A stretch of 64,000 bases of DNA from an uncultured Acidimicrobiaceae bacterium. GTDB taxonomy: Bacteria > Actinomycetota > Acidimicrobiia > Spongiisociales > ZC4RG35. Shown here piece after piece: positions 1 through 64,000 of this stretch (positions are counted from its first letter, which is position 1; every line of letters starts with the position of its first letter). The DNA lies in the NCBI GenBank assembly GCA_964558575.1, contig CAZLEQ010000011.1:1910-65909 (forward strand), given 5' to 3'. Below the pieces are notes generated by a model. The model saw nothing but the letters and a program-made list of their open reading frames with translations. It did no database searches and was not told the DNA's origin. A program made the translations under genes and the position numbers.

Positions 1-1
1 A

Positions 2-217
2 CCCCGATCTGCGTGGCAAATCGATTACCAGGTTGCGACCGCCTACCTGTGGAAGTTATCGGCTCTGGTGAACTCCGGTGACACGGAAGCGGCGGGATCG
101 ACTTGGGCGGCGATGGTGGTTCGGTTCGCCTCCAACGAAGATCCGGCGATCGACGATCTGCTGAGCGAGGCAACTTCGATCATGAAAGACGTCCAAGATG
201 ACCAATCAGGCGGGTAG
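2..217 (+). CDS. 3' end of an unidentified CDS entering from upstream of the window
   Basis: Frame open from the window edge to TAG 215-217 (...AMVVRFASNEDPAIDDLLSEATSIMKDVQDDQSGG*). Third positions are G/C-rich. No family recognised. Competes with antisense ORF 43..327. Confidence 0.25.
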   Translation, partial: PRSAWQIDYQVATAYLWKLSALVNSGDTEAAGSTWAAMVVRFASNEDPAIDDLLSEATSIMKDVQDDQSGG

Positions 218-525
218 CCGATAGACCGTGGGTGAACCTGATCGCATTCAAAGTGATATCGGTGCTGATGTCGAGCACGCTGCCTGGTCTGACGAGGCGT
301 TCGTGCGAGGCCCACGACCCTGGCCAAGGGAAGACGCAGCGGCCTTGAAGTAATGGCCTGACAGCGCAGGATAACTGCCCGCCTCTGCTTGGCGTAGCGG
401 GGTTGACCTTATTCAGAACAGAGCAGGGTTCTTCTCAGGAGTGTGGTCAGTGGTCATCGGCCACGCCCTCATGATGGCCATGGCCGGTGCCATGGAGAAG
501 AGCTCTTAGGGTCAGATGGCCCTAT

Positions 526-1251
526 TCAGGCTGGAGCATCGTCGTAGTTTTGTCTGCAACTCGACTGAGGCTCGCTGATAAAGGGCTGATTCTCGGCACG
601 ACGATCGAGTGATTGGATAGCACACAGTCGAGTAAACGCAGGAGACGTCTCCGCTGGATTTCCTGGTCTACGAGGTCGGACTTGAAGTTCAAGGGGAAGC
701 GTCCCTTTGACAGCTCTTGTATGAGGAGGTGCGATGTCCGGGATCGGGCGCTTCGTGAATGGGGTCGCGAGGCAGATCCTAGAAAGCGCTCTGATGATTT
801 CTAGGAGTCTGCTCCACGGCGCCGACCCGTCTCCGACATGGTGGCCCACCCACGGCTCGATCCGAGTTGCCATCGGGGCAATTCCCTATTCCGCCGATGG
901 CGGCTCAGGCGAGAATGAGTCTGCGGATGCCTGGATCAAGGTGGGTTTCCACTCGGCGAGGGTGTGGGCACAGTGATCGAGGACACTGGGATTGGGGTCG
1001 ACGAGGGTCAACTCGATGTCTCTTGGCGGGTTCGCCTGGGTGATGAAGTATCCGGTACCGGGACCGACGTCCAGGTGTCTGCGTCCCATATGTTTCCTGT
1101 AGAGGTCGAGGGCCGGTTTGTCTCCCATCTTCCACACACGGGGAGCGATGAATCCCAGAACCCACTTGTCATACGTCTTCAGAAAGCGGGGCGTGTAGTC
1201 CTTGAAGCCTTTGTAGCCAGGTTCGCTTGAGTCCAGATTCATCGACGTCAC
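526..1251 (-). pseudogene. class I SAM-dependent methyltransferase interrupted by an in-frame amber codon
   Basis: ORF 886..1251 has SAM motif I (LDVGPGTGYF) and post-I (LTLVDPNPSVL) and ends at TAG 886-888. ORF 526..873 is in the same frame and continues with an MTase-like WVGHHVGDG...LLEIIRAL segment. The combined 241 codons are a normal MTase size. The distal part is lower GC and poorly conserved. Confidence 0.45.
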
Positions 1252-1536
1252 CCCCGACCAGCCTCTTTGTGCGGTTCGAGTCGTGCAGATAGTAGGTTGT
1301 CTCGTCTTCGGTCAGCACGCATTGGTCATCGCTCAGATCGCTCCGAGTCGACATGGGATGGGAGCGTTGTGGGTTCAGCCCGTCTCCGGGTTGAGTTCTG
1401 CTGAACGCTCGACCTCCGGAAGTCCGCGCAACACCAGGACGAGGGATGCGAGTTTCGGTGAATGCCCAATTCGATGGTCTGGCGCGACCCGGACCAGAGG
1501 TTGTCCGCATCCAGGATGTCCAACCCGGGAGTAGTT

Positions 1537-2499
1537 GTGAAGGCGATGGTTTATGAGCGGTACGGGCCCCCCGAGGTCCTCGCGGTGCGCGAGATGGATG
1601 CGCCCGTTCTCGGCAACCGGGATCTGCTCATCAGGGTCGAGGCGGCATCGGTGAACCGGTCGGACTGGGAAGGCCTGATAGGCAAGCCTCTCTACGCCAG
1701 GATGAGGGGGCTGCGCCGGCCTCACAGGCTGGTCCTCGGCTCCGACGTCGCGGGGCGGGTGGTGGAGGTGGGGAACGCCGTGGAGTCGTTCCGAGTCGGT
1801 GACGAGGTGTTCGGCGATGTCATGTACCACGGGGGGAGCGCCTTCGCCGAGTATGTCTGTGTCCCGGAGACGGCGGCCATCGTCCACAAGCCGCCGACGG
1901 TCACCTTCGCCGAAGCATCCACCCTTCCCCAGGCGGCGGTCATCGCCTTCCAGGGCACGTCGGGACGCGTCGAGCCGGGGGATCGAGTCCTGGTCAATGG
2001 CGCGGGCGGGGGAGCGGGCGCCTTCGCGGTGCAGATGGCGAAGACCGCCGGGGCGCAGGTCACTGGTGTCGACAATGGCTGGAAACAGGAGTTCATGCGG
2101 TCTCTCGGCGCCGACCAGGTGCTCGACTACACCGCGACGGACTACACCAGGACAGGCTCCCGCTACGACCTCATCCTGGACCTGGTCTGTGAGCGGTCGA
2201 TGTTCGCCATCCGGCGTGCTGTCGCTCCCGGCGGCCGCTACTCGGTGGTCGGCGGCTCGGTGCCCGCCCTGTTGTCGGCTGCCACCGTCGGACGACTCTT
2301 ATCGACTGGCGGCAGGAGGATCGGGGTTCTCATGGTGCGACCCAACAAAGAGGATTTGGTTCGGGTCGGCGAGATGGTCGCCGCCGGCGTGTTACGCACC
2401 ACCATCGAGCGGACCTACCCGCTGGATGAACTCCCCGAGGCGTTGCGCCACCTTGGGGAAGGTCGCGCCCTCGGGAAGCTCGTCATCGAGATCGGTTGA
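1537..2499 (+). CDS. NAD(P)H:quinone oxidoreductase / zinc-type alcohol dehydrogenase superfamily (MDR) protein
   Basis: VKAMVYERYGPPEVLAVREMDAPV... GroES-like N-domain and nucleotide-binding loop VLVNGAGGGAGAFAVQMAK. GTG 1537 chosen because homologues begin MKA...; the ORF is open back to 1462. Confidence 0.85.
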   Translation: MKAMVYERYGPPEVLAVREMDAPVLGNRDLLIRVEAASVNRSDWEGLIGKPLYARMRGLRRPHRLVLGSDVAGRVVEVGNAVESFRVGDEVFGDVMYHGGSAFAEYVCVPETAAIVHKPPTVTFAEASTLPQAAVIAFQGTSGRVEPGDRVLVNGAGGGAGAFAVQMAKTAGAQVTGVDNGWKQEFMRSLGADQVLDYTATDYTRTGSRYDLILDLVCERSMFAIRRAVAPGGRYSVVGGSVPALLSAATVGRLLSTGGRRIGVLMVRPNKEDLVRVGEMVAAGVLRTTIERTYPLDELPEALRHLGEGRALGKLVIEIG

Positions 2500-2531
2500 C
2501 CTCGTCATACTCCACCGACTCCATAGGCTCG

Positions 2532-2553
2532 CGTGCCGGGTCGAACCGGCACG
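2532..2553 (+). terminator. GC-rich hairpin after the MDR gene (no U-tract)
   Basis: CGTGCCGG-GTCGAA-CCGGCACG, a perfect 8-bp stem 33 nt after stop 2497-2499, in a convergent intergenic region. Confidence 0.3.
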
Positions 2554-2719
2554 ATCGCCCTCTGCTCATGCCGGGGGCGACGGCGGTGATCACCCCTCAC
2601 CTGAGACAGCTCGAGGCGTGCGTGCATCAGAGCGCAGACCCTTTCGGGTGTCGGCCGTTGGTTTCATGCCGGCCGAACGCATCAGGATGTCCTTCGCAAG
2701 ACCCTCCCGTCCCATTTCG

Positions 2720-3388
2720 TCAACCCGCCGAGGTCGCAGTCTGTTCTAAAGCTTCGAGGATGAGATCGAGGCCAAATTCGAACTCGCTGTCGAAGCTGAA
2801 TCCGGACCTCTGTGCGTGTTCTGCAATCTCGACAAGATGCGGATACTCGTCGATCGTGTGTGGTTCGAGGAGGGACCGCTCCGAGTCGGTCCTATCCTCT
2901 GACGCGCTGATCGGCATGCTGGTCTCCTGGATGACGTGCCCGTACACGTAGCTGTCGAGCAGCCAGAAGGCGTGGGCGGCGTTCTCGATGGAAAAGCCTG
3001 CCGATCGCAGGCTGCCGAGGATTGTGTCCACATAGCGCAGGGCGGCAGGCCCGGTCGAGCCGCGCGCCTCCAGTAGTCCGATCGCCCACGAGTGGAGGCT
3101 GAGCACCGCGCGCGCCGAGAATGCCCGACGCCTCATGGCCCCTTTCCAGTGAGCTCCTTGGTCTGGGATCTCTATCTCGCCAATGACCAGCTCGACGATT
3201 CCATCCAGGATCTCCTCCTTGTTGGCCACGTGCTTGTAGAGCGACATCGCCTCGACTCCGAGCTCGGAGCCCAGCCGGCGCATGGTCAGGGCGCCGAGTC
3301 CGACTCGATCGGCCAGGTCGACCGCGGCTTGCAAGACACGTTCTCTGCTCAGCGGTGGCCGTGGTGAAGGGTCTGCACTAGGTGTCAC
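2720..3388 (-). CDS. TetR/AcrR family transcriptional regulator
   Basis: N-terminal HTH LSRERVLQAAVDLADRVGLGALTMRRLGSELGVEAMSLYKHV and a TetR-type C-terminal ligand domain. GTG start at 3388. Confidence 0.9.
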   Translation of the reverse strand: MTPSADPSPRPPLSRERVLQAAVDLADRVGLGALTMRRLGSELGVEAMSLYKHVANKEEILDGIVELVIGEIEIPDQGAHWKGAMRRRAFSARAVLSLHSWAIGLLEARGSTGPAALRYVDTILGSLRSAGFSIENAAHAFWLLDSYVYGHVIQETSMPISASEDRTDSERSLLEPHTIDEYPHLVEIAEHAQRSGFSFDSEFEFGLDLILEALEQTATSAG

Positions 3389-3399
3389 GTTTTGACAAG

Positions 3400-3431
3400 C
3401 TTACTAAGTAAACGTACGATTACTTAGTAAG
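3400..3431. promoter_or_regulatory. 32-bp near-perfect palindrome, candidate TetR operator
   Basis: CTTACTAAGTAA-ACGTACGA-TTACTTAGTAAG. The 12-bp arms are perfect and the whole 32-mer is self-complementary except one central pair. It lies between the divergent TetR gene (start 3388) and the membrane-protein gene (start 3462). Confidence 0.6.
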
Positions 3432-3461
3432 CCAATCAACCCACCAATCATAGGAGCCAAA

Positions 3462-3953
3462 GTGTCCCCCCACGCCGAGAAGGCACAGAGGACCACTGAC
3501 CAAGAGTTCGAGCCCGCCCACGTGAGCGTGAGGATGAAGATCTCGGGGCTCTGGACGGCAATGCTATTCGTCTTCGCCTACGTCGACATCTTCAGCCTCT
3601 ACCGAGCCGACTTTCGAGCCGACATCGAGGCCGGGACGATCGGCGGGTTCGCTGTCAACCAATCGTTCCTCCTGGCAACCACCATCTATGTTGTGATCCC
3701 CAGCCTGATGGTGTTCGTCACGCTGGTCCTGCGACCGAGAGCCAACCGTACCGTCAACGTCGCGCTGAGCAGCATGTATGCGTTGACGATCATCGCGGGG
3801 GCGATCGGTGAGTTGAACTACTACATCCTCGGCAGCGCCATCGAGGTCGCCCTGCTGGCGGCGATCGGTTACCACGCGTGGACCTGGCCGAAACTGTCTT
3901 CACCGACCTCCGCTACCGGACGAGAGGCCACGCCTCAATCCGCGGTCCTATAG
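3462..3953 (+). CDS. small integral membrane protein (DUF6326-like)
   Basis: About 4 hydrophobic segments (ISGLWTAMLFVFAYVDIF..., LLATTIYVVIPSLMVFVTLVL...). AGGAG sits 5 nt before GTG 3462. Divergent partner of the TetR gene. Confidence 0.7.
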   Translation: MSPHAEKAQRTTDQEFEPAHVSVRMKISGLWTAMLFVFAYVDIFSLYRADFRADIEAGTIGGFAVNQSFLLATTIYVVIPSLMVFVTLVLRPRANRTVNVALSSMYALTIIAGAIGELNYYILGSAIEVALLAAIGYHAWTWPKLSSPTSATGREATPQSAVL

Positions 3954-4201
3954 GGCGATTGATCGACTCCGGCCGCCGACCGCCGCAGACGAAACAACCC
4001 GCCTCTCAGATCCTGGCGATCAGAGGGCCGGGTTTGTCGAGTCTGAGACCTCTACCGGAGGTCTTCAGTCCGGAGGTGCCCATGTGTTGGTGAGGTTGGC
4101 GCGGTTTTGCAGGGAAGCAGTGACTGGTGTCCCTCTACATAATTAGATATATAACTAGATCACAAGTAAACTCGGAGTTATTACTGATGAGGAGAAAACC
4201 G

Positions 4202-4396
4202 ATGACCAGTTCTGACGGGCTCGGCCTGAGCCGGAGTGGAGATCGCATTGCCAGATTTGTCTCCTGGATGCGAGTGAGCTGGGTTTGGTACGACAATCAT
4301 CTCCCATTGGTCCCTCAACTCGCTCGGTTCGAGCTTCCCTCCCCTCCCAGGCAGCGATCGATCGCAGCGGTTCACGAGGCAGAACGTCATGAGTGA
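4202..4396 (+). CDS. hypothetical small Trp-rich protein (weak call)
   Basis: ATG 4202 preceded by GAGGAG. Its stop overlaps the next ATG (ATGAGTGA). Third-position GC is lower than in neighbours. An AT-rich putative promoter lies upstream (4130-4190). No family recognised. Confidence 0.25.
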   Translation: MTSSDGLGLSRSGDRIARFVSWMRVSWVWYDNHLPLVPQLARFELPSPPRQRSIAAVHEAERHE

Positions 4397-4568
4397 ATTG
4401 GAGAGTGCGGCGGCCCGGAGGCGCAATCAGATCGAACGCGGCAAGGCAGCGCGTGCTCAGTGCGGCGGATGTGGCCATCCACGAAAAGAACATCGCGAAC
4501 GATTCTTGTGCACGGTGCCGAAGTGTTCGTGCGACGGGTACTTCCTGATGGAGCTGGCGTCGAAATAG
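4389..4568 (+). CDS. hypothetical 59-aa Cys-rich (zinc-ribbon-like) protein (weak call)
   Basis: MSELESAAARRRNQIERGKAARAQCGGCGHPRKEHRERFLCTVPKCSCDGYFLMELASK has CxxC ... CxxxxCxC. It is below the 60-aa cut-off of the ORF track. Overlaps the preceding ORF by 8 nt. Confidence 0.3.
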   Translation: MSELESAAARRRNQIERGKAARAQCGGCGHPRKEHRERFLCTVPKCSCDGYFLMELASK

Positions 4569-4621
4569 GTCGACTCTCGAGAGCGCCCTGCCTGCTCAGA
4601 TCGTTGCTGCAACGGTCATGT

Positions 4622-5176
4622 TCATCGCCCCTCCCGTTTCACCATGATGTTGGGACTGAATGCAGGGGTGTCGCCAAGTCTGGTGAGGAGGGTGCGGAGG
4701 AGCCGGGCGAGGTCGTTTCTCTCGGACGACCCGAGCATCCCGACGATCTCGGCTTGAGTCTGGAGAAGAATGGCGAGAGCGTCTTCAGCGAGGTCTTTGC
4801 CCGCTGGGGTGAGATGTACGAGCACACCGCGCCCGTCTTGAGGGTTGGGTCGGCGTTCGACGAGCCCGGCTGCCTGGAGACGATTGAGCCGGACTGTCAT
4901 TCCCCCACTGGTCAGCAAGAGATCCTCAGCCAAAGCGGATGGGCTCGAGGGCCCTACGAGGTCGAGCTCGGTGAGGGTCTCTTGGTCGCCCCGATGGCTG
5001 AGGCCGTACGCGGCGGCAATGCGGTCCAGTCTCGCCTGGAGGAAGTGGGCGGCGCGTAGCACTCGGGTCCCTACTTCGAGTGGAGAGAAGTCCATGTCGG
5101 GTCGAGACGTCTTCCACCTCTCGAGGATGAGGTCAAGTCTGTCGCTGGTGCTCTGCTCGTCCATGTCGGAGATCAA
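4622..5176 (-). CDS. MarR family transcriptional regulator
   Basis: Winged-helix core LTSGGMTVRLNRLQAAGLVERRPNPQDGRGVLVHLTPAGKDL. Start is TTG 5176 or ATG 5164. Confidence 0.85.
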   Translation of the reverse strand: MISDMDEQSTSDRLDLILERWKTSRPDMDFSPLEVGTRVLRAAHFLQARLDRIAAAYGLSHRGDQETLTELDLVGPSSPSALAEDLLLTSGGMTVRLNRLQAAGLVERRPNPQDGRGVLVHLTPAGKDLAEDALAILLQTQAEIVGMLGSSERNDLARLLRTLLTRLGDTPAFSPNIMVKREGR

Positions 5177-5224
5177 CGTAAATGGTTGTTACCTATACTT
5201 CAAGTAATATATCGAGGGAAATAA

Positions 5225-5524
5225 CGAGAGAGAAGAGGTCTCGTTCCCGAGCCAGGGCGGACGGCCTCCGGTTACCGGGACTGTGACCCGGGTGTGGTCG
5301 CCCGACTCCAGTTCATTCGGGCTGGTCAAGCGATCGGGTTCACGCTCCGAGAACTGAGGGAGATCCTCGACATCAGGGGATCGGGGGCAGCACCCTGTCG
5401 CCACGGCGCGGAACTCGTCGACGACAGGATCCCGAAGTGTGGATCGACGGATCAGAGAAATCCGAGTGCCGTGTGCCCGCAGGATTCGGGTCGCTCAGCT
5501 CGCTTGCTCACAGGGCCAGGATGA
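5225..5524 (+). pseudogene. 5'-truncated (and probably 3'-frameshifted) MerR-family regulator remnant
   Basis: The frame opens right after TAA 5222-5224 and reads RERRGLVPEPGRTASGYRDCDPGVVARLQFIRAGQAIGFTLRELREILDIRGSGAAPC. That is the MerR wing and dimerisation helix, but the N-terminal HTH (about 25 aa) is missing. The tail loses family resemblance and overlaps the antiporter 3' end. Confidence 0.6.
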
Positions 5525-6434
5525 TGGCGACGGGATAGGCGCAGAGGAGCACCACACCCTCGATACGACGAAGCCGGTCCCCGCTCCAGGCGATTCCGCC
5601 CGCGAGAAGGGCTACCAGCACCATCACTATCAGGTCGGGCCGGAAGTCGGTGACGAGAGAACCGGAGCCCATGACGCCGGCTGCGCCGACGACGCCGAGC
5701 GAATTGAACACGTTCGACCCGAGGATGTTGCCGAGCACGAGGTCGCTACGTCCCCGACGGCCTGCGGCGATGACAGCGCCCAACTCGGGGAGACTCGTTC
5801 CCAGAGCCAGGATGGTGAGACCCACCACACCTTCGCTCATGCCGATCTCGAGGGCGATGCCTTCGGCTCCGATCACCATCGCCCGGGCACCGGCGAGGAG
5901 AACTCCGAGCGAGACGAGGGCGATCACCACGTCGCGCCATGCCGGCCCGGTCGCCGCGTCCTCGACTGCCTCGGTCGTGTCGTCTCGCTTCGACCAGGTG
6001 ACGACTGCAATCCCGGCGAGGACCAACCCGAGGAGAAGTGCCGCTCCCTCGTAGACCCGGAGGACGCCGTCCCAGAGAAAGAGCGAGGCGAGGACGAACG
6101 AGGTGAGCATCAGGGCTCCCTCCTTCTTGATCACTCCGCTCTGGCCTCCGAAGGGGAAGATGATCACGGCCACCGCGAGGATCAGCGAGATGTTGGCGAT
6201 GTTCGAGCCAACCACGTTGCCCACTGCCAGATCGAGCCCGTTGGGCTGGTCGAGTGCGAGGACCGACACCATCATCTCGGGAAGCGAGGACCCGAAACCG
6301 ATGACCACGGCTCCGACGATCACCGGGGAGACGCCCCAGCGATGGGCGAGGTCCGCCGAAGAGAGGACCATCCGGTCGGCGGAGACCACGATCAGGGCGA
6401 TGCCTACGAGGAGGAGGAGGACGTCGACGATCAT
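5508..6434 (-). CDS. Ca2+/Na+ antiporter, CaCA family (YrbG-like)
   Basis: Two alpha-repeats (GFGSSLPEMMVS ... GNVVGSNIANI and ALGTSLPELGAVI ... GNILGSNVFN) and about 10 TM segments. ATG 6434 (MIVDVLLLLVG) preceded by GGAAGG. The ORF is open to 6575 but that leader is not protein-like. Confidence 0.85.
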   Translation of the reverse strand: MIVDVLLLLVGIALIVVSADRMVLSSADLAHRWGVSPVIVGAVVIGFGSSLPEMMVSVLALDQPNGLDLAVGNVVGSNIANISLILAVAVIIFPFGGQSGVIKKEGALMLTSFVLASLFLWDGVLRVYEGAALLLGLVLAGIAVVTWSKRDDTTEAVEDAATGPAWRDVVIALVSLGVLLAGARAMVIGAEGIALEIGMSEGVVGLTILALGTSLPELGAVIAAGRRGRSDLVLGNILGSNVFNSLGVVGAAGVMGSGSLVTDFRPDLIVMVLVALLAGGIAWSGDRLRRIEGVVLLCAYPVAIILAL

Positions 6435-6532
6435 CGGGTTTGCCTTCCTCTGGTCTCCCTGCCGCGCTGCCAGCTCATGAGTGCGAGTATCGCCGCAGCG
6501 GAGGCCAGTAGGGACTTTAGGCCCTTTCTTTA

Positions 6533-6550
6533 CTAACGAACGTTCGTTAG
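6533..6550. promoter_or_regulatory. 18-bp perfect palindrome in the divergent promoter region
   Basis: CTAACGAACGTTCGTTAG lies between the antiporter start (6434) and the molybdoenzyme alpha start (6594). No cognate regulator identified. Confidence 0.4.
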
Positions 6551-6593
6551 CAATACGGACACGATGACCTTGCACCCCCCGGTAGGTGGCTGA

Positions 6594-9500
6594 ATGGCTC
6601 GAGTCACGCGTCGTCAGTTCATCAAGGTGGCCGGCGGGGCCGGCCTGGCCGCGATCTCGGGGGTGCTCGACCTCGAGCTACTCGCCCTCGAGGCGTTCCC
6701 CGGCATCGACAACCCTCTCCTCACCTATCCCAACCGGGGCTGGGAGCAGATCTACCGAGACCAGTACGCATACGACAGCAGTTTCACGGTGATTTGCGCT
6801 CCCAACGACACCCACATGTGCCGGCTTCGTGCCTTCGCCCGTAACGGGGTGGTCACCCGTCTCGAACAGAACTACGACGGTGCCAACTACACCGATCCCC
6901 AGGGGAACACCTCCACCGCCCACTGGAACCCACGCGGCTGCCTCAAGGGCTTCACGCTGCATCGGCGGGTCTACGGCCCCTATCGCCTGCGCGCCCCGAT
7001 GGTTAGAACCGGCTGGAAGGAGTGGGCCGACGACGGGTTTCCCTCCCTCTCCGACGATCCGGAGCTGCGGACCCGATATCGATTCGACGATCGGGGAAAC
7101 GACACCTTCATCCGACTCACCTGGGACGAGGTCGACGACTATGCGGCCCGGGGGTTGGAGGCCATCGCCCGCACCTACTCGGGAGAGGATGGCCACCGCC
7201 GGCTCATCGATCGGGACGGCTACGAGCCGGAGATGCTCGAATTCTGGGAGGGGTCGGGTGTCCGGACGATGAAGTTCGGGTCTTCGCTGCCGGTCCATGG
7301 TGTGGCCGGCAAGTTCGGGCTCTTCCGGTTCGGCAACATGCTGGCGCTCCTCGACGCAAACGTCCGCGGCGTGGGACCCGAAGATGCGGTTGGCGCCAGG
7401 GACTGGTCGGAGTACACCTGGCGGGGCGACCAAGCCCCCGGGTTCCCGTTCGTGCATGGGCTCCAGACCACCGAGGTCGACTTCAACGACCTCCGCTACA
7501 GCCGTCTTCTCATCCAGGTGGGCAAGAACCTGGTCGAGAACAAGATGCCGGAGAGCCATTGGTTTCAAGAGATCATCGAGCGCGGGGGCAAGCTGGTCTC
7601 CATCGTCCCCGAATACGGGCCCCAGTCGTCGAAATCCGATTACTGGATCCCGGTGCGGGCCGGTCTGTCCGATACCGCCATCTTCCTCTATCTGGCCAAG
7701 GAGCTCATCGAGCGCGACCTCTACGACCTCGACTTCGTGAAGCGATTCACCGACCTCCCCCTCCTGATCCGTCTCGACGACCTGACCAGGCTGCGCGCCG
7801 AAGAGGTGTTTGCCGGCCATGGGCCTCTACTCGATCCCGAAGGCCCCAGCTTCACCCTCCACGGCATGACCCCCGAGCAATACGAGGAGATCGGCGACCG
7901 GGTGATCAGAGACACTTCGGGCCAGCTACGTGCCATCAGCCGGGAACAGGTGGGAGACCGTCTGGCCGAGTCCGGCCTGGATCCGGAGGTCGACTGGCGA
8001 GGGACGATCACCCTGGCCGATGGGTCCGGGGTCGAAGCGGCCACGGCGCTCAACCTCTATCGAGAGCATCTGGCCGACTACGACCTCGACACGGTTGCCG
8101 ACATCACCGGATCGCCCAAGGAACTGCTGGAGCGGCTCCTCGAGGACGTGGCCACCATCCGGCCGATGTCTATTCAGGTCGGTGAGGGCGTCAACCACTA
8201 TTTCCACGCCACCCTCCACAACCGGGCCACCTACCTGGTCTCGATGCTCACCGGTCAGATCGGCATCCCCGGCTCAGGGGTGAGCACCTGGGCCGGCAAC
8301 TACAAGGGGGGCATCTTCCATGCCGCCCCTTGGTTCGGCCCTGGAGTAGGCGGCTACGTCAACGAAGACCCATTCAACCCACTCCTATCGGAGAGGGACA
8401 CCTACGACTTCGACAACGTCCATCATTACCTTCACGGCGAAGACACCTCCTACTGGGGCTACGGGGACCGGCCGCTGGTGGTCGACACGCCCGCCGAGGG
8501 GCGCAAGGTGTTCACCGGACGAACCCACATGCCCACTCCGACCAAGGTGCTCTGGTACAACAATGCCAACCTGATCAACCAGGCCAAGTGGGCCTACCAC
8601 CTGATCAAGCACACCAACCCCAAGGTCGACATGATCGTCGACCAGCAGATCGAGTGGACCGGGTCGGCAGAGTTCGCCGACATCGTCCTCCCCGCCAACA
8701 GCTGGTTGGAGTTCGAGACGCTCGAGATGGGGGGCTCGTGCTCCAACCCGTTCCTCCAGCTCTGGAAGGGCGGAATCAGGCCTCTCTACGACAGCCGTGA
8801 CGACGTGGCCATCTTCGCCGGAGTGGCGAGAGCGCTGGCCGGGCTCACCGGTGAGCCACGATTCGCCGACTACTTCAAGTTCGCCAGCGAAGGTCGGCCG
8901 GAGGTGTACCTCGACAGAGTCCTGAAGGGTTCGTTCACCACCGAGGGCTACACCGTCGACGACATCATGTCGGGCAAGTACGGCGAGCCGGGCGGGGCAC
9001 TGATGCAGTACCGCACCTATCCCCGCATACCGTTCTGGGAGCAGGTCAACGACAGTCTTCCGTTCTACACCGACACCGGCAGGTTGAACGCCTATTGCGA
9101 TCTCCCCGAGGCCATCGAGTACGGGGAGAACCTGATCGTCCACCGCGAGGCGGTGGAGGCCACTCCCTACCTCCCGAACGTCATCGTCTCGACCAGCCCC
9201 TGGATCCGGCCGAACGACTACGGCATCGACCCTGGCGACCTCGATGCCGATCGCCGGCAGGTGCGCAACATCAAGATGTCGTGGCCCGAGGTGCGTCGCA
9301 CCGTCAACCCTCTATTCGACGAGGGATACCGTTTCCTCTGCCTCACCCCCAAGTCGCGTCACTCGGTCCACTCCTCATGGGCGGTCACCGACTGGCACTG
9401 GATCTGGAACTCCAATTTCGGCGACCCACACCGAACCGAGACCCGCATGCCCGGCGTGGGTGATGCCCAGCTCCACATGAGCCCTGCCGATGCGCGCAGT

Positions 9501-10058
9501 CTGGGCCTGGAGAGCGGTGACTGGGTCTGGATCGATGCCAACCCGGCGGACCGCCCCTACGTCGGCGCCTCACCCGATGACCCCTTCTACGAAGCGGCCC
9601 GGCTCATGGCGAGAGTGACGTACAACCATTCGTATCCGCCGGGGGTCACCATGATCAAGCACGCCTTCTACATGGCGACGCCGCGGACGATTCGAGCACA
9701 GAAGAGCCGCGCCGACGGTCGCGCCCTGGCCGACACCGGCTACCAATCGAGCTTCCGCCACGGCAGCCAGCAGTCACTCACCAGAGGCTGGGCCCCGCCG
9801 ATGCATCAGACCGACAGTCTCTTTCACAAGAGGGCCGCCGGTATGGGATTCATCTTCGGTTTCGACGTCGACAACCATGCCATAAACACCGTCCCGAAAG
9901 AGACTTTGGTCCGGATCACCCTGGCGGAGCCGGGTGGGCTGGGAGGCAGTGGGGTCTGGTCGGGTGCGACCACGGGTCACAGCCCGGGCAGCGAGTCGAG
10001 GTTCATGCAGCGGTACCTGTCCGGCCAGATCGTCACCATCAAGGGTGTCAGCACATGA
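6594..10058 (+). CDS. Tat-exported molybdopterin oxidoreductase catalytic (alpha) subunit, type II DMSO reductase family (NarG/NxrA/EbdA-like)
   Basis: Twin-arginine signal MARVTRRQFIKVAGGAGLAAISGV. FS0-type motif C68-x3-D72-x3-C76-x39-C116 lines up with NarG (CRLRAFARNGVVTRLE vs CSWKIYVKNGLVTWE; NPRGCLKG vs EPRGCPRG). 1154 aa. Its stop overlaps the next ATG (ATGA). Confidence 0.9.
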   Translation: MARVTRRQFIKVAGGAGLAAISGVLDLELLALEAFPGIDNPLLTYPNRGWEQIYRDQYAYDSSFTVICAPNDTHMCRLRAFARNGVVTRLEQNYDGANYTDPQGNTSTAHWNPRGCLKGFTLHRRVYGPYRLRAPMVRTGWKEWADDGFPSLSDDPELRTRYRFDDRGNDTFIRLTWDEVDDYAARGLEAIARTYSGEDGHRRLIDRDGYEPEMLEFWEGSGVRTMKFGSSLPVHGVAGKFGLFRFGNMLALLDANVRGVGPEDAVGARDWSEYTWRGDQAPGFPFVHGLQTTEVDFNDLRYSRLLIQVGKNLVENKMPESHWFQEIIERGGKLVSIVPEYGPQSSKSDYWIPVRAGLSDTAIFLYLAKELIERDLYDLDFVKRFTDLPLLIRLDDLTRLRAEEVFAGHGPLLDPEGPSFTLHGMTPEQYEEIGDRVIRDTSGQLRAISREQVGDRLAESGLDPEVDWRGTITLADGSGVEAATALNLYREHLADYDLDTVADITGSPKELLERLLEDVATIRPMSIQVGEGVNHYFHATLHNRATYLVSMLTGQIGIPGSGVSTWAGNYKGGIFHAAPWFGPGVGGYVNEDPFNPLLSERDTYDFDNVHHYLHGEDTSYWGYGDRPLVVDTPAEGRKVFTGRTHMPTPTKVLWYNNANLINQAKWAYHLIKHTNPKVDMIVDQQIEWTGSAEFADIVLPANSWLEFETLEMGGSCSNPFLQLWKGGIRPLYDSRDDVAIFAGVARALAGLTGEPRFADYFKFASEGRPEVYLDRVLKGSFTTEGYTVDDIMSGKYGEPGGALMQYRTYPRIPFWEQVNDSLPFYTDTGRLNAYCDLPEAIEYGENLIVHREAVEATPYLPNVIVSTSPWIRPNDYGIDPGDLDADRRQVRNIKMSWPEVRRTVNPLFDEGYRFLCLTPKSRHSVHSSWAVTDWHWIWNSNFGDPHRTETRMPGVGDAQLHMSPADARSLGLESGDWVWIDANPADRPYVGASPDDPFYEAARLMARVTYNHSYPPGVTMIKHAFYMATPRTIRAQKSRADGRALADTGYQSSFRHGSQQSLTRGWAPPMHQTDSLFHKRAAGMGFIFGFDVDNHAINTVPKETLVRITLAEPGGLGGSGVWSGATTGHSPGSESRFMQRYLSGQIVTIKGVST

Positions 10059-10302
10059 AGATTCTCGAGTCTGGCGACCCATTCGAGCTCGTCGGCGTGC
10101 GACGCCCGGTTGAGATCGGCGTCGAAACCGACACCGACACCGCCCGTTGCCTCATCGAGGAGTACGCGCTGGCAGGCTTCTCCGCCAAAGAGATCTTGCA
10201 GTTGTTCGTCTCGCCGGCATATGCGATGCCGAACGCGATCTACCGACGACGCGGCGCCGATTTCGTGACTGCACTCGTCGAGGCGGTCTTCGGAGGCGTG
10301 CG

Positions 10303-10306
<4 letters not shown>
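10055..10306 (+). CDS. 83-aa protein of unknown function, translationally coupled between the alpha and beta genes
   Basis: ATGA overlaps at both ends (10055-10058 and 10303-10306). Third positions are strongly G/C-biased like the flanking genes. No signal peptide, TM segment or Cys motif. No family recognised. Confidence 0.55.
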
Positions 10307-11525
<1,219 letters not shown>

Positions 11526-11529
<4 letters not shown>

Positions 11530-12269
11530 CACTCACCGCCGATCTAGAACGCGACCTGATCCAGGCGACGGGGCGTTTCACCGTCTACTCCCTCCTGGCG
11601 ACCGGATTCATGCTCCCGACCGAGGGCCGGCTCGAAGTCGTGGCGTCGACGCTCCTTCCCGCGGTCTCCAAGCTCGACGTCGGAGCCGAGGCCGGGGAGG
11701 CGGCGCTCAGGGCGAGAGAGGCCTTGCCCATCGGGATCGAGACCCTGCGCCGTCAGTACATGGAGTTGTTCCCGCCCATCGCCTCCCAGGATGCCCCGGG
11801 ACATGAGACCGGTTATCGCGGCGACCAGATCTTTCAACAGTCAGCGATCATGGCCGACATCGCCGGCTTCTACCGGGCGCACGGGCTGCAGGCCGGCGGT
11901 ACCGAGCGAGAACGTCCGGATCACATCACGGTGGAACTGGAGTTCATGGCCTTCCTCGCCAAGAAGGAGGCGCTGGCTCTCCGCACTGGTGCTCCGGACA
12001 ATGCCTCGATATGTCGTGACACCGCCTCCGCCTTTCTCCGCGACCACCTTGGTTGTTGGGGTCCTGCGTTCGGCCTGCGGGCCCGCGCCGTGGCCTCGAG
12101 CCCCTGGTACTCGGCGCTCGGAGAGCTGCTTGCAGTGTGGATCGAATGGGATTTGCGCGCCATGGGTATCGAGCCGGAGGAGGTCGTAGAGGATCCCTTG
12201 CCTCATGCGGCCCCGGACGATGGCGGCTGTGGCCCCTGCCCGGCCCCCTCGCCTGGAGGTGGGCCGTGA
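11526..12269 (+). CDS. TorD/NarJ/DmsD-type redox enzyme maturation chaperone (delta)
   Basis: Family hallmark RPDHITVELEFMAFLAKKE (the E/PxDH...ELEF motif). ATGA overlap with beta. Operon position typical for the private chaperone. Confidence 0.8.
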
Positions 12270-13267
12270 CCCTCTTCAGGTCGAAGGTGGCGCTGTTCTC
12301 GGCCCTGGTCTTGGTCGCGGTTCTCCTGCGAGTCGCCGATGCCAATCCGGCGATGGCCCAGAACCAGTCGATCGGAGCCTGGGGTGTCACCACGGCACCG
12401 CCGATGGATGGCTCCGCTCCCGAGTGGCAGTCGATTCTGCCGGTCTTTCTGCCGACTACGTCTCAGCAGGTGGAACTACCGATGGGAGGTGGCGCCATCG
12501 AACGCCTCGCGGTCAGGGCAGTGCATCACGACGAGCGTCTGTACGTGATGTTGGAGTGGTCGGATCGGACACCAGACCGGGACTCCGATCGTCACGAGGT
12601 GTTCAGTGATGCCGCCGCCATCCAATTCCCCGCGGAAGCGGGGAGTGAAGTGCCCGCCATCTGCATGGGTCAGGCAGACCAGGCGGTCAACATATGGCAT
12701 TGGCGCGCCGACCAGCAGAATGGTCCCCCCACCCTGTCCGAGTACGGCTACGTCGACTCGTATCCATCGACCGACGACCTCTACTTCACGGCCCGGGAGG
12801 CAGGCAATCCGCTAGCCCGGGTCGAAGCTCGAACCGGGATGAGCAATCTCGTCGCCGGGGGTTTCGGGACCCTGGAGATAACCGACCAGGGTGGACTCGA
12901 TGGCCACGCGGTCCACAAGGACGGCCGTTGGATGGTGGTGTTCGCGAGACCGTTCACCGCCACCGGCGACATGCAGCCCACGATCGGCGGGGGCCCCATC
13001 GACGTCGCGTTCGCGGTGTGGGATGGCAGCAGGGGAGAGCGAGACGGCATCAAGTCGGTGTCGACGTTCACCCAGCTTCGGGTGACCCCCGAAGACCCAC
13101 CTCGCCGACCGGTAGCCGCCACCGACGATTGGCCGGGTTACACGCCGTCGAACCCGATGCTCGTCGTCTCATACGGCTTCATCGTCCTGTTGACCCTGGG
13201 AACTCTGGTGGTCTGGCGGTACATGCGGAGGAGTGAAAGGGGCTCAGATGCCGAGAGCAGCGTCTAA
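12266..13267 (+). CDS. heme-b (gamma) subunit, ethylbenzene-dehydrogenase-gamma (EB_dh) type, with signal peptide and C-terminal TM anchor
   Basis: GTGA overlap with the chaperone stop. Signal-like VALFSALVLVAVLLRVADANPAMA. EB_dh core LYVMLEWSD...AAIQFP...ICMGQADQAVNIWHWRAD...FAVWDGSRGERDGIKSVS with candidate Met/Lys heme ligands. C-terminal helix MLVVSYGFIVLLTLGTLVVW. Confidence 0.8.
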   Translation: MTLFRSKVALFSALVLVAVLLRVADANPAMAQNQSIGAWGVTTAPPMDGSAPEWQSILPVFLPTTSQQVELPMGGGAIERLAVRAVHHDERLYVMLEWSDRTPDRDSDRHEVFSDAAAIQFPAEAGSEVPAICMGQADQAVNIWHWRADQQNGPPTLSEYGYVDSYPSTDDLYFTAREAGNPLARVEARTGMSNLVAGGFGTLEITDQGGLDGHAVHKDGRWMVVFARPFTATGDMQPTIGGGPIDVAFAVWDGSRGERDGIKSVSTFTQLRVTPEDPPRRPVAATDDWPGYTPSNPMLVVSYGFIVLLTLGTLVVWRYMRRSERGSDAESSV

Positions 13268-14252
13268 CTCGATCCTGCGGCTCCTGTCCGGATGGCTGGG
13301 GCTCGTCGTCATCGTCGAGTTGGTGCTCTTGCGAACCGGTACCCGGACTCTCATCCACATCCCGGGACTGGGCCGCTTTGACACTTCTATAGGGATGCTC
13401 AGCGAAGCGGGGCGTCTCGCCTACTACCTGGCAGTGGTCTTGGTCGTCGCCGTGCTGGTGTATCTCGGTCGCATGACCTGGACCGGTGGGACCCTGGCGG
13501 GGAGGGTGCTCGCCGGCGTGGTTTCGGTCTTCCTCGTCACCTCGCTCCTGGGGCGAATCGGCGTGGCCACCCCCTCGGTGGTGGCTTGGATGTCGGTGAT
13601 GGTGTTGGTCGCGGTGTTGGCCCTCACCTGGCGTGGGGCGCAGAGCGTTCCGGTCGCCGCGTTCGTCGCCGCCTCGGTCTCGGCTTCCTGGAGCATCCTC
13701 GGACAGGGGCTCGGACCTGGGATCTCAGGGCCTACCGTCGATTTCGCGGTCGTTCTCGCCGAGGGGCTTCTGCTCCTGGCACTGGCGACCACGCCCCTTG
13801 TCGTTCTTGGGAAGGTGAAGACCTCGGCCGTGGTCGCGGGAGCGGCCGTCTTCGTCCTGGTCGGGGCAGGATTCTGGGCTGGCGGCTCGACCCTGTCCAT
13901 CTTGACCCTGTGGAACCTCGGGGTTCCCGGCTGGTTCTCGCCGATCGCCTACGGGTTTGCCTTCGGCGGCCTGGTGATCGCTCTGGGGTCGGCCCTGGCT
14001 GACCGCCGGGTCACGATCGCAGCCGGTCTGCTGCTGTTGATCGCCGGGGGCGTAGGGCCAATCAGCACCTATCAGACGGCGCTCGCCTTGACCGCGGTGA
14101 TCCTCCTTGGGCTCGCCGTGGGCACGACCGGCCCGGCGTCGGTTCCCGAGGTCGACGATGATGAAACAGCCTTCGGGGCGGGAGGTGGCGACCTCATCCC
14201 AGTCGGTATGACTGATCCGAGTCCGGTCGCACCACGACCAACCGGTGACTGA
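13233..14252 (+). CDS. polytopic membrane protein of unknown function, last gene of the molybdoenzyme operon
   Basis: About 9-10 hydrophobic segments. Overlaps the gamma 3' end (alternative ATG 13248). Only one His in the whole protein. Acidic, Pro-rich tail. No family recognised. Confidence 0.6.
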   Translation: MKGAQMPRAASNSILRLLSGWLGLVVIVELVLLRTGTRTLIHIPGLGRFDTSIGMLSEAGRLAYYLAVVLVVAVLVYLGRMTWTGGTLAGRVLAGVVSVFLVTSLLGRIGVATPSVVAWMSVMVLVAVLALTWRGAQSVPVAAFVAASVSASWSILGQGLGPGISGPTVDFAVVLAEGLLLLALATTPLVVLGKVKTSAVVAGAAVFVLVGAGFWAGGSTLSILTLWNLGVPGWFSPIAYGFAFGGLVIALGSALADRRVTIAAGLLLLIAGGVGPISTYQTALALTAVILLGLAVGTTGPASVPEVDDDETAFGAGGGDLIPVGMTDPSPVAPRPTGD

Positions 14253-14287
14253 TCAGCCAACCGAAGCGGAGAGGCTCGATCCGCTGA

Positions 14288-15247
14288 TCAAGCAGCGGCT
14301 ATCTCCTCGAACCGCCGCAGCCGCTCGGCCAGCACCTCGAGAGCCTCGTCGATGAGCGGCTTGACCCGGTGCTCCGCCACACCGATCTCGTTGGCGACGC
14401 TCGCCATGGTGGCCGGCGCTCCCATCACGTCGAGCCCGTAACGCAGTTCGACGGCGCGGCGGTGGAGCGGGGGGAGTTCGGCGAGGGCATCGTGGAGGGC
14501 CTCTGAGATCATGACCTGCTCGACCTCGCCGTCGGGCTGCAGGGCAGTGAGATCGGCGATGAAGTCACCGAGCATGGCCCCGTCCTCTCCGACGGGAGAC
14601 TCGAGCGCCACCGTCGAACCGACCCGGAGAGCGTCCTCGACATCATCGACGTCGATGCCGGTCTCCTCGGCGATCTGTTCTGGCGTCGGCGTCCTCCCGA
14701 GCTGGGACTGAAGGGCCTCGGAAGCGGCGCGGACCGCGGGAACGAAGTCGTGCAGTCGCGCCGGGAGACGGATCGAATCACTCAGGTTGGCCCGGGCGCG
14801 CTGCATCGCCTGACGAATCCACCAGGTGGCGTAGGTCGAGAACTTGAAGCCACGACGCCAGTCGAACTTCTCGACCGCGGTGATCAGACCCAGATTCCCT
14901 TCCTGGATCAGGTCCAGCATGTCGACGTCGTTGCCGGCGTAGCGGCGGGCGTTGGCGACCACCAGTCTCAGATTCGCCTCGACGAAGCGACGACGCGCGG
15001 TCTCACCCTCGGATACCCTGTGCTGCAGCCGGGTGCGTTCCCCGGTCTCGAGCTTCTCGCCCGACTCGAGACGCTGACGCGCCTCGTCGCCGGCTTCGAT
15101 CGCTTGGGCGAGCCGGACCTCGTCGTCGGCGTCGAGCAACTCGTAGGCTCCGATTCCGGCCAGATAGTGGCCCAGGAGGTCGGTTCCCGACGAACCGTTC
15201 GCGTCACCACGACGTCGCTTCGTGTTTGAGTATGAGGTCTTCTCCAC
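14288..15247 (-). CDS. RNA polymerase sigma-70 family factor (group 2/3-like, diverged)
   Basis: Region 1.2/2: DLLGHYLAGIGAYELLDADDEVRLAQAIEAG ... ANLRLVVANARRYAGNDVDMLDLIQEGNLGLITAVEKFDWRRGFKFSTYATWWIRQAM. Regions 3 and 4 are present. GTG 15247 (VEKTSYS...) chosen; the ORF is open to 15472 but that part is not protein-like. Confidence 0.8.
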   Translation of the reverse strand: MEKTSYSNTKRRRGDANGSSGTDLLGHYLAGIGAYELLDADDEVRLAQAIEAGDEARQRLESGEKLETGERTRLQHRVSEGETARRRFVEANLRLVVANARRYAGNDVDMLDLIQEGNLGLITAVEKFDWRRGFKFSTYATWWIRQAMQRARANLSDSIRLPARLHDFVPAVRAASEALQSQLGRTPTPEQIAEETGIDVDDVEDALRVGSTVALESPVGEDGAMLGDFIADLTALQPDGEVEQVMISEALHDALAELPPLHRRAVELRYGLDVMGAPATMASVANEIGVAEHRVKPLIDEALEVLAERLRRFEEIAAA

Positions 15248-15253
15248 AAAATG

Positions 15254-15269
15254 ACGAACACTTGTTCGT
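15254..15269. promoter_or_regulatory. LexA/Cheo-box-like palindrome
   Basis: ACGAAC-ACTT-GTTCGT has the core CGAAC-N4-GTTCG, as in Gram-positive/actinobacterial SOS boxes (TCGAAC-N4-GTTCGA). It lies 7 nt upstream of the proposed sigma-factor start, in the divergent region shared with the USP gene. Confidence 0.35.
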
Positions 15270-15411
15270 GGGCGCGTATTCCCGCGAGTGGGCGCCAGAG
15301 GGGCACTGGCTGGGCTTTCGGGACATTCCACCGGACTGGGGACCCCCCGGGTCGTGGCATTATGGGGCGTTGTCGGCGAGGCTGGCAGCGAACAGAGCGA
15401 AAGGATGCGGC

Positions 15412-15834
15412 ATGACTGTGGTCGCCGGGATCGATCAGTCACCAACATCGAGACATGTGGTGGCCAGGGCATTGGAGCAGGCCACCTGGCGCGCCACCGA
15501 TCTCCACTTGGTTCATGTCTTCTATCAGCCGATGGTCTACACCGAGGCCGCGGTCAACTGGGGCGAGGTGGCCGCGTCGCAGCGGGCGGGAGTCTGGGGC
15601 AGCGTCGACGACCTGATCTCGGAGGTCGACGTGCCTTTGGAGCGAGTCGACCTCGAGGGCTATCCACCGGAGGCCCTGGTCAGGTATGCCAACGACCTCC
15701 GAGCTTCGTTGGTCGTAGTGGGAACCAGGGGGCGCGGGGAGATCGCATCCTTGGTGCTGGGAAGCACGAGCCATCGTGCCATCCACCTCGCCGAGTGCGA
15801 CGTGTTGGTGGTGAAGGGGAGCCATACCGACTAG
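15412..15834 (+). CDS. universal stress protein (UspA family)
   Basis: MTVVAGIDQSPTSRHVVARALEQA...LVVVGTRGRGEIASLVLGSTSHRAIHLAECDVLVV (ATP-binding G-x2-G-x9-GS motif). GAAAGGA lies before ATG 15412. Confidence 0.85.
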   Translation: MTVVAGIDQSPTSRHVVARALEQATWRATDLHLVHVFYQPMVYTEAAVNWGEVAASQRAGVWGSVDDLISEVDVPLERVDLEGYPPEALVRYANDLRASLVVVGTRGRGEIASLVLGSTSHRAIHLAECDVLVVKGSHTD

Positions 15835-15910
15835 GCGGGCGTCGTTTCACGACCTCAGGGTCCGGGCAACGCTGGCGCGCCGCCCGGATCCCAGGGGTTC
15901 GAGTCTGTCA

Positions 15911-16546
15911 TCAACCTCCGGCGAAGGCCATCTCGAATTCGGCCCGGAGCGCAGGGGTCGACGGCCCGCTGAAGCCGCAGTAGTTGACACTCCCGGCTTG
16001 TGCGGAGATCAGGTACTGCTCTCCGACTGCGAATGGGATTCCGCCGATCAGGGCTTCCATTCCCTGGGGCGCATTGAGTACGACCTGGGAGGCATCGCCG
16101 TCTCGGTACCACGTCTCGACGTCGAGCGTGATGCGGTCGCCATCGACCTCGGTCACGGTTCCCTCGAAGGCCAGTTCGGCGACCCGCTCCAGCTCCTCTG
16201 CAGAGAACATCATGCAGCTTGCCATCACGTCCTCACCTCCGGCCGTCAGCTCGAGCGGCGGGGAGTCCGCCACGGGCGGTGGGTCTTCACCACCGATCAG
16301 CGTTGTCCCCCCGGCCACCGCCAGCATTAGGGCGACCACGGCTGCCACGCCGACCGCCCAGGGGCGACGGGCGCCGGCAGGCGCCTCGGTCCTTTGTTTC
16401 ACGGGTGTGCTCATCACTCTCTCCATTAGCTCACGCGACGACTCCGATGTCGTCGGCTCGGTGGGCACGACGGAGGGCATCGGGTCGATCTTGGCCAGTC
16501 GCTCTCTCATCTCGTCGCTCATCCGGGCGCTCCTATGTGCCTTCAC
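15911..16546 (-). CDS. putative membrane-anchored anti-sigma factor / ECF-associated protein
   Basis: Immediately downstream of the ECF sigma gene and overlapping it (alternative ATG 16522). Short cytoplasmic N-terminus, one TM segment (WAVGVAAVVALMLAVAGG) and an extracytoplasmic domain. No ZAS motif. Confidence 0.5.
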   Translation of the reverse strand: MKAHRSARMSDEMRERLAKIDPMPSVVPTEPTTSESSRELMERVMSTPVKQRTEAPAGARRPWAVGVAAVVALMLAVAGGTTLIGGEDPPPVADSPPLELTAGGEDVMASCMMFSAEELERVAELAFEGTVTEVDGDRITLDVETWYRDGDASQVVLNAPQGMEALIGGIPFAVGEQYLISAQAGSVNYCGFSGPSTPALRAEFEMAFAGG

Positions 16547-17120
16547 CCGAGATATGTCCCGCCGGTGCCTGATCCTGTCGCTGCATGACCTTGGCGAGAC
16601 GTGATCGTGCCCGGCTCAGCCGGAGGGTTGCCGCATTGACCGAGACTCCCAACACAGGTGCAATCTCCCTGGGCTCCAGCCGCTCCCAGGCCCAGAGGCG
16701 CAGGATCTCCCGATCGTCCTCGGCCAACGAGCCGAGTGCTGTCGCCAGTTCGGGATCCGGGCCGGCGTCCGCGGGGTCGCCGACCGGAGGGCCGGGGGGC
16801 TCGGCCTCGATGCGCCTCACCAGACGGAGATGCCGGTTGTGAGTGCGCCGCTGGTTGGCGAGCACGTTGCGGGCGACTCCGTAACACCACGGCAGCACCC
16901 GGTCCGGTGGGGCGTCGTCGAGACGACGCCATAGGGTGAGCATCACCTCGCTGAGGGCGTCGTCGGCGTCCGGCGATGTCGCCCGGCGACGCAGGTAGCG
17001 CTGGACGGGCTCATACACCTCTTCGACGGCGGACTCGAATCGTGTTCGCCGGTCTGTCTCGGGGCTCACTCGCGGGTCTGTGTCCGGTATCGACGTGATT
17101 CTGTCATCGATTCCGTTCAT
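16533..17120 (-). CDS. ECF (group 4) sigma-70 family factor
   Basis: Region 2 FESAVEEVYEPVQRYLRRRATSPDADDALSEVMLTLWRR...PWCYGVARNVLANQRR. Region 4 DREILRLWAWERLEPREIAPVLGVSVNAATLRLSRARSRL. ATG 17120 (MNGIDD...) chosen; the ORF is open to 17267. Confidence 0.85.
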   Translation of the reverse strand: MNGIDDRITSIPDTDPRVSPETDRRTRFESAVEEVYEPVQRYLRRRATSPDADDALSEVMLTLWRRLDDAPPDRVLPWCYGVARNVLANQRRTHNRHLRLVRRIEAEPPGPPVGDPADAGPDPELATALGSLAEDDREILRLWAWERLEPREIAPVLGVSVNAATLRLSRARSRLAKVMQRQDQAPAGHISGEGT

Positions 17121-17172
17121 ACATCCCCAATGGCGACTCTCGGCTCTGCGAATCGAGCGGGTGGCGTGGGGC

Positions 17173-17196
17173 GACGCTTCGGTGAGGCATAGTTCA
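17173..17196 (-). promoter_or_regulatory. candidate ECF-type autoregulated promoter
   Basis: The minus strand reads TGAAC-N15-CGTC (compare ECF GGAAC-N16/17-CGT) about 50 nt upstream of the ECF sigma start. Confidence 0.25.
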
Positions 17197-17199
17197 GAG

Positions 17200-18390
17200 G
17201 TGGAAGAGACCAGGTCTGGCAGGCCTCCGTTACGAGCCCTCGCGGTGGCACTCGGTGCCTTCGTCATGTTGGGTTTGGTCGACGGCTCGCTGGGGGTGGC
17301 CTGGCCATCGGTGCGCGCCGCGTTCGGAAGGGGGCTCTCCGACCTCGGGGTGCTCCTCGCCTTTCTCAGCGCCGGCTATCTGGTGACGAGCCTTGGCTAT
17401 GGCTTGCTCCATGCCCGTCTCGGCACCGGCGCGCTCGTGGGAATCGGCTCCGTCAGCCTCGCCGCTGGTGTCGCCGGGATAGCAATCGCTCCGCGCTGGA
17501 GCGTGATCACCACGGCTGCGGTGTTTATCGGTCTCGGAGGCGGTCTCGTCGATACGGGGATGAACGCTCATGCCGCCCTCGCCCTCGACGTCGGATCGAT
17601 AAACCTGCTCCACGCCTGTTTTGGAGTGGGAGCGACGTTGGGACCCGCGGTGATCACCGTGAGCCTCGTCCTCAGCGACGCGTGGCGAGGCGGGTACGCG
17701 GCATTGTCGGTCTTGGCTGTTCTCTCCTCCCTGGCCATATGGACGCGGAGGAAGCGCTGGACCGGTGGTGCACAGGAACCGAGTGGTGCCACCGCGTCTA
17801 CTGGGGGGCGTGTGGCGCGGTGGCTCCTCTTGATGCTCTTCTTCCTCTATACCGGGCTGGAGGTGGCCACCGGCCAATGGGCATTCACACTCTTGAACGA
17901 AGGGAGGGGTGTGGGTACCGCTACAGCCGGGACTTGGGTTGCCGTCTACTGGGCGGGGCTCACCGTGGGCCGATTCGGATTCGGTATCGTCGGTGACCGA
18001 TTTCGTCCGCCCCGCATCCTCAACTCGAGCATGGTCGTTGCGCTGCTCGGCATTCTCTGGCTCTGGCTGGATCCTCTCGGTCTCGGGGCGATCGGTCTAC
18101 CCGTCGCTGGCCTTGGTCTGGCGGCGGTATTCCCGACCCTGGTCTCGCTCACCCCGGCGCGGATCGGGAGGATCGCTTCGACCCGGAACATGGGGTACCA
18201 ACTCGCCGCCGCCAACATCGGAGCCGCCGGCGTTCCCTGGATCCTCGGGGTGGTTGCCGAGAACCGGGGGTTGGGCGCCCTGGGACTCGGACTGTTCGTG
18301 ACCGGGGCTCTTCTCACCCTGGTGCACCTCATCAGTGGACGAGGATCGAGCAGTGGAGGCACCCTTACCTCTTCGGCACGACAGGTCTAG
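17200..18390 (+). CDS. MFS transporter
   Basis: About 12 TM segments with MFS-like loops (GLVDGSLGVAWPSVRAAFGR...). GTG 17200 chosen; the ORF is open to 17080 and overlaps the divergent ECF gene. Confidence 0.8.
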   Translation: MEETRSGRPPLRALAVALGAFVMLGLVDGSLGVAWPSVRAAFGRGLSDLGVLLAFLSAGYLVTSLGYGLLHARLGTGALVGIGSVSLAAGVAGIAIAPRWSVITTAAVFIGLGGGLVDTGMNAHAALALDVGSINLLHACFGVGATLGPAVITVSLVLSDAWRGGYAALSVLAVLSSLAIWTRRKRWTGGAQEPSGATASTGGRVARWLLLMLFFLYTGLEVATGQWAFTLLNEGRGVGTATAGTWVAVYWAGLTVGRFGFGIVGDRFRPPRILNSSMVVALLGILWLWLDPLGLGAIGLPVAGLGLAAVFPTLVSLTPARIGRIASTRNMGYQLAAANIGAAGVPWILGVVAENRGLGALGLGLFVTGALLTLVHLISGRGSSSGGTLTSSARQV

Positions 18391-18417
18391 GCGCCGCCCG
18401 CCGATATTCTGGCCCCG

Positions 18418-19764
18418 ATGATGCGCGGTCTCTCCATCTTCTTTGCGCTGTCCCTCGTGGTCGCCGCCTGTACCGGTGGCGAGGGGGCGACGACCACCAC
18501 CACTGGTGATCAGCGGACGCAAACCACCGCCGACGTAGCAGATACCACGACCACCATCGGAGAGGTCACCACGACCAGTGAAGTGGTCGCACCGACCACC
18601 ACCGCCCCCGACCTCTCCGGTCTCGAAGGATTGTCAGACCAGGTCAGGGTGCAGCTCGAGACGCTGATCGAGGAGGCCCAGGAGATCCGGGGTCTGCCGT
18701 TCCTCAGCCCACCTCAGATAAGAGTGGTGACCGAGGACGAGCTGGAGGCACTGGTCCGGGCCGAGATCGAGGAGCAGTCTGAAGACTTCCCCGCCGACGA
18801 GGCCCTATACAAGATGCTCGGCCTGCTCAACGAGGCGGCCGATTTCGAGCAGATCGTCCTCGATCTCTACGGCGAGCAGGTCGCGGGATATTACGACGGC
18901 GAGACCGGTGAGATCGTGATCCCCGCGCATGATGAGGGTCTCACCGTGCTGCAGCGGGGGACCCTGCTGCACGAATTGGTCCACGCCCTGACCGACCAGC
19001 ACTTCTCGTTCCACGAGTCCTTCCGGGTGATGATCGACGAAGACCGTCTCGACGAGGCCAGTGCCTACCAGGCCCTCATCGAAGGTGATGCCACTCTGGC
19101 CGAGGTGTTGTGGGCCCAGCGGCTGAGTCAGCGCGAGCTGGGGGAGTTCATCGCCCAGTCGCTCGAGATCGACACGACATCCTTCCAGGCCGCCCCCCGC
19201 TTTCTAACCGAGTCGTTGCTGTTCCCGTACGAGACCGGCCTGGCGTTCGTGCAGACTCTCTACGAGTCTGCCGGGGGCTGGGGCGAGGTGAACGAGGCCT
19301 ACACGACACTCGCCGACCTTCCCGGATCCACCGAGCAAGTCATCAACCCCGGCGCCTACCGACGGGATCTCCCGGTCGAGGTGGAGATTCCCGACATCAC
19401 CATCCCGGGGTACGAACTGGTGCGGACCTCGGTCTGGGGGGAACACGGCTTCCGACTGCTCCTCAACCAGGGATCCAACACCGAAACCGTGGCAGAGGCG
19501 GCCGCGGGATGGGGCGGTGATACATACCACCAGTGGTTCGACGGAGAGAACGCTGCGCTCCTCATCGTCTACCGGGGAGACACCCCCGGCGACATGCGGA
19601 CGCTCGAGGAGGCATTGCTCTCGTTCGCCCTGAACGACTTCCCCGAGGATCACTTCGCGTGGGTCGAGGTGATGGGCGGGAACCTCTACTTCATCGCCGC
19701 CCATGAGCCCTCGGTTGGCGAGCAGATCCGATCTGGTGTCGGCCTCCCTGAACCGACCGGTTAG
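18418..19764 (+). CDS. secreted lipoprotein with HExxH zinc-metallopeptidase motif
   Basis: Lipobox LSLVVAAC, a Thr-rich linker, LLHELVHALTDQH and a downstream EGDATLAE (gluzincin-like third ligand). Family not identified. Confidence 0.7.
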   Translation: MMRGLSIFFALSLVVAACTGGEGATTTTTGDQRTQTTADVADTTTTIGEVTTTSEVVAPTTTAPDLSGLEGLSDQVRVQLETLIEEAQEIRGLPFLSPPQIRVVTEDELEALVRAEIEEQSEDFPADEALYKMLGLLNEAADFEQIVLDLYGEQVAGYYDGETGEIVIPAHDEGLTVLQRGTLLHELVHALTDQHFSFHESFRVMIDEDRLDEASAYQALIEGDATLAEVLWAQRLSQRELGEFIAQSLEIDTTSFQAAPRFLTESLLFPYETGLAFVQTLYESAGGWGEVNEAYTTLADLPGSTEQVINPGAYRRDLPVEVEIPDITIPGYELVRTSVWGEHGFRLLLNQGSNTETVAEAAAGWGGDTYHQWFDGENAALLIVYRGDTPGDMRTLEEALLSFALNDFPEDHFAWVEVMGGNLYFIAAHEPSVGEQIRSGVGLPEPTG

Positions 19765-19773
19765 CGTCCCGAC

Positions 19774-20607
19774 GTGCCCAGCGGCCGTCTCATCGTCTGC
19801 GCCACACCGATCGGAAACCTCGGCGACGTCTCCGAGCGTCTCCGCAACGCGCTCGCCTCGGCAGATGTCGTCTTCGCCGAGGACACCAGACGCACTGCCA
19901 AGCTCCTCAGCCACCTGGTGGTCTCCGTGCGGCTGGTGTCACTGTTCGCCGGCAACGAGCAGTCTCGATCGGGCGATGTGGTCGAAGCGGTGCGGTCGGG
20001 GAACACCGTGGTGCTGGTCTCAGACGCCGGCATGCCCACCGTGTCCGACCCCGGCGCTCCGGCTGTCCGGGCGGTACGGGAGGCGGGTTACCCGGTGACG
20101 GTCATCCCCGGTCCATCGGCGGTGACCACCGCGCTCGCCCTCTCGGGGTTCGGTGGTGATCGGTTCGTGTTCGAGGGGTTTCTCCCCAGGAAGGGGAGGG
20201 AGAGGTCGGAGCGACTCACGGAGCTGAGCAAGGAGACGCGAGCGGTGGTGTTGTTCGCCAGTCCCCACCGTATCACCGCCGACTTATCCGATCTCGCCGA
20301 GGCGTGTGGGGGGTCCCGCTCGGTGGCCGTGATGAGGGAGCTGACCAAGCTGCATGAGGAGACCTGGGTTGGTCCACTCCAAGGGGCGGTGGAGCGCTGG
20401 TCCGGTCCTGTGAGAGGTGAGGTGACTCTGGTCCTCGCCCCGGTCGAGCCACCGGCTCCTTCCGTCGAAGATGCGATCGACCGGGCGCGGGGACTCGTCG
20501 CCGGAGGAGCCAGCGTGCGCGAGGCGGCAAAGGCGGCGTCAGATGAGGCGGGCGCGTCGCGTCGGGAGGTCTACGAGGCCCTGCTCGAGGATCAGGAGTC
20601 GAGCTGA
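19774..20607 (+). CDS. rsmI: 16S rRNA (cytidine1402-2'-O)-methyltransferase
   Basis: GRLIVCATPIGNLGDVSERLRNALASADVVFAEDTRRTAKLL...VLVSDAGMPTVSDPG (tetrapyrrole-methylase fold typical of RsmI). Confidence 0.9.
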   Translation: MPSGRLIVCATPIGNLGDVSERLRNALASADVVFAEDTRRTAKLLSHLVVSVRLVSLFAGNEQSRSGDVVEAVRSGNTVVLVSDAGMPTVSDPGAPAVRAVREAGYPVTVIPGPSAVTTALALSGFGGDRFVFEGFLPRKGRERSERLTELSKETRAVVLFASPHRITADLSDLAEACGGSRSVAVMRELTKLHEETWVGPLQGAVERWSGPVRGEVTLVLAPVEPPAPSVEDAIDRARGLVAGGASVREAAKAASDEAGASRREVYEALLEDQESS

Positions 20608-20828
20608 GATCGACAGGTGGAGCAGATGCCCTTCCCTTTGAACTGGGAGACCTGATGGTCGCTGCCACAGAAGGTGCAGGAGTCTGTCATCTTCCGCAGG
20701 ACGATGTTTCCCCCTTCCACGTTGATGAAGAGATGATCGCCTTCCCTGATGTTGAACATTCGCCGGGTCTCGGCGGGTATGACGATCCTCCCCAGGTCGT
20801 CGATCTTGCGGGCAATCCCAGAATCCAC
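20592..20828 (-). CDS. AbrB/SpoVT-type DNA-binding protein with C-terminal zinc ribbon
   Basis: VDSGIARKIDDLGRIVIPAETRRMFNIREGDHLFINVEGGNIVLRK aligns with the AbrB N-domain. The C-terminus is CTFCGSDHQVSQFKGKGICSTC (CxxC...CxxC). GTG 20828 chosen; ATG 20879 is possible. Confidence 0.7.
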   Translation of the reverse strand: MDSGIARKIDDLGRIVIPAETRRMFNIREGDHLFINVEGGNIVLRKMTDSCTFCGSDHQVSQFKGKGICSTCRSQLDS

Positions 20829-20881
20829 GGCGCGCAGCCTACCGATCGAGACACGGGGGATGGCGGGTACCGTCATCATCG

Positions 20882-21628
20882 ATGACCTGGGTCGACACAC
20901 ACTGTCACCTACAGCTCGACGGGCGTCCTCCCGGAGATCTGTTGGACCGTGCCGAAGACGTCGACTGGGTGGTGGCTCCGGGGATCGACGCCGAGAGCTC
21001 ACAGGCATCACTCGACCTGGCCCGGGAGTTCCCCGGGAGGGTGCTGGCCACCGCCGGTCTCCATCCCCACGAGGCGTCGGCATGGCCCGAACAGCGAGCC
21101 GCGATCGAGGATATGGCAGCGAAGGTTTCGGCGATCGGGGAAACCGGTCTCGACTTCTATCGAGACCTGTCCCCGCGTGAGGCACAGGAGGTCTCGTTTC
21201 GGGATCAGATCTCGATCGCCCTCGACTCAGACAAGCCGGTCATCGTTCATTGCAGGGACGCCTTCGGTGATGTACACCGGATCATCGAGGAAACCGGTGT
21301 CGGCCCCCAGGCGATCCTCCATTGCTGGACCGGTGGCACTCGTTGGACGCGACGCTTCCTCGAGCTCGGGGTGACTTTCTCCTTCGCCGGGCCGGTTGCC
21401 TTCGAGACGGGGGAGACCATCCGCCTGGGCGCCGAGTTGGTGCCGCCGGAGCGGGCACTCGTCGAGACCGACACCCCATATCTCGCCCCGCCACCACACC
21501 AGGGTTTGCGCAACGAGCCCTCGTGGGTGTCCTATGTGGGCATGGCGCTGGGTCGAGTGTGGGACATGCCGGTGACCGACGTCGCGGCAGCCACGTCTGC
21601 CAACGCCGTCCGGATCTTCTCCCGGTGA
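20882..21628 (+). CDS. tatD: TatD family metal-dependent hydrolase (DNase)
   Basis: MTWVDTHCHLQL...AGLHPHEA...ETGLDFYR...VIVHCRDA...ILHCWTG...ETDTPYLAP. Confidence 0.9.
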   Translation: MTWVDTHCHLQLDGRPPGDLLDRAEDVDWVVAPGIDAESSQASLDLAREFPGRVLATAGLHPHEASAWPEQRAAIEDMAAKVSAIGETGLDFYRDLSPREAQEVSFRDQISIALDSDKPVIVHCRDAFGDVHRIIEETGVGPQAILHCWTGGTRWTRRFLELGVTFSFAGPVAFETGETIRLGAELVPPERALVETDTPYLAPPPHQGLRNEPSWVSYVGMALGRVWDMPVTDVAAATSANAVRIFSR

Positions 21629-22428
21629 CCGCGCAGACCCGATCCGAGATCGCCGGGTTGCTGCAGCGACATGGGTTGGCCCCAACCCCCCGTCTCGGCC
21701 AGCATTTCCTCGCCGACGCCAACATCACGAGGAAGATCGTGGCGCTGGCCGGGGTTGGTCCCGGATCGCGCTGCGTCGAGGTGGGAGCGGGGACGGGGAC
21801 TCTGACCAGGGCGCTGGCCGCCACCGGTGCCCACGTCGTCTCCTATGAGATCGACCATGGATTGCGCCCCGTGCTCGCGGAGGTGACCGCCGGCCTCGAT
21901 GTGGAGCTCAGGTTCGTCGACGTCACCACGGTCGACTTCGCCGCATCACTGCATGGTGACCGGTGGGCGATGGTGGCCAATCTCCCTTACAACGTCGGCA
22001 CCCCTGTGGTGTTGAAGGCACTGCGATCGGCCCCCAACGTCCAACGGTTCGTGGTCATGGTGCAAAAGGAGGTGGCGGAGCGTTTTGCCGCTTCCCGGGG
22101 CAGCACCGGTTATGGCCTGCCGTCGGTCGTGGCCGGGATCCACGCCGAGACGTCGGTGGCGTTCACGGTTCCTGCTCAGGTGTTCTACCCACCGCCCCGA
22201 GTGGAGTCGGCCGTGGTCGTGATGGAGAGGAAACCGGCCCCGGTCGAGGCGGACCGTGCCGTGGAGTTGGCCAGGGCGGGGTTCGGCCAGCGGCGAAAGA
22301 TGCTGCGACGGTCCCTGGCGAAGGTCCTGGACGACCCGGTGGCCAAGCTGGAGGCCGCTGGTATCGATCCCACCGATCGCGCCGAAAACCTCGGTCCGGA
22401 CGACTACTTGAGGTTGGCGACGGTCTGA
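21625..22428 (+). CDS. rsmA: 16S rRNA (adenine1518/1519-N6)-dimethyltransferase
   Basis: GQHFLADANITRKIVALAGVGPGSRCVEVGAGTGTLTRAL...ANLPYNVGTP. GTGA overlap with tatD. Confidence 0.9.
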   Translation: MTAQTRSEIAGLLQRHGLAPTPRLGQHFLADANITRKIVALAGVGPGSRCVEVGAGTGTLTRALAATGAHVVSYEIDHGLRPVLAEVTAGLDVELRFVDVTTVDFAASLHGDRWAMVANLPYNVGTPVVLKALRSAPNVQRFVVMVQKEVAERFAASRGSTGYGLPSVVAGIHAETSVAFTVPAQVFYPPPRVESAVVVMERKPAPVEADRAVELARAGFGQRRKMLRRSLAKVLDDPVAKLEAAGIDPTDRAENLGPDDYLRLATV

Positions 22429-23276
22429 TGCCCCGCTACGAGGCACCGGCGAAACTCAACCTGTCGCTGTTGGTTCGACCAGCTCGCGACGACGGATACC
22501 ACCCGCTCGAGTCCCTGGTTCAGACTGTGGGGTGGTGCGACCTACTGCAGGTGGAGCGGGGAGAGGAAGGTGACGACACCTTCGCTTCGGACATCGAGGA
22601 CAACCTGGTGGAGCGGGCTCTGGCCGAGATGCGGAAAACGGTGGGTGTGCCCCCACTCCACCTCAGTTTGTTCAAGGAGATCCCCATGGAGGCCGGACTG
22701 GGGGGCGGCAGCTCCGATGCCGCGGCGACGCTGCTGGCCGTCTCCGACATGATTCACGTGGACCGGGACGAGATATCCCGGATCGGCTCTCGTGTCGGGG
22801 CAGACGTTCCGCTGTTCTTCATCGGGGGGACGCTGAGGATGAGTGGGATCGGGGAGGTGATCGAGCCCGTCACGCCTTTGGACGACTTCGCCGTGGCGGT
22901 GGTGGTCCCCGAGTTCGGTTTGGCGACCCGGGAGGTCTATCACCGCTGGGATCGGCTGGAGGGGCCCGAGGGGGCTCGCGTCGCCGACGATGGGCTCCCC
23001 CCGTCACTCCGGGGCGGGATGCCGATGCGCAACGACCTGCTTCCTGCGGCCCTCGATCTCGAGCCCCGTCTCGGCGACTTCATGTCCGATGTCGCCTCGG
23101 TGTGGGGGACACCGGTCTGTCTCACCGGATCGGGATCGGCTTGTTTCGGCTATTTCGCCACCCTCGACGAGGCCTCCGACGCCGCGGGAGCGGTCGCCGA
23201 TCTGACCCGCGCGGGCAGGGGGGTCGAGCTGAGGAGCCGGGGGGTCAGCCGTGTCGAGGATCGAGTGGACGATTGA
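22428..23276 (+). CDS. ispE: 4-diphosphocytidyl-2-C-methyl-D-erythritol kinase
   Basis: MPRYEAPAKLNLSLLV...KEIPMEAGLGGGSSDAAATLLA (GHMP kinase motif). TGATG overlap with rsmA. Confidence 0.9.
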   Translation: MPRYEAPAKLNLSLLVRPARDDGYHPLESLVQTVGWCDLLQVERGEEGDDTFASDIEDNLVERALAEMRKTVGVPPLHLSLFKEIPMEAGLGGGSSDAAATLLAVSDMIHVDRDEISRIGSRVGADVPLFFIGGTLRMSGIGEVIEPVTPLDDFAVAVVVPEFGLATREVYHRWDRLEGPEGARVADDGLPPSLRGGMPMRNDLLPAALDLEPRLGDFMSDVASVWGTPVCLTGSGSACFGYFATLDEASDAAGAVADLTRAGRGVELRSRGVSRVEDRVDD

Positions 23277-23367
23277 AACACCGTCGCGGTGTACTTCTGC
23301 ACACTCGATGGTTTCGGGTTCATCGTGTGTCCCCTTGTATTCTGAGTCAAGCCCTCGATCGAGGTAT

Positions 23368-23439
23368 TGGGGGGTGGTGTAACTGGTAACACGGCAGGTT
23401 TTGGTCCTGTTGTTGCGGGTTCGAGTCCTGCCCCCCCAG
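23368..23439 (+). tRNA. tRNA-Gln: tRNA-Gln (anticodon TTG)
   Basis: Hand-folded cloverleaf. Acceptor TGGGGGG/CCCCCCA, D arm GTGT/ACAC, anticodon arm GCAGG-TTTTGGT-CCTGT, T arm GCGGG-TTCGAGT-CCTGC, discriminator G. No encoded CCA. Confidence 0.9.
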
Positions 23440-23462
23440 CGCAGAGCACAGGAAGGCCCCAC

Positions 23463-24851
23463 TTGCCCACACATGTGATCATCCTCGCGGCCGGCGAGGG
23501 GAAGCGGATGAAGTCGAACCTTCCCAAGGTGGCTCATCGCGCCGCGGGCCGTCCTCTGGTCGACCATGTCATCGCGGCTGTCTCGACCCTGGCGCCGGCC
23601 TCGACGGTGGTCGTGGTCGGCCATGGGGCCGAACAGGTCCGTTCCATCCTCCCCGCAGGCGTCATCGACGCCCTCCAGGCCGACCAGCTCGGCACCGGCC
23701 ATGCCACACGGATAGGTCTGGAGGCACTGGGCCCTCTCGACCCCGATGACACGGTGATGATCCTGTACGGGGACACCCCGCTGCTCACTCCCGGGCTTCT
23801 CGAGAGGCTGGCCGAACTCGACGAGGGCGAGAGTGCCCGTCTCATCTCCTCCCGCCTGGACGACCCGTCAGGCTACGGACGCGTGGTTCGAGACGAATCA
23901 GGTCAGATCACAGGCATCGTCGAGGATCGCGACTGCTCACCTGTCCAGCTGGAGATAGACGAGGTGAACGCCGGCATCTACGCGGTGAAGGCGGGACGTC
24001 TCGCCGAGTCGCTGCAACGGGTGACCAACGACAACGATCAGGGCGAGTACTACCTGACCGATGTAATCGGCATCCTGGTGACCGAAGGTGACAGACTGTC
24101 AACGGTCGAGGCGTCGCCCGAGGAGGTGATGGGTATCAACTCGCAGGATCAACTCGCCGTAGCCCGCAAGGAACTGCGCCTGCGGATCAACCAGAGGTTG
24201 ATGGAGTCGGGCGTCGAGATCATCGATCCCGAGCGCACCTACATCGACGAGGCTGTGACGCTGGCGCCCGGGGTGCTCATCTACCCGGGCACACATCTCG
24301 AGGGTGCCACTGCCGTCGGTGCCCGATCCGAGATCGGCCCCGACGTCTTTGCTGTCGATTCGACCATCGGCGAGGACTCGAAGGTCTGGTATGCGGTGTT
24401 ACGTGGTGCGCAGATCGGCGACGGGTGCGAGGTGGGGCCCTACGCCTCGTTGCGTCAGGGAACCGTTCTCGAAGACGGCTCGAAGATCGGGACGTTCGTC
24501 GAGACCAAGAACACGGTCATGGGCGAGGGGGCGAAGGCCAACCACCTCGCCTACCTCGGCGATGCCGACGTAGGAGCTCGAGCCAACATCGGTGCGGGTG
24601 TCGTCACCGTGAACTACGACGGAGTCAAGAAGTCGCGGACCGAGATCGGCGAAGATGCCTTCATCGGATCGGACACCATGCTCGTCGCTCCGGTCAGAGT
24701 GGGCGATCGGGCCAGCACCGGGGCCGGGTCGGTGATCACCACCGACGTGAACGAAGACGCCCTGGCAATCGAGCGATCTGATCAAAGGGAAATACCCGGC
24801 TACGCTCAAAAGCGCGCCGCGCGCAAGGCAGCCGAAGACGCAGAGGACTGA
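23463..24851 (+). CDS. glmU: bifunctional GlcNAc-1-P uridylyltransferase / GlcN-1-P acetyltransferase
   Basis: VIILAAGEGKRMKSNLPKV... followed by C-terminal left-handed beta-helix hexapeptide repeats. TTG 23463 lies 7 nt after GGAAGG. The ORF-track start 23367 would overlap the tRNA. Confidence 0.9.
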   Translation: MPTHVIILAAGEGKRMKSNLPKVAHRAAGRPLVDHVIAAVSTLAPASTVVVVGHGAEQVRSILPAGVIDALQADQLGTGHATRIGLEALGPLDPDDTVMILYGDTPLLTPGLLERLAELDEGESARLISSRLDDPSGYGRVVRDESGQITGIVEDRDCSPVQLEIDEVNAGIYAVKAGRLAESLQRVTNDNDQGEYYLTDVIGILVTEGDRLSTVEASPEEVMGINSQDQLAVARKELRLRINQRLMESGVEIIDPERTYIDEAVTLAPGVLIYPGTHLEGATAVGARSEIGPDVFAVDSTIGEDSKVWYAVLRGAQIGDGCEVGPYASLRQGTVLEDGSKIGTFVETKNTVMGEGAKANHLAYLGDADVGARANIGAGVVTVNYDGVKKSRTEIGEDAFIGSDTMLVAPVRVGDRASTGAGSVITTDVNEDALAIERSDQREIPGYAQKRAARKAAEDAED

Positions 24852-24852
24852 C

Positions 24853-25824
24853 GTGGACATCGTCTCCCGCAATCGAATGATGGTCTTCACCGGGGGCGCC
24901 AACGAGCCCCTGGCGGACGAAGTGGCCGACGTACTCGGGATCCAGCTGGGCAAGATCGAGCGATCCAGTTTCGCCAACGGCGAGATCTACGTGCGGCCCG
25001 TGGAGAGCGTGCGCGGTGCCGACTGCTTCGTGATCCAGAGCCACTGTGCCCCGGTCAACGACAACATCATGGAGCAGTTGATCACGATCGACGCGTTGCG
25101 TCGGGCATCGGCACGTCGCATCACCGCCGTCATCCCCTTCCTCGGCTACTCACGCCAGGACAAGAAGGTCATGCCGCGGGAGCCGATCACCGCCCGACTC
25201 GTGGCCGATCTCTTCATGAAGGCAGGGGCAGACCGGCTGGTGTCGGTCGATCTGCACACGGGACAGCTCCAGGGCTTCATCTCCAAGCCCTGGGATTCCC
25301 TCACCGCCCTCCCGATCATCACCGACTACTTGAGCGGGAGGCTCAACGGCAAGACCACTGTCCTGTCTCCCGATGCCGGTGGCGTGAAGCGAGCCGAGCG
25401 GTATGCCCGTCACCTGGGCGCATCCGTCGCCTTCGTCTACAAGCGTCGCGAGCCAGACGAGCACAACGTGTCCGAGGCCCTGTCGATGGCGGGAAAGGTG
25501 ACCGACCGCCATGTGGTCATCGTCGACGACATGATCGACACCGCCGGGACCGTGTGCAACGCCGCCGAGATGGTCAAGGAGTTCGGCGCCAAGAGCGTTC
25601 GGATCGCCGCCACTCACGGCATCTTCTCCGATCCTGCCCTCGATCGGATCAAGAACGCGCCGATCGAAGAGGTGATCGTCACCAACACCCTCCCGGTCAG
25701 CAGTGACATCCAGGCCCTGGACAACGTCCAGGTGCTCTCCATCGCCCCGATCCTGGCCGAGACGCTCCAGGCGATCTTCATGGACTCCTCGGTGTCGGAG
25801 ATCTTCCTCGGAGAGAACGCCTAG
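24853..25824 (+). CDS. prs: ribose-phosphate pyrophosphokinase
   Basis: FANGEIYVRPVESVRGADCFVIQS...YSRQDKK...VIVDDMIDTAGT (PRPP-binding loop). Confidence 0.92.
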   Translation: MDIVSRNRMMVFTGGANEPLADEVADVLGIQLGKIERSSFANGEIYVRPVESVRGADCFVIQSHCAPVNDNIMEQLITIDALRRASARRITAVIPFLGYSRQDKKVMPREPITARLVADLFMKAGADRLVSVDLHTGQLQGFISKPWDSLTALPIITDYLSGRLNGKTTVLSPDAGGVKRAERYARHLGASVAFVYKRREPDEHNVSEALSMAGKVTDRHVVIVDDMIDTAGTVCNAAEMVKEFGAKSVRIAATHGIFSDPALDRIKNAPIEEVIVTNTLPVSSDIQALDNVQVLSIAPILAETLQAIFMDSSVSEIFLGENA

Positions 25825-25882
25825 GTGTGACCCCGATCAGCCGATAGGGCGGTGGGGTGCTCTGTATAGGATCGAGGAGTGT

Positions 25883-27055
25883 ATGGAGCAACGCGGCTTT
25901 CTCCTGGTTGCCGATATCACCGGTTACACGGCGTACCTGAGCGAGTCGGAGCTCGACCACGCGCAAGGGACCCTGACCGATCTGCTCGAGCTCCTCATCG
26001 AGCACACCCGCCCACCATTGCAGATATCGGGCCTCGCCGGCGATGCCGTGCTCAGTTACTCCCTCGACGAGGGGTTTGTCAGCCCACAGACGTTCATCGA
26101 GAGTCTCGAGGACACCTACGTCGCCTTCCGGCGGGCGATCGAGTTGATGGTCCTCAACAACACCTGCCGCTGCAATGCCTGTGCCAACGTGTCCTCTCTC
26201 GATCTCAAGTTCTTCGTCCACCATGGGACGTTCGTGCTGCAGACGGTTGGGGGGTATCAGGAGCTGGTGGGCAGTGATGTCAACCTGCTCCATCGGCTCC
26301 TGAAGAACACCGTGACCGCCGAACTGGGGCTCGGTGCCTACATCTTGTGTACCGATGCCGCCGAGAGAGCACTCGGTCTCGGCGAGGCCGGCCACGAAAT
26401 GGTTCGTCACGTCGAGCATCTGGTGGACTTCGGCGAGGTGGTCACCTGGGTCAGGGACATGCACCCGGTGTTCGAGGAGAGAAAGGACGAAACCCTCATC
26501 ACGTACGGGGAGGACGAGGTGGTGACCACGCTCGAGACCACCATTGCCCTGCCGCCCGAGATCGTATGGGACTATCTCAACCAGACACAGTTCCGGGACA
26601 TCCTGATGGGTGCGGATCGTCACGAGCTGTTGGACCGCACCGGTAGTCGGGTCGGCGAGGGGACGGTGTACCAGTGTTATCACGGAAACCACGCCATCCC
26701 CCAGGTCGTGGTGGAGTGGCGTCCTGTGCAGCGCGTCGTGGTCCGGATGACGGCACCCATCCCCGGCGGGCCGATCGATCTGCTCATCGACCTCACCCTC
26801 ACGCCGATCGACGAGGGGACCAGGTTGACCGAGACGCTGGCGCGACTCGAGGGACCGATATTGGGACGTGCCGTCTTCCTCGCGATGGCGCGGTTGACGG
26901 GTAGCCAGGACCGGCGGCGCTTGACCTCTTTCGGCCACAGCATCGAGACCGACTACGCCGATCGCGCCGGGGGGTCGGCCCCAGCCCGTTCGGTGACCAC
27001 CGACCAGATCGCAGCCGCCGCCTCCGACAGCCTTCGATCCGCCGTCGACGACTGA
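25883..27055 (+). CDS. DUF2652 (nucleotidyl-cyclase-like) domain fused to an SRPBCC ligand-binding domain
   Basis: FLLVADITGYTAYL ... LAGDAVLSY ... CRCNACANV ... KFFVHHG resembles DUF2652. The C-terminal half (PPEIVWDYLNQ...VVEWRPVQRVV...) is START/SRPBCC-like. GAGGAG lies before ATG 25883. Confidence 0.7.
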   Translation: MEQRGFLLVADITGYTAYLSESELDHAQGTLTDLLELLIEHTRPPLQISGLAGDAVLSYSLDEGFVSPQTFIESLEDTYVAFRRAIELMVLNNTCRCNACANVSSLDLKFFVHHGTFVLQTVGGYQELVGSDVNLLHRLLKNTVTAELGLGAYILCTDAAERALGLGEAGHEMVRHVEHLVDFGEVVTWVRDMHPVFEERKDETLITYGEDEVVTTLETTIALPPEIVWDYLNQTQFRDILMGADRHELLDRTGSRVGEGTVYQCYHGNHAIPQVVVEWRPVQRVVVRMTAPIPGGPIDLLIDLTLTPIDEGTRLTETLARLEGPILGRAVFLAMARLTGSQDRRRLTSFGHSIETDYADRAGGSAPARSVTTDQIAAAASDSLRSAVDD

Positions 27056-27096
27056 GTGAGCGTTTCGCCCCGGCGGGTCATACAATCGACCGCTCT

Positions 27097-28443
27097 GTGA
27101 CCGCCCGACATCGTCAGTCCGTCAGCTCCGACCAGGCCCGCTATCGCGTGCTGCTCATCGCGCTGGTCGCGGTGTTTCTCATCGGGTTCCTCTTTCTCCG
27201 TGTGCTTGGTATCGGTGGCGGCGAGGAGGGGCCGGGTGTGGCGGACACCACCACCACAACGACTCAGGACCCCGGGACAGTCGACCCCGACACGTCGACG
27301 ACCGCCCCGGGTGAAGACGGGCCGACCACGACGGTGGAGGACACCCAGCCCGAGCTCGGGCCCCTCGAGCAGGTTCGGCTGGAGCAGATCTTCGACGGGT
27401 TCCGTCAGCCGGTGGATCTGGCTGCCCCCGTCGGAGACGACCGGCTCTTCGTGGTGCAACGTGTCGGCGTCATCCGCATCCTCGATGAGACCAGGACCAT
27501 GCTCGACCCGGCCTTCCTCGATCTCACCGACCAGGTCCTCGCCGGAGGCATCGAGCAAGGGATGCTCGGTCTCGACTTCCACCCGGAGTACGCCGAGAAC
27601 GGTCGTTTCTTCGTCTATTACACCGACAAGGGGGGTAGGCGTCAGCTTTCGGAGTTCACCGTGTCGTCCGACGATCCCAACGTGGCCGATCCCGGCAGCG
27701 AGAGGGTGATCTTCGAGTACGAGCAGCCGGAGAACGCCACCGACATCCGCCACTACGGTGGGAATGTCGCCTTCGGGCCTGACGGCTACTTGTGGGTCTC
27801 GATGGGCGACGGTGCCGACAGCAGGGCGCAGGGACAGGACCCGAACACTCCGTTCGGCACCGTGGTCCGCATCGACGTGGACGGCGGCGACCCTTACGGG
27901 ATACCCCCTGACAACCCCTTCGTCGACGGTGGGGGTATGCCCGACGTCTGGGCATACGGGCTGCGCAACCCCTGGCGCTTCGCCATCGATCCCGTGGACC
28001 AACTCATCTACATCGCCGATGTCGGCCATGCCGACCAGGAAGAGGTCAACGTGGTCTCGATCGACGAGGGCGGGTACAACTTCGGCTGGTCCGACATGGA
28101 GGGCGAGCGGTGTTTTCATCTCGCCGGTTGCGACCCCGACGACTACACCTCACCGGTGCTCGTCTACACCCATGAGGAGGGTCTTTCGATCACCGGCGGA
28201 TACGTCTATCGCGGCGCCGAGATACCCGAAATCCACGGTACGTACTTCTATTCCGACTGGGTGCAACAGTGGATCAGGGGTTTCGAATTCGTCGATGGTG
28301 AGGTCACCGAGGCCAGAGATTGGACCGAGGACCTGGGTGGGCCGGTGGGCTCGATCACCAGCTTCGGACTCGACGGCCACGGCGAGCTCTACGTGACCAC
28401 CTACGAGGGCGGGGTCTACCGGTTCACCGCGATCAGGGGATAG
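27097..28443 (+). CDS. PQQ-dependent sugar (glucose/sorbosone) dehydrogenase family protein, N-terminally membrane anchored
   Basis: GMLGLDFHPEYAENGRFFVYYTD, HYGGNVAFGPDGYLWVSMGDG, GTVVRIDVDG, AYGLRNPWRFAID and NFGWSDMEG beta-propeller motifs. TM segment VLLIALVAVFLIGFLFL. Confidence 0.85.
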   Translation: MTARHRQSVSSDQARYRVLLIALVAVFLIGFLFLRVLGIGGGEEGPGVADTTTTTTQDPGTVDPDTSTTAPGEDGPTTTVEDTQPELGPLEQVRLEQIFDGFRQPVDLAAPVGDDRLFVVQRVGVIRILDETRTMLDPAFLDLTDQVLAGGIEQGMLGLDFHPEYAENGRFFVYYTDKGGRRQLSEFTVSSDDPNVADPGSERVIFEYEQPENATDIRHYGGNVAFGPDGYLWVSMGDGADSRAQGQDPNTPFGTVVRIDVDGGDPYGIPPDNPFVDGGGMPDVWAYGLRNPWRFAIDPVDQLIYIADVGHADQEEVNVVSIDEGGYNFGWSDMEGERCFHLAGCDPDDYTSPVLVYTHEEGLSITGGYVYRGAEIPEIHGTYFYSDWVQQWIRGFEFVDGEVTEARDWTEDLGGPVGSITSFGLDGHGELYVTTYEGGVYRFTAIRG

Positions 28444-28756
28444 CGGGCAGGTAGACGATCTCGCCCGGGTAGATGAGGTCCGGGTCGCCCGAGCGGAGAT
28501 TCGGACCATTGACCACCACCACCCGGCGCCAGTACGGGGTGATCTCCTGGCTGGGCACACCGGGACCGAGATATCGCGCCGAGATCTTCCAGAGATGATC
28601 TCCCTTGACCACGGTCACCGGGCTGGCGGACGAGTCGGTGGGTTCGGGCTGGTCGACGGTCACCGGCAGCCGCACCTCATGTTGGGAAGAGGCGAAGGCC
28701 ACAGAACTGAGCATCATCCCCGCGACCAGCCCGACGATGACCATCACCCGAGCCAT
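28433..28756 (-). CDS. LysM domain-containing secreted protein
   Basis: N-terminal hydrophobic segment and the LysM core VTVVKGDHLWKISARYLG...GDPDLIYPGEIVYLP. Confidence 0.75.
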   Translation of the reverse strand: MARVMVIVGLVAGMMLSSVAFASSQHEVRLPVTVDQPEPTDSSASPVTVVKGDHLWKISARYLGPGVPSQEITPYWRRVVVVNGPNLRSGDPDLIYPGEIVYLPAIP

Positions 28757-28810
28757 GTGGGCAACGTAGGTCCGCCACCCAGCGATTGGAAGAGGGTTAC
28801 GATCGCCCCC

Positions 28811-29038
28811 ATGAAGGTTCGCATCGGAATCAGCACGACCGACAAGCTGCTCGAGCTCGAGATCGAAGACCCGGAGGCGTTCCGGGAGGAGATCGAGTCT
28901 TCACTGGCCGAGGGAGGGGTGGGTTGGTTCACCGACTCCAGAGGACGGACCGTCGGTATCCCCGCCCGGAGCGTGGCCTTCATCGAGATCGAGGACGCCG
29001 GGGAGAACCAAACCGTCGGTTTCGCTCCTTCGGTTTGA
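28811..29038 (+). CDS. DUF3107 family protein
   Basis: MKVRIGISTTDKLLELEIEDPEAFREEIESSLAEGGVGWFTDSRGRTVGIPARSVAFIEIED is a small actinobacterial conserved protein. Confidence 0.75.
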   Translation: MKVRIGISTTDKLLELEIEDPEAFREEIESSLAEGGVGWFTDSRGRTVGIPARSVAFIEIEDAGENQTVGFAPSV

Positions 29039-29059
29039 GAGGACGGGGGAGAAGTGGAA

Positions 29060-29080
29060 GAGGCGCCCCATGGGCGCCTC
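29060..29080. terminator. bidirectional GC hairpin between convergent genes
   Basis: GAGGCGCCC-CAT-GGGCGCCTC, a perfect 9-bp stem between the DUF3107 stop (29038) and the whiB stop (29104). Confidence 0.45.
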
Positions 29081-29103
29081 CTCGAGTGTGGATGTCGATT
29101 CGT

Positions 29104-29379
29104 TCAGACGGCGCGGCGACGTCGCTCGGCGAGCCAGCGCTTGCGAAGACGACGGCGGTCGTCTTCGGCATAGCCACCCCATACGCCGGACTCCTGGTTG
29201 GTCTCCAGCGCATATTGGAGGCAATCTTCACGAACCATGCAGGTGTTGCAGATGGCCACGGCGGCTTCGATCTGCTCGATCGCCGGACCGGTGGTGCCTA
29301 CCGGGAAGAAGAGCGTCGGCTCCGAGTCCCGACAGGCGGCGAGGTCGCGCCAATCGGTTGTGATGGTTGTGAGGGTCAT
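29104..29379 (-). CDS. whiB: WhiB family [4Fe-4S] transcriptional regulator (WhiB1/WhiB2-like)
   Basis: DWRDLAACRDSEPTLFFPVG...AICNTCMVREDCLQYAL...GVWGG has the four Cys, the GVWGG turn and a basic tail. Confidence 0.92.
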   Translation of the reverse strand: MTLTTITTDWRDLAACRDSEPTLFFPVGTTGPAIEQIEAAVAICNTCMVREDCLQYALETNQESGVWGGYAEDDRRRLRKRWLAERRRRAV

Positions 29380-29392
29380 GGGTTCCTTACTT

Positions 29393-29408
29393 TGTGATCT
29401 TTTTCACA
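29393..29408. promoter_or_regulatory. perfect CRP/FNR-family binding site
   Basis: TGTGA-TCTTTT-TCACA matches the TGTGA-N6-TCACA consensus. It lies 14 nt upstream of the whiB ATG and about 105 nt upstream of the divergent GDPD start. Confidence 0.55.
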
Positions 29409-29460
29409 AGGGCACGGTCACGAGGTCGACTCGAAGGTGCCTGGGGGGTTTCCGAGCCGA

Positions 29461-29489
29461 AATGTACTGTGCCACCAGGTCCTTGTAAA
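29461..29489 (-). promoter_or_regulatory. candidate sigma-70-type promoter for whiB
   Basis: The minus strand reads TTTACA-17 nt-TACATT, which would give a 5' UTR of about 75 nt that contains the CRP box. Confidence 0.3.
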
Positions 29490-29512
29490 CGGATTTCTTG
29501 GGATTGTTTGTC

Positions 29513-30187
29513 ATGAGTTTAGATTTCTCGGTCGTCGGGCACCGTGGGTGGCCGGATCGCTATCCGGAGAACACCCTCGCCGGGTGCATCGCCGCCGCCG
29601 AGGTCGCCGACGCGGTCGAAATCGACGTTCGTCGATGCGGCGATGGCAGGCTGGTGTTGTCCCACGACCCGTTTCTCGGCGGGCTCCCCGTGGGGGATAC
29701 GCCCTGGGCGTCGCTCTCCGGGATAGATCTCGGCGAAGGCCACCATCCGGCACTCCTCGACGAGGTGCTGGCGGCCCTGCCGGACACACCTGTCCAGATG
29801 GAGGTCAAGAACTGGCCCGGCGAACCGGGGTTCGAGCCGGATCACCGTCTCGCTCTCGAAACCGCCCACCGTGCTCGTCCGGGGGATGTGGTGACGGGCT
29901 TCTACCCCGACTCGATAGCGGCAGTGCGCCGAATCTATCCCAACGTCACCACCGGTCTCTGCATTCCCGGCGCAGTGGCGTTCGGTGAAGCCGTCGATCA
30001 TTGTGTAGACGCGGGTCATGAGGTCCTCGTAGCGGAGTCTTCCCTGATCGCGGCGCCGCTAAACGTGCCGCTTCGTGTGTTTGCCTGGACGGTCAACGAT
30101 CTCCAGCGGACTCGCGAGTTGGTGGAGATCGGCGTCACGGGCATCATTACCGACGACCCCGGGCTGATATCGACCCTCCGAGAGTGA
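29513..30187 (+). CDS. glycerophosphodiester phosphodiesterase family protein
   Basis: VVGHRGWPDRYPENTLAG...EIDVRRCGDGRLVLSHD (GDPD catalytic H-R-G / E-N / E-x-D / H-D pattern). ATG 29513; a TTG at 29498 is also possible. Confidence 0.85.
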   Translation: MSLDFSVVGHRGWPDRYPENTLAGCIAAAEVADAVEIDVRRCGDGRLVLSHDPFLGGLPVGDTPWASLSGIDLGEGHHPALLDEVLAALPDTPVQMEVKNWPGEPGFEPDHRLALETAHRARPGDVVTGFYPDSIAAVRRIYPNVTTGLCIPGAVAFGEAVDHCVDAGHEVLVAESSLIAAPLNVPLRVFAWTVNDLQRTRELVEIGVTGIITDDPGLISTLRE

Positions 30188-30190
30188 CCC

Positions 30191-30655
30191 ATGACCATTC
30201 AAGAAGAATTGACTGCCGAGTTACGAGCCGCGATGAAGGAGAAGGACGCGCTCCGCCGCGACGCGATCCGACAAGTCCAGACCGAGGTGGCCACGGCCAA
30301 GAGCCAGCCGGATTTCGCCGGCGAGGTGGACGACGCCCTCTACCAACGGGTGATCAACTCCTATGTGAAGAGGATGGAGAAGTCACGCGACGAATACGCT
30401 GGCCTCGGGGAACGCGGTGAGGAGATGGCGGACAAGCTCGCCTTCGAGGTCGAATACCTGTCCCGATGGTTACCCGAGAAACTGGACGAAGAGTCGACCC
30501 GTCGCCTCGTGGTCGAAGCCATCGAGGAACTGGCCGTTGCCGGAGATGAGAAGGCCGCGGGGAGGGTCATCGGTGTTCTGATGAAAACCCACGGTGACGA
30601 TCTCGACGGCGGTCTGGTCAACCGTCTGGTGGGGGAGGAGCTGGGCAGCACTTGA
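30191..30655 (+). CDS. GatB/YqeY domain-containing protein
   Basis: MTIQEELTAELRAAMKEKDALRRDAIRQVQTEV... is a typical YqeY N-terminus; 154 aa. Confidence 0.85.
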   Translation: MTIQEELTAELRAAMKEKDALRRDAIRQVQTEVATAKSQPDFAGEVDDALYQRVINSYVKRMEKSRDEYAGLGERGEEMADKLAFEVEYLSRWLPEKLDEESTRRLVVEAIEELAVAGDEKAAGRVIGVLMKTHGDDLDGGLVNRLVGEELGST

Positions 30656-31602
30656 AGCTGCCCGACTTCGAGCCGATGCTCGCCGGCCGGCGGGCGGAGC
30701 CCTTCGACGACGAGAACTGGTGGTTCGAAGTGAAATGGGACGGCTACCGGGCCGTCTTCGGCGCCGAATATGGAAGGATCCGGGCTCGCTCCCGGCGGGG
30801 GCTCGATCTCCTCGCCCCGTTCCCCGAACTGGCGTCGATCGAGATCCCCGATGGCGTGGTGGTCGACGGCGAGATCGTCGCCTTCGACGACGAGGGGCGG
30901 CCGTCGTTCTCACGGCTGCAGCGCCGGACCGGATTCGGTGGAGCTCATGCTGGGGACAGGACCGGGGTCAATCTCGTGGTGTTCGACGTCTTGTTCCACG
31001 GTTCCGACATCACCGGAATCGCCTATGAGGAGAGACGGGCTGTGCTCGACAGCCTGGAGCTCTCTGCCCCGATCGTGGTCCCCGAGCCGACGCCGACCCA
31101 TGGCATCTCCTTGTTCCAGGCGGTCCGGGAGCGAGGAATCGAAGGCATCGTCGCCAAACGACGGGGCTCCCGTTACCAGCCGGGGAGGAGATCGGACGAC
31201 TGGCTCAAGATCGCGGTGCGCCACACCCTGCGCGCCGTCGTCGGCGGCTATCTGCCCGGTGAAGGTGGGCGCGCCGCGACTTTCGGCTCCCTCCTGGTGG
31301 GGCTGTACCAGCCGAGCGGGCTCCGCTGGATCGGGGCGGTCGGCTCGGGGTTCAGCGACTCGTCCCTACGCGCCTTCCACTCCGCACTCGCCCAGATCGA
31401 GCGGGACACCAGCCCGTTCAGCAACGATGTGGTGGTGCCGGGACCGCGCCGGCCGGTGTGGGTGGAGCCGGCCATCGTGGTCAGGGTGGAGTACAAGGAA
31501 TGGACTCATGAGGACCATCTGCGCGCCCCGGTCTTCAAAGGCGTGGAGGTGAACGACCCGGAGACGGTCACCTGGGCCCACGAGGGGCCCGAAGGGCGGT
31601 GA
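30652..31602 (+). CDS. ATP-dependent DNA ligase, ligase-domain-only (LigD-LigDom/LigC type)
   Basis: Adenylation motif I in WWFEVKWDGYRAV and an OB-fold C-terminus. No polymerase or phosphoesterase domains at 316 aa. TTG 30652 overlaps the yqeY stop; ATG 30676 is the alternative. Confidence 0.85.
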   Translation: MKLPDFEPMLAGRRAEPFDDENWWFEVKWDGYRAVFGAEYGRIRARSRRGLDLLAPFPELASIEIPDGVVVDGEIVAFDDEGRPSFSRLQRRTGFGGAHAGDRTGVNLVVFDVLFHGSDITGIAYEERRAVLDSLELSAPIVVPEPTPTHGISLFQAVRERGIEGIVAKRRGSRYQPGRRSDDWLKIAVRHTLRAVVGGYLPGEGGRAATFGSLLVGLYQPSGLRWIGAVGSGFSDSSLRAFHSALAQIERDTSPFSNDVVVPGPRRPVWVEPAIVVRVEYKEWTHEDHLRAPVFKGVEVNDPETVTWAHEGPEGR

Positions 31603-31667
31603 GCACCCGGCCACCCTCGATGTCACGCTGTTGATTCCTTCGGCGGGCAAGGGCCATACTGCCTGCC

Positions 31668-33287
31668 GTGGCTGACGAGTATCCATGGTGGCGACATGCC
31701 GTCGTGTACCAGATATATCTGAGATCTTTCGCCGATGGGGATGCCGACGGGACCGGAGACATATCGGGTCTGATCTCCAGGCTTCCGTACCTCTCCTCCC
31801 TGGGAGTCGATGCCATCTGGGTCAACCCGTGGTACGTCTCTCCGCTCATCGATGGTGGCTACGACGTGGCGGACTATCGCGACATCAACCCGTTGTTCGG
31901 GACGTTGGGTCAAGCCGAGGACCTGATCACGACGGCTCGGCAGGCCGGCTTGAGGGTGCTCGTCGATCTGGTCCCCAATCACACCTCCTGGGAGCACCAG
32001 TGGTTCCAGGCGGCACTGGAGGCAGCACCCGGGAGTCGGGAGAGACGCCGTTATCACTTCCTCCCGGGCAAAGGTGACCATGGGCAGCTCCCGCCAAACA
32101 ATTGGAACAGCGTGTTTGGTGGGTCTGCCTGGACCCGGGTCCCCGACGGCGAGTGGTACCTGCACATGTTCGATGAGTCCCAACCGGACCTGAACTGGTC
32201 GAACCAGGAAGTGCGCGACGAGTTCATCGACATAATCCGCTTTTGGCTCGACCTTGGAGCTGCTGGTTTCAGGGTCGACGTCGCCCATGGGCTCATAAAG
32301 GCCGCCGGCTATCCCGATGCCTCCGAAGATCGCGACGCACATCTCTCGAATCCATTTGTGGCGAACCATCCGGTTTGGGATCGAGCCCAGCTCCATGACG
32401 TGGTGCGAACATGGCGGTCGGTTCTCGACGAGTACGAGGACACCATGATGATCGCCGAAGCATGGGTCGCCAGTCGGGACCGGCTCGTGTTGTATTGCCG
32501 GCCCGACGAGTACCACCAGATATTCGACTTCCACTTCCTCCGGGCCCGGTGGGACGCCGACCAGGTTCGGTCGACCATCGAGAACTCGCTGGCGGCTACC
32601 TCGACGGTCGGCTCTGTTCCCAGTTGGGTCCTTTCCAACCACGACGTGGTCCGACACGTCACCAGATACGGGCTGGCACCCGATGTCGACGCGCGCGAAT
32701 GGCTATTCCACGGCGAAGACGACCAGATGGACCTCGAGTTAGGCCTCCGGCGCGCTCGTGCCGCAGCTCTCCTGATGCTGGCGCTTCCTGGTTCGGTCTA
32801 TCTCTACCAAGGGGAGGAGCTCGGGCTCCCCGAGGTCCATGATCTACCCGAGGCGGTACTCGACGACCCGGTGTGGGCGCGATCAAATCGCACCGACAAG
32901 GGCCGGGATGGCTCTCGAGTTCCGATACCCTGGAAACGAGGTGGACCCTCCTTCGGCTTCGGTGATGACGGATCTTGGCTGCCCCAGCCGAAGAGTTGGG
33001 CAGAGTTGGCGGTCGAGAGTCAGGACGGCGTCGAAGACTCGACCCTGGAGCTGTACCGGAGTGCGATCCGCATCCGCGACCAGCGTTTGCGCGACGACGA
33101 AGATCTCCAGTGGGTGGAGCACGGTCCGAGAGTCCTGGCTTTTCGCCGACCTGGCGGCTTCACCTGCCTCGTCAACTACGGCGGTTCTCCGGTGGCGTTG
33201 CCGGAAGGCCAGGTGCTGCTCTCGAGCGGCCCGTTGGGTGATGGCACACTTGCTGCCGATACGGCGGTATGGCTCGCCGAGGACTGA
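31668..33287 (+). CDS. GH13 alpha-glucosidase / oligo-1,6-glucosidase family
   Basis: WWRHAVVYQIYLRSFADGDADGTGD..., GVDAIWVNP, DLVPNHTS, GFRVDVAH and EAW conserved GH13 regions. Confidence 0.9.
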   Translation: MADEYPWWRHAVVYQIYLRSFADGDADGTGDISGLISRLPYLSSLGVDAIWVNPWYVSPLIDGGYDVADYRDINPLFGTLGQAEDLITTARQAGLRVLVDLVPNHTSWEHQWFQAALEAAPGSRERRRYHFLPGKGDHGQLPPNNWNSVFGGSAWTRVPDGEWYLHMFDESQPDLNWSNQEVRDEFIDIIRFWLDLGAAGFRVDVAHGLIKAAGYPDASEDRDAHLSNPFVANHPVWDRAQLHDVVRTWRSVLDEYEDTMMIAEAWVASRDRLVLYCRPDEYHQIFDFHFLRARWDADQVRSTIENSLAATSTVGSVPSWVLSNHDVVRHVTRYGLAPDVDAREWLFHGEDDQMDLELGLRRARAAALLMLALPGSVYLYQGEELGLPEVHDLPEAVLDDPVWARSNRTDKGRDGSRVPIPWKRGGPSFGFGDDGSWLPQPKSWAELAVESQDGVEDSTLELYRSAIRIRDQRLRDDEDLQWVEHGPRVLAFRRPGGFTCLVNYGGSPVALPEGQVLLSSGPLGDGTLAADTAVWLAED

Positions 33288-33404
33288 GACTCGGCTCCGA
33301 ACGCGGGTAGGGCTACGCCATCTCCGATGGCGGAGGGGAAGACAGGGGGCCCTTATCAAGTGCTCGGCTACCCGCTAGATTCGATTCAGAGGACTGGAGG
33401 GCAG

Positions 33405-33782
33405 ATGCTCGATTGGCGAAGGGTAGACGGTCACTGGTTCGGCAACGGCTTTCGGATCCACCGGGTGGGCCCGACGCGGTGGCAGTTGGAGGAGCGCGCG
33501 GGCGAGTCTGGGTCGGTGATCGTAGACCCAGTGCCGATAGCCGCACTACCCACCCTGGAAGCCTGCAAGCACAAGGCCGAGACTTTGCACACGACGAGAC
33601 GAACGGCATTACTTCGGCAGCGCTTGACACTCATCGGCCTCGGTGGTTGGGTGTTCGCCCTACTTGGCGGTCACCCCGTTTTCTTCTTCGTGGCCAGCGT
33701 GGTGGGGTCGGCCGCGCTGCTTGAATTGATCATGACCTATGTCGAGGATCGCACCGGCGGAGCCCGACACCTGACCCAGTAG
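33405..33782 (+). CDS. hypothetical membrane protein
   Basis: GGAGGG before ATG 33405. Two C-terminal hydrophobic helices. No family recognised. Confidence 0.4.
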   Translation: MLDWRRVDGHWFGNGFRIHRVGPTRWQLEERAGESGSVIVDPVPIAALPTLEACKHKAETLHTTRRTALLRQRLTLIGLGGWVFALLGGHPVFFFVASVVGSAALLELIMTYVEDRTGGARHLTQ

Positions 33783-33959
33783 TCGCCCCCGCCCGGTTGT
33801 TCCGCCCGGGTGATCGACGCGACACCGACGTGTTGAGCGGTGCTCCATTGGCCCATCCACCTGCTGAGCCGGCGCGACCCAACACCGAGCTGCGATCGAT
33901 GTGTAGATTGATGATCCGCCGGGCTGATTGTCCGGCCTGAAGGAGGAAAAGAGGAAGAT

Positions 33960-35318
33960 ATGAAGAAACGATGGTTAATCACCCTCGTGGCCCTGCTGCT
34001 GGTGCTCGCCGCCTGCGGGGACGAAACCGAGGGAACGACGACCACCGCCGAGGATGGGGCGACCACCCAACCCAGCGGCGACGGTGAGGAGATAACGCTG
34101 CGCATCCTCGCCGGGAACGTCGGCGCCGAGTTGGAGAGCACCGAGAGAATCGCCGAGGCATTCATGGACGACAATCCGGGGATCACTGTCGAGGTGGTTT
34201 CTACACCGGACTTCGTCGAGGATCGACTCGGGGTGTACCTCCAGCTCTTCCAGGCCCAGTCGTCTGAGGGCGATGTTTTCCAGATCGACGTGATCTGGCC
34301 GGGAGACCTAGCCGAGCATTTCATCGACTTGAACACGATGACCGATAGCGAGGGCCGCACCGGCGCCGAGATCGCCGAGGGTCACTTCCCAGCGATCGTC
34401 GCCAACAACACGGTTGATGGTGCGCTCGTCGGGATCCCGTGGTTCACCGATGCCGGGTTGCTCTACTACCGTTCTGACCTGCTCGAGAAGTACGACCTCG
34501 ACCCTCCGCAGACCTGGGATGAGTTGGAGGCTGCGGCCCAGACCATTCAGGACGGGGAGCGGGACGAAGGCAACCAGGACTTCTGGGGATTCGTCTGGCA
34601 GGGCAACGCCTATGAGGGTCTCACCTGCGATGCCCTCGAGTGGATCGCCTCCGCCGGCGGCGGATCGATCATTGAGCCCGATGGGACCATCACCATCAAC
34701 AACGACGCTGCAGTCGGGGTTGTCGATCAGGCCGCTGGTTGGGTGGGGACGATCTCACCGCCTGGTGTGACTGCCTACGGTGAAGAAGACGCCCGAAACG
34801 TGTGGCAGGCCGGAAATGCCGCCTTCATGAGGAACTGGCCTTACGCCTACTCACTCGGGAACGCCGACGACAGCCCCATCCAGGGTTTGTTCGACGTATC
34901 ACCATTGCCCGGAGCAACGGCCAGCCAGAGCGCAGCCACGCTCGGTGGCTGGCAGCTCGCTGTCTCCCGTTACTCGGCGCATCCCGAAGAGGCGGCGAGG
35001 CTCGCCTTCTTCATGGCCTCCGAAGAACAGCAGAAGATCAGGGCGATCGACTACTCGTTGAACCCGACCATCGAGTCGTTGTACGACGACTCGGAAGTGA
35101 TCGGTGCCAACCCGTTCTTCGAGAGTCTGTTCGACGTGTTCACCAATGCGGTGGCCCGTCCGTCGACTGTGACTGCTCCCAACTACAGCGGTGTTTCGTC
35201 GTTGTTCTTCAACGCCGTCCACGGTGTCCTCACCGGAAGCACCGATGCTGCCAGTGCCCTCGCCGAGCTCGAGCTCGACCTGGAGGATGAGACCGGGTTC
35301 CCCACCGGGAGCCCATGA
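33960..35318 (+). CDS. sugar ABC transporter substrate-binding lipoprotein (family 1, maltose/trehalose-type)
   Basis: Lipobox LLVLAACG and a strong RBS AAGGAGGAAAAGAGGAAG. Family-1 SBP features (WFTDAGLLYYRSDLL, GGWQLAVS). Confidence 0.9.
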   Translation: MKKRWLITLVALLLVLAACGDETEGTTTTAEDGATTQPSGDGEEITLRILAGNVGAELESTERIAEAFMDDNPGITVEVVSTPDFVEDRLGVYLQLFQAQSSEGDVFQIDVIWPGDLAEHFIDLNTMTDSEGRTGAEIAEGHFPAIVANNTVDGALVGIPWFTDAGLLYYRSDLLEKYDLDPPQTWDELEAAAQTIQDGERDEGNQDFWGFVWQGNAYEGLTCDALEWIASAGGGSIIEPDGTITINNDAAVGVVDQAAGWVGTISPPGVTAYGEEDARNVWQAGNAAFMRNWPYAYSLGNADDSPIQGLFDVSPLPGATASQSAATLGGWQLAVSRYSAHPEEAARLAFFMASEEQQKIRAIDYSLNPTIESLYDDSEVIGANPFFESLFDVFTNAVARPSTVTAPNYSGVSSLFFNAVHGVLTGSTDAASALAELELDLEDETGFPTGSP

Positions 35319-35426
35319 CAGATACGGGGTGAGAAGCGAGGGGAGAGATGATCTCTCTCCCCTCGCTTGCGTAGCAGGCCGCACGTGACCGGGGCATGTG
35401 CTTGTATCGCCTTCGCAGGAGGACCA

Positions 35427-36524
35427 GTGGCGATAGCGGCTCCACCGAAACAGCCGAAGAGAACCAAGCAGATCTCGCTAGCCAGAGGTGAGGAGAAGCT
35501 CGCCTATTGGCTGCTGGTACCCACGCTGGTGATCCTGCTGGCGATCGCCTTCTACCCCTTGGGCGCGGTGTTCTACTCGAGCCTCACCAACGAGAGGTTC
35601 GCCAGTGCCGCTGAAACGGAGTTCGTTGGACTCCAGAACTACTCGAATCTGCTCAGTTTCACGCTGGTCGAGCTCCAGCCAGAACTCGACACCTCGGGCA
35701 ATCCGGTGATCAACGAGGTGACCGGCGAACCCGAGTTTGAGTCGCCACTCGAGGCTCTGCCTCGTGAGCCGCGCCGTTATCGGAGTGTGTTCACCTTCGG
35801 CCTGTTCGGAAACCAATACGTCCTCGGAGCAACCGACCCCGCGTTCGTTCTGGCCATCGCCGACACCATGATCTTCACCGTGGCGTCGATCTCTCTCGAG
35901 GTGCTCATCGGTTTGGGTATCGCGCTGGCGCTCAACGCTCCATTTCGGGGGCGGGGGGCGATGCGAGCCGCAATGCTCGTGCCCTGGGCGATACTCACCG
36001 CGGTTTCGTCCCGCATCTGGGAGTGGATGTTCATCGATACCCGTGCGGGCTTCTTCAATGTCATATTCCAGCGAGTCGGCTTGTCGGACGGGCAGACCCC
36101 TTTCCTCGCCGACCAGTCCTTCCAGCTGCCTGCGGCGATCATCATCGATGTCTGGAAGACGACCCCCTTCATGGCATTGCTGCTGTTGGCCGGTCTCTCA
36201 TTGATACCGGACGAGCTCTACGAGGCTGCCGAGGTGGACGGTGCCAGCAAGTGGAATCAATTCAAGTCGATCACCCTTCCGCTCCTGAAGCCGACCCTCG
36301 CTGTGGCGTTGGTATTCCGCACTCTCGATGCCCTCCGCGTTTTCGACCTGTTCCAGATCGTGTTTGCCCAGAAGAAGTACTCGATGGCGAGCTACGCGTA
36401 TTACACCCTGATCGACGGAAAGCTGCTGGGATACTCATCGGCGGCATCGGTGGTGATCTTCTTTCTCATAACCATCTTCGCCATCTTCTACATTCGCGGA
36501 TTGGGGTTGGCCTCCGATGACTGA
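35427..36524 (+). CDS. sugar ABC transporter permease (MalF/ThuF-like)
   Basis: EAA loop DELYEAAEVDGASKWNQFKSITLPLLKP and 6+ TM segments. AGGAGG lies 5 nt before GTG 35427; the ORF is open to 35367. Confidence 0.9.
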   Translation: MAIAAPPKQPKRTKQISLARGEEKLAYWLLVPTLVILLAIAFYPLGAVFYSSLTNERFASAAETEFVGLQNYSNLLSFTLVELQPELDTSGNPVINEVTGEPEFESPLEALPREPRRYRSVFTFGLFGNQYVLGATDPAFVLAIADTMIFTVASISLEVLIGLGIALALNAPFRGRGAMRAAMLVPWAILTAVSSRIWEWMFIDTRAGFFNVIFQRVGLSDGQTPFLADQSFQLPAAIIIDVWKTTPFMALLLLAGLSLIPDELYEAAEVDGASKWNQFKSITLPLLKPTLAVALVFRTLDALRVFDLFQIVFAQKKYSMASYAYYTLIDGKLLGYSSAASVVIFFLITIFAIFYIRGLGLASDD

Positions 36525-37455
36525 CATAACCAGCGAACGCCCGGTATTTGTAGCCGACGAGTGGGCCGAGCCGACCGATGCCGAGATTTCGCGGCGGCGA
36601 CGCAAGAAGATCTGGACCCGTATCGGGTTCTGGGCGTTGATCGGGCTCATCGCGATCTTCCTCCTGTTCCCCTTCTATTGGGCGATCAACTCGTCGCTGA
36701 AGACAGAGGCTCAACTGCGGATGACACCCGCCACCTTCATTCCCCGTGATCCTGGCACGGGGGATGTATCCATCTCGTTCCGGAACTACGATGCCGTCTT
36801 CAACAACGCCACGTTCATAAGGGCGATCCTCAACAGCACCATTGTCGCCGTCTCGGTGACGGTGGTAGCACTGGTGATCGGCTCTTTCGCTGGATTCGCT
36901 CTGGGGAAACTGCGTTTTCGAGGGAAGAAACCGTCTCTCTACTTGATCCTGTCGATGACGATGTTCCCTCAGATCGCCGTGCTCACCGGTCTCTATGCGG
37001 TGATCGTCAACTTCGGTATCCCGGCGATTCCGTCGATGATTCTGTCTTACATGTTGTTCACCCTGCCCTTCACGGTGTGGGTGCTCACCGCGTTCTTCCA
37101 ACAACTGCCTGGTGACCTCCTCCAATCAGCTCAGGTCGATGGAGCCACGCCGTTTCAGTCCTTCCGGATGATCCTTCTACCCTTGACTGGCCCGGCTCTC
37201 GTCACCACTGGGCTGCTGGCTTTCATTGCCGCCGTCAATGAGTATCTGTTCGCCTTGACTTTCACCACGATCGAGCCCAATGCTCGGACCATCCCCGTAG
37301 CGATCGCCCTGTTCACCGGAACTGTGTCCCGTCAGGAGCCCTTCGGGGAGATCATGGCCGCTGCTGTGATGGTCACCATCCCCTTGATCGTCCTGGTGCT
37401 GATCTTCCAGAAGCGGATCATCGGTGGCCTCACCGCCGGTGCGGTCAAGGGCTGA
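36517..37455 (+). CDS. sugar ABC transporter permease (MalG/ThuG-like)
   Basis: EAA loop DLLQSAQVDGATPFQSFRMILLPLTGP. 8-nt overlap with the upstream permease. Confidence 0.9.
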   Translation: MTDITSERPVFVADEWAEPTDAEISRRRRKKIWTRIGFWALIGLIAIFLLFPFYWAINSSLKTEAQLRMTPATFIPRDPGTGDVSISFRNYDAVFNNATFIRAILNSTIVAVSVTVVALVIGSFAGFALGKLRFRGKKPSLYLILSMTMFPQIAVLTGLYAVIVNFGIPAIPSMILSYMLFTLPFTVWVLTAFFQQLPGDLLQSAQVDGATPFQSFRMILLPLTGPALVTTGLLAFIAAVNEYLFALTFTTIEPNARTIPVAIALFTGTVSRQEPFGEIMAAAVMVTIPLIVLVLIFQKRIIGGLTAGAVKG

Positions 37456-38001
37456 TCAAGACAGCTCCGGCTCGCCGAAGCGCTCCTTGTAGATGTCGGC
37501 CAGAGCCACCGCCAGGAACGGCAGGGGCGCCGCGGCGAAGATCCCCACCGTTGGCAGATACCGCTGCAAGAGCATCGTGTACAACACCGTGATCAACACC
37601 GCGACAACGCGGCTCCCCCGAGTGTGTTGCTCTCCGAGACGAAAAGCGATGACTCCGCCGGCTCCGTAACCGGCGACGAGTCCAGTGGGGATGTTCCCGA
37701 TTGCGATCGGGATCGTGACCACCAGCCACACGACGGTAGCCCCAAGGGTCGCCGCAAGTGTCCTCGGGTTCACCGAGACGAAGGCGGCCACAGCGAAGAC
37801 CGCGGGCACCAGACCCAAGGCGATACCAAAGAGCCCTCCGGCGAATGTCGTCTCGCTTCCGGAGGCGACCGCGAACGACCAGATGAACATCAGGTACGAG
37901 GCCAGGAGCATCACGGTTCCCAGTAACACCGCCAGCCACCGGCGTCTCTCGCTCGGTTTGCGTTCCTCCGCCTTCGTCACGCTGCAGAGCGTAGGGATCA
38001 A
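37456..38001 (-). CDS. hypothetical integral membrane protein
   Basis: 5-6 hydrophobic segments. 4-nt overlap with the upstream ORF. No family recognised. Confidence 0.5.
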   Translation of the reverse strand: MIPTLCSVTKAEERKPSERRRWLAVLLGTVMLLASYLMFIWSFAVASGSETTFAGGLFGIALGLVPAVFAVAAFVSVNPRTLAATLGATVVWLVVTIPIAIGNIPTGLVAGYGAGGVIAFRLGEQHTRGSRVVAVLITVLYTMLLQRYLPTVGIFAAAPLPFLAVALADIYKERFGEPELS

Positions 38002-38522
38002 GCCACGGGTTCGAAGGAGAGGAACGGCTCGGGGACCCAGCCAACCTGCGCCGGCGACCCGGGAATCCGAACCATGTAATAGTCGAGGACCGGGTTCTCC
38101 TGATACAGGACGATCTCGACTCGCGTGCCATGTGGGGCACCGCCGGCCACGCTCTTGCGAAGGTGGCTGTCGTAGACCAGCACCTGCGGCTGAATCAACT
38201 CACCGCGCCAGAGCCCGGAAAGCCAAGCCGAGTTGTCCTCGTCGCCCCACCGCACCGGAATTCCGCATCGGGAGGGGTCGGGGTTGTCGTCGAAAGGAAG
38301 CGATGGCACATCGGGATCTCGCTCTATGTCGAACACGGTCGGCGAACTGCTGGGCGCATGGGCCAGGCTGCCCCCCACCTCGCCGGTGAACAGGTACCAG
38401 CCTGCCAACACCGAACCGACGAACGCTGCGACGAGCACCACGACGGTTTGCCCACGCCTCATGGTCTGGCCAACAGCGCCGTCACCGCTTCTAATCCGTG
38501 TTGTGGCGTGGCGCGCGGCCAT
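37998..38522 (-). CDS. hypothetical membrane-anchored/secreted protein with SH3b-like C-terminus
   Basis: TM segment VVVLVAAFVGSVLAGWYLF. The C-terminus GTRVEIVLYQENPVLDYYMVRIPGSPAQVGWVPEPFL resembles bacterial SH3. Weak assignment. Confidence 0.45.
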   Translation of the reverse strand: MAARHATTRIRSGDGAVGQTMRRGQTVVVLVAAFVGSVLAGWYLFTGEVGGSLAHAPSSSPTVFDIERDPDVPSLPFDDNPDPSRCGIPVRWGDEDNSAWLSGLWRGELIQPQVLVYDSHLRKSVAGGAPHGTRVEIVLYQENPVLDYYMVRIPGSPAQVGWVPEPFLSFEPVA

Positions 38523-38575
38523 CGCTATCGGCTAGGTTCACCAAACGCAACCTGGCTCGTGAGAAGAGAGGACCG

Positions 38576-39805
38576 ATGGCCGCCATCACCATGGAAGGAC
38601 TAGGAAAGATCTACGAGGGCGGGACCCGGGCCGTTGGCGGCGTGGATCTCGAAATCAAAGACGGCGAGTTTCTGGTACTTGTCGGCCCTTCAGGATGTGG
38701 CAAGTCGACGATTCTGAGGATGATCGCCGGGCTGGAGGAGATCAGCGAAGGCACGATGAAAATCGGTGACCGAGTGGTGAACGAAGTGGCACCCAAGGAC
38801 CGAGACATCGCCATGGTCTTTCAGAACTATGCCCTCTATCCACACATGAGCGTGTTCGACAACATGGCCTTCGGTCTCAAACTCAGGAAGATGGACAAGA
38901 CCGAGATCGAGCGTCGGGTCCACGAGGCCGCCGATGTCCTCGAGATCAAGGACCTGCTCGGCCGCAAACCGAAGGCGCTCTCGGGCGGCCAGAGACAGCG
39001 AGTGGCGATGGGGCGGGCGATCGTGCGCGAGCCCGCGGCCTACCTGATGGACGAGCCCCTCTCGAACCTGGATGCAAAGCTGAGGGTGCAGATGCGTTCC
39101 GAACTCGAACGCTTGCATGCGCGACTCGGCACTACCACCGTCTACGTCACTCACGATCAAGTCGAGGCGATGACGCTTGGTGACCGGGTGGCGGTTCTCC
39201 GGGCCGTTTCGCCGCGGGCTCCATACAACCTGCAGCAGGTTGGTGCTCCCACCGAGCTGTTCAATAGCCCCGACAACCTCTTCGTGGCCGGTTTCATAGG
39301 CAGCCCTGCCATGAACCTGACCTACGGACACTTGGAGGCGGAGGGAGACAAAGTCTGGGCCGTGCTTCCCAACACGCGGCTGTTGGTCGGCAAACGATCC
39401 CTCGAAAAGCATCCCGGTTTGGAAGACCGGATGAACGACGAGATCGTGATCGGTGTCAGGCCGAGCGATCTGGAGGCGGCCTCAGTTGCCGGACACGATC
39501 CGGATCGAACCCTCGACGCCAAAGCAGAGGTGAGCGAGATGCTCGGAGCGGACACCTTCGTCCATTTCACGGTGAATCGGAATCCCGTGGTGACGCCAGA
39601 CATCGAGGAGCTCCTCGCCGACGCCGGCCAGGACGCCTCGTCAATGGGTGATACCACCAACTTCATTGCCCGGGTCAGCCCCGACGTTCGGGTCAGCCAT
39701 GGCGATACTCTGCAGCTCACCGTCGACTGCGACAAGCTGCTCTTCTTCGACGCCGAGACGGGCGACCGGATCGGGGTCGAGAAGCCCGCGGTCGTCACCG
39801 CCTGA
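38576..39805 (+). CDS. sugar ABC transporter ATP-binding protein (MalK/MsiK/UgpC type)
   Basis: Walker A GPSGCGKST, Q-loop, signature LSGGQRQRVAMGRA, Walker B YLMDEPLSNLD and a TOBE-like C-terminal regulatory domain. Confidence 0.92.
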   Translation: MAAITMEGLGKIYEGGTRAVGGVDLEIKDGEFLVLVGPSGCGKSTILRMIAGLEEISEGTMKIGDRVVNEVAPKDRDIAMVFQNYALYPHMSVFDNMAFGLKLRKMDKTEIERRVHEAADVLEIKDLLGRKPKALSGGQRQRVAMGRAIVREPAAYLMDEPLSNLDAKLRVQMRSELERLHARLGTTTVYVTHDQVEAMTLGDRVAVLRAVSPRAPYNLQQVGAPTELFNSPDNLFVAGFIGSPAMNLTYGHLEAEGDKVWAVLPNTRLLVGKRSLEKHPGLEDRMNDEIVIGVRPSDLEAASVAGHDPDRTLDAKAEVSEMLGADTFVHFTVNRNPVVTPDIEELLADAGQDASSMGDTTNFIARVSPDVRVSHGDTLQLTVDCDKLLFFDAETGDRIGVEKPAVVTA

Positions 39806-39813
39806 TCGGTCAG

Positions 39814-41013
39814 TCAGGACTGGTCGGGGTCGAAGCCGGGAAATCCGCTCTCGATCCAGGTTTCGAAGGCCTCCCACGCGTCGACGTCGGCCTGACGTTC
39901 CGTGGCCATCGCCATGCGGAAGTTGAGGTAGTCGCAATAGCCCTGGACCGGGTCGTCACCGAACCACTCCTCGCCGATCCTCTCCACCATCGGCTCGAAC
40001 TGTCCGCTGAGCCACTTGAAAGTGCCGACGCTCTTGCGGGTGGTGGTGAGGTCGCCGTGCTTCGAGAGGAAGTAGTTGAGGTCGCTGAGGACCAGCTTCG
40101 CCTGGTTCTCCGACGCCTCGATCCCCGTGCGCTGCCTGAGGTTGTCCGAGTTGTAGGTGCGGCCACCGACATGGGTGATCAGTCGCACTCTGTTGCCTCC
40201 GTCCACCGGGGTCATCTCCAGGTCGTCGACGGCGAATCCCAAATCGTTGATCCGGCCGATCCGTTGCCGGATCCGATAGTGGTCGTCGCGGGTGATCACC
40301 AGCTCTTCGTTCAGCTCCGACCACAGGCCGTGATAGCGGTTCTCGACATCCCAGCCCAGGCCGATGTCGGCCCCCTCGATGTCCTCTCCCATCTCTGCGG
40401 CGATGTCGCCCATCTCCCCGGCGACGTTCTCCTTCATGATCTCGATGTCCTCGAGCCGCTGGCCGACACTGAGGGAGCCGTGGAGCTCCGAGGTCTCCGC
40501 GTCGATCATGATCGCCTCGATCTGGCCGGCGTCGAACCGGTAGAGGACGTTCGAGAGCGAGCAGTCACCCCAATAGCACCCGGCCATGTGCAACTCGACC
40601 AGGAGACCGGCCAGGGCGTCCAGCATCTGGTTTCGCCGCGCCCCGAAGCCGGCCCCCGACACCAGTCTTCGATAGAGGAAGGAGTGGTCGACATACCGGG
40701 TGATGACCACTCCCGCACCTTCCTCGTGCGGGTCGAGCCAGTCGCGCTCGGCGAGCCCGGCCGGCTCGGCCGAACGGTGTGTGCGGGCCTGCAGCGTTCG
40801 CAGCACCCGGTACTCGTTGACGGCCAGCCGCAGCGACATCTCCTTGATGGCGTAGACGCCCTCGTCGTACGCGGCGAAGACCACGGGATGGCGGTGGACC
40901 CCGGTGGGCATCGTCACCAGCCGTTCGTCGGTCCACTCGTCGACAGGATGCTCCCAGGGGAGATCGAGGAAGTCCGGGTTGTTGGGACGCACCTGCAATT
41001 TCGGAGTGCCCAT
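39814..41013 (-). CDS. DUF4032 domain-containing protein (kinase-like fold)
   Basis: YAIKEMSLRLAVNEYRVLRTL...LVELHMAGCYWGDCSLSNVLYRFDAG...IDAETSE resembles the LPS-kinase/RIO-like core of DUF4032. Start overlaps the ROK stop (TGATG). Confidence 0.8.
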   Translation of the reverse strand: MGTPKLQVRPNNPDFLDLPWEHPVDEWTDERLVTMPTGVHRHPVVFAAYDEGVYAIKEMSLRLAVNEYRVLRTLQARTHRSAEPAGLAERDWLDPHEEGAGVVITRYVDHSFLYRRLVSGAGFGARRNQMLDALAGLLVELHMAGCYWGDCSLSNVLYRFDAGQIEAIMIDAETSELHGSLSVGQRLEDIEIMKENVAGEMGDIAAEMGEDIEGADIGLGWDVENRYHGLWSELNEELVITRDDHYRIRQRIGRINDLGFAVDDLEMTPVDGGNRVRLITHVGGRTYNSDNLRQRTGIEASENQAKLVLSDLNYFLSKHGDLTTTRKSVGTFKWLSGQFEPMVERIGEEWFGDDPVQGYCDYLNFRMAMATERQADVDAWEAFETWIESGFPGFDPDQS

Positions 41014-41873
41014 CAAATCACCCCTGAAGCGGCGAGGAGCAGCGCTCCGGCAAGCCCCGACTGCTCTCCGAGACCGGGTGGCGATATCAGCAGGTCGAGG
41101 TCGGGGCTATCCGGATAGCCGGCGAGCATGGCCTCCACCCGGTCGCGCAGGCGCTCGTGGAACGTGGGGAGACGGGACACACCACCTCCGACCACGATCC
41201 TCTCGGGAGCGACGGTGTAGATCAGGTCGACCATTCCCTGGGCGAGGTAGTAGACGACGAGGTCGGTCACCGTATCGTTCCCCGGCCAGGTCTCGGGCTT
41301 GCCGAACCGAGCCTCCAGAGCGGGGCCCGCGGTCATGCCTTCGAGACAGTCGCCGTGATACGGGCACGACCCGGGGTGTTGGTCGTCGGGGTGCCGTCTC
41401 ACCGCGACGTGTCCCATCTCGGGGTGACGCTCGCCACCGAGAGGCTCGCCATGGACCACCACCCCGGCACCGATGCCCGTGCCCACGGTGACGTAGACGA
41501 AGTTGGCCATCCCTTGGGCCGCCCCCCAGCGCCCCTCACCGCGGGCGGCGCCGTTGACGTCGGTGTCGAGCACCACGGGAACACTGAGCCCATGGCTGAG
41601 TCGCTGGTAGACCGGTACACCGCTCCAGCCCGCCTTGGGCGTGAGCAACATCGTGCCGTACCTCGGGCTGGCTCGGTCCAGGTTCAGGGGGCCAAAGGAC
41701 GCCACCCCCACCGCGGCCACCTCCCGGGCGGTGAGATAGCCGATGATGGCTTCGAGGGTCTCGTCGGGGTCGGTGGTGGCGATCCGGTGCGGCTCTGCCA
41801 TGTCGTCGTGGCTGGTGCCAACGGTCATGTCGGTCTTGGTCCCACCCATCTCCACCGCGCCGTAAGAGGTCAC
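41013..41873 (-). CDS. ROK family sugar kinase (fructokinase/glucokinase-like)
   Basis: GAVEMGGTK...VVLDTDVNGAARGE...VYVTVGTGIGAGVV...GHV...CPYHGDCLE has the ROK signature with a Zn-binding Cys/His motif. Confidence 0.85.
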   Translation of the reverse strand: MTSYGAVEMGGTKTDMTVGTSHDDMAEPHRIATTDPDETLEAIIGYLTAREVAAVGVASFGPLNLDRASPRYGTMLLTPKAGWSGVPVYQRLSHGLSVPVVLDTDVNGAARGEGRWGAAQGMANFVYVTVGTGIGAGVVVHGEPLGGERHPEMGHVAVRRHPDDQHPGSCPYHGDCLEGMTAGPALEARFGKPETWPGNDTVTDLVVYYLAQGMVDLIYTVAPERIVVGGGVSRLPTFHERLRDRVEAMLAGYPDSPDLDLLISPPGLGEQSGLAGALLLAASGVI

Positions 41874-41910
41874 GCCGGGACTCTAAGACCGACAGTGCAG
41901 CGTTCCGGGG

Positions 41911-42699
41911 TCAGCCTGCCTTGGCCTGCTTCTCCTTGGTGGCCTCGACCGACGCCTTGAGTGCCTCGAGCAGGTCGACAACCTTGGTCGGTTCAGGCGA
42001 TGCGGGTGCCACGATCTCCTCCCCGGCGACCTTCTTCTCGGCCAACTGCTCCACCGCTTCCCTAGTGGTGTCGACGAACTCGCTGCCTTCGAAAGGTCGG
42101 GTCAGGTTGTCGATGATCGACGCCGCCATCTCCACCTCTTCGGGACGGACCTCCACTTCGGCGCCCAGCTCCTCGAATTCGGCGGCGCGGATCTCATCGG
42201 GCCAGAACATGGTCTCCATGACGATCACGTCGTCCTTCACCCGAAGCGTGGCCAGCTGGGTCTTCTCCCGGATCGACACCTTGGCGATGCCCACCCGGCC
42301 TTTCCCCTCCAACGCCTCCGCCAGGATCCGGTACGCCTTCACGCCCGTCTTCTCAGGAGCCAGGTAGTAGGACTTCTGGTACATCATCGGGTCGATCTCG
42401 TCCTCGTCGACGAACTGGATCACATCGACCAGCTTGTTCCCGTCCGGATGGGCCGCGTTCAACTCCTCGTCGGTGAAGACGACGTAGCGGTCCTTCTCGA
42501 ACTCGTAGCCCTTGACGATGTCCTCCCACTGGACCTCTTCTCCGTCGGCTTCGGCGACCCTCTTGTAGCGAATCGGCGAGTGGTCGTTCTTCCGGAGTTG
42601 TTTGAATTTGGGGGTCCTGTTGTCCGTGGCCGTGTACATCCCGACCGGGATGGTCACCAGGCCGAAATTGATTGCACCCTTCCAGATGGCTCTCGGCAT
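41911..42699 (-). CDS. ku: Ku protein (non-homologous end joining)
   Basis: MPRAIWKGAINFGLVTIPVGMYTATD...YYLAPEK...; 262 aa. The ORF-track entry 41911..44178 is an artefactual extension. Confidence 0.92.
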   Translation of the reverse strand: MPRAIWKGAINFGLVTIPVGMYTATDNRTPKFKQLRKNDHSPIRYKRVAEADGEEVQWEDIVKGYEFEKDRYVVFTDEELNAAHPDGNKLVDVIQFVDEDEIDPMMYQKSYYLAPEKTGVKAYRILAEALEGKGRVGIAKVSIREKTQLATLRVKDDVIVMETMFWPDEIRAAEFEELGAEVEVRPEEVEMAASIIDNLTRPFEGSEFVDTTREAVEQLAEKKVAGEEIVAPASPEPTKVVDLLEALKASVEATKEKQAKAG

Positions 42700-42759
42700 G
42701 GGGACAACTCTACGCGTTGTCGGGGACAGAATCGCCAGGTGCTCGATACGCTCGATGGA

Positions 42760-43263
42760 ATGAGCGATGAGCCGACACCTGAGCTCGACCCGAGATACTC
42801 CGGCACGGACGCGGATGCCGTACCGTGGCCAGAGACCGAGACGACGTTGCGGGACGCTGGCCTTTATTGGCTGTCGACGGTGCGTCCCAATGGTCGTCTC
42901 CATGTCACCCCACTCGTCGGTGTCTGGCACGACGGCCGGATGTACTTCACGACCGGCGCCGAGGAGAGAAAGGCGTTGAACCTCGAGCAGAATCCCAACT
43001 GCGTTCTCACCACCGGCAACAACGAATGGGACAGAGGATTCGACGTAGTCGTGGAGGGGAGAGCCAACCGGGTCCACGACACTGTCCGGCTCCGCGAAGT
43101 CGCCGATGCCTACCAATCCAAGTATGGCGATGCCTGGTCTTTCAAGGTGACGGGCTCGGTTTTCGTCAATCGGAGAATGAAGTCGATCGTCTTCGAAGTG
43201 GCCCCGGAGACCGTGTTCGGATTCGGCAAGGGCCCATTCAGCCAGACGCGATACCGGTTCTGA
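42760..43263 (+). CDS. pyridoxamine 5'-phosphate oxidase-like (PPOX/F420-type split-barrel) protein
   Basis: LYWLSTVRPNGRLHVTPLVGVWHDGRMYFTTG...NPNCVLTTG pattern; 167 aa. Confidence 0.75.
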   Translation: MSDEPTPELDPRYSGTDADAVPWPETETTLRDAGLYWLSTVRPNGRLHVTPLVGVWHDGRMYFTTGAEERKALNLEQNPNCVLTTGNNEWDRGFDVVVEGRANRVHDTVRLREVADAYQSKYGDAWSFKVTGSVFVNRRMKSIVFEVAPETVFGFGKGPFSQTRYRF

Positions 43264-43328
43264 CGACCGACATCGACTGTGCACGGGTGCGCCCTCACCG
43301 CGCCTGATTGCACGCTCGACGTCACTGG

Positions 43329-44111
43329 TCACTCGAGCCCGTGGAGCTCCAGGGCGAGGTGGCTGGTCATGCCCCCGTCGACGGCGATGTTGCTCCCACG
43401 GACCCAACCCGACTCGTCTGAGAGGAGAAAGGCCACCACCGGCGCGATCTCGTCGGGTCGGCCCGGGCGGTCCATCAGCTCCATGATCCGCTTGGCCCGC
43501 CCCAGGGTGTCGATGAAGTCGGCCAACGCCGGGGTGTCGATCGGCCCCGGGCTCACCGAGTTGACCCTGATGCCTCGGTCCCGCCATCGCCACCGGTTCC
43601 TCATCGTCCAGGTGATCACGAACTCCTTCGAGAAAAAGTAGCTGGCCCCTTCCTCGAGGAGCCCGTGCTCTGCGGCGAAACGCTCCAGGGCCCCTGTCTC
43701 GAAGGGTATCTCGTCGAAGGCGCGCAGGGCATCGACCCGTTTGGCCCAACCGCTGCCGGCCGACGAGGCGATGTTCACGATCGAGGCGTCGTCGGCGAGG
43801 CGGGGAGCCAGAGCGACGGTGAGGCGCTCCAATCCCTTCGCATTGAGGGCGAGCACCGACGCTGGTGGCCCCGACGGAGGGACCCCGGCGACATTGCACA
43901 ACCCGTGGGCCCCGGGGGCGATTCGTTCCACCAGGCCGTCGATCTGGGCCGGGTCGCTGAGATCGACCTCGAAGTGCTCGTCGGCGAGATTGGACGGTTT
44001 GATGTCGACACCCACGATCGTGGCCCCTCGGTCCTTCAGATATCGCGCCGTGGCGAGCCCGATACCGGAGGCAACGCCGGTCACCACCACGCGTCTGCCG
44101 GTGAGATCCAT
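43329..44111 (-). CDS. SDR family oxidoreductase (3-alpha-HSD / coniferyl-alcohol dehydrogenase-like)
   Basis: VVVTGVASGIGLATARYL cofactor loop, NIASSAG and IRVNSVSPGPIDTP. Confidence 0.85.
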   Translation of the reverse strand: MDLTGRRVVVTGVASGIGLATARYLKDRGATIVGVDIKPSNLADEHFEVDLSDPAQIDGLVERIAPGAHGLCNVAGVPPSGPPASVLALNAKGLERLTVALAPRLADDASIVNIASSAGSGWAKRVDALRAFDEIPFETGALERFAAEHGLLEEGASYFFSKEFVITWTMRNRWRWRDRGIRVNSVSPGPIDTPALADFIDTLGRAKRIMELMDRPGRPDEIAPVVAFLLSDESGWVRGSNIAVDGGMTSHLALELHGLE

Positions 44112-44162
44112 GGCGCCACGCTACCGGGGCCGTGCCCGCGTCGCCCTCTATCGTGCGGGGTC

Positions 44163-46400
44163 GTGCGTGCCAGAACACAGCCGACCCGGCGTCGTCTCGA
44201 GGATCGCCGCTTCATCACCGGTGCGGCCAGTTATGTGTCCGACCTCATCGGGGCCGACGACCTCCACGCCCACTTCTATCGCAGCCCCGTCGCCCACGGT
44301 GTGCTCGGCTCGGTCGACATCGATGCCGCCTCGGACATGCCCGGGGTGGCAGCGATTCACACCGGTGCCGACATCGGCGTGCCCCCGATCGGCGGCGGAG
44401 CTCATGTCGGGGAGGCTCGATTCGAGCGTCCGCTGCTCGCCACCGGCAAAGTCCGCTATGTCGGCGAGCCGATCGCCGTGGTCCTCGCCGAGACCAAGAC
44501 ACAGGCCGTGGATGCCGCCGGGACGATCTGGGCCGATCTCGAGCCCCTCGGTGCGGTCATCGACCCGGGGAGCGCCGCCCACCACGCGATGTCCCTCTTC
44601 GATGAGGGCAACGTGGCTTTCCGTGGCCGCGTCGGCTCGGAGACGTCGGGTCGCGAGTACCCCCTGTCCGCCACCGTGACTACGCACAACCAGCGTCTCG
44701 CCCCTGCCTCGATAGAGGGTCTGGCGATCCGTGCCGCGCCCACCCAAACCGATGGTCTGGTGGTCCACTGCGGTCATCAGGCGCCACACCGCCTCCGCAC
44801 CCAACTCGCTCTTCAGCTGGGACTGGACCCTTCCCGGGTCCGGGTCGTGGTTCCCGACGTGGGTGGGGCCTTTGGAATGAAGGGGGGACTGTTCCCCGAA
44901 TACTTGGTAGTGGTTGCCGCTGCCATCCGACACCTCCGGCCGGTGGTTTGGATCGAGGAGCGTCGCGAGCACTTCCAGAGTGGAACCCACGGGCGGGGAC
45001 AGACCCACACGGTCACCTTGGAAGGCGAGGCCGATGGCCTTATCAGGAGGGCGAACATCGAGATCGTCGCCGACCTGGGCGCCTATCCCCACACCGGGTC
45101 GCACATCCCTCATCTCTCCAGCTTCGTTGCGCAGGGTCTCTACGACATCGAGGAGGTAACCGTCGACATCACCGGCGTGGTCACCAACCTCGCCCCCACC
45201 GGGTCCTATCGGGGGGCGGGCCGGCCCGAGGCCGCCTTCGCCTTGGAGCGAGCGGTGGACGAGTTTGCCGTGGTGGCGGGTCTCGACCCGGCGGCGGTGA
45301 GGAAGATGAACTTCGTCGCCCCCGACCAGCTGCCCTATCCCAACCGGACTGGTGCCACCTACGACAGTGGGGACTACGCCAGGGCGCTCGACATCGCCCT
45401 CGACATGGTGGACATCGAGTCGGTCCGCGCCGAACAGCAGCGACGCCGCCGTGATGGAGGCGATCCGATCGGTGTGGGCATCGGTGCCTTCGTGGAGAGA
45501 GCCGGCGGTGCCACCGGTACCGGAGAGTTCGGCCACGTCAGGATCGGAGCCGACGGAGGGGTGGAGGTCATGACCGGGTCCACCTCGGCAGGGCAGGGCC
45601 ACGAGACGGTGTGGCCGCAACTACTGGCTCCGATGTTCGGGATCGCCCCAGACGAAGTCGTCGTGATGTCCGGGGACACCGGCCTGGTCGCCGAGGGGGT
45701 GGGGACCTTCGCCAGCAGATCCGCCCAGCTCACCGGGTCGGCTCTGGTGCGGATGGCGGAGGTTGTCATCAGCGAGATGAAACAGAGGGCCGCCGCCGTG
45801 CTCGAGGCCAGCGTCGAGGATCTGGTCCTCGCCGAAGGCCGGGTACACGTGGCCGGAGACCCACAGTCAGGTGTCGGTTTCGCCGACCTCTCCGGCGCGG
45901 AGAGCTCGGAGATGTTCGTTCCCGAGTCACAGACGTTCCCCTTCGGTGTCCACGTCGCGGTGGTCGAGGTGTCCATGGCCACCGGGGAGGTGGCCATCGA
46001 GAGATACGTGGCGGTCGACGACTGCGGCAACGTGCTCAACCCGATGATCGTCCATGGCCAGGTGGTGGGGTCGCTGGCCCAGGGTTACGGACAGGCGGTG
46101 CTCGAGGGCATCGTTTACTCCGAGAACGGCGATCCGGTGACTGCCAGCTTCATGGACTATCTGGTCCCGTCGGCGATGGACACCCCGACATTCACCCTCG
46201 GGCGCACCTACAGTCCGGCGCCGTCGAACCCATTGGGGGTGAAGGGCACCGGTGAGGCCGGTTGTATCGGGGCTCCGCCGGCGATCGTCAACGCCGCCGT
46301 CGACGCACTCCGGCCATACGGGGTCACCGATCTGCAGATGCCCCTACGGCCCCACCGGGTCTGGGAGGCGGTGAGGAACGCCTCAGGCCACCGCGGCTGA
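44163..46400 (+). CDS. xanthine dehydrogenase/CoxL family molybdopterin-binding subunit (form II CoxL-like)
   Basis: RRLEDRRFITGAASYVSDL...YRSPVAHG and an active-site loop PTGSYRGAGRPE (form II AYRGAGR type rather than form I AYxCSFR). GTG 44163. Confidence 0.85.
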   Translation: MRARTQPTRRRLEDRRFITGAASYVSDLIGADDLHAHFYRSPVAHGVLGSVDIDAASDMPGVAAIHTGADIGVPPIGGGAHVGEARFERPLLATGKVRYVGEPIAVVLAETKTQAVDAAGTIWADLEPLGAVIDPGSAAHHAMSLFDEGNVAFRGRVGSETSGREYPLSATVTTHNQRLAPASIEGLAIRAAPTQTDGLVVHCGHQAPHRLRTQLALQLGLDPSRVRVVVPDVGGAFGMKGGLFPEYLVVVAAAIRHLRPVVWIEERREHFQSGTHGRGQTHTVTLEGEADGLIRRANIEIVADLGAYPHTGSHIPHLSSFVAQGLYDIEEVTVDITGVVTNLAPTGSYRGAGRPEAAFALERAVDEFAVVAGLDPAAVRKMNFVAPDQLPYPNRTGATYDSGDYARALDIALDMVDIESVRAEQQRRRRDGGDPIGVGIGAFVERAGGATGTGEFGHVRIGADGGVEVMTGSTSAGQGHETVWPQLLAPMFGIAPDEVVVMSGDTGLVAEGVGTFASRSAQLTGSALVRMAEVVISEMKQRAAAVLEASVEDLVLAEGRVHVAGDPQSGVGFADLSGAESSEMFVPESQTFPFGVHVAVVEVSMATGEVAIERYVAVDDCGNVLNPMIVHGQVVGSLAQGYGQAVLEGIVYSENGDPVTASFMDYLVPSAMDTPTFTLGRTYSPAPSNPLGVKGTGEAGCIGAPPAIVNAAVDALRPYGVTDLQMPLRPHRVWEAVRNASGHRG

Positions 46401-46538
46401 CCGGAGACGTGCCCCGAAGTCCTCCTCATCGGTGTCAACGGAAGCCGTTCCGGGTAGGCCCGGGTAGGTGACGAGGCCTTGTGCTCGTTGGCGAGGTTCC
46501 GTAAGTTCGCCACCGAGGCCGACGAAGAGGAGTACGCG

Positions 46539-47414
46539 ATGGCCGGGTTCCGGATCCAGACCCATGGTCGCCTGCAGGAGTGGGTGGCCGAGGAGAAGGG
46601 CTACTTCGCCGACGAGGGCCTCGAGTACGAGTTCATCGACAACACCCTGATGAACGACCGGGTGGCCTCGATCCCGACTGTGTCCGAGGGGTCCGAGTAT
46701 CGCTCCGGCGCCTACGAGACGATGGAGGCCGGAAACGCCTGCGCCGTCGGCTCCGCCTGCCATTGGGCGGTCAACCAGGCCGCAGCCTCCTCGCACGGGA
46801 AGATGTGGGGCAACGCCTACTCGGTGACCCCGGCCGGAATCTACGTCACACCCGACTCGGGGGTCTTCAAGCCGTCCGATCTGGCCGGTGTCGAGATCGG
46901 TGTCGGCTACCACTCGGGGAGCCACTTCTCGGCCCTTGCAGCCCTGCAGAGCATCCTCGAGCCAGAGGCGATCCACTTGGTGTACAAGGGTGGTCCCATC
47001 GACCGGCTCACCCGTCTCCTCGAAGGCTCGATCACGGCGGCGAACCTGTTCGGCAATCCGATGTACGTGGCCGAGCAGAAAGGCTTCCGCAAAGTCGCCG
47101 ACACCACCTTCATGATCGGGTTCCTCATCGAGGGCGGTGCCGAGCAGGAAGATGTGGAGAAGTACTTCCGTGCCTTGCAGCGGGCACAGCGTGATATCGA
47201 TGCCGAGCCGGAGCGCTACAAGCACTACTTCCTCAGGGAGTTGCCGGCCGAGTTCCACGACGATGTCGACGTGCAGGGGTTCGGGACCGGGGAGCGGATC
47301 GTGTTAGAGCCCTACACCCGTGAGGTGTACGAGTCGACCCGTCGCTGGATGCAGGCCAACCATCTGTTCGAAGAGACGCCCGAGATGGAATACGAGGAAG
47401 CGGTTCTCTTCTGA
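46539..47414 (+). CDS. NMT1/THI5-like (NitT/TauT SBP-fold) protein without signal peptide
   Basis: GAGGAG before ATG 46539. FRIQTHGRLQEWVAEEKGYFADEGLEYEF...GVEIGVGYHSGSHF looks periplasmic-binding-protein type II-like. Assignment moderate. Confidence 0.6.
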   Translation: MAGFRIQTHGRLQEWVAEEKGYFADEGLEYEFIDNTLMNDRVASIPTVSEGSEYRSGAYETMEAGNACAVGSACHWAVNQAAASSHGKMWGNAYSVTPAGIYVTPDSGVFKPSDLAGVEIGVGYHSGSHFSALAALQSILEPEAIHLVYKGGPIDRLTRLLEGSITAANLFGNPMYVAEQKGFRKVADTTFMIGFLIEGGAEQEDVEKYFRALQRAQRDIDAEPERYKHYFLRELPAEFHDDVDVQGFGTGERIVLEPYTREVYESTRRWMQANHLFEETPEMEYEEAVLF

Positions 47415-47468
47415 GGCCTCAACGGAGGGCCCGACGTTCTGGAGCCCTTACCGCTCCGCATTTCGCCG

Positions 47469-48164
47469 GTGACCGGCGATTGCCGACACGATTGCATACA
47501 ATCGCGGCACGTCGTGGCCGAGAAGACACCGCGCCCCAAAGCGACCGAGAAGCTGCGATCAGAGATACTCGACGGCACCTTCTCCCCGGGAGAACGGTTA
47601 CCCGAGATCGCACTCGCAGAGCGATACGCGGTGGGCCGCGGGTCCATCCGATCGGCCCTGGTCGAGTTGCGCGCCGAGGGTCTCGTCGACATCGAGGCCA
47701 ACCGTGGGGCGATGGTGCGGCGCATCAGCCTCGAGGAAGCGATAGAGGTCGCCGAGGCGCGCAAGGTGCTCGAGACGCTGTTGGCCGCCAGGGCGGCCCG
47801 GAGCGATGACAGCGGGGCGAAACAGTCGCTTCTCGAGATCGTGGAGGAGATGCGTGGCGCCGTCGCCGCCAAGGACAACGCGCGGTATTCGGCTTTGAAC
47901 CGGGCGTTGCACGGTCGCATCTGGGAAATCAGTGGACATCGTGTCGGCAACGACCTGGTGACCAACCTTCGCAACCGCTCCGCGCATCATCAGTATCGGC
48001 TGGCGGTGATGCCGGGTCGGTCCGAGGAGTCGCTCCAGCAACACTCTGCCATCGTCGACGCCATCGTCGCCGGAGACGTCGAAACGGCCTCGAGCTCGAT
48101 GGGCCTACACCTCGCCTCCGTGATCGCGGTGCTCAACCAATGGTCGGAGCAAGGCGCCCCCTAG
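47469..48164 (+). CDS. GntR family transcriptional regulator (FadR/FCD subfamily)
   Basis: LRSEILDGTFSPGERLPEIALAERYAVGRGSIRSALVELRAEGLV winged HTH plus a helical FCD domain. Start uncertain (a GTG near 47511 is possible). Confidence 0.8.
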   Translation: MTGDCRHDCIQSRHVVAEKTPRPKATEKLRSEILDGTFSPGERLPEIALAERYAVGRGSIRSALVELRAEGLVDIEANRGAMVRRISLEEAIEVAEARKVLETLLAARAARSDDSGAKQSLLEIVEEMRGAVAAKDNARYSALNRALHGRIWEISGHRVGNDLVTNLRNRSAHHQYRLAVMPGRSEESLQQHSAIVDAIVAGDVETASSSMGLHLASVIAVLNQWSEQGAP

Positions 48165-48263
48165 ACAACCGCTGACGGCGCGGCAGCAGCCAGCCGACCG
48201 AGGTCTGGTCTGCCGATCTTGGCCTGTGGGGCACCAGTCAATTGGTTGTGGTATCCATGATGG

Positions 48264-48836
48264 ATGACCATCCGGACTCGATCGGCGACCGACTTCGACG
48301 ACGTCCAAACGATGCTGGGCCCCAAGCAGCGGCCCGACGCCAACGTGTGCTGGTGCCTCAGTTACCGAATCCCATCGAAAGAGAACCGGGCGCTGACCGG
48401 ACAGGCCCGCGGCGAACGGGTTCAGCAGCTGATCGACGAAGGCCCGATCGGGGTGCTCGCCTACGACGGCGACGAAGTGGTGGGCTGGGCCGCCGTCGCT
48501 CTCCGAGCCGACACCACCTTCGCACGCAACCGCAAGATCCCCCATGTCGACGATCTCGACGTGTGGTCGGTGTGGTGCATCAGGGTGCGACCGGGGCACC
48601 GGGGGAAAGGCATCTCCCATGACCTCCTGGCCGGCGCCATCACGTTCGCGCGGGATCATGGTGCGCCCGCCCTCGAGGGTTACCCGGTCGACAACCGCGG
48701 CGAGAAAGTCGACCTGACGATGGCCTACGTGGGCACGCGGGGACTCTTCGAGCAGGCCGGATTCACCAAGGTCGCCGACACCGACTCGGTGCTGAACGGG
48801 TTTCCTCGCGTCATCATGCGACTCGACCTGAGCTGA
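48264..48836 (+). CDS. GNAT family N-acetyltransferase
   Basis: Acetyl-CoA motif A: IRVRPGHRGKGISHDLLAGAITFAR. Confidence 0.75.
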   Translation: MTIRTRSATDFDDVQTMLGPKQRPDANVCWCLSYRIPSKENRALTGQARGERVQQLIDEGPIGVLAYDGDEVVGWAAVALRADTTFARNRKIPHVDDLDVWSVWCIRVRPGHRGKGISHDLLAGAITFARDHGAPALEGYPVDNRGEKVDLTMAYVGTRGLFEQAGFTKVADTDSVLNGFPRVIMRLDLS

Positions 48837-48943
48837 CCACCGGATCAGGTCGGTGCCGTCGGCAGGGCTGGCTGCCCGCCGCGTGGTGGTGAGGGTGGAT
48901 GTCGATGGCACCCTTGACCGGCCAGGGCGATCTTCCCCACACC

Positions 48944-49747
48944 TCAGCCCTTCGGGGTGCCGGTGGTCCCCTTCTCCTTCATCTGGCGCAACGCCTCGAC
49001 GGTGGCTCTGGTCATCGTCGGGTCAACTCCGAGTGACTCGAGGAAGGCACGGGCAGATTCCATCTCCACGATGCGCCGGTCGATGTGTCTCGGTGTCCCC
49101 TCGATCAGCCGCCGCATCAGCCCTTCGTCCGCCGCGGTGACGAACTCGACCAGATGCGTCCACATCCACCCGGCGTCTCCAAGAGCCGCGGCGGCCTCGA
49201 GGCTCTCCATCAGTACTGCGGTCAGTCCCTTCGTCGTCACGCTGCGGAGCAGCTTGCGGGCGGCCGCGTCACCGGGACGGTCGCTCAGGATCTCCACCCG
49301 ACCGCCCAACCCGTTGACGATGTCCGCCAATACGACCGCCCCCGGACCGGACGCCAGGGACGGCGTGGCCAACCCGTGCCCGGGGACTGTCCCCATCAGG
49401 GCCACGTCGACGAAGACGAGACCCCTGAGTGACGCCGTGTCGGCGAGATCCTCCTTGAAGGCGGGTGGAGCGGTGGAGAGGTCGGCATATATCGTTCCCC
49501 GCCTCATCTCGTCCCAGGCCTGTGCGATGGCGCGCTGGGCGTCCCCCGCCCCGGTTACCGCCAGCACGAGACGGGAGCCTTTCACCGATGCGCCGGGCTC
49601 GTGGTGACGGACCACTCCCTCCGGGGTGGGCACCTCCGCCGGGTCGTATCCGTGGACATCGGCCCCGGCTCGCGCCAGATCGGCCGCGATCTGCGACCCG
49701 GCCTCCCCGAGCCCGAAGACGGTGACCTGGATTGGCTCAGACGTCAT
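48944..49747 (-). CDS. NAD(P)-dependent oxidoreductase, 6-phosphogluconate-dehydrogenase-like (NAD_binding_2 + DUF1932-like)
   Basis: Rossmann motif [21 protein letters not shown] and a helical C-domain. 11-nt overlap with ligK, and last gene of the galB-ligK operon. Confidence 0.75.
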
Positions 49748-50432
49748 CGGGCGTGTCAACCCAACGCGTGCCCAGGTCCTCCAACTTGGCGCGGAGTCCG
49801 TAGAAGTCAACGCCCAGCTCACCGGTGGCGAGCCGTTGTCGGGTCTCCTCCTCCTTGGCGAGACGCTCCCTGGCCACGGTGAGCACCTCCGGCGCTCGAG
49901 CCCGCGGCACCACCATCACACCGTCGTCATCGGCGACAACGACGTCTCCGGGGACTACGAGTGCTCCCCGGCAGACGACCGGCACGTTGACCGAACCCGG
50001 GGTGGCCTTCACCGTGCCTTGGGCGTGGACCGCCGTCGACCACACCGGGAAGGTCATCTCCCTCAAGTCGGCCACGTCTCGCACCCCGGCGTCTATGACC
50101 AGTCCGGTGCATCCGGCGTGGAGCAAGGAGGTGGCCAGAAGCTCGCCGAACATGCCGTCGCTGGACGGCGATGTGGTTGCAACAACCAACACGTCCCCCG
50201 GTTGGACGACCTCCACCGCGGCGTGGATCATCATGTTGTCTCCTGGCGGGGCGAGCACGGTCACCGCCGATCCCGCGATGCGGGCACCGTCCTGGATCGG
50301 TCGCATCGCGGCGCTCATCAGTCCGATACGCCCGGCGGCTTCGTGGGTCGTAGCCACCCCTGCGGCACCGATACTGTCGATCACCTCCCGGGCGGCCCGC
50401 TCGATGTTACGCACGACCACCGAGCCCGTCAT
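49737..50432 (-). CDS. ligK: 4-carboxy-4-hydroxy-2-oxoadipate aldolase / oxaloacetate decarboxylase (RraA-like)
   Basis: RraA-fold pattern GDVLVV...[27 protein letters not shown]...[12 protein letters not shown]; 231 aa. ATGA overlap with galB. Confidence 0.85.
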
Positions 50433-51169
50433 GACAGTTCTGAGGCCACCTGGGGGTAGACCCTCTGGTAGGCCTCGCCCATGGCGTCGGTGGGCAATCC
50501 GAGGTTGGGCCCCGAGTTGCGTCTCGCCTGGACCCCGCGCCGTCTGGCGACGTCGGTGTAGTAGTCCCAGAGGTGGGTCTGGCCCTCCATGCATTGCATG
50601 GCCTCCAGTTTCTCGTCCCACACCTCGGTGATGTCCAACAGCACGTCGGGCATGAATCCGGAGTACTCGGTCTGGTGAGGCTCGAAGAGAAACACCGGGG
50701 GAGCGCCGAGCGGTTCTCCCTCCCCTTGATATCCCGGTGCCTGGGCGATGATCCGAGCCTTCAGCGCCATGGTGTGGGCGGCTTCGTGGTCCTTGTTCCA
50801 GGGATCTCTCTCGGTGTGAGTGAGGACGACACTGGGTTGGGTCTCCCGGTAGATCGCGGTGAGACGGTCGAGTAGCTCGGGGGTCTCGATCAGTGGGTAG
50901 TCGTCGCCGTCGAGCAAGCTGATCTCGGCGCCGAGCACCGCCGCCGCCTTCTCTGCCTCCTCGTGGCGTGCTCGCTTCACCTCGTCGAGGCTCATGCCCA
51001 TTCGCCAGTAGCGGGCCGACTCGCCCCGCTCTCCGTAGGCGAGGCAGACGATGTTGACGGTGTGACCGCGGGCGGAGTAGAGGGCGATGGCACCGCCTGC
51101 CCTCCACACGAAATCCCCGACGTGGGCGCTCACCACCAGGAGCGACTCTCTCGGCATATCCTCAACCAT
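50429..51169 (-). CDS. galB: 4-oxalomesaconate hydratase, PIG-L-fold (GalB-type)
   Basis: PIG-L/LmbE-like N-terminus [22 protein letters not shown]...[14 protein letters not shown] with the AHPDD motif altered. Context next to ligK and divergent from ligAB. Confidence 0.75.
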
Positions 51170-51188
51170 ATCGGCACCGCATCGCGAT

Positions 51189-51208
51189 TGTCTACAATAT
51201 TGTCGACA
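51189..51208. promoter_or_regulatory. 20-bp imperfect palindrome in the galB / ligA divergent promoter region
   Basis: TGTCTACAATATTGTCGACA (TGTC-nAC-AATATT-GTn-GACA, one mismatched pair) sits in an AT-rich patch and has a GntR-like GT-Nx-AC architecture. Confidence 0.35.
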
Positions 51209-51246
51209 TCGTGCCCGGGTGCTCGTCTACATTGAGGATCGATCGT

Positions 51247-51612
51247 ATGGCCAGAGCACGCAGGGACTACGACGACATCCCGGGGACGTATGTCTTCGAT
51301 GGGGAGCGGCACCGGATGGGTTACCGGCTCAACATGATGTGCATGAGTCTGAACGATCCGGCCAACCGGGAGGAGTTCAAGACCGACGAGGCCGCCTATT
51401 GCGACCGGCACGGGATCACTCCCGAGCAGAAGCAGGGGGTGCTGGAACGTAACTGGCTCGAGCTACTCCGGCTCGGGGGCAACATCTACTACATCTACAA
51501 GATCGCCATCATCGACGGTCTCTCGTTCCAACACGTCGGCGGGGTGATGTCGGGGATGACCGAGGCGGAGTTCAAACAGATGATGCTCGACGGGGGACGC
51601 AACAGTGGCTGA
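51247..51612 (+). CDS. ligA: protocatechuate 4,5-dioxygenase alpha subunit
   Basis: IPGTYVFDGERHRMGYRLNMMCMSLNDPANREEFKTDEAAYCDRHGITPEQKQGVLERNW is a LigA-type small subunit. Confidence 0.85.
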   Translation: MARARRDYDDIPGTYVFDGERHRMGYRLNMMCMSLNDPANREEFKTDEAAYCDRHGITPEQKQGVLERNWLELLRLGGNIYYIYKIAIIDGLSFQHVGGVMSGMTEAEFKQMMLDGGRNSG

Positions 51613-52462
51613 GGTGGCATACGGGGTGGCCACCTCCCACACGCCTTCGATCGGGGTGGCGATAGACAACGACCGTGAGGAAGAGCCCTACTGGGCACCG
51701 CTCTTCCAGGGCTATGAGGCCGGCCGCAAGTGGATGGCGGACGCCGAGCCCGACGTGATCATCCTCGCCTACAACGATCACGCCTCGGCCTTCGACCTCG
51801 ACCTGATCCCGACCTTCGCCCTGGGGGTCGCCGATGAGTTCCCCATCGCCGACGAAGGCTACGGGCCCCGTGACATACCCACCGTCGAAGGCCATTCCGA
51901 GCTGGCCTGGCACCTGGCGGAGCACCTGATCCTCGACGGCTTCGACATGACGATCTGCAATCACATGCCGGTCGACCACGGGCTGACGGTGCCGCTGTCG
52001 ATCATGTACGGCAAGCCGAAGAGATGGCCGGCCAAGGTGATACCCCTGGCGGTCAATGTGATCCAGTACCCACCCCCCACCGGAAAACGGTGCTGGGACC
52101 TCGGCCAGACGATCCGCCGCATCGTCCACGACTTCGATGATGACCTGAAGGTGGCCGTGTTCGGGACCGGAGGGATGTCCCACCAATTGCAGGGAGAGCG
52201 GGCGGGTTGGGTCAACACCCCGTTTGACAAGGAGTTCCTCGACAAGCTGGTCGACGACCCGGTCGCCCTCACCAGGATCTCCCATACCCGGCTCCTCTCC
52301 GACGCCGGGTCCGAGGGCATCGAGCTGGTGATGTGGCTGATCATGCGAGGGGCGTTGGGACGGAATGTGCGGGAGGTGCATCGTCACTATCACGTCCCGG
52401 CATCGAACACCGCCGCCGGGCTGATGATCCTGGAATCCGAAGAGCACACTGCCTTCCTGTAG
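51605..52462 (+). CDS. ligB: protocatechuate 4,5-dioxygenase beta subunit (class III extradiol dioxygenase)
   Basis: GVATSHTPSIG...IILAYNDHASAF...VDHGLTVPL... has the LigB catalytic pattern. Overlaps the ligA stop. Confidence 0.9.
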   Translation: MAEVAYGVATSHTPSIGVAIDNDREEEPYWAPLFQGYEAGRKWMADAEPDVIILAYNDHASAFDLDLIPTFALGVADEFPIADEGYGPRDIPTVEGHSELAWHLAEHLILDGFDMTICNHMPVDHGLTVPLSIMYGKPKRWPAKVIPLAVNVIQYPPPTGKRCWDLGQTIRRIVHDFDDDLKVAVFGTGGMSHQLQGERAGWVNTPFDKEFLDKLVDDPVALTRISHTRLLSDAGSEGIELVMWLIMRGALGRNVREVHRHYHVPASNTAAGLMILESEEHTAFL

Positions 52463-53524
52463 ATGGCGGACATGGACCACGGCATCCGCTGCATGATCAT
52501 GCGAGGAGGCACCTCGAAGGGCGCCTTCTTCGTCGCCAGCGACCTCCCGTCCGATGCCTCCGAACGGGACCGTCTCCTGCTGCAGATCATGGGGACTCCC
52601 GATCCTCGCCAGATCGACGGTCTCGGAGGGGCGCACCCTCTCACCAGCAAGGTGGCGATCGCATCTTCCTCAGAGGAAGACGACGTCGACGTCGAATATC
52701 TGTTCCTGCAGGTCGGGGTGGACGAGGCGTTCGTCACCGACCGTCAGAACTGCGGCAACCTCTTGGCCGCGATCGGCCCCTTCGCCCTCGAACGTGGGCT
52801 CGTCTACATGCCCAACGGAGAGGCCTCGGTGCGGATCCGCATGCGTAACACCGGAGGGTTGGCGGTGGCTCGCTTCCGCGTCCAGGACGGCGTCCCGAAC
52901 TACTCGGGCAACACGGCCATCTCCGGGGTCCCCGGGACCTCGGGTCAGGTAGGCATCGACTTCGAGGGGATCGCCGGAGGCACCACGGGCTCGCTGCTGC
53001 CCACTGGAAACCCGGTCGACGAAGTCGCCGGGGTGGAGGCGACGCTGGTCGACAACGGGATGCCGGTGGTGGTGATGCGAGCTGACGCCCTGGGAGTGAC
53101 CGGCTACGAGGACTGTCTCGAGCTGGAGTCGAACCAGGAGCTGCGCTCACGTCTCGAGGAGATCCGGCTCGAGGCCGGCCGGCTCATGGGTCTCGGTGAT
53201 GTCTCCGACATCACCATCCCCAAGCTGACGATGGTGGCGCCCCCCAAAGCCGGAGGCAGCGTCTCGACCCGAAGCTTCATCCCGCACCGATGCCATGACG
53301 CCATCGGCGTCCTCGGCGCCGTCTCCGTCGCCACCGCCTGTCTCCTCGAAGACACCCCGGCCAACGCCGTGTCCGAGATCGACTCGTCACTGGTGACCCT
53401 GGAGCATCCCGTCGGGACCTTCGAGGCCCGGGTCGAGCTCGAAGGCCGGGAGGTACGGCGCGCCGGGATCATCCGCACCGCCCGCAAGCTGATGGACGGG
53501 ACCGTCTACCCCCGGTCCTACTGA
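52463..53524 (+). CDS. galD: 4-oxalomesaconate tautomerase (PrpF family)
   Basis: IRCMIMRGGTSKGAFF...DGLGGAHPLTSKVAI...NCGNLLAAIGPFALERGLV is a PrpF/GalD/LigU-type pattern. Confidence 0.8.
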   Translation: MADMDHGIRCMIMRGGTSKGAFFVASDLPSDASERDRLLLQIMGTPDPRQIDGLGGAHPLTSKVAIASSSEEDDVDVEYLFLQVGVDEAFVTDRQNCGNLLAAIGPFALERGLVYMPNGEASVRIRMRNTGGLAVARFRVQDGVPNYSGNTAISGVPGTSGQVGIDFEGIAGGTTGSLLPTGNPVDEVAGVEATLVDNGMPVVVMRADALGVTGYEDCLELESNQELRSRLEEIRLEAGRLMGLGDVSDITIPKLTMVAPPKAGGSVSTRSFIPHRCHDAIGVLGAVSVATACLLEDTPANAVSEIDSSLVTLEHPVGTFEARVELEGREVRRAGIIRTARKLMDGTVYPRSY

Positions 53525-54406
53525 GTGTCGACTCCCACCATCCCGGCCCCGAAGCGGGACTCCCGCCGACCCACCCGCTTCACTCCGCCTGCGAACGCCT
53601 GTGACGCCCACTGTCACATCTTCGGGCCGGCTCAGCGTTTTCCTTTCGCCCCGGACCGCACCTACACCCCGCCCGACTCGGGTCTCGAGGATCTCGAGGA
53701 GCTGCAACGGCGTCTCGGGCTCACCCGGGCAGTGTTCGTCCAGGCCTCCTGTCACGGCACCGACAACAGGGCCATGCTCGATGCCCTTGGGAGGGGCCAG
53801 GGTCGCTATGCGGGAGTTGCCATGATCGACGACACGCACACCGATGAAGCCCTGGTGGAGATGCATCGTCACGGCGTGCGCGGGATCAGGTTCAACTTCG
53901 TCGCCCACCTCGGCGGTGCGCCCGACCTGTCGCGATTCCGGGGGATGGTGGACCGAGTCGCCCCATTGGGGTGGCATCTGGTACTGCACTTCGACGCCGG
54001 AGACCTCTCCCGCTACTCCGAGTTGCTCGCCGGTCTCCCGGTTCCATTCATCATCGACCACATGGCCCGGATCCAGGCGGCGGACGGTATCGACCAGGAG
54101 CCCTTTGGCCGCCTGCTCGAGTTGCTCGAGACGAATTCGAGGGCGTGGGTGAAGATCTCCGGTGCGGAGCGGATCACCACAAGCGGAGAGCCCCCATACG
54201 ACGACGTGGCTCCCTTCGCCCTGGCCCTCGTCGGGGTAGCCCCGGATCGCGTTCTCTGGGGCACCGACTGGCCCCACCCCAACGTGCGGCACATGCCGGA
54301 CGATGGTGACCTCGTCGACCTGCTCGCTGACTTCGTTCCCGACCCGACCAGCCGTCACCGGGTCCTGGTCGACAACCCGACCGTTCTCTACGACTTCTCA
54401 TCGTGA
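53525..54406 (+). CDS. ligI: 2-pyrone-4,6-dicarboxylate hydrolase (amidohydrolase_2)
   Basis: ACDAHCHIFGP...RAVFVQASCHG...GVRGIRFN...IDHMAR...WGTDWPHPN is a LigI-like pattern. Confidence 0.8.
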   Translation: MSTPTIPAPKRDSRRPTRFTPPANACDAHCHIFGPAQRFPFAPDRTYTPPDSGLEDLEELQRRLGLTRAVFVQASCHGTDNRAMLDALGRGQGRYAGVAMIDDTHTDEALVEMHRHGVRGIRFNFVAHLGGAPDLSRFRGMVDRVAPLGWHLVLHFDAGDLSRYSELLAGLPVPFIIDHMARIQAADGIDQEPFGRLLELLETNSRAWVKISGAERITTSGEPPYDDVAPFALALVGVAPDRVLWGTDWPHPNVRHMPDDGDLVDLLADFVPDPTSRHRVLVDNPTVLYDFSS

Positions 54407-55956
54407 GCGAGGACTTTCCGGTCGTGATCGTCGGGGGAGGCCCGGTGGGGATGGGATTCGCCGTCGAGCTCGGAGAGCGCGGGGTGGAGTGTCTCGTGGT
54501 GGAGCGGCATCGGGTTTCACAACCGATCCCGAAGGGCCAGAACCTGACCCAGCGGACCATGGAGCACTTCGCCTTCTGGGGGATCGACCAGCAGATTCGT
54601 GAGGCGCGGAAGATGCCGGAGGGATACCCCAACTCTGGGGTGACCGCCTACCGGGATCTGATGGGTGAATACTCCTACCCCTGGTGGCAGCGGAGCATGG
54701 TGGCCGACTACTACTCACAGCCCAACGAGCGGATCCCTCAATACGAGACCGAACGCGTTCTGAGAGAGAAGGCGGCGACCCTGTCTTCGGTGGAGATTCG
54801 CTATGGCTGGTCGGGTGAGGGCCTCGACGGCAACGCCGTTCGCACCGTGTCCCGTGACTCCGGAGAGGAGAAGGTCGTCGCCGGGGAGTTCATTATCGGA
54901 TGCGACGGAAGTCACTCCACGATCAGGGAGGCGGCCGGGATCTCGGAGATCATGACGGACCACGAACGACGCATGGTGCTGCTCGTCTTTCGCTCGGCGG
55001 GCCTGCATGAGTTGGTCTCCCGATTCGGGGAGGTCGCCTTCTTCAACATCATGGATCCGACCCTCGACGGCTATTGGAGATTCCTGGGGAGGGTCGACGG
55101 TGAGGGCGAGTTCTTCTTCCACGCTCCGGTCCCTGACGATGCCACCCGTGAAGACTTCGACTTCGCCGGCCTCCTCCACGACTCGATGGGAGCGGAGTTC
55201 GAGGTCGAGTTCGGCTACGTCGGGTTCTGGGACCTGCGCTTCGCCGTGGCCGACCCCTACCGCAAGGGCCCGGTCTTCGTCGCCGGGGATGCCGCCCACA
55301 GCCATCCTCCCTATGGGGGGTATGGGATCAACACCGGTTTCGAGGATGTCCGCAACTTGGGCTGGAAGTTGGCAGCGTGGTTCGAAGGGTGGGGGAGCGA
55401 GCGACTGCTCGACTCGTACGGCGCCGAGCGGCAACCGGTCTTCCAGTCGACCGCGGCGGACTTCATCGAGAAGATGATCGACTCCCAGCGTCAGTTTCTC
55501 ACCATTCACGATCCGGCAGTCAACCTCGCCGATTTCGAGCGTGCCTGGGAAGAGCGCAAGCTCAGGTCGTCGCTGGGGGTGTCGGACTTCGAGCCTCACT
55601 ACGAGGGGTCTCCGATCGTGTGGGCCACGGGCACCCCGTCGGCGGTGGGCTCCCACGAATTCACCGCCCGGCCCGGCCATCACCTCCCACCGCGGGAGGA
55701 TGTCTTCGAGTGTCTCGGCCCTGGTTTCACCCTGGTGTCGGTGGGAGGGCCGGTAGAGTCGGTCGGTTCGTTCCGCACCGCCGCCGACTCATTGGGGGTG
55801 CCAATCGAGGTGGTGGCGAGAGCCCGAGGTGGCGAGGCCGACGGGTACGGATTCCGTTTCGGCCTGGTCCGTCCCGACCACTTCGTCAGCTGGGTGGGGG
55901 ACGAGGCGGACCCGGCGTTGGCACGCGAGGTGTTGGCCCGGTCGGTCGGCCGGTGA
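54403..55956 (+). CDS. FAD-dependent aromatic-ring monooxygenase (FAD_binding_3, PheA/TfdB/MhpA class)
   Basis: VVIVGGGPVGMGFAVELGERG, CDGSHSTIR and VFVAGDAAHSHPPYGGYGINTGFEDVRNLGWKL. GTGA overlap with ligI. Confidence 0.85.
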   Translation: MSEDFPVVIVGGGPVGMGFAVELGERGVECLVVERHRVSQPIPKGQNLTQRTMEHFAFWGIDQQIREARKMPEGYPNSGVTAYRDLMGEYSYPWWQRSMVADYYSQPNERIPQYETERVLREKAATLSSVEIRYGWSGEGLDGNAVRTVSRDSGEEKVVAGEFIIGCDGSHSTIREAAGISEIMTDHERRMVLLVFRSAGLHELVSRFGEVAFFNIMDPTLDGYWRFLGRVDGEGEFFFHAPVPDDATREDFDFAGLLHDSMGAEFEVEFGYVGFWDLRFAVADPYRKGPVFVAGDAAHSHPPYGGYGINTGFEDVRNLGWKLAAWFEGWGSERLLDSYGAERQPVFQSTAADFIEKMIDSQRQFLTIHDPAVNLADFERAWEERKLRSSLGVSDFEPHYEGSPIVWATGTPSAVGSHEFTARPGHHLPPREDVFECLGPGFTLVSVGGPVESVGSFRTAADSLGVPIEVVARARGGEADGYGFRFGLVRPDHFVSWVGDEADPALAREVLARSVGR

Positions 55957-55968
55957 CCGCCCGCCGCC

Positions 55969-56937
55969 TCAGTCCTGGTCGCTACCAGCCCAACTCAACA
56001 CTCGAAGCGCCCGGAGGGTGTTCCAGTGGCTCGGCTCGCCTTCGGCGCCGTCGATCTCGAAATGGACGTCGCCGCGATGGATGTTCTGCCTTGGCCAGCG
56101 GCCATCTTCACCCCGGTTGTGTTCGACGAGGCCGATCGCCTCATCGATTCTCTCGTCGGGGCCGACGCCTGTCTTCCGCAAGTAGTCGAGCCCACGTAGC
56201 ACGTCGTAGTGCCACCAGGGAGGGAACGAGAACCGGGTCCACAGCGGGTCGATCACCTCGCCGTCCGAGATGCGGCGGAGTAATCGTCGTTCCAACAAAT
56301 ACTCCTCACCACGGGATCGGGCATTGCCGACAGCGGAGGCCGGACCAGATCTGTCCTCAAACTCCAACAGTCCCTCGAGAACCGAGATCGTGGTGTGAAA
56401 CGACCCTCGTGTCGACCCGGACTCCTGCTCACAATTCCATCCTCCGTCGTCCATCTGCTCTTCGAGGAGACGATCGACGATGCCGGAGACGTCCTCGCCG
56501 AAGTATGAGCCGATGGCGACGGTCAGCCCGTTGATACAGGGCTCCACCTCTCCTTCGAAGAAGGGTTGACCGGCGTGTTCCCACCGACTGTTCTCTCTGA
56601 CCATGGTCACCGCGTGTCGCGCCTCGGGGCTGTCGGGTGGAAGACCGAATAGCCGCAGCAAGGAGAGCGACCAGGAGGTGGCAGTCCACGGCTGGGCCAC
56701 CATATGGCCGTCTGGCCCCCTCTCGATGCTTGTCCACGAGAACGAGGCCGGGAAGTGGGTGCCTTCGGCCCACTGGCCGTCCTCACCTTGCAGATCGAGC
56801 AGCCGGGCTCCCCAGCCCTCGGTGGCCACGCGGGCGCGTTCGGCGGTCACCGTTTCTTTCGGTTGCTGGGTGAGGTCTGCCATCACCTGCCAACGAATGG
56901 CCGGGTCCGATTCGAGCAACCATCCCTCGATGTTCAT
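55969..56937 (-). CDS. prenyltransferase / squalene-oxidase-repeat (alpha-alpha toroid) protein
   Basis: Repeated QxxDGGW-type units (LQGEDGQWAEG, EQMDDGGWNCE, NRGEDGRWP). ATG 56937 (MNIEGWLL...); ATG 56976 is possible. Confidence 0.6.
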   Translation of the reverse strand: MNIEGWLLESDPAIRWQVMADLTQQPKETVTAERARVATEGWGARLLDLQGEDGQWAEGTHFPASFSWTSIERGPDGHMVAQPWTATSWSLSLLRLFGLPPDSPEARHAVTMVRENSRWEHAGQPFFEGEVEPCINGLTVAIGSYFGEDVSGIVDRLLEEQMDDGGWNCEQESGSTRGSFHTTISVLEGLLEFEDRSGPASAVGNARSRGEEYLLERRLLRRISDGEVIDPLWTRFSFPPWWHYDVLRGLDYLRKTGVGPDERIDEAIGLVEHNRGEDGRWPRQNIHRGDVHFEIDGAEGEPSHWNTLRALRVLSWAGSDQD

Positions 56938-57041
56938 GGTCCGGCGCGTCTGGTCATCACCTGGCCATTCTGACATCAGTCCCGGACATCCGGTGACCGG
57001 GAATCGAAGGAAGTGTCGAAGGTGCGCTAGGGCAGCAGCCC

Positions 57042-57329
57042 TCAGTTGTCGCTGGACTGGATGAGCAGCAGGATTACCCCACCCAACACGGTGAGACCGA
57101 GTGCGAGCCAAATCAGGTTGCGTCGACGACGGGCTCCGGTCACATCGTCTGCCCAGTGCTTGGTCTTGTCCGCCATCCTCCGGGCACCCTCGGCTATCGC
57201 CTCGGAACCCTCAGCAAGCTTCTCGGAGCCGATTGCAGCTCCTTTCACCACTGGTGCGACCACGTCGTCCTTGACCTTCTCTCCGATATCCTTGGCGTAA
57301 CTGGACTTTGAGTTGGGCATTGAATCCAT
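57042..57329 (-). CDS. small tail-anchored membrane protein, unknown function
   Basis: Ala/Lys/Glu-rich helical N-part and a C-terminal TM segment LIWLALGLTVLGGVILLLI. Confidence 0.45.
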   Translation of the reverse strand: MDSMPNSKSSYAKDIGEKVKDDVVAPVVKGAAIGSEKLAEGSEAIAEGARRMADKTKHWADDVTGARRRRNLIWLALGLTVLGGVILLLIQSSDN

Positions 57330-57397
57330 CCTGTAAACGAGTTGACTCTTGGTACCCGTCCCATCTCGTTTCCAAACCCACGGTGGCTGCGCGGTAG

Positions 57398-57805
57398 TCA
57401 GGGCTCGACCTGAACCGCACCAACGGAACGAAATAGTGCCTCGGATGGAATATTCCCCTCGGTTATGTAGAGGACGACCGTCTCGTGACCATCGCCGGCA
57501 AGACGTTCGAGGGCGGTACTGGTGACGAGTCGGGCCAGCCCTTGGTTCTTGTGCGAAGGGAGGGTCATCACATAGCCGATGAATGGTCTCCCTTCAGCGC
57601 GCGAGACGAGCACTGCCGAGACGATCGTCCCGTCATCTTCCACAAGATAAGACCGATGGAGAAGCGCCGTGTTGTTTTCGAGGAACGACCTGACCTCATC
57701 GATCGCATCTTCGAGGGTCTCGTCGTCGTAGTCGATTGTGTCCCGGTATGCGTCGAGCATGAGCCTGGCGAGACCCTGGAGGTCATCTCGGGAAACCGAC
57801 CGCAA
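57398..57805 (-). CDS. GNAT family N-acetyltransferase
   Basis: Motif A: YVMTLPSHKNQGLARLVTSTALERL. Confidence 0.75.
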   Translation of the reverse strand: MRSVSRDDLQGLARLMLDAYRDTIDYDDETLEDAIDEVRSFLENNTALLHRSYLVEDDGTIVSAVLVSRAEGRPFIGYVMTLPSHKNQGLARLVTSTALERLAGDGHETVVLYITEGNIPSEALFRSVGAVQVEP

Positions 57806-57958
57806 CTGTGAGTCCCGGGAAGCTGTCCCAGGATCTACATGAGACAGGTCGATCTCATAGCGAAGTTTCCGTGGGCTCTGAGATATCGTCGTATCGGCTT
57901 CCTGACTGTCGTTCTGACCGGGTCAGAGAGTAATCGTCGGAAAGGATGGGGTGGCTCG

Positions 57959-58249
57959 ATGAGCCAGAAAACTGATCTGCCCGATATTCAGTCTTCCAAG
58001 GTCACGGAGCGAATCTACGCCACCGCCTTCAAGTTGCTCGAGCAGCATCCAGAGGGTCTGCGCTGGACGGACCTGCGAACCAAGATCGAGGAGACAGATC
58101 CCGACTTCCACCCGAAAACGGTCAACGGATGTGTCTGGAAACTCGTCGAGAGATATCCCGACAGGGTCTACAAACCATCCAAGGGGCTCTTCCGTTTGCT
58201 GGAACATGAGTCCGACACCAGCACTCAGATGTCTGCCCCCGACCATTGA
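57959..58249 (+). CDS. hypothetical small protein, winged-helix-like
   Basis: AAAGGATGGGG before ATG 57959. RIYATAFKLLEQHPEGLRWTDLRTKIEE...VNGCVWKL resembles Mrr_N-like winged helices. Lies in the lower-GC patch. Weak call. Confidence 0.4.
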   Translation: MSQKTDLPDIQSSKVTERIYATAFKLLEQHPEGLRWTDLRTKIEETDPDFHPKTVNGCVWKLVERYPDRVYKPSKGLFRLLEHESDTSTQMSAPDH

Positions 58250-58308
58250 CACGATCCCAGACTTGCCGAACTGCGTGGGATCGAGTGGGCTAGCTTTGTG
58301 ACCTGCCC

Positions 58309-58575
58309 ATGCATGACATCGAGATCACCTATTGCGTTCCGTGAAACTATCTAGACCGCGCCGTGAGCGCGGCCGATGACATCCTCTCCCGATATCAGCA
58401 CATCGTGCGATCTCTCTCGCTCAGCACAGGCTCCAAGGGCGTGTTCGATGTCAGGGTGGATGGGAACCTGATCTACTCCAAAGCCGAGACTGGAAGACAT
58501 GCCGAACCTGGCGAGGTGCTCGACCACTTCGTGGAGAAGTACGGTCAAGGAGTGACGCTCTACGGCCAGGAATAG
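58309..58575 (+). CDS. SelW/Rdx-family protein, candidate selenoprotein (in-frame TGA 58342-58344 read as Sec)
   Basis: ATG 58309 is in frame with track ORF 58363..58575. The read-through product is MHDIEITYCVPUNYLDRAVSAADDIL...GVFDVRVDGNLIYSKAETGRHAEPGEV, with the Rdx CxxU redox motif at the canonical N-terminal position. A hairpin follows the TGA. Confidence 0.6.
58354..58374 (+). promoter_or_regulatory. candidate bacterial SECIS hairpin
   Basis: Stem CCGCGC (58356-61) / GCGCGG (58367-72) with loop CGUGA. The stem starts 11 nt after the UGA and the apical loop lies 18-22 nt after it. Confidence 0.45.
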
Positions 58576-58691
58576 TCCTGCTGGGAGCTCCCTGAGGTCG
58601 CGGCATTCATGCCGGGTCGTCGTCCGGGCACCGAGACAGGCAGGGTCGAGCTGGTGATGGTGAGCGGGTGTCCGTTCGCGTATAGCGTGAT

Positions 58692-59237
58692 GTGATGCCT
58701 CGCTTTGTAGTGACGGGCGCCCCGGGAACCGGCAAGACGAGCGTCATCGAGCGGTTGGGGGATCGCTTCCCTACGGTCGGTGAGCCGGCCCGGAAGTTGA
58801 TAGCTGAGCACCGATCAGAGACAGGGGAGACCACACTTGATGATCGTCCGGAGCTGTTCGTGGAGAGACTGGCAGCACGGTCAATCGATGACTTCGAGGC
58901 TGTCTCTGGAACCGATGCTGTCTTCTTCGATAGAGGTCTGCCCGACTGCGTCGCTTATGCAGCAGCCTATGGGGTCGATCCGCGACCGATCCTCGAAAAG
59001 GCGGCCGCTTTCCGCTACCAGCCTCCGATCTTCATCGCACCACCTTGGAAGGAGATCTACACGACCGACAGCCTCAGACGTGCCTCCTTTGCGCAGATCC
59101 AGGAGTTCGATGTCCACCTGCGTTGGGCGTACACGCAACTCGGTTACGAGATGATGGAACTCCCGAAAGGGCCACCTCGAGAGAGAGCAGCATTCATCGT
59201 CGAGCAAACGGGGCTGGCCAGCAGTCACTTCGCATGA
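58692..59237 (+). CDS. AAA_28-type P-loop ATPase (NadR-kinase-like)
   Basis: Walker A in RFVVTGAPGTGKTS, Walker B-like VFFDRG; 181 aa. Confidence 0.7.
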   Translation: MMPRFVVTGAPGTGKTSVIERLGDRFPTVGEPARKLIAEHRSETGETTLDDRPELFVERLAARSIDDFEAVSGTDAVFFDRGLPDCVAYAAAYGVDPRPILEKAAAFRYQPPIFIAPPWKEIYTTDSLRRASFAQIQEFDVHLRWAYTQLGYEMMELPKGPPRERAAFIVEQTGLASSHFA

Positions 59238-59319
59238 GAACCGAGGGGCCGTGGTACCGCCCCCGGCAGGACCCGAACCCGTACACTCGCTCTCATCGTG
59301 TATTCGCGAGACTTGACTC

Positions 59320-60136
59320 ATGGAAACCGCTGATCGGCCGATGGTCGCGTTCGTCACCGGGGCAAGCCGCGGTATTGACCGCCTGCTCGCTTTGTCTCTT
59401 GCCGATGCTGGTGCAACCGTCGCTGGTTTTGCCAGGTCGAGCGCAGCGTTGGACCGGCTCGCAGAGGAGGCTGGCACTGGATCGAGGCTCCATGCGAGAT
59501 CTGTGGATGTGACGAGTCCCGTCGATGTGCGGTCTGCCTTTGAGCGGGCGACGATCGAGGTTGGTCCTCCCGACTTGTTGATCACGTGTGCCGGCGGCGC
59601 CTCCGCGCTCGGTCCTATCTCGACCATTGATCCGGACGACTGGTGGCGCGATGTGACGACAGACCTGCGTGGCACCATGCTGTGTGTCCAGGCCGTCTTG
59701 GATCCGATGCTGGGGGCGGGTTCGGGCCACATCATCACGGTCTACGGCAACCTCGGGGACCACGGAGGAGAGCACGTTTCGGCATTCGCTGCTGGAAAGG
59801 CGGGTCGCCAGGTTTACTGAGACTCTGGCCAACGAACTCGGTGACAGCGGTGTCGTCGCCCTCACCATCCATCCTGGTTTTGTCCGTACTCCCATGACCG
59901 AGCGGCTGGCATGGAGTGTAGAGGGACGGCTTTGGCTCCCGGACTTCGAGTCCCATGCCGAGCAGCATTGGGGAGATGGGGCTTCAGCCATCGCCTTGGT
60001 GAAACGGATAGTCGCCGGTGAAGCCGATGAACTCGCCGGGCGGGTTGTGCATGCCGGTGACGACTTCGAACAGCTGAGCCAGCGCGTCCGCACCGACGAG
60101 GACTTGCGGCGTCTTCGGCTTCGTTTCGACGGCTGA
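59320..60136 (+). pseudogene. SDR family oxidoreductase disrupted by a frameshift
   Basis: ORF 59320..59820 (VAFVTGASRGID...SAFAAGKAG) and ORF 59669..60136 (...VARFTETLANELGDSGVVALTIHPGFVRTPMT) join into one SDR if one G is removed from the G-run near 59799-59804. The catalytic YxxxK reads FAAGK. Confidence 0.6.
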
Positions 60137-60631
60137 CAATCCCGGCTGGCTGATCACCGACAGACCGGGCTCTTCCGGGCCCGGGTGTCGATGGAACTGG
60201 GCGGCCGAGCGCGCCCATAACGTGCGTACGAGCGGTTCGTCCGGTGAGCCCGAGGCGGAGAGGGATGGTTGTGGCCTCTTCTTGATCAGGTGACGTAGTT
60301 CGGCCTCGACCTGTTGCATCAGCGCCATAGCGGTGATCGATTTGCTCAACGAGGCGATGAACAGCGGGGTGGCGGCGGTCATCGCAATCCCAGGGCTGGC
60401 CTCACCCAGCTCCAAAGCGAGCACGATCTCGCCGTCGTGGACGATCGCCGTGGCCAGGCCGGGCACGCCGACCTCGGACAAGCGCATCTCGAGATACCTC
60501 TCGACCTCATCGACAGCCGAATCCGTGAAAGGAGGGAGGGAGTCCTGTTGGGCAGCGCCAGAAGCGGAGAATGCGATGAGGCCGGCCAGGTGAGGGAGAG
60601 ATCGAAGCCAGTGATGGGCAGGTGAGATCAC
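59984..60631 (-). pseudogene. truncated beta-lactamase / serine-hydrolase-family remnant
   Basis: Only the first 110 or so codons (about 60300-60631) look like the family (GLATAIVHDGEIV..., SxxK as FIASLSKSITAMAL). The rest is not protein-like and overlaps the SDR remnant. Confidence 0.5.
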
Positions 60632-60902
60632 TCACCCCCGGAACCGTCCTGCTCGCGGAGGACACTCACGGCAAGGGTCACATCACTCGGGTGACCGGAT
60701 CATCCGAGATGTCGGTGGTGATCCTGCTGCTACCTGATTGACGATCGAGGTGACCAGATTTGTCAGCCAATGCCGGGAAGCGCTTCCAGCCAATCGGCTC
60801 GTGGAACCCCATCTCAGGCTTTGAGTCCGGGAGTGAGCTGCAGCGGACAGCGAATTCGGACCCCCCGTAGCAAATGCCTCGGCCGAAAACGGGCCCACTC
60901 TG

Positions 60903-63530
60903 CTACGCCGGGGAGACTGGGACCTCGATGCCAACCGGGGAGTCGGTGACACGGGCCGCCGGCTTCTTCCAACCAATCTCGACCCCATCCGCTCTGGTAC
61001 CCCAGTCTTGTTTCCGCAGCGTCAACAAGGCCCATAGACGCAATGGGGTCAACAACAAGATGTGAATGATCCCGTACAAAGGTGAGAGCAGGAACGTCAA
61101 GAACGACACATCGACATGTCGTGCCGACCTGACGTACGACATCAACGTTATGAAGCCAAGGTAGTAATAGCCGACAAACTGGCCGGCCATGATCGGTCGG
61201 ACCACGATTGCCATCATGATCGCTGCCGAGAAGAACAGCCATAACCCGAGTTCCGAAACGGCCAGGGCGGTGACTCTGGCTCTCTTCTGATGGAATATCG
61301 CCCACACGGTCTCCCTGAAGAACGACCGGTTCCACCGAAGCTGCTGCCTGAGGAAGTGGCTGAGTCTGTCAGGTGCCAATGTCATCGCCTTGGCGGTCTC
61401 TTGGAAGACGACACGTCCATGCCTCAAGGCGTAATTGGTCAGTCTCCTGTCGTCCCCGTAAGAGACCTCGACCCCCAAGAACCGTTGTGACACGTAGTCA
61501 TCTAGGTAGCGTCGAACAATGCTGGCTCGATACAAGGTGATGATTCCAGTGGCGCAGAGCATCGAGTCCAGAACCGAGTACGCCGCTCGCTCGTAGGTGA
61601 ATGCGTTGGAGTACCTCAGATCGATCAAACGCGTCAGCAGGTTCTTCTTCGCGTTGAGGGCACGAACGTTCCCACAGACCGCACTCACTTCGGAGTCGAA
61701 GAAGGATCGCAAACCCTCATCGATGCATGCACGATCGAGGACCGTATCGGAATCCACAGTCACGAACACGTCTGCCTTGGATCGAGCGAACGCCCACGCC
61801 TGAGCGTGCCGTTTCCCCCGGTTCTCTCTAAACCTGTGCACCCGGCCGCCGTGGTTCTTCAGGTGCCGCGCGGCAATAGCGATACACGTAGCATCATCAC
61901 TCCCGTCGTCCACCACCCATATCTCCTGAGGGATCCTGGTCTGGTTCAGAAGGGATCGCAGGCACTCCCTGAACACCAGAGGATCCTCGTTATAGACAGG
62001 AACGAATACGGCGACGCTCATATCGGGTGCCGGGTCGAACCAGGGCTCATAACGCGAAGCCAGAACCATCTTGAGCAACAAGTAGGAGATGGCAAGCATC
62101 CCGTAAACCCCGATGACGATGACACCCGCACCTGCTTTGGCGTTCCACCAGAACACCAAGGCAATCGCGATGAGGAAGAAGGGCCACGCCCTTGCCTGTC
62201 TTCTGTCCCTGCCAAGTTTGACAACCTCTCCCGCGGTCTCCACGGCCTGCCGCTTGGTCTCCTTCTGGGCCTCACGACTGTCTGTTCGGTACCCCGGGCC
62301 AAACGTGTCCGTCCAGATCACCGTGGAGAACAGCCAGAGCGCGCATCCCAGTAGGAGCATCGGCGACAGTCGGGAGATCAATAGATACGCTCTCTCGAAG
62401 TCACCCAGCCAGACGCCGACAAGAGCTCCGAGGGGCAGGCCCGCCCATCCGATGGCCCGGGCAGCCGATATCACTCTTCCCAACATCGCCTCCCCCGCAT
62501 AGACCTGACGGATGGTGACGAGAGGGACGTTCATCACCGAGATGCCCGCCATGAAGAGGGCGAGAAGCGCCATGGCCCGTGCGCCGTAGGTACTCACCGT
62601 CACGATCAGTAGGGAGACACCCGACATCGCCAGTCCCGCGATCATCGCTCGTCCGAGTCCGATTGCTCTGGACACAAGGGGGGCGACCAGAGCACCGATG
62701 ACTCCGCCCGCTCCCATGAAGAAGAGCAGTACGGCTATCTGGAATCCACTCTCGGCTTCGAGCACCACGATGGCCAGCACCACAAAGGTTGCTTCGATGA
62801 ACCCGATCACGAAGTTGGGGACGGCTGCGGTGACGGTGGAGATGCGCAGCCTGGGCTCGTTCCAGAGATGATGTATCCCGGTCTTGAACCCGGCGAGAAA
62901 CGACCCGCGCTCGGCGGCGGCGTCAGCGTGGCGGGCAACCCGGCCAACGTTCCTCAGAGACCACGCAGAGATCAGGAAGACGACGCCGTTGATGTAGAGG
63001 CCGACTGCGGGGCCGGCGAAGATGAGGGCTGTCACCCCTCCGACCAAGGGACCGAGGGCGGTGGTGACCTGGACGGAGACGGCAACGAAAGAGTTCGCGT
63101 CGGACAACCGGTCTTTGGGAACCAGCGAGGGGATCATTGTGTAGACGGCGGAGTCGAACAGCGTCGTAAAGGAGCCGATCACGAACGCCATGGCGAATAC
63201 GGTGCCGATCCCGTAGGAACCGACTTCGGCGGCCAGGTAGAACAAGGCGCACGCCCGGAGCAGGTTGGTGACGATCATCACCAGGCGGAGATTGATTCTG
63301 TCGAGCAGGATTCCCCCGAGCAGCCCGATGATCAGTGCGGGTGCCGTCTGCAGGGCGTAGCTGATGGCGAAGTCGAGGGTTCTCTCCGATCCGGCTGCGG
63401 CCTGGATGTGCATGACCAGGAGCGGGACTGTTATCACGGCGAAGTACGCGCCTATGAGGCTGGTCGTCTGAGCGATCCATAGCGCCATGTAGCGCGAGCC
63501 AAGGGACCGCATCGAGGCCAGAACGTGCAC
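60903..63530 (-). CDS. fusion protein: N-terminal MFS transporter (EntS/MFS_3-like) + C-terminal HasA/NodC-type processive GT2 glycan synthase
   Basis: One uninterrupted frame. GAAGGAG lies 8 nt before GTG 63530. The MFS half has about 12 TM segments. The GT2 half has VPVYNEDP, VVDDGSDD, GKRHAQAWAFARSKADVFVTVDSDT, NLLTRLIDLRYSNAF, GDDRRLTNYA, QQLRWNRSFFRE and FLLSPLYG...RKQDWGTR. GC is visibly lower than the window average. Confidence 0.8.
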   Translation of the reverse strand: MHVLASMRSLGSRYMALWIAQTTSLIGAYFAVITVPLLVMHIQAAAGSERTLDFAISYALQTAPALIIGLLGGILLDRINLRLVMIVTNLLRACALFYLAAEVGSYGIGTVFAMAFVIGSFTTLFDSAVYTMIPSLVPKDRLSDANSFVAVSVQVTTALGPLVGGVTALIFAGPAVGLYINGVVFLISAWSLRNVGRVARHADAAAERGSFLAGFKTGIHHLWNEPRLRISTVTAAVPNFVIGFIEATFVVLAIVVLEAESGFQIAVLLFFMGAGGVIGALVAPLVSRAIGLGRAMIAGLAMSGVSLLIVTVSTYGARAMALLALFMAGISVMNVPLVTIRQVYAGEAMLGRVISAARAIGWAGLPLGALVGVWLGDFERAYLLISRLSPMLLLGCALWLFSTVIWTDTFGPGYRTDSREAQKETKRQAVETAGEVVKLGRDRRQARAWPFFLIAIALVFWWNAKAGAGVIVIGVYGMLAISYLLLKMVLASRYEPWFDPAPDMSVAVFVPVYNEDPLVFRECLRSLLNQTRIPQEIWVVDDGSDDATCIAIAARHLKNHGGRVHRFRENRGKRHAQAWAFARSKADVFVTVDSDTVLDRACIDEGLRSFFDSEVSAVCGNVRALNAKKNLLTRLIDLRYSNAFTYERAAYSVLDSMLCATGIITLYRASIVRRYLDDYVSQRFLGVEVSYGDDRRLTNYALRHGRVVFQETAKAMTLAPDRLSHFLRQQLRWNRSFFRETVWAIFHQKRARVTALAVSELGLWLFFSAAIMMAIVVRPIMAGQFVGYYYLGFITLMSYVRSARHVDVSFLTFLLSPLYGIIHILLLTPLRLWALLTLRKQDWGTRADGVEIGWKKPAARVTDSPVGIEVPVSPA

Positions 63531-63812
63531 GGAGTTGTCTCCTTCTGTCCTACAAGTTCTTAGATTTCGGTCGCCTAGGCCGGATCTGGAGAGATTCCGC
63601 AAATCATTTCCGGATTTCGTAACCGAAGATTCTCAGGGCTTACGCCGTCCTGTCCGATGCTCGGCATGTAGCGAGGAGCACAACTCGAACGACTGTTTAT
63701 TGGGGGTCGAGCGGGTGACCTGTGTGGATCTCGGTTGCACGGAACAGACCAGGCCTATTTCGGTGGTTCCGACTGGTTTCGCTTATGCCGAGCGACGGTT
63801 CTGTTCGAATAG

Positions 63813-64000
63813 TCGAGTTCGCAGCGAACCGCGCAGGCGTTGAGGGCTGGTCTTGTTGACGAGCTTCAAATGTTCGTCTGCCCTGCGATTGTCGGCGCCG
63901 GGAAACGGTTCTTCCCGGATAGTGTGCGGTTGAAGCTGGAATTGGTTGACGAGCACCGGTTCAGCAACGGCGTGATCGTTCTGCGGTACGCCGTCCGTGA
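63813..64000 (+). pseudogene. C-terminal remnant of a RibD_C / dihydrofolate-reductase-family protein (runs to the window edge)
   Basis: The frame opens after TAG 63810-63812 and reads ...ALRAGLVDELQMFVCPAIVGAGKRFFPDSVRLKLELVDEHRFSNGVIVLRYAVR. That is only the last 55 or so residues of a family of about 180 aa. Confidence 0.5.

Follow-up and report, generated by a model that had tools for sequence, protein, structure and literature searches.

A predicted exported nitrite/nitrate molybdoenzyme operon of the periplasmic nitrite oxidoreductase type in an Acidimicrobiia contig

The 64-kb stretch of DNA analysed here (the window) contained six translationally coupled genes at positions 6594–14252, in the order alpha, an 83-aa ORF (X83), beta, chaperone, gamma, and a polytopic membrane protein (M) (Table 1). 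All six ORFs were present as an initial annotation had described them, according to ORF calls and domain searches. Four gene junctions were 4-nt overlaps (ATGA, ATGA, ATGA, and GTGA). Gamma and M overlapped by 20 nt when M was started at ATG 13248, as in the public gene call P0121, or by 35 nt with GTG 13233, which gave M a length of 334 or 339 aa, respectively. Across the 36 loci compared, the conserved genes were these six only. On the basis of the four overlaps and this conservation, the region is one operon. Its left edge had been placed at 6533, where no gene starts; a perfect palindrome of the promoter region has its left edge there. The other annotated genes of the window were for sugar uptake, amylase, aromatic ring cleavage, and housekeeping functions.

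Table 1. Positions of the operon genes and associated features in the window.
Feature	Position	Strand	Remarks
DosR/DevR-type box, GGGACTTTAGGCCCT	6511–6525	+	83 nt before the alpha start codon
Perfect 18-bp palindrome, CTAACGAACGTTCGTTAG	6533–6550		Between the DosR-type box and the alpha start codon
Alpha, NxrA-like, 1154 aa	6594–10058	+	Tat signal; Mo-bis-MGD catalytic subunit with FS0 cluster; 7B04_B match
X83, small cytoplasmic protein, 83 aa	10055–10306	+	Homologues between alpha and beta across phyla
Beta, NxrB-like, 408 aa	10303–11529	+	Three [4Fe-4S] and one [3Fe-4S]; PF13247, 7B04_A match
Chaperone, TorD/NarJ family, cytoplasmic, 247 aa	11526–12269	+	PF02613, TIGR03482
Gamma, NxrC-like, 333 aa	12266–13267	+	Sec signal peptide, EB_dh haem-b domain, C-terminal TM anchor; PF09459
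M, membrane protein, 334 aa	13248–14252 (or from 13233)	+	About 10 TM helices; unannotated family
WhiB-like ORF	29173–29334	-	Supports actinobacterial origin

Alpha was matched over its full length by Kuenenia NxrA (PDB 7B04_B) with 1525 bits and 55.7% global identity, and scored 174 bits against PcrA, the next family, 119 against EbdA, and 100 against NarG. Pfam searches with alpha returned PF00384, TAT_signal, and, weakly, PF01568. The best NCBIfam models for the operon were those of type II DMSO reductase alpha, beta, gamma, and chaperone, all far under their cut-offs. The Tat motif TRRQFIK occupied alpha codons 5–11, and its residues R5, R6, and F8 were invariant in a 10-sequence alignment across phyla. 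A twin-arginine leader lying upstream of the true start was ruled out, as the reading frame offers no start codon between the preceding stop and ATG 6594, nor any between ATG 6594 and the RR pair. When compared with the residues assigned to the FS0, substrate, Mo, and haem sites of Kuenenia NXR (PMC8387239), residues C68, N71, D72, C76, and C116 of alpha (FS0 and substrate residues) aligned with C67, N70, D71, C75, and C115, and the Mo ligand D279 aligned with D275, with R277 in place of H273. Beta was 62.3% identical to Kuenenia NxrB (7B04_A; 581 bits, against 172 bits for NarH) and kept all 15 of its cysteines, with no further Cys.

Gamma matched PF09459 with an E value of 1.4e-33, and its Met134 and Lys263 aligned with the haem ligands Met155 and Lys305 of Kuenenia NxrC (PMC8387239). 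Its N-terminal region read ...ANPAMA/QNQ, and its C-terminus consisted of MLVVSYGFIVLLTLGTLVVW followed by RYMRRSER. A C-terminal anchor was present in 35 of 35 loci bearing the sixth gene, and M always followed a membrane-anchored gamma in Actinomycetota and Chloroflexota. M was located directly after gamma in Acidimicrobiia, in one distant family member, which kept the D-C-M order, and in Chloroflexota, whose homologue was aligned to M by hhalign with a probability of 98.6% (E 1e-15). M had no Pfam or NCBIfam match, and all 101 of its word-index matches were unnamed or 'hypothetical'. A profile search with M gathered 403 representative clusters at E ≤ 1e-3; among the best 150 of these 403, lengths reached at most 394 aa, with some shorter fragments. 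The AF2 model of M (pLDDT 91, pTM 0.86) matched no PDB fold, the best hit having an E of 0.41 and TM < 0.3. M founds an unannotated 10-helix membrane family. The positive-inside rule places its best-conserved motifs on the outer side. A single His was invariant, being replaced by Phe in Chloroflexota, and Cys was absent, so no haem or FeS site is obvious. M may be a membrane subunit or a partner on which the anchored gamma docks.

In about 105 of 160 loci, from several phyla including Nitrospinota, a homologue of the other unannotated protein, X83, lay between alpha and beta, with the shared motif DPxELVG...ARC[FL][VI]EE[YF]. X83 carried neither a signal peptide nor a hydrophobic segment and had no Pfam or NCBIfam match. 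Its AF2 model (pLDDT 86.5) was composed of four short helices and matched no fold in the PDB. X83 is probably an assembly or maturation accessory. The chaperone matched PF02613 (E 1.7e-18) and TIGR03482, the type II DMSO reductase chaperone model (E 2.5e-24), which suggests a role in cofactor insertion into alpha and Tat proofreading of alpha.

In a NarG-rooted neighbour-joining tree, alpha was placed inside the crown periplasmic NXR clade (89% bootstrap). This placement, the full-length matches to NxrA and NxrB, and the retention of all Mo, FS0, FeS, and haem ligands indicate that the operon would encode an exported nitrite/nitrate molybdoenzyme of the periplasmic NXR type. The same scores and tree agree with the earlier assignment to the type II DMSO reductase family, nearest to periplasmic Nitrospira/anammox NxrABC. 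The Acidimicrobiia sequences formed a clade of 33 in the tree (100% bootstrap), whose members, at least 33 in all, share the six-gene set. Its sister group consisted of Planctomycetota, Acidobacteriota, and Proteobacteria loci (joint clade 91% bootstrap). The enzyme also occurs in a second clade of Actinomycetota, and the enzyme type was found in at least 582 species-level genomes. The initial annotation had called the operon unusual for an actinobacterial genome and non-canonical in composition. Both descriptions were overstated, given the two Actinomycetota clades, the common occurrence in the clade of an ORF between alpha and beta and of a chaperone before gamma, and the sharing of the sixth gene with Chloroflexota. 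It had also considered that alpha might fall in an already characterised clade with the same gene order; the clade does hold characterised members, but alpha lies within an uncharacterised subclade whose gene set was absent from all characterised members examined. In the Acidimicrobiia order UBA5794, 'narGHI' was reported in 14–17% of genomes by KEGG annotation (PMC12008989), which may or may not be this operon; some UBA5794 genomes carry the six-gene operon (L019).

Upstream of alpha, the box GGGACTTTAGGCCCT was an exact match to the stringent mycobacterial consensus GGGACTTNNGNCCCT (PMC6448022) and shared 13 of 14 core bases with TTSGGGACTWWAGTCCCSAA (PMC2275270). It was the sole conserved block in otherwise diverged upstream regions. 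Of 34 Acidimicrobiia-clade loci, 16 had the form GGGACYYNNGNCCC at a distance of 51–134 nt upstream of alpha, versus 1 of 119 other loci, with a background of 8 matches in 2.35 Mb; the more distant Acidimicrobiia loci had no strict DosR-type box. By its motif only, the box is a candidate binding site of a response regulator that responds to hypoxia/NO. The 64-kb window contained neither a DosR nor a DosS gene. The palindrome CTAACGAACGTTCGTTAG, a candidate repressor operator, was kept in the closest loci (L001 and L002) and had one change per arm in L054; a consensus AACGAAC.TTCG.TA was visible at further loci.

The Kuenenia stuttgartiensis NXR-ABC complex (PDB 7B04; Chicano et al. 2021, PMC8387239) shares with the enzyme the Tat signal, the Mo Asp, the substrate Asn, the FS0 site of three Cys and one Asp, the 15 beta cysteines, and an EB_dh gamma with Met/Lys haem b. 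However, Kuenenia gamma, to which the present gamma was weakly similar (74 bits), is soluble, and that enzyme forms tubules with NXR-T, whereas here, judged from the genes, gamma is C-terminally anchored and followed by M. Brocadiaceae loci yielded no homologue of X83 or M. The periplasmic NXRs of Nitrospira and Nitrospina belong to the same crown clade, with alpha 48.6% identical to Nitrospirales NxrA and 57–58% to Nitrospinota NxrA. Nitrospinota loci have an X83 homologue between nxrA and nxrB, as here, whereas in Nitrospira loci there is no intervening ORF, and the chaperone, gamma, and M do not adjoin. Nitrospina NxrC3 has one helix and adjoins a TorD-like chaperone, and membrane-anchored NxrC candidates exist in the Nitrospira/Nitrospina group (PMC3578206). 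In the sister-group Planctomycetota and Acidobacteriota loci examined (OFTM loci left out), gamma came first (C-A-X-B-D), was soluble, and was not accompanied by M. Ethylbenzene dehydrogenase (EBDH; 2IVF) and perchlorate reductase (4YDD) share the alpha-beta-gamma and chaperone set, Tat export, Asp-ligated Mo, and the Met/Lys haem of an EB_dh gamma; they scored 119–174 bits against alpha, their chains are shorter (alpha about 900–976 aa, beta 333–352 aa), and their complexes are soluble, unlike the anchored gamma here. The FS0 cluster of EBDH is His-ligated (PMC8387239). Cytoplasmic NarGHI belongs to the same superfamily and has the same nitrate/nitrite chemistry, with NarG 27.5% identical to alpha; unlike alpha, NarG is not exported by Tat, its FS0 motif is of the His type (HGVNCTG), and its Mo-ligand motif is Y-C-D. 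The NarGHI anchor is the dihaem NarI, compared with EB_dh and M here.

From what is known of the family, alpha would be matured in the cytoplasm by the TorD-like chaperone, possibly also by X83, and exported folded with beta via Tat. Gamma would travel via Sec, be loaded with haem b, and be tethered by its C-terminal helix beside M. The conserved ligands indicate an electron path through Mo-bis-MGD (Asp279), FS0 (three Cys and Asp72), the four beta FeS clusters, and the gamma haem b (Met134/Lys263). Beyond haem b, M may link the haem to the menaquinone pool or serve to dock the enzyme to a partner in respiration. The initial annotation judged fairly that sequence does not reveal the substrate direction. 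Like Kuenenia NXR, which catalyses both directions (PMC8387239), the enzyme probably works reversibly, and the NXR clade includes nitrate reducers (PMC10732223). We give about an even chance to an exported, membrane-tethered NXR-clade enzyme of uncultured, apparently heterotrophic Acidimicrobiia with a main role in outer-face nitrate reduction under O2 limitation, in which an NXR-type enzyme would serve as a pNar. The conserved DosR-type box and a window lacking nitrifier or autotrophy context point to this role, and together with an NXR-type enzyme the control site may mean nitrate respiration rather than nitrification. Against it, haem b with Met/Lys ligands has a high potential and is typical of relatives that oxidise their substrates (EBDH, NXR), nitrite is oxidised by most of the clade members characterised, and the quinol to haem b route is putative.

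Such hypoxia-induced nitrate reduction is tentatively favoured over a main activity as nitrite oxidoreductase, a possible but less probable case in which nitrite would be a supplementary electron donor or be detoxified in an aerobic or micro-oxic heterotroph, with haem b handing electrons on, via the membrane module, to a cytochrome c oxidase. The crown clade holds the Nitrospira, Nitrospina, and anammox NXRs, the 3Cys/1Asp FS0 site and the high-potential haem are as in Kuenenia NXR (PMC8387239), and isolate names place several source MAGs in nitrifying settings (sand filters, anammox reactors). A study of Planctomycetota MAGs carrying the E...R motif also leaned to NXR (PMC10732223). The DosR-type box, however, points to low-oxygen induction; the window contains no gene for autotrophy, cytochrome c, or an oxidase, nor is any such gene conserved in the flanks. 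Since the menaquinone that actinobacteria use has a low potential, electrons from nitrite could feed a terminal oxidase only.

Two residues next to the Mo ligand also set the subclade apart from every known nitrite oxidiser, the motif being E-Y-T-W-R-G-D here and N-Y-T-W-H-G-D in all characterised NXRs, Kuenenia and the autotrophic nitrite oxidisers Nitrospira and Nitrospina included. Fifteen class-specific alpha positions separated 42 'ER' from 103 'NH' sequences, among them N269E and H273R beside the Mo-ligating Asp, S68A beside FS0, and a rewritten loop at Kuenenia 225–231. The two substitutions beside the Mo ligand and the remodelled loop could alter specificity, and no cultured organism was seen among the ER-type genomes listed from the 119 matches. 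A shift of the subclade to another substrate (a different oxyanion, e.g. chlorate, perchlorate, or selenate, or an organic compound) on a retained NXR scaffold is nevertheless improbable, because there is no change in the Asn that positions the substrate (Kuenenia N70), in the Mo ligand, or in the remaining motif GDQAPG, and alpha is far closer to Kuenenia NxrA than to perchlorate reductase or ethylbenzene dehydrogenase. The uncultured Planctomycetota putative NXR (Oslofjord tunnel MAGs, OFTM names; PMC10732223) has the same E-Y-T-W-R-G-D motif, and the direction is equally ambiguous for these and other MAG-only ER-type enzymes and for the present operon.

A mis-binned or chimeric contig with an operon of non-actinobacterial origin is very improbable: binning errors do occur, two operon-bearing loci being labelled Kiloniellaceae and Gammaproteobacteria (L025 and L027), but the WhiB-like gene, as the initial annotation had noted, and housekeeping genes of uniform G+C share the window with the operon, the closest database relatives are all named Acidimicrobiia, almost all 33 clade sequences in the tree belong to bins that had been assigned independently to Acidimicrobiia or Actinomycetota, the clade is fully supported by bootstrap, and several loci of the clade lie on megabase contigs (L073 and L075).

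Universal stress protein genes were located near the operon in a 96% relative and directly after gamma in gammaproteobacterial sister loci; these neighbours were counted for the nitrate-reduction direction.

The operon was of the periplasmic nitrite:nitrate oxidoreductase (NXR) type and not a new kind of enzyme. Four features set it apart as a distinct variant of that type. Its subclade is uncharacterised and has altered residues beside the Mo ligand; a small accessory gene is conserved; the gamma subunit is anchored in the membrane and is paired with an unannotated membrane-protein family without a solved-structure counterpart; and a hypoxia-type regulatory box is conserved. The initial annotation, a Tat-exported NarG/NxrA-like operon of non-canonical composition, was confirmed as an observation and essentially right as an interpretation, and the host range proved less surprising than it had supposed. 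All six ORFs were present as it had described, with ATGA, ATGA, ATGA, and GTGA gene junctions and a gamma/M overlap of 20 or 35 nt. Position 6533, given as the operon edge, was no gene start and was the edge of a palindrome within the promoter region. The ATG at 6594 was the earliest start codon after the preceding stop, so that the twin-arginine leader (TRRQFIK) is located inside alpha, as proposed, and a position ahead of the true start is excluded; the motif was kept in relatives.

Genes of the operon and their positions in the window
Gene	Position	Strand	Product
alpha	6594-10058	+	1154 aa
X83 small ORF	10055-10306	+	83 aa
beta	10303-11529	+	408 aa
chaperone	11526-12269	+	247 aa
gamma	12266-13267	+	333 aa
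M membrane protein	13248 (or 13233)-14252	+	334 (339) aa

The Pfam matches were PF00384 (E 3.8e-22) with weak PF01568 and TAT_signal for alpha, PF13247 for beta, PF02613 for the chaperone, and PF09459 for gamma; X83 and M had zero matches in Pfam and NCBIfam. The top NCBIfam models for alpha, beta, gamma, and the chaperone were four type II DMSO reductase subunit models, with scores below the curated cut-offs (TIGR03479, 292 vs 984.75; TIGR03478, 271 vs 480.7; TIGR03477, 163.7 vs 169.85; TIGR03482, 86.4 vs 152.3). Although these models matched best, the window proteins lie outside the subfamilies used to train them. The features that define the type II family were found, namely the Asp Mo ligand and the N-terminal FS0 motif C-x2-N-D-x3-C in alpha, the twin-arginine leader, the four-cluster beta, the EB_dh haem-b gamma, and the TorD-like chaperone. 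The six genes had an identical order in every Acidimicrobiia locus with enough sequence. When the flanking genes of 36 loci were clustered, nothing was conserved besides the six genes; the flanks differed between loci, and the operon is therefore a self-contained module. Scanning for promoter and terminator consensus sequences gave no hits beyond chance.

The identity of the enzyme was settled by comparison with solved structures. Alpha matched NxrA of Kuenenia stuttgartiensis (7B04) from end to end with 1525 bits, and the next families scored 174 (perchlorate reductase), 119 (ethylbenzene dehydrogenase), and 100 bits (NarG). Beta matched NxrB with 581 bits, and the similarity of gamma to NxrC and EbdC was weak (74 and 71 bits, respectively). 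The global identity to Kuenenia was 55.7% (alpha) and 62.3% (beta). In the Kuenenia enzyme, Asp275 is the Mo ligand, Asn70 positions the substrate, and FS0 is bound by three Cys residues and Asp71, with Cys67 located where NarG and EBDH have His (PMC8387239). Residues Asp279, Asn71, Cys68, and Asp72 of alpha aligned with Asp275, Asn70, Cys67, and Asp71, respectively. The FS0 motif of alpha was ICAPNDTHMC, and its Cys68 and Asp72 were invariant in the 19 Acidimicrobiia sequences examined (19/19). Residues Met134 and Lys263 of gamma corresponded to the Kuenenia haem ligands Met155 and Lys305 (PMC8387239), and the cysteines of beta were exactly the 15 of Kuenenia NxrB.

These conserved ligands show an electron wire running from Mo-bis-MGD through FS0 and FS1–FS4 to haem b. 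By analogy with the family, the chaperone would assist cofactor insertion, alpha–beta would be exported by Tat and gamma by Sec, and the gamma helix would tether the enzyme. In cytoplasmic NarGHI, NarG has no Tat signal and a His-ligated FS0, whereas the window alpha had a Tat motif and a Cys-type FS0. The anchor of NarGHI is the dihaem NarI, whereas the window operon contained no NarI-like gene and its gamma was an EB_dh protein.

All trees were built by neighbour joining (NJ) with Kimura correction, none by maximum likelihood. In a tree rooted on four cytoplasmic NarG sequences, with a sampling that excluded Thermogutta, Methanoperedens, Nitrotoga, and haloarchaeal reference sequences, the window alpha fell within the crown clade of periplasmic NXRs, alongside anammox, Nitrospinota, and Nitrospira sequences (89% bootstrap). 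The alpha identity was 48.6% to Nitrospirales NxrA, 57–58% to Nitrospinota, and 27.5% to NarG. This position and the scores against 7B04 bear out the earlier placement nearest to periplasmic NxrABC as essentially right. NXR-like operons with 40–50% identity to the window were also located below the crown clade (loci L211 of SAR202, L240 of Symbiobacteriaceae, and L251), with [GT]-D-L at the Mo ligand in place of G-D-Q.

The close relatives of the window alpha were all named Acidimicrobiia. The Acidimicrobiia sequences formed a clade of 33 in the full NJ tree, and the reduced tree supported this clade with 100% bootstrap. A second Actinomycetota clade, unrelated to the first, was placed near Chloroflexota. 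An NXR-type enzyme in an actinobacterium, which the initial annotation had considered unusual, is therefore no exception in metagenomic data. The crown clade also included one archaeal MAG (Hydrothermarchaeaceae, L048/L120) with an anchored gamma. Among GTDB contigs, at one genome per species, peptides of the window alpha matched 116 genomes and two clade-conserved motifs matched at least 582. A WhiB-like ORF at 29173–29334 on the minus strand (C-x29-C-x2-C-x5-C followed by GVWGG) was consistent with an actinobacterial genome. Two contigs named otherwise, L025 (CAXMOL010000143, 'Kiloniellaceae') and L027 (CAXMOO010000077, 'Gammaproteobacteria'), contained the six-gene operon including M; they are probably mis-binned in public MAGs, because they were nested in the Acidimicrobiia clade with an Acidimicrobiia gene set. 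Literature searches yielded no dedicated description of the Acidimicrobiia enzyme and KEGG-level mentions only (PMC11411797, PMC12008989). Actinobacteriota 'potential nitrite oxidoreductases' were listed from KEGG, which cannot separate NXR from NAR (PMC11411797), and 'narGHI' in 14–17% of UBA5794 genomes was interpreted as nitrate respiration (PMC12008989).

The Acidimicrobiia clade was joined with 91% bootstrap (NJ) to a sister group of Gamma/Betaproteobacteria, Acidobacteriota, and some Planctomycetota. All sequences of this subclade (42) had E-Y-T-W-R-G-D at the Mo-ligating Asp (ER), as did the window alpha, whereas N-Y-T-W-H-G-D (NH) stood in the remaining 103 sequences of the main alignment, Kuenenia and Nitrospinota among them, and likewise in the Nitrospira loci. 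This motif was noticed as a feature in this analysis and is not a published criterion. Between the ER and NH groups, 15 positions were fixed differently, including S68A beside FS0 and positions in a rewritten loop at Kuenenia 225–231 (RGGMGLL vs GSSLPVH). The EYTWRGDQAP pattern, searched in DNA, matched at least 119 species genomes, and all among the matches listed were MAGs. The matches included Planctomycetota MAGs from the Oslofjord, whose authors were unable to assign a direction (PMC10732223). As far as these data show, the ER subclade has no characterised member. The second Actinomycetota clade (L034, L040, L041, L045, L049, and L055) had the N...H motif. One locus from a Tara Oceans bin named 'uncultured Nitrospina sp.' (L297, CAJWQP010000073) had an E-Y-T-W-R-G-D alpha, whereas other Nitrospinota loci had N...H; either Nitrospinota contain a second type of the enzyme, or the locus was binned wrongly.

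Homologues of X83 were located between alpha and beta in ~105 of the 160 loci, in groups including Chloroflexota, Planctomycetota, Acidobacteriota, Elusimicrobia, Methylomirabilales, and Nitrospinota, and none was found in the Brocadiaceae or Nitrospira loci. X83, taken initially as a non-canonical feature, is thus not peculiar to the window genome. The homologues shared the motif DPxELVG...ARC[FL][VI]EE[YF]. X83 had no signal peptide. Its model (pLDDT 86.5) showed four helices in a small bundle and a disordered N-terminus, and had no fold match in the PDB by Foldseek. X83 is a putative cytoplasmic accessory protein in maturation. L211 and L240 also had a homologue, which preceded alpha in L240.

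The gene layout varied together with the form of gamma. The order gamma–alpha–X83–beta–chaperone was paired with a soluble gamma ending just past the haem domain, in Planctomycetota, Acidobacteriota, and other loci, and the order alpha–X83–beta–chaperone–gamma was paired with a gamma bearing a C-terminal transmembrane helix. The 68 loci with an anchored gamma were from Actinomycetota, Chloroflexota, or an archaeon, except for a few proteobacterial loci. These Actinomycetota, Chloroflexota, and the archaeon have a single membrane, and an exported soluble enzyme would be lost from them; the gamma anchor presumably retains the exported enzyme in such organisms.

The close homologues of M (101/101) were unnamed or 'hypothetical' and had no Pfam domains. 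A profile search of 1.84 billion representatives gave 403 clusters at E<=1e-3 and 222 at 1e-10, and the 150 listed of the 403, shorter fragments included, reached a maximum of 394 aa. Ten family members gave no credible Pfam match, and distant members of the family had none in Pfam either. The AlphaFold model of M contained ten helices (pLDDT 91, pTM 0.86) and had no PDB counterpart by Foldseek (best E 0.41, TM below 0.3). Matches of the models to ABC exporter domains and haem A synthase were discarded as meaningless, with E above 0.4 and TM below 0.3. For a distant member (E 1.6e-27), the genes immediately preceding it were again those of a chaperone and an EB_dh protein. In Chloroflexota, Dehalococcoidia, and the second Actinomycetota clade, a polytopic protein of 314–358 aa directly followed the anchored gamma and carried the N-terminal motif of M, [ED][LW]L..RT.TR..I[HF][IM]P. 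Profile–profile comparison of M with these proteins confirmed their homology (probability 98.6%, E 1e-15, 276 columns). The restriction of M to Acidimicrobiia suggested by tblastn was wrong, since gamma is followed by diverged homologues in Chloroflexota and in other Actinomycetota as well. Where proteobacterial loci had an anchored gamma, the place of M was taken by a universal stress protein or radical-SAM gene. Directly after the anchored gamma, two Gammaproteobacteria MAGs (L030, 16850–18133, and L068) had a tandem universal stress protein fused to PCP_red, and a Betaproteobacteria locus (L150) had a radical-SAM/SPASM protein with a PCP_red domain.

In Acidimicrobiia, M contained a single invariant His and zero Cys residues, and that His was replaced by Phe in Chloroflexota; a haem or FeS site in M is therefore unlikely. 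When the positive-inside rule was applied to the modelled helices, a reading and not a computed topology, both termini of M would be cytoplasmic. On the same reading, its three most conserved motifs, in the loops of helices 1-2, 7-8, and 9-10, would face outward, towards the haem domain. The Nitrospira and Nitrospina genomes raised the question of the membrane attachment and respiratory wiring of periplasmic NXR, which has stood open ever since (PMC3578206). The M family, whose genes invariably adjoin an anchored gamma, is a concrete and testable candidate for attaching or wiring NXR to the membrane.

The regions upstream of alpha in loci with 84–96% alpha identity had diverged save for two blocks. 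The first, GGGACTTTAGGCCCT (6511–6525), was an exact fit to the stringent mycobacterial DosR consensus GGGACTTNNGNCCCT (PMC6448022) and agreed with 13 of the 14 core positions of the M. tuberculosis consensus TTSGGGACTWWAGTCCCSAA (PMC2275270). DosR/DevR turns on the hypoxia regulon in M. tuberculosis (PMC2275270). The box GGGACYYNNGNCCC was located 51–134 nt before alpha in 16 of the 34 Acidimicrobiia-clade loci and before alpha in one of the 119 other loci, an Actinomycetes locus; elsewhere, it occurred 8 times in 2.35 Mb. In Actinobacteria, DosR/DevR also responds to NO and CO, and universal stress protein genes are typical members of the DosR regulon in mycobacteria. In the 96% relative, such genes were near the operon, and in the gammaproteobacterial sister loci they immediately followed gamma. 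The window ORFs scanned, up to ~52.5 kb, included neither a DosR-family regulator nor its sensor kinase. The conserved box offers a simple experimental handle through induction by hypoxia or NO. The second block, a perfect 18-bp palindrome, CTAACGAACGTTCGTTAG (6533–6550), was located downstream of the DosR-type box and ahead of the alpha start codon and was conserved in the closest relatives, L001, L002, and L054. MarR and TetR genes were located a few kb upstream of it. In L034, of the second Actinomycetota clade, a DosR-like box that forms a perfect palindrome, GGGACCGAGGTCCC, preceded alpha by 172 nt.

The catalytic direction does not follow from the enzyme type, as Kuenenia NXR works in both directions (PMC8387239) and nitrate reducers are also found in the periplasmic NXR clade (PMC10732223). 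Nitrate reduction under oxygen limitation is favoured for the operon enzyme, with about an even chance of being right, because a DosR-type box precedes the operon, the annotated parts of the window contain heterotrophic and housekeeping genes, and a conserved oxidase or cytochrome c partner is lacking. Clustering of the flanking genes found no conserved partner of the kinds considered (cytochrome c, oxidase, nirK, or transporter), and the MFS transporter near the operon was not NarK-like. Nitrite oxidation as the main direction is the less likely reading; it agrees with the Met/Lys haem as a high-potential centre and with the activity of most characterised relatives, and both count against nitrate reduction, as does the hypothetical nature of a quinol-to-haem route through the cofactor-less M. 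That the enzyme acts on a different substrate is improbable.

With nitrate reduction as the favoured direction, a joint reading can be put forward tentatively. The anchored gamma and M would form an unrecognised membrane module linking a periplasmic-type NXR to the respiratory chain in single-membrane Actinomycetota and Chloroflexota, and the ER subclade, from uncultured organisms only among the matches listed, would be functionally distinct, serving hypoxia-induced extracellular nitrate reduction by heterotrophs. If so, many 'nxrA' calls in soil, sediment, and reactor metagenomes would represent nitrate reducers and not nitrifiers. In metagenomic surveys, nitrification and denitrification are assigned from nxrA/narG-type genes, which KEGG does not tell apart (PMC11411797). 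The enzyme type is present in at least 582 species-level genomes, and knowledge of its direction alters the attribution of nitrogen fluxes.

Elsewhere in the window, region 56200–59980 had a lower G+C content (~0.60), and no ORF in it passed the third-position G+C filter. A tRNA-Gln(TTG) at 23368–23440 (+) was located within the mechanically listed ORF 23346–24851 (GlmU-like), and the true start of the GlmU-like gene is therefore downstream of the tRNA.

Follow-up and report, generated by a model that had tools for sequence, protein, structure and literature searches.

The 64-kb window, by which we mean the whole stretch of DNA analysed here, very probably carries an intact gene for an 88-residue Rdx (SelW-like) thiol-selenol oxidoreductase whose second redox residue would be selenocysteine (Sec), encoded by an in-frame UGA. 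Taken as a whole, this selenoprotein reading is strongly supported by comparison of the gene with its relatives. We infer that a 17-nt hairpin, 11 nt past the UGA, would act as a bacterial SECIS during translation, recruiting SelB-GTP-Sec-tRNA(Sec), and that the ribosome would then insert selenocysteine instead of terminating. The product would have a thioredoxin-like fold (beta1, a CxxU loop, alpha1, beta2-beta4, alpha2), in which Cys9 and Sec12 would form a reversible selenenylsulfide redox centre acting on a presumed substrate. Gene callers read the UGA as the end of a gene and begin again at a GUG in the hairpin loop, giving a protein of 70 aa that lacks beta1 and the active site.

The original prediction held that the reading frame is open back to ATG 58309 save for one TGA, and that the list of open reading frames starts the gene farther downstream. 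Direct reading of the sequence bears out both points: there is one in-frame TGA (58342-58344) in a frame that is otherwise open from ATG 58309 to the TAG at 58573-58575, and the listed gene runs from GTG 58363 to the TAG ending at 58575, a call of 70 aa. The coding sequence (58309-58575, forward strand) comprises 88 codons, with Sec12 counted, plus the TAG stop. In this frame no start codon lies between a TAG at 58291-58293 and ATG 58309. With the UGA read through, the product starts MHDIEITYCVP-U-NYLDRAVSAADDIL..., and over its 88 codons it reads MHDIEITYCVP-U-NYLDRAVSAADDILSRYQHIVRSL... The features of the locus, each with the evidence on which it was assigned, are as follows.

58309-58575, forward strand: full coding sequence of the predicted Rdx/SelW-like selenoprotein (reading frame, translation, PF10262, TIGR02174, and the PDB relatives 3DEX and 2FA8)
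58309-58311, forward strand: probable true start codon, ATG (first start after the TAG; start codons of orthologues)
58333-58344, forward strand: redox motif C9-V10-P11-U12, TGC GTT CCG TGA (alignment to the CxxC of Cys-form Rdx structures)
58342-58344, forward strand: in-frame UGA, predicted to be read as Sec12 (TGA in 54/54 and 62/62 orthologous loci)
58345-58355, forward strand: 11-nt spacer from the UGA to the hairpin (direct reading of the sequence)
58356-58372, forward strand: candidate SECIS-type hairpin with a 6-bp G+C stem and the pentaloop CGUGA (minimum free energy fold, covariation, four-fold sites)
58363-58365, forward strand: GTG in the hairpin loop, the codon of Val19, miscalled as a start (list of open reading frames, conservation of the loop, lengths of database proteins)

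A start codon is conserved among the orthologues 10-14 codons upstream of the TGA, whether ATG, TTG or GTG, at the equivalent position or one to three codons farther upstream. Inspection of the sequence upstream of ATG 58309 revealed no clear Shine-Dalgarno sequence, and a promoter and terminator scan around the gene detected neither a sigma-70-type promoter nor an intrinsic terminator; for this lineage we regard the absence of such signals as neutral.

Assignment of the protein to the SelW/Rdx family, as originally proposed, is upheld by profile searches. With the TGA set to Cys, the 88-aa protein scores 64.8 bits against PF10262 (Rdx; cut-off 22.6), in a match that spans profile positions 2-69 of 74, and 49.8 bits against TIGR02174 (CXXU_selWTH; cut-off 34.2). 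Membership of the Campylobacter-type equivalog NF041051 was rejected, the score of 77.8 being below the cut-off of 88. The nearest structures in the PDB found by phmmer are SAV_2001 (3DEX, E = 5e-9) and Atu0228 (2FA8), both of them Cys-form bacterial Rdx proteins; the segment YCVPU is aligned with YCTQC of both, which places U opposite the second Cys of CxxC.

The fold was assessed on an orthologue, the Cys-form protein P0006, as a stand-in for the window protein, to which it is 66% identical; its AlphaFold model has a pLDDT of 91. In this model beta1 comprises residues 4-8, the CxxC loop residues 9-15 and alpha1 residues 16-33, followed by three further strands and a C-terminal helix. The 21 best matches in the PDB are all bacterial SelW-related proteins, with TM-scores of 0.57-0.67, and MIEN1 and mouse SelW rank next. 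Judged on P0006, the window protein is predicted to have the thioredoxin-like beta-alpha-beta-beta-beta-alpha fold, with CxxU in the loop between beta1 and alpha1 as the Rdx family requires. Both the family and the position of the motif are established by these comparisons of sequence and predicted structure, and the original placing of C-x-x-U at the Rdx redox centre after the first strand is borne out by the alignment as well as by the model. The 70-aa call, for its part, scores 35.9 bits against PF10262 and enters the profile at position 20; on the P0006 model it would begin inside alpha1, lacking beta1 and the redox centre, which agrees with the earlier assertion that without its 18 N-terminal residues the protein would lose its active site.

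The original prediction turned on whether orthologues carry TGA or TGC at the critical codon. Orthologue DNA was drawn from two collections by means of peptide patterns that left the codon uncovered and a query that carried Cys at that position. The codon is TGA in all 54 of the metagenomic loci that cover the site and in all 62 of the named-genome loci matched by the parser, with TAA or TAG in none of either set; two further named-genome loci, L128 and L131, show an in-frame stop in translation. These orthologues represent 99 distinct sequence contexts with 41-85% identity. Carriers of the TGA are mostly Acidimicrobiia (Acidimicrobiales, Ilumatobacteraceae, Microthrix and Aldehydirespiratoraceae), the Acidimicrobiales genomes OZ245048.1 and OZ244195.1 being named among complete carriers of the gene, and beyond that class they include Caldilineaceae, a Phycisphaeraceae MAG and Pseudomonadales. 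The UGA codon corresponds to a Cys position in homologues, namely TGC in P0006 and P0064 and Cys in the solved structures.

Substitution patterns around the codon point in the same direction. In codons -8 to -1 before the TGA, the entropy is 0.55, 0.42 and 1.02 at codon positions 1, 2 and 3 respectively, so that these upstream codons vary mainly at their third positions, which in such an alignment is the pattern of coding sequence; a coding pattern in codon-position entropy is seen on both sides of the TGA. The prediction had staked itself on the upstream 54 nt being conserved as coding, and the bias of substitutions to third positions, together with the retention of a start codon 10-14 codons upstream, favours it. 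Conservation of the TGA and coding constraint on either side of it can be regarded as established at the level of aligned sequences.

Among the best 120 protein clusters, six are full-length, and the DNA of the codon was read for five. P0006 and P0064 have TGC at the Sec codon and are genuine Cys forms. P0062 (locus L136) has the protein motif "CVPW", and its DNA codon is TGA: the Trp is the result of code-4 translation by the gene caller on a short contig. By analogy with P0062, the "CVPW" of P0073 is likewise probably a TGA translated under code 4. In P0061 and P0111 the codon specifies Leu (TTA) and Gly (GGA) respectively, each differing from TGA by a single nucleotide; the contigs that carry them measure 573-609 nt, and these may be rare real variants or errors. 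What true decay of an Rdx gene looks like is illustrated by L073 (JBAPYG010000324.1, 3590-3850), a second Rdx copy that has lost one codon and carries, besides the TGA, a further stop; the MAG in question possesses an intact copy too, L069.

The hairpin 3' of the UGA was found exactly where it had been predicted, with a 5' arm at 58356-58361 (ccgcgc), the loop at 58362-58366 (cgtga) and a 3' arm at 58367-58372 (gcgcgg). The 6-bp all-GC stem and the loop CGUGA, 17 nt in all, start 11 nt after the UGA and are contained in the minimum free energy fold. Taken alone, the window hairpin is no more stable than shuffled sequence (z = -0.25), as is to be expected because the genome has 64% G+C, and its significance comes from comparative data only, not from the fold of a single sequence.

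Those comparative data lend the predicted hairpin support from covariation. In a gap-free alignment of 40 distinct sequences, the six proposed pairs are paired in 94.6% of cases, a figure that falls to 16-65% in controls with slid 3' partners, and compensatory double changes occur in three of the six. Pair 18-34, for example, is C-G in 28 sequences, U-A in six and A-U in one. Ten double-change cells were observed, where 2.0 were expected, and the covariation score was reached by none of 500 shuffles. Because kinship between the sequences can inflate such counts, a second test was added that is internal to the gene. In 93 distinct orthologues, entropy averages 0.44 bits at the four-fold third positions within the hairpin (Arg+5, Ala+6, Val+7 and Ala+9), against 1.50 bits (minimum 0.97) for 24 other four-fold codons of the gene (Mann-Whitney p = 4.9e-5). 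Facing G, the Arg+5 codon ends in C (66) or U (11); facing C, that of Ala+9 ends in G in 76/82; and that of the loop Val ends in G in 80/82 sequences. The bases permitted at these sites are those that pairing needs, and constraint on the protein cannot give such a pattern. Selection on the hairpin at the level of RNA is established on this comparative footing.

The spacer is 10-12 nt long in 74 of 87 distinct orthologue hairpins, and an identical G-U-containing loop is borne by 32 distinct stems. More distant members have stems of their own (CCAUC/GAUGG in L136, GCUGC/GCGGC in Caldilineaceae, and CCGCCA/UGGCGG or GGCGGUCA/UGGCUGCC in Phycisphaeraceae and Pseudomonadales) and retain, at a distance of 12-16 nt from the UGA, a small G-U apical loop, CGUGC or GUC. 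Loss of the hairpin had been expected in Cys forms, yet P0006 and P0064, with TGC, both preserve it; it does not, then, occur with TGA alone, and a recent conversion of Sec to Cys would be compatible with this.

A bacterial SECIS has been described as a stem-loop that follows the UGA directly and has G in its small apical loop (PMC1088965). With its 11-nt spacer, its loop CGUGA, its covariation and its constrained four-fold sites, the hairpin fits this description. The covariance-model check proposed with the original prediction did not add to the case: Rfam models applied to the whole window at the gathering threshold, and to 58200-58700 at E <= 10, returned chance miRNA matches and no SECIS.

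In a control for hairpin frequency, a second apparent hairpin about 103 nt after the UGA was scored in 86/103 sequences. In the window it lies at about 58445-58462, where the codons of F-D-V-x-V-D form a near-palindrome, TCGAC...GTCGA. This candidate was rejected, since its position shifts and its synonymous sites are unconstrained; it is a by-product of D-V-x-V-D, because GAC and GTC are reverse complements. The control is confounded in this way, and the case for the SECIS-type hairpin therefore rests on covariation and on four-fold-site constraint. More generally, the near-palindrome is a caution for tests of hairpin frequency inside coding sequence.

If the UGA is translated, it might in principle be decoded as something other than selenocysteine, through hairpin-stimulated near-cognate read-through (as Trp or Cys) or through lineage-specific recoding. 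In general, read-through of a stop codon can be stimulated by a hairpin on its 3' side, and Sec machinery was observed neither in the window nor in the flanks of orthologues. Searches of the window by tblastn with E. coli SelA, SelB and SelD, by Pfam and by ARAGORN found no selA, selB, selD or tRNA-Sec, the one tRNA present being for Gln; Sec machinery was similarly missing from 57 metagenomic loci and from 73 loci with flanks of up to 10 kb (1.02 Mb). This absence is uninformative, because linkage to the selenoprotein gene is not required. A reassigned genetic code can be ruled out, because TGA is an ordinary terminator in this genome: it ends 37/47 predicted genes of the window and 10/13 of those confirmed by Pfam. 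Nor did the window yield a second gene with an in-frame TGA and a coding signal on both sides, 18/18 matches being gene ends or noise from the opposite strand. Against non-Sec decoding, the site is the catalytic Cys/Sec of a family from which many Sec forms are on record (PMC1088965, PMC2398784), where Trp at the redox Cys would inactivate the motif; the geometry of the hairpin and its small G-containing apical loop fit a bacterial SECIS (PMC1088965); and at least one order of Acidimicrobiia carries the full Sec machinery (bioRxiv 10.64898/2026.04.03.716425). We accordingly give non-Sec decoding only a slim chance, and take selenocysteine as the likely reading of the codon.

The expectation that standard gene callers would truncate the gene was amply confirmed. 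A protein search returned 623 homologues, whose lengths were examined in the best 120 clusters; 114 of these 120 are only 63-74 aa long, starting at the loop GTG or a few codons away. Many of the short homologues among the best 120 come from Acidimicrobiia MAGs, and some of the 63-74-aa stubs are annotated "Rdx family protein" in NCBI MAGs. They end up at about 70 aa because a caller that resumes past the UGA meets the loop's conserved GUG as its first start codon, and this start is similarly placed in almost all orthologues because the loop is nearly invariant. In the wider family, clustering at 50% gave 488 representatives, and by a count from the table about 37 of the best 150 are equally truncated at the N-terminus. 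Correct annotation is the main practical value of the finding: the miscall is systematic, and it has a specific and easily fixed cause.

The same uniformity could be turned round, to argue that the 70-aa ORF with its GTG start is a real or additional product, that the upstream 54 nt are a leader or uORF, and that the hairpin functions in initiation or attenuation. The GUG of the loop is indeed nearly invariant and is chosen by every gene caller, and the fragment still scores above the Pfam cut-off (35.9 bits). Yet the upstream codons are under constraint at the protein level and encode beta1 and the CxxC/U motif, so a 70-aa protein would start inside alpha1 without the strand leading from edge to core and without the redox centre. 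Its start codon, beside a 6-bp G+C stem and with no Shine-Dalgarno sequence upstream, would be a poor site of initiation, and in other phyla the loop has GUC, which is not a start codon. We consider this explanation marginally less probable even than non-Sec decoding of the UGA. Fainter still is the prospect of UGA recoding without SelA, SelB and tRNA-Sec, or of a loop GUG that doubles as a contact for SelB and as an internal start, giving the 70-aa form when selenium is scarce. The 88-residue selenoprotein remains by far the most probable product of the locus.

Four independent SRA assemblies encode exactly this 70-aa product, next to identical neighbours, and the exact gene is present in the samples SRR16547335, SRR16547339, SRR9906329 and SRR9906330. 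The gene is flanked on one side by a GNAT acetyltransferase and two small unknown ORFs, and on the other by an AAA_28 P-loop protein. In DASTOM01 (MAG GCA_035762545.1), which has the TGA form, the neighbours differ: a PNPOx-like gene precedes the Rdx gene and a BNR-repeat gene follows it. The surroundings therefore do not form a conserved operon, and the Rdx gene is probably monocistronic. The vicinity does contain decayed genes, as had been pointed out. At 59320-60136 (forward strand) an SDR gene is split, ORF 59320-59820 matching adh_short positions 2-155 and ORF 59669-60136 positions 156-190; the frameshift, near 59800, is not a sequencing error, because the 166-aa call recurs in four independent assemblies. 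A beta-lactamase-family ORF at 59984-60631 (reverse strand) matches profile positions 4-71 of 329, the S-x-x-K region included, and is probably a gene remnant, identical in four assemblies.

That the Rdx gene is itself a pseudogene, dead or truncated since a TGC or TGT codon for Cys decayed to TGA, might be suggested by the SDR split over two frames nearby, by the fragmentary beta-lactamase-family ORF, by the degraded second copy L073 (extra stop, deletion) known in one MAG and by the existence of TGC forms, but this is the least credible of the explanations and is refuted by the conservation of TGA at precisely this codon in orthologues of several phyla, recovered independently (54/54 and 62/62), and by purifying selection on both sides of it, since decay would be private to one lineage and accompanied by further lesions, as in L073. 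The Cys-to-TGA mutation entertained as an alternative in the original prediction is thereby excluded, and the intact selenoprotein gene is retained.

Elsewhere in the window, a type II DMSO-reductase-family cluster at 6594-14252 (forward strand) encodes a 1154-aa molybdopterin subunit with the Tat motif RRQFIK, a 460-aa 4Fe-4S subunit, a 404-aa EB_dh haem subunit and a 339-aa ORF without a Pfam match, possibly a chaperone. The type II DMSO-reductase group includes nitrate, selenate, chlorate, DMS and ethylbenzene enzymes. An aromatic ring-cleavage cluster at 51211-55956 (forward strand) houses LigA and LigB extradiol dioxygenase subunits, PrpF, an Amidohydro_2 protein and an FAD-dependent aromatic hydroxylase; upstream of it are a xanthine-dehydrogenase-family molybdenum enzyme (43665-46400) and a GntR/FCD regulator. 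At 55969-57111 (reverse strand) there is a 380-aa ORF with repeated (D/E)GxW motifs and no Pfam match at E <= 0.001, whose repeats presumably resemble the alpha-alpha-toroid repeats of prenyltransferases or terpene cyclases. An 899-aa fusion protein encoded at 60903-63602 (reverse strand) joins an N-terminal MFS transporter to a C-terminal family-2 glycosyltransferase (chitin/hyaluronan synthase-like).

Bacterial SelW-like selenoproteins with a CxxU motif were described in 2005, and across the Sargasso Sea and GOS collections they form the most abundant prokaryotic selenoprotein family, with 48 genes in the Sargasso Sea and, in GOS, 427 Sec forms that stand against 56 Cys forms (PMC1088965, PMC2398784). 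An early survey counted the Actinobacteria with the phyla rich in selenoproteins (PMC1794560). Within the Acidimicrobiia, use of selenocysteine has so far been reported solely for the Actinomarinales, where selA, selB, selC and selD are present in 84/84 complete Actinomarina genomes, with a divergent SelB and about five predicted selenoproteins per genome, and where Rfam SECIS models failed too (bioRxiv 10.64898/2026.04.03.716425). The present clade shares with the marine SelW-like selenoproteins the domain, the CxxU after beta1, a length of about 80-90 residues and a UGA followed by a small G-loop stem-loop, and in both the Sec forms outnumber the Cys forms. It is set apart from them, as they have been described in print, by its place in the Acidimicrobiia, high-G+C Actinomycetota. 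Its hairpin is its own, with a 6-bp G+C stem, the pentaloop CGUGA and an 11-nt spacer, and the GUG of that loop leads to the uniform 70-aa miscall.

The Cys-form Rdx proteins of known structure (3DEX from Streptomyces avermitilis, 2FA8 from Agrobacterium, 2OBK, 2OKA, 2P0G and 2OJL) share the fold, with TM-scores of 0.62-0.67 to the P0006 model. Their redox motif is equally placed, but it is CxxC (TGC/TGT) instead of CxxU, and they are longer (about 100-107 residues, with an extended C-terminus) and 23-35% identical.

The minimal SECIS of E. coli fdhF, from the work of Boeck and of Engelberg-Kulka, is reportedly a 17-nt upper stem-loop 11 nt past the UGA with G-U in the loop. If so, it has in common with the present hairpin its location inside the reading frame immediately past the UGA, the 11-nt spacer, the length of 17 nt and the loop GU, whereas the sequences of stem and loop differ (CGUGA here, GGUC-type there) and the bulged U is absent here. 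Mammalian selenoprotein W (2NPB) and MIEN1 (2LJK) belong to the same Rdx fold family and have CxxU/CxxC in the same position, but eukaryotic SelW relies on a 3'-UTR SECIS with SBP2 and eEFSec, and the structural similarity is weaker (TM about 0.5).

Possession of the gene marks out a wide range of Acidimicrobiia MAGs, and the organism from which the window comes, as probable users of selenocysteine. The roughly 100 distinct sequences amount to a lineage-specific SECIS alignment that could seed a covariance model, Rfam having none that detects this hairpin. Set beside the systems above, the locus is an additional and systematically misannotated Acidimicrobiia clade of the known SelW-like family, and not a new mechanism or a new family.

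Follow-up and report, generated by a model that had tools for sequence, protein, structure and literature searches.

The minus strand of the 64-kb window (the whole stretch of DNA that was analysed, from an uncultured Acidimicrobiaceae bacterium) appears to encode an MFS transporter and a glycan synthase of the hyaluronan synthase (HAS)/NodC type in a single frame. This locus raises the question of whether the join is real and, if so, whether the two halves of the protein belong to one machine.

A single frame encodes both proteins

The frame at 60903–63602 on the minus strand is uninterrupted in the ORF listing, and the GTG at 63530 is its supported start, giving a protein of 875 aa (approximately 95 kDa). 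Alignment and direct reading both point to this start: the N-terminus aligns with standalone MFS homologs, and a Shine-Dalgarno (SD)-like motif lies upstream, inside the 11-mer CAGAAGGAGAC (63537–63547).

60903–63530, minus strand: whole fusion gene, 875 codons and a stop codon (60903–60905), with the start GTG at 63530–63528
63538–63544, minus strand: Shine-Dalgarno-like AAGGAGA, 7 nt upstream of the GTG, read from the sequence

An earlier note on this DNA had described the frame as a complete MFS transporter followed by a complete synthase of the HAS/NodC group. This description holds, since all 875 codons are open and both halves have Pfam matches, with the MFS and GT2 families all above their gathering scores. 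The identical 875-aa product (P0001) is encoded in three Logan assemblies, each built from a different SRA run, with 99.93–99.97% DNA identity to the window and no gaps or indels over 10.5 kb; the source samples are SRR16547335, SRR16547339, and SRR9906329. The in-gene differences from the window are only two, both synonymous and at third positions; L001 differs from the window at seven positions, five of which are clustered in the adjacent pseudogenes. The junction, for which a missed stop or frameshift had been considered, is thus open and free of indels in independent assemblies. Because three assemblies of independent read sets give the same protein, the fusion is not regarded as an assembly artefact.

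The transporter half is a complete MFS module

62301–63530, minus strand: MFS transporter module, residues 1–410 (Pfam, NCBIfam, hydropathy, AF2, fold matches, and alignment)
63285–63317, minus strand: motif-A-like GGILLDRINLR in the MFS module, residues 72–82
62289–62318, minus strand: IWTDTFGPGY, residues 405–414, where homology to the standalone MFS relatives stops

In the N-terminal half, MFS_1 (77.0 bits, gathering score 33.4) and MFS_3 (49.6 bits, gathering score 27) both pass, and hydropathy indicates 12 TM helices, arranged as 6 + 6 around a K/R-rich central loop of 46 aa. The 12-TM MFS fold and the passed MFS_3 and MFS_1 thresholds are shared with the MFS_3/DHA3-type exporters (EntS, Mef, and Tap; TIGR00900), the difference being that the MFS half of the fusion is under every equivalog cutoff. 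Its best NCBIfam subfamily match is the H+ antiporter model TIGR00900 (131 bits, cutoff 319.6), and the scores for EntS (61.7 vs 324), Tap (20.2 vs 625), and Mef(B) (22.7 vs 800) are also below the cutoffs. The AF2 model of this half has pLDDT values mostly of 80–96, and Foldseek matched it to NorA, VMAT, and MdfA with target-normalised TM-scores of up to 0.82.

The MFS half conserves all broad-family positions (32/32). At the level of the close MFS subfamily, it conserves 159 of 188 positions at which the other members do not vary, which may reflect divergence or relaxed constraint. Its close relatives (55–69% identity) occur in Acidimicrobiia-type MAGs as standalone proteins of 446–497 aa; the closest ones (57–69%) end 35–45 aa past the common motif, with no synthase downstream. 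Other MFS-family relatives bear C-terminal additions, namely cNMP-binding or MOSC domains.

The synthase half belongs to a large actinobacterial family

62073–62171, minus strand: N-terminal TM pair of the synthase, residues 454–486 (hydropathy), where the HasA alignment begins
61245–62072, minus strand: cytoplasmic GT-A catalytic domain, residues 487–762 (Pfam, PDB matches, alignments, and AF2)
61899–61916, minus strand: VVDDGS in the GT-A domain
61800–61817, minus strand: GKRHAQ in the GT-A domain
61743–61757, minus strand: VDSDT in the GT-A domain
61428–61457, minus strand: GDDRRLTNYA in the GT-A domain
61311–61346, minus strand: the motif QQLRWNRSFFRE in the GT-A domain
60906–61244, minus strand: C-terminal membrane/channel region, residues 763–875 (hydropathy, PDB matches, HasA alignment, and motifs)
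61071–61094, minus strand: FLLSPLYG in the C-terminal region
60993–61007, minus strand: DWGTR of the HAS/CHS type in the C-terminal region, residues 842–846

Glycos_transf_2, Glyco_tranf_2_3, Glyco_trans_2_3, and Chitin_synth_2 in Pfam all match the C-terminal half above their gathering scores. This half contains the GT-A motifs of the HAS/NodC/chitin-synthase group (DDGS, DSDT, GDDRR, and QQLRW), which are invariant in the family alignment, together with the flanking TM helices of the group (an N-terminal pair, also found in HasA and chlorovirus HAS, and a C-terminal bundle) and DWGTR. All motifs that had been quoted for the protein before (GKRHAQ, VDSDT, GDDRRLTNYA, QQLRWNRSFFRE, FLLSPLYG, and DWGTR) were found in it. 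The half conserves 69 of 70 near-invariant family columns (family median, 97%), and the pLDDT of its GT-A core is 80–96 in the AF2 model. Chlorovirus HAS (1.7e-32) and Xenopus HAS1 are the best matches in the PDB sequence search; in Foldseek, HAS structures take the first 13 places and MFS transporters come next.

The alignment with annotated Bacillus HasA shows 41% identity over 419 aa (2e-104) and runs collinearly between the N-terminal TM pair and the C-terminal WGT motif, while the identity is 33% to NodC (2e-56) and approximately 25% to a plasmid PgaC. These values and the HAS structures at the top of the PDB and fold searches bear out the claim that NodC, PgaC, and BcsA are all more distant from the synthase than HasA is. 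NodC has the same GT2 subgroup and topology, and its model TIGR04242 is the best curated NCBIfam match (218 bits, below the equivalog cutoff of 550). However, NodC carries GEDRHLT and RWARS and no WGTR, whereas the fusion has GDDRRLT and DWGTR. The PgaC/IcaA model TIGR03937 gave 82 bits against a cutoff of 422. HasA from Bacillus cereus G9241 (B. anthracis pXO1-type) and Streptococcus shares GDDRxLTNYA, RWNxSFFRE, and FLLxPLYG with the fusion, and the synthase units are alike in size (approximately 430 aa). HasA is standalone, and its gene is accompanied by hasB (UDP-Glc dehydrogenase) and hasC; the fusion instead has an N-terminal 12-TM MFS, and its synthase half is located in a different, largely actinobacterial clade.

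The NJ tree contains a HasA-side group (78% support) to which neither NodC nor vertebrate HAS belongs. It places the fusion, whose identity to Bacillus HasA is 41–42%, in a separate, large clade, and the nodes linking this clade to HasA have 17–39% bootstrap. The nearest synthase relatives of the fusion (e.g., P0173, P0024, P0175, and P0176) are 52–60% identical (clade bootstrap, 94%). The earlier note had called HasA-type synthases phylogenetically sparse, which is contradicted by 648 representative clusters at E<1e-30 in the exhaustive search and by 360 confirmed relatives in GTDB species genomes, dozens of them in Streptomyces. Judging from these sequence matches, HasA-like synthases are frequent both in Streptomyces and in Acidimicrobiia. 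The note had also considered a common actinobacterial GT2 clade unrelated to the HAS/NodC group. The clade is indeed a common actinobacterial/environmental one, but it is not unrelated, as it lies within the HAS/NodC group.

This actinobacterial/environmental GT2 family, labelled ‘hyaluronan synthase’, is the synthase half’s own, and all invariant residues are common to both. Those of its members that were sampled are either standalone or extended in another way (a signal peptide with a Pro/Ala-rich N-extension, GGDEF-EAL, or TPR), and none has an MFS. The 395-aa N-extension of P0135 was considered as a second transporter fusion and rejected; it consists of 3 TM helices and an extracytoplasmic domain of approximately 230 aa with no Pfam match, and is unlike the MFS half.

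The fusion is restricted to one lineage

P0001 forms a singleton cluster among 5.8 billion clusters. MFS is absent from the best 120 word-index and the best 150 exhaustive matches of the synthase, the synthase has no related MFS beside it at any of 80 loci in named genomes, and none of the plasmid records spans both halves. Nothing relevant to an MFS-HAS fusion or to actinobacterial HasA homologs turned up in the literature searched. Since no MFS is fused or adjacent in the synthase relatives and no synthase follows the closest MFS relatives, the fusion of MFS and HasA-like synthase is a lineage-specific singleton, and the linkage of the two halves is conserved in no relative examined.

Linker and a possible internal start

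62172–62300, minus strand: linker, residues 411–453, with K/R at 10 of 43 positions, predicted to be cytoplasmic and flexible (low-confidence) in the model
62257–62267, minus strand: second exact copy of CAGAAGGAGAC, 13 nt before the in-frame GTG codon 430 (62243–62241)

The AF2 model has pLDDT below 50 at residues 407–424. CAGAAGGAGAC occurs in two copies against 0.06 expected, and the second copy may be a relic or an internal initiation site of the synthase half, which we regard as a weak lead. The synthase may also, or mainly, be made alone from GTG430. The SD-like GAAGGAG is poorly specific for starts in the window, where 3 of its 20 copies precede a long ORF, and the spacing of the SD-like motif to GTG430 is long (13–15 nt); therefore, these features do not prove independent translation of the synthase. 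Other potential starts in the linker (TTG 62215, TTG 62224, and GTG 62187) are out of frame and were rejected, leaving only GTG430 in frame.

How the fusion protein might work

Both halves look functional from their sequence: the invariant residues are kept, the SNPs are synonymous (n = 2), and the topology is compatible, with hydropathy indicating 12 TM helices, the K/R-rich linker, 2 TM helices, and a cytosolic domain of 276 aa. The MFS end and the N-terminal tail of the synthase would both be cytoplasmic, and the two TM helices would return the chain to the cytoplasm, the site of GT-A. The protein would then consist of a complete MFS_3/DHA3-like proton-antiport exporter and a complete class I GT2 of the HasA-like type, with a linker of approximately 40 aa between them. 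We infer what each half does, what the product is, and that the modules are independent, as follows. The synthase half would polymerise a GlcNAc-containing β-glycan from UDP-sugars at the cytoplasmic face and thread it through its own TM channel, as in the solved hyaluronan synthases, while the MFS half would stay an autonomous exporter or be merely an extra membrane module. Class I processive glycan synthases are not known to need a separate exporter. We consider it most likely (probability of approximately 0.6) that this genuine gene arose by a recent, tolerated, lineage-specific joining of two modules that remain autonomous, rather than representing a coupled machine that has been conserved.

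An N-terminal MFS attached to an enzyme that faces the cytoplasm has a precedent in LplT-Aas (PRK08633, acyl-[ACP]--phospholipid O-acyltransferase), and the MFS part of the PRK08633 model is matched by the MFS half of the fusion (E 6e-17). In LplT-Aas, the transporter delivers the substrate of the enzyme and the pairing is conserved, whereas the MFS of the fusion is paired with a polytopic processive synthase, a combination conserved nowhere else.

A coupled machine is unlikely. In such a machine, the MFS half would export a released oligosaccharide or primer, supply or remove a substrate or by-product, or form or gate a conduit for the glycan. The covalent fusion of two intact halves with compatible topology would fit this, as would the resemblance of the MFS half to the efflux-type DHA3/EntS families. 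NodC, a 33% relative, relies on a separate NodIJ exporter encoded alongside, which shows that the group includes enzymes for which a dedicated exporter is required. However, the synthase retains all of its own TM/channel elements and WGTR, and in the solved HAS homologs the polymer is made and then translocated via the enzyme’s own channel, where the nascent polymer is held (8smn). The AF2 model has no confident inter-domain packing (pTM 0.54). The proposals of the earlier note that the transporter is a second conduit, exports a primer, or regulates the synthase find no comparative support, as no relative of either half is fused to or adjoins the other.

Partner genes and the possible product

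A true hyaluronan synthase producing alternating GlcNAc-GlcA, as do streptococcal and Bacillus HasA, is improbable for the synthase half, even though its closest characterised relatives are HasA (41%), with GDDRxLTNYA, RWNxSFFRE, and WGT common to both, its top structural matches are HAS, and the source pipelines label family members ‘hyaluronan synthase’. The link of its separate large clade to HasA has low bootstrap (17–39%). In Bacillus, the hasACB operon leads to an HA capsule (PMC6105005). Neither UDP-glucose dehydrogenase (HasB) nor GalU was found by tblastn with Bacillus queries in the 64-kb window, the 3.1 kb beyond it, or L001–L003, in agreement with the earlier statement that the window contains no hasB. 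There is no hasC near the fusion, and no match to NodA/NodB in the window.

The conserved partner in the clade of the relatives is a WecC/TviB-like dehydrogenase, with 254 bits against the UDP-ManNAc dehydrogenase model and 41–169 bits against the UDP-Glc dehydrogenase models; other partners are WecB epimerase, PMT_2, and LytR. The WecC-like and WecB partners suggest that the polymer of the family is other than hyaluronan. Classical hyaluronan is doubtful because there is no hasB nearby and the relatives pair with WecC-like and WecB genes, and the polymer of the synthase half is probably a different one.

Genomic setting

No genome nearly identical to that of the window was found among the GTDB species representatives, and the best named relative by GlmU is 88% identical. 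The gene lies among pseudogenes, as had been noticed before. The SDR neighbor is split by a frameshift (59320–60136), and the neighboring ORF of the β-lactamase family matches only positions 4–71 of a 329-position profile. A stretch of at least 7 kb (approximately 57–64 kb of the window), containing these two confirmed pseudogenes, has low coding density and lower GC, which may mean relaxed selection on the fusion gene. A repeat search for insertion scars around the gene found only short imperfect repeats (68–93% identical between copies).

The GC content of the synthase half is 0.57, compared with 0.637 ± 0.023 for the window genes. The lower GC ascribed to the gene is thus borne out only in part: the step at the junction is in codon positions 1 and 2, and therefore reflects amino-acid composition, while sliding GC3 drops earlier, at approximately codon 200–250. 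Neither the gene nor one half is cleanly marked as foreign by its GC. The GC step was likewise rejected as proof of a resident MFS joined to a foreign synthase, since GC3 falls before the junction, and this origin is kept as a weak possibility. P0175, a synthase of the closest clade, has a similar GC content.

The pseudogenes next to the gene, the low coding density and GC of the stretch, and the singleton architecture would also fit a decaying chimera, i.e., a by-product of deletion in a degenerating region with one or both halves non-functional, or an early pseudogene. There seems to be little chance of this, as the 875 codons are uninterrupted, the catalytic residues and those invariant in the family are all present, neither in-gene SNP changes an amino acid while the differences from L001 fall mostly in the adjacent pseudogenes, and a good SD precedes the start. 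Although every copy comes from short-read metagenome/MAG assemblies and the 68.9-kb contig ends approximately 5 kb from the gene, it is very improbable that a sequencing or assembly error joined two separate genes, because every base across the junction is the same in four assemblies drawn from three or more SRA runs, with no indels and no long homopolymer.

Implications

The join is real and present in one lineage only, which makes it a curiosity, perhaps an evolutionary accident rather than a new export machine. As a singleton in a decaying region, it carries limited biological weight for now. If both modules work in one polypeptide, the architecture would be one that has not been recorded for class I processive glycan synthases, and the protein would offer a natural way to ask whether the length, export, or priming of the product changes when a secondary transporter is attached. 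If the modules are coupled, it would be the first class I glycan synthase fused to a transporter and a ‘Rosetta stone’ for synthase-exporter partnership. The large HasA-like family in Actinomycetota, including Streptomyces, with its WecC-like and WecB partners, is perhaps the more generally useful lead.

Gene structure and reality of the join

In this study, we confirmed that a single gene encodes both an MFS transporter and a HasA-like synthase. One open frame spans 60903..63602 on the minus strand, and its supported start codon is GTG 63530, with AAGGAGA 7 nt upstream. From this start, the N-terminus matches those of standalone MFS relatives position by position in the alignment, and the product (P0001) has 875 aa. 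The N-terminal half matches Pfam MFS_1 and MFS_3 and the C-terminal (GT2) half matches Glycos_transf_2, Glyco_tranf_2_3, Glyco_trans_2_3, and Chitin_synth_2, all above gathering scores; every motif cited in the earlier note is found in the protein.

An identical 875-aa protein is encoded by three Logan assemblies from different SRA runs, which are 99.93–99.97% identical to the window DNA over up to 10.5 kb with zero gaps. The only two in-gene differences (62055 and 62073) are third-position and synonymous (Ser TCG>TCT, Leu CTC>CTA). One of these assemblies, L001, differs from the window at seven single bases: five lie within a 660-nt pseudogene zone (59538-60197) and two in the 2.6-kb fusion gene. 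Three independent, concordant assemblies without indels and with only synonymous in-gene changes make a missed stop or frameshift very unlikely; the one-frame join thus withstands the artefact check, and joining of separate genes by sequencing or assembly can practically be dismissed.

Identity and phylogeny of the synthase half

The HasA-likeness of the GT2 half is real. Against reference sequences taken by tblastn from annotated plasmids, it is 42.5% identical to the Bacillus cereus/anthracis pXO1-type HasA (277 bits), 32–36% to NodC (~155 bits), and ~25% to PgaC (~65 bits). In pairwise BLASTP, HasA aligned over 419 aa at 41% identity (2e-104) and has the same motif versions; NodC reached 33% (2e-56) and carries GEDRHLT, RWARS, and DWLSRG in their place. 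The synthase is thus nearer HasA than PgaC, as proposed earlier, and nearer HasA than NodC as well. Among NCBIfam models NodC ranked best, its 218 bits falling well short of the 550-bit cutoff; PgaC/IcaA scored 82 bits and CelA 26 bits. In a PDB sequence search, the only strong matches were chlorovirus hyaluronan synthase (1.7e-32) and Xenopus HAS1 (2e-31), with alignments spanning the N-terminal TM pair through the WGTR motif.

The references in a neighbor-joining tree (399 columns, 200 bootstraps) were the authentic sequences of Bacillus HasA, Rhizobium NodC, E. coli PgaC, and gecko HAS3, together with a provisional Streptococcus HasA sequence. The GT2 half groups with P0173, P0024, P0175, and P0176, relatives found by database search, at 94% support, and this group is nested in a large actinobacterial and environmental family. 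The HasA-side assemblage is split from NodC and vertebrate HAS at 78%, and its internal nodes have 17–39% support. This placement assigns the GT2 half to a common, uncharacterised HasA-related family, outside any sparse HasA lineage; of the possibility raised earlier, a common actinobacterial GT2 clade unrelated to HAS/NodC, the common clade was found and the unrelatedness to the HAS/NodC group was not.

HasA-type synthases, previously described as phylogenetically sparse, are in fact widespread at the sequence level. With the GT2 half as query, an exhaustive search returned 15,346 proteins at E<=0.001; at the stricter E<1e-30 there were 648 representative clusters, the closest relative being a standalone protein of 451 aa (59% identity). 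The best 120 relatives in a word-index search, at 45–60% identity, come from Actinomycetota, Sedimenticola, Thermaerobacter, and Elusimicrobiota MAGs, and many bear a JGI or NCBI label of 'hyaluronan synthase'. Scanning 185,579 species genomes, where the window's own genome was not among the matches, confirmed 360 relatives; among the best 80 are Acidimicrobiia, Gaiella, and Frankineae MAGs, along with dozens of Streptomyces and Kitasatospora (44–46% identity).

Putative glycan product

In pXO1-type plasmids, a hyaluronic acid capsule is the product of the hasACB operon (PMC6105005). Consistent with the earlier note, no hasB-like gene is present in the window; homologues of UDP-glucose dehydrogenase, GalU, NodA, and NodB are absent there and in the 3.1 kb beyond. 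Among the best 80 loci, a nucleotide-sugar dehydrogenase lies directly upstream of the synthase in about 58, namely those of Streptomyces and Kitasatospora, two Bacillota MAGs, and Oerskovia (there downstream). In the Streptomyces/Kitasatospora loci (L030-L087), it occupies about 4850-5900 in essentially every locus. The enzyme passes TIGR03026 (422 bits), and in Streptomyces it scores 254 bits for UDP-ManNAc dehydrogenase and 186 bits for TviB, versus 41–169 bits for UDP-glucose dehydrogenases; the upstream dehydrogenases are closer to UDP-ManNAc and UDP-GlcNAc dehydrogenases than to UDP-Glc dehydrogenase. We know of no characterised product of this conserved two-gene module.

Elsewhere, a bona fide WecB epimerase gene comes after the P0175 synthase, which also has GH26 and SLH genes around it; PMT_2 and LytR_cpsA_psr genes come after P0176, and P0183 neighbours c-di-GMP genes. 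In two Kitasatospora loci, a gene lying ~4.5 kb upstream of the synthase and oriented the other way (L055 715-1299 and L037 908-1483) encodes a NodB-like deacetylase that shares 42% identity with Rhizobium NodB. Members of the family look like putative synthases of cell-surface glycans, and hyaluronan is not necessarily their polymer. For the fusion itself, likeness to HasA and to HAS structures speaks for classical hyaluronan and the missing partner genes speak against it; we consider this product unlikely.

Composition and decay of the neighborhood

The following features surround or lie within the fusion gene.

Features of the fusion gene and its downstream neighborhood
59320-60136, plus strand: SDR pseudogene with a frameshift; ORF 59320-59820 covers profile positions 9-162 and overlaps the other-frame ORF 59669-60136, which covers 155-190
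59984-60631, minus strand: truncated beta-lactamase-family pseudogene; of the 329 positions in the Pfam profile, only 4-71 are matched
62257-62267, minus strand: CAGAAGGAGAC copy 2, in the linker, 13 nt before the in-frame GTG codon 430
63537-63547, minus strand: CAGAAGGAGAC copy 1, at the real RBS of the fusion gene

The fusion gene does sit among pseudogenes, as noted earlier, and its neighborhood is decaying. The beta-lactamase-family remnant is directly downstream, its 3' part overlapping the SDR remnant, and 57-59 kb (GC 0.56) contains only short ORFs. Within it, 57000-58500 has a GC of 0.56–0.57 versus 0.64 for the window and only ORFs of <=136 aa; it looks like eroded or foreign DNA. 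Upstream, L001 carries an Arr-type rifampin ADP-ribosyltransferase gene (PF12120; 919-1479, ~2 kb past the window end) and a SnoaL-like gene, with several short ORFs without family matches before the fusion gene. Elsewhere in the window (23368-25824, plus strand), glmU and prs come after tRNA-Gln(TTG); among named relatives, the nearest to this GlmU is 88% identical and derives from a MAG.

The gene itself appears, as judged from its sequence, to be free of decay: the GT2 half keeps 69/70 near-invariant family columns (family median 97.1%) and the MFS half 32/32 broad-family columns. Only 159/188 columns invariant among its six closest relatives are kept in the MFS half, which may simply reflect divergence. 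An early pseudogene, which the decaying surroundings and these lost columns would suit and the conserved family columns would not, is improbable.

The MFS half has a GC of 0.628 and the GT2 half a GC of 0.570, compared with 0.637 +/- 0.023 for window genes. The low GC formerly taken as a mark of a foreign gene therefore holds for the GT2 half. A chimeric origin is not proven by GC, since GC3 falls from ~0.84 to ~0.75 at codon 200-250, before the junction, and is flat thereafter, so the GC step at the junction is due to amino-acid composition. Two exact copies of the 11-mer CAGAAGGAGAC are present in the 64 kb (0.06 expected), and a product begun at GTG430 would have 446 aa, about as long as standalone synthases. 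The linker copy could be what is left of the start region the synthase once had, could mark an internal start, or could have arisen by chance; among Shine-Dalgarno-like heptamers in the window, 3/20 precede a long ORF, making them unspecific for starts.

Origin of the fusion

Full-length P0001 forms a singleton cluster. The MFS Pfam domain is absent from all the best 120 GT2 relatives of the word-index search, and a related MFS gene lies beside the synthase in 0 of the best 80 loci. In the protein database, the nearest relatives of the MFS half (55–63% identity, Acidimicrobiia MAG) adjoin a Pup-proteasome cluster with no GT2 nearby. Five metagenome MFS relatives (57–69%) are all standalone; the four with their 3' end on the contig stop 35-45 aa past a common IWTDTxGPxY motif, with no synthase downstream. 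No plasmid record spans both halves. With neither fusion nor adjacency among relatives of either half, the fusion has no sampled two-gene precursor or second occurrence, and the architecture appears unrecorded across the databases and literature searched here.

Longer members of the synthase family have other additions: C-terminal GGDEF-EAL in P0098 (965 aa), C-terminal TPR repeats in P0159 (821 aa), and an N-terminal signal peptide with a Pro/Ala-rich extracytoplasmic extension in P0183 and P0025 (~625 aa). The 395-aa extension of P0135 was rejected as a transporter fusion, not being a transporter. MFS-half relatives P0007, P0008, and P0012 (545–614 aa) bear a C-terminal cytoplasmic cNMP-binding domain (PF00027), and P0004 (596 aa) a C-terminal cytoplasmic addition with a weak MOSC match, suggesting that the C-terminus of this MFS family tolerates fusions.

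The top NCBIfam subfamily of the MFS half is TIGR00900 'H+ antiporter' (131 bits, under cutoff); EntS, Tap, and Mef models score weakly. An AlphaFold2 model of P0001, computed from a balanced alignment, has a mean pLDDT of 76.5 with confident MFS and GT cores, pLDDT below 50 at junction residues 407-424, and a whole-protein pTM of only 0.54. In a Foldseek search with this model, 13 HAS structures rank first and MFS transporters next. Hydropathy gives the order 12 TM, a 43-aa linker (10 K/R), 2 TM, a 276-aa cytosolic domain, and C-terminal TM helices, a predicted topology that would permit correct insertion of both modules. Mechanistic coupling of the MFS half to the synthase is suggested by their shared polypeptide; their relatives occur apart, and we regard it as doubtful. 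We propose instead, with a probability of roughly 60%, that two autonomous membrane modules were joined recently and in this lineage alone, and that their compatible topology is why the fusion is tolerated.
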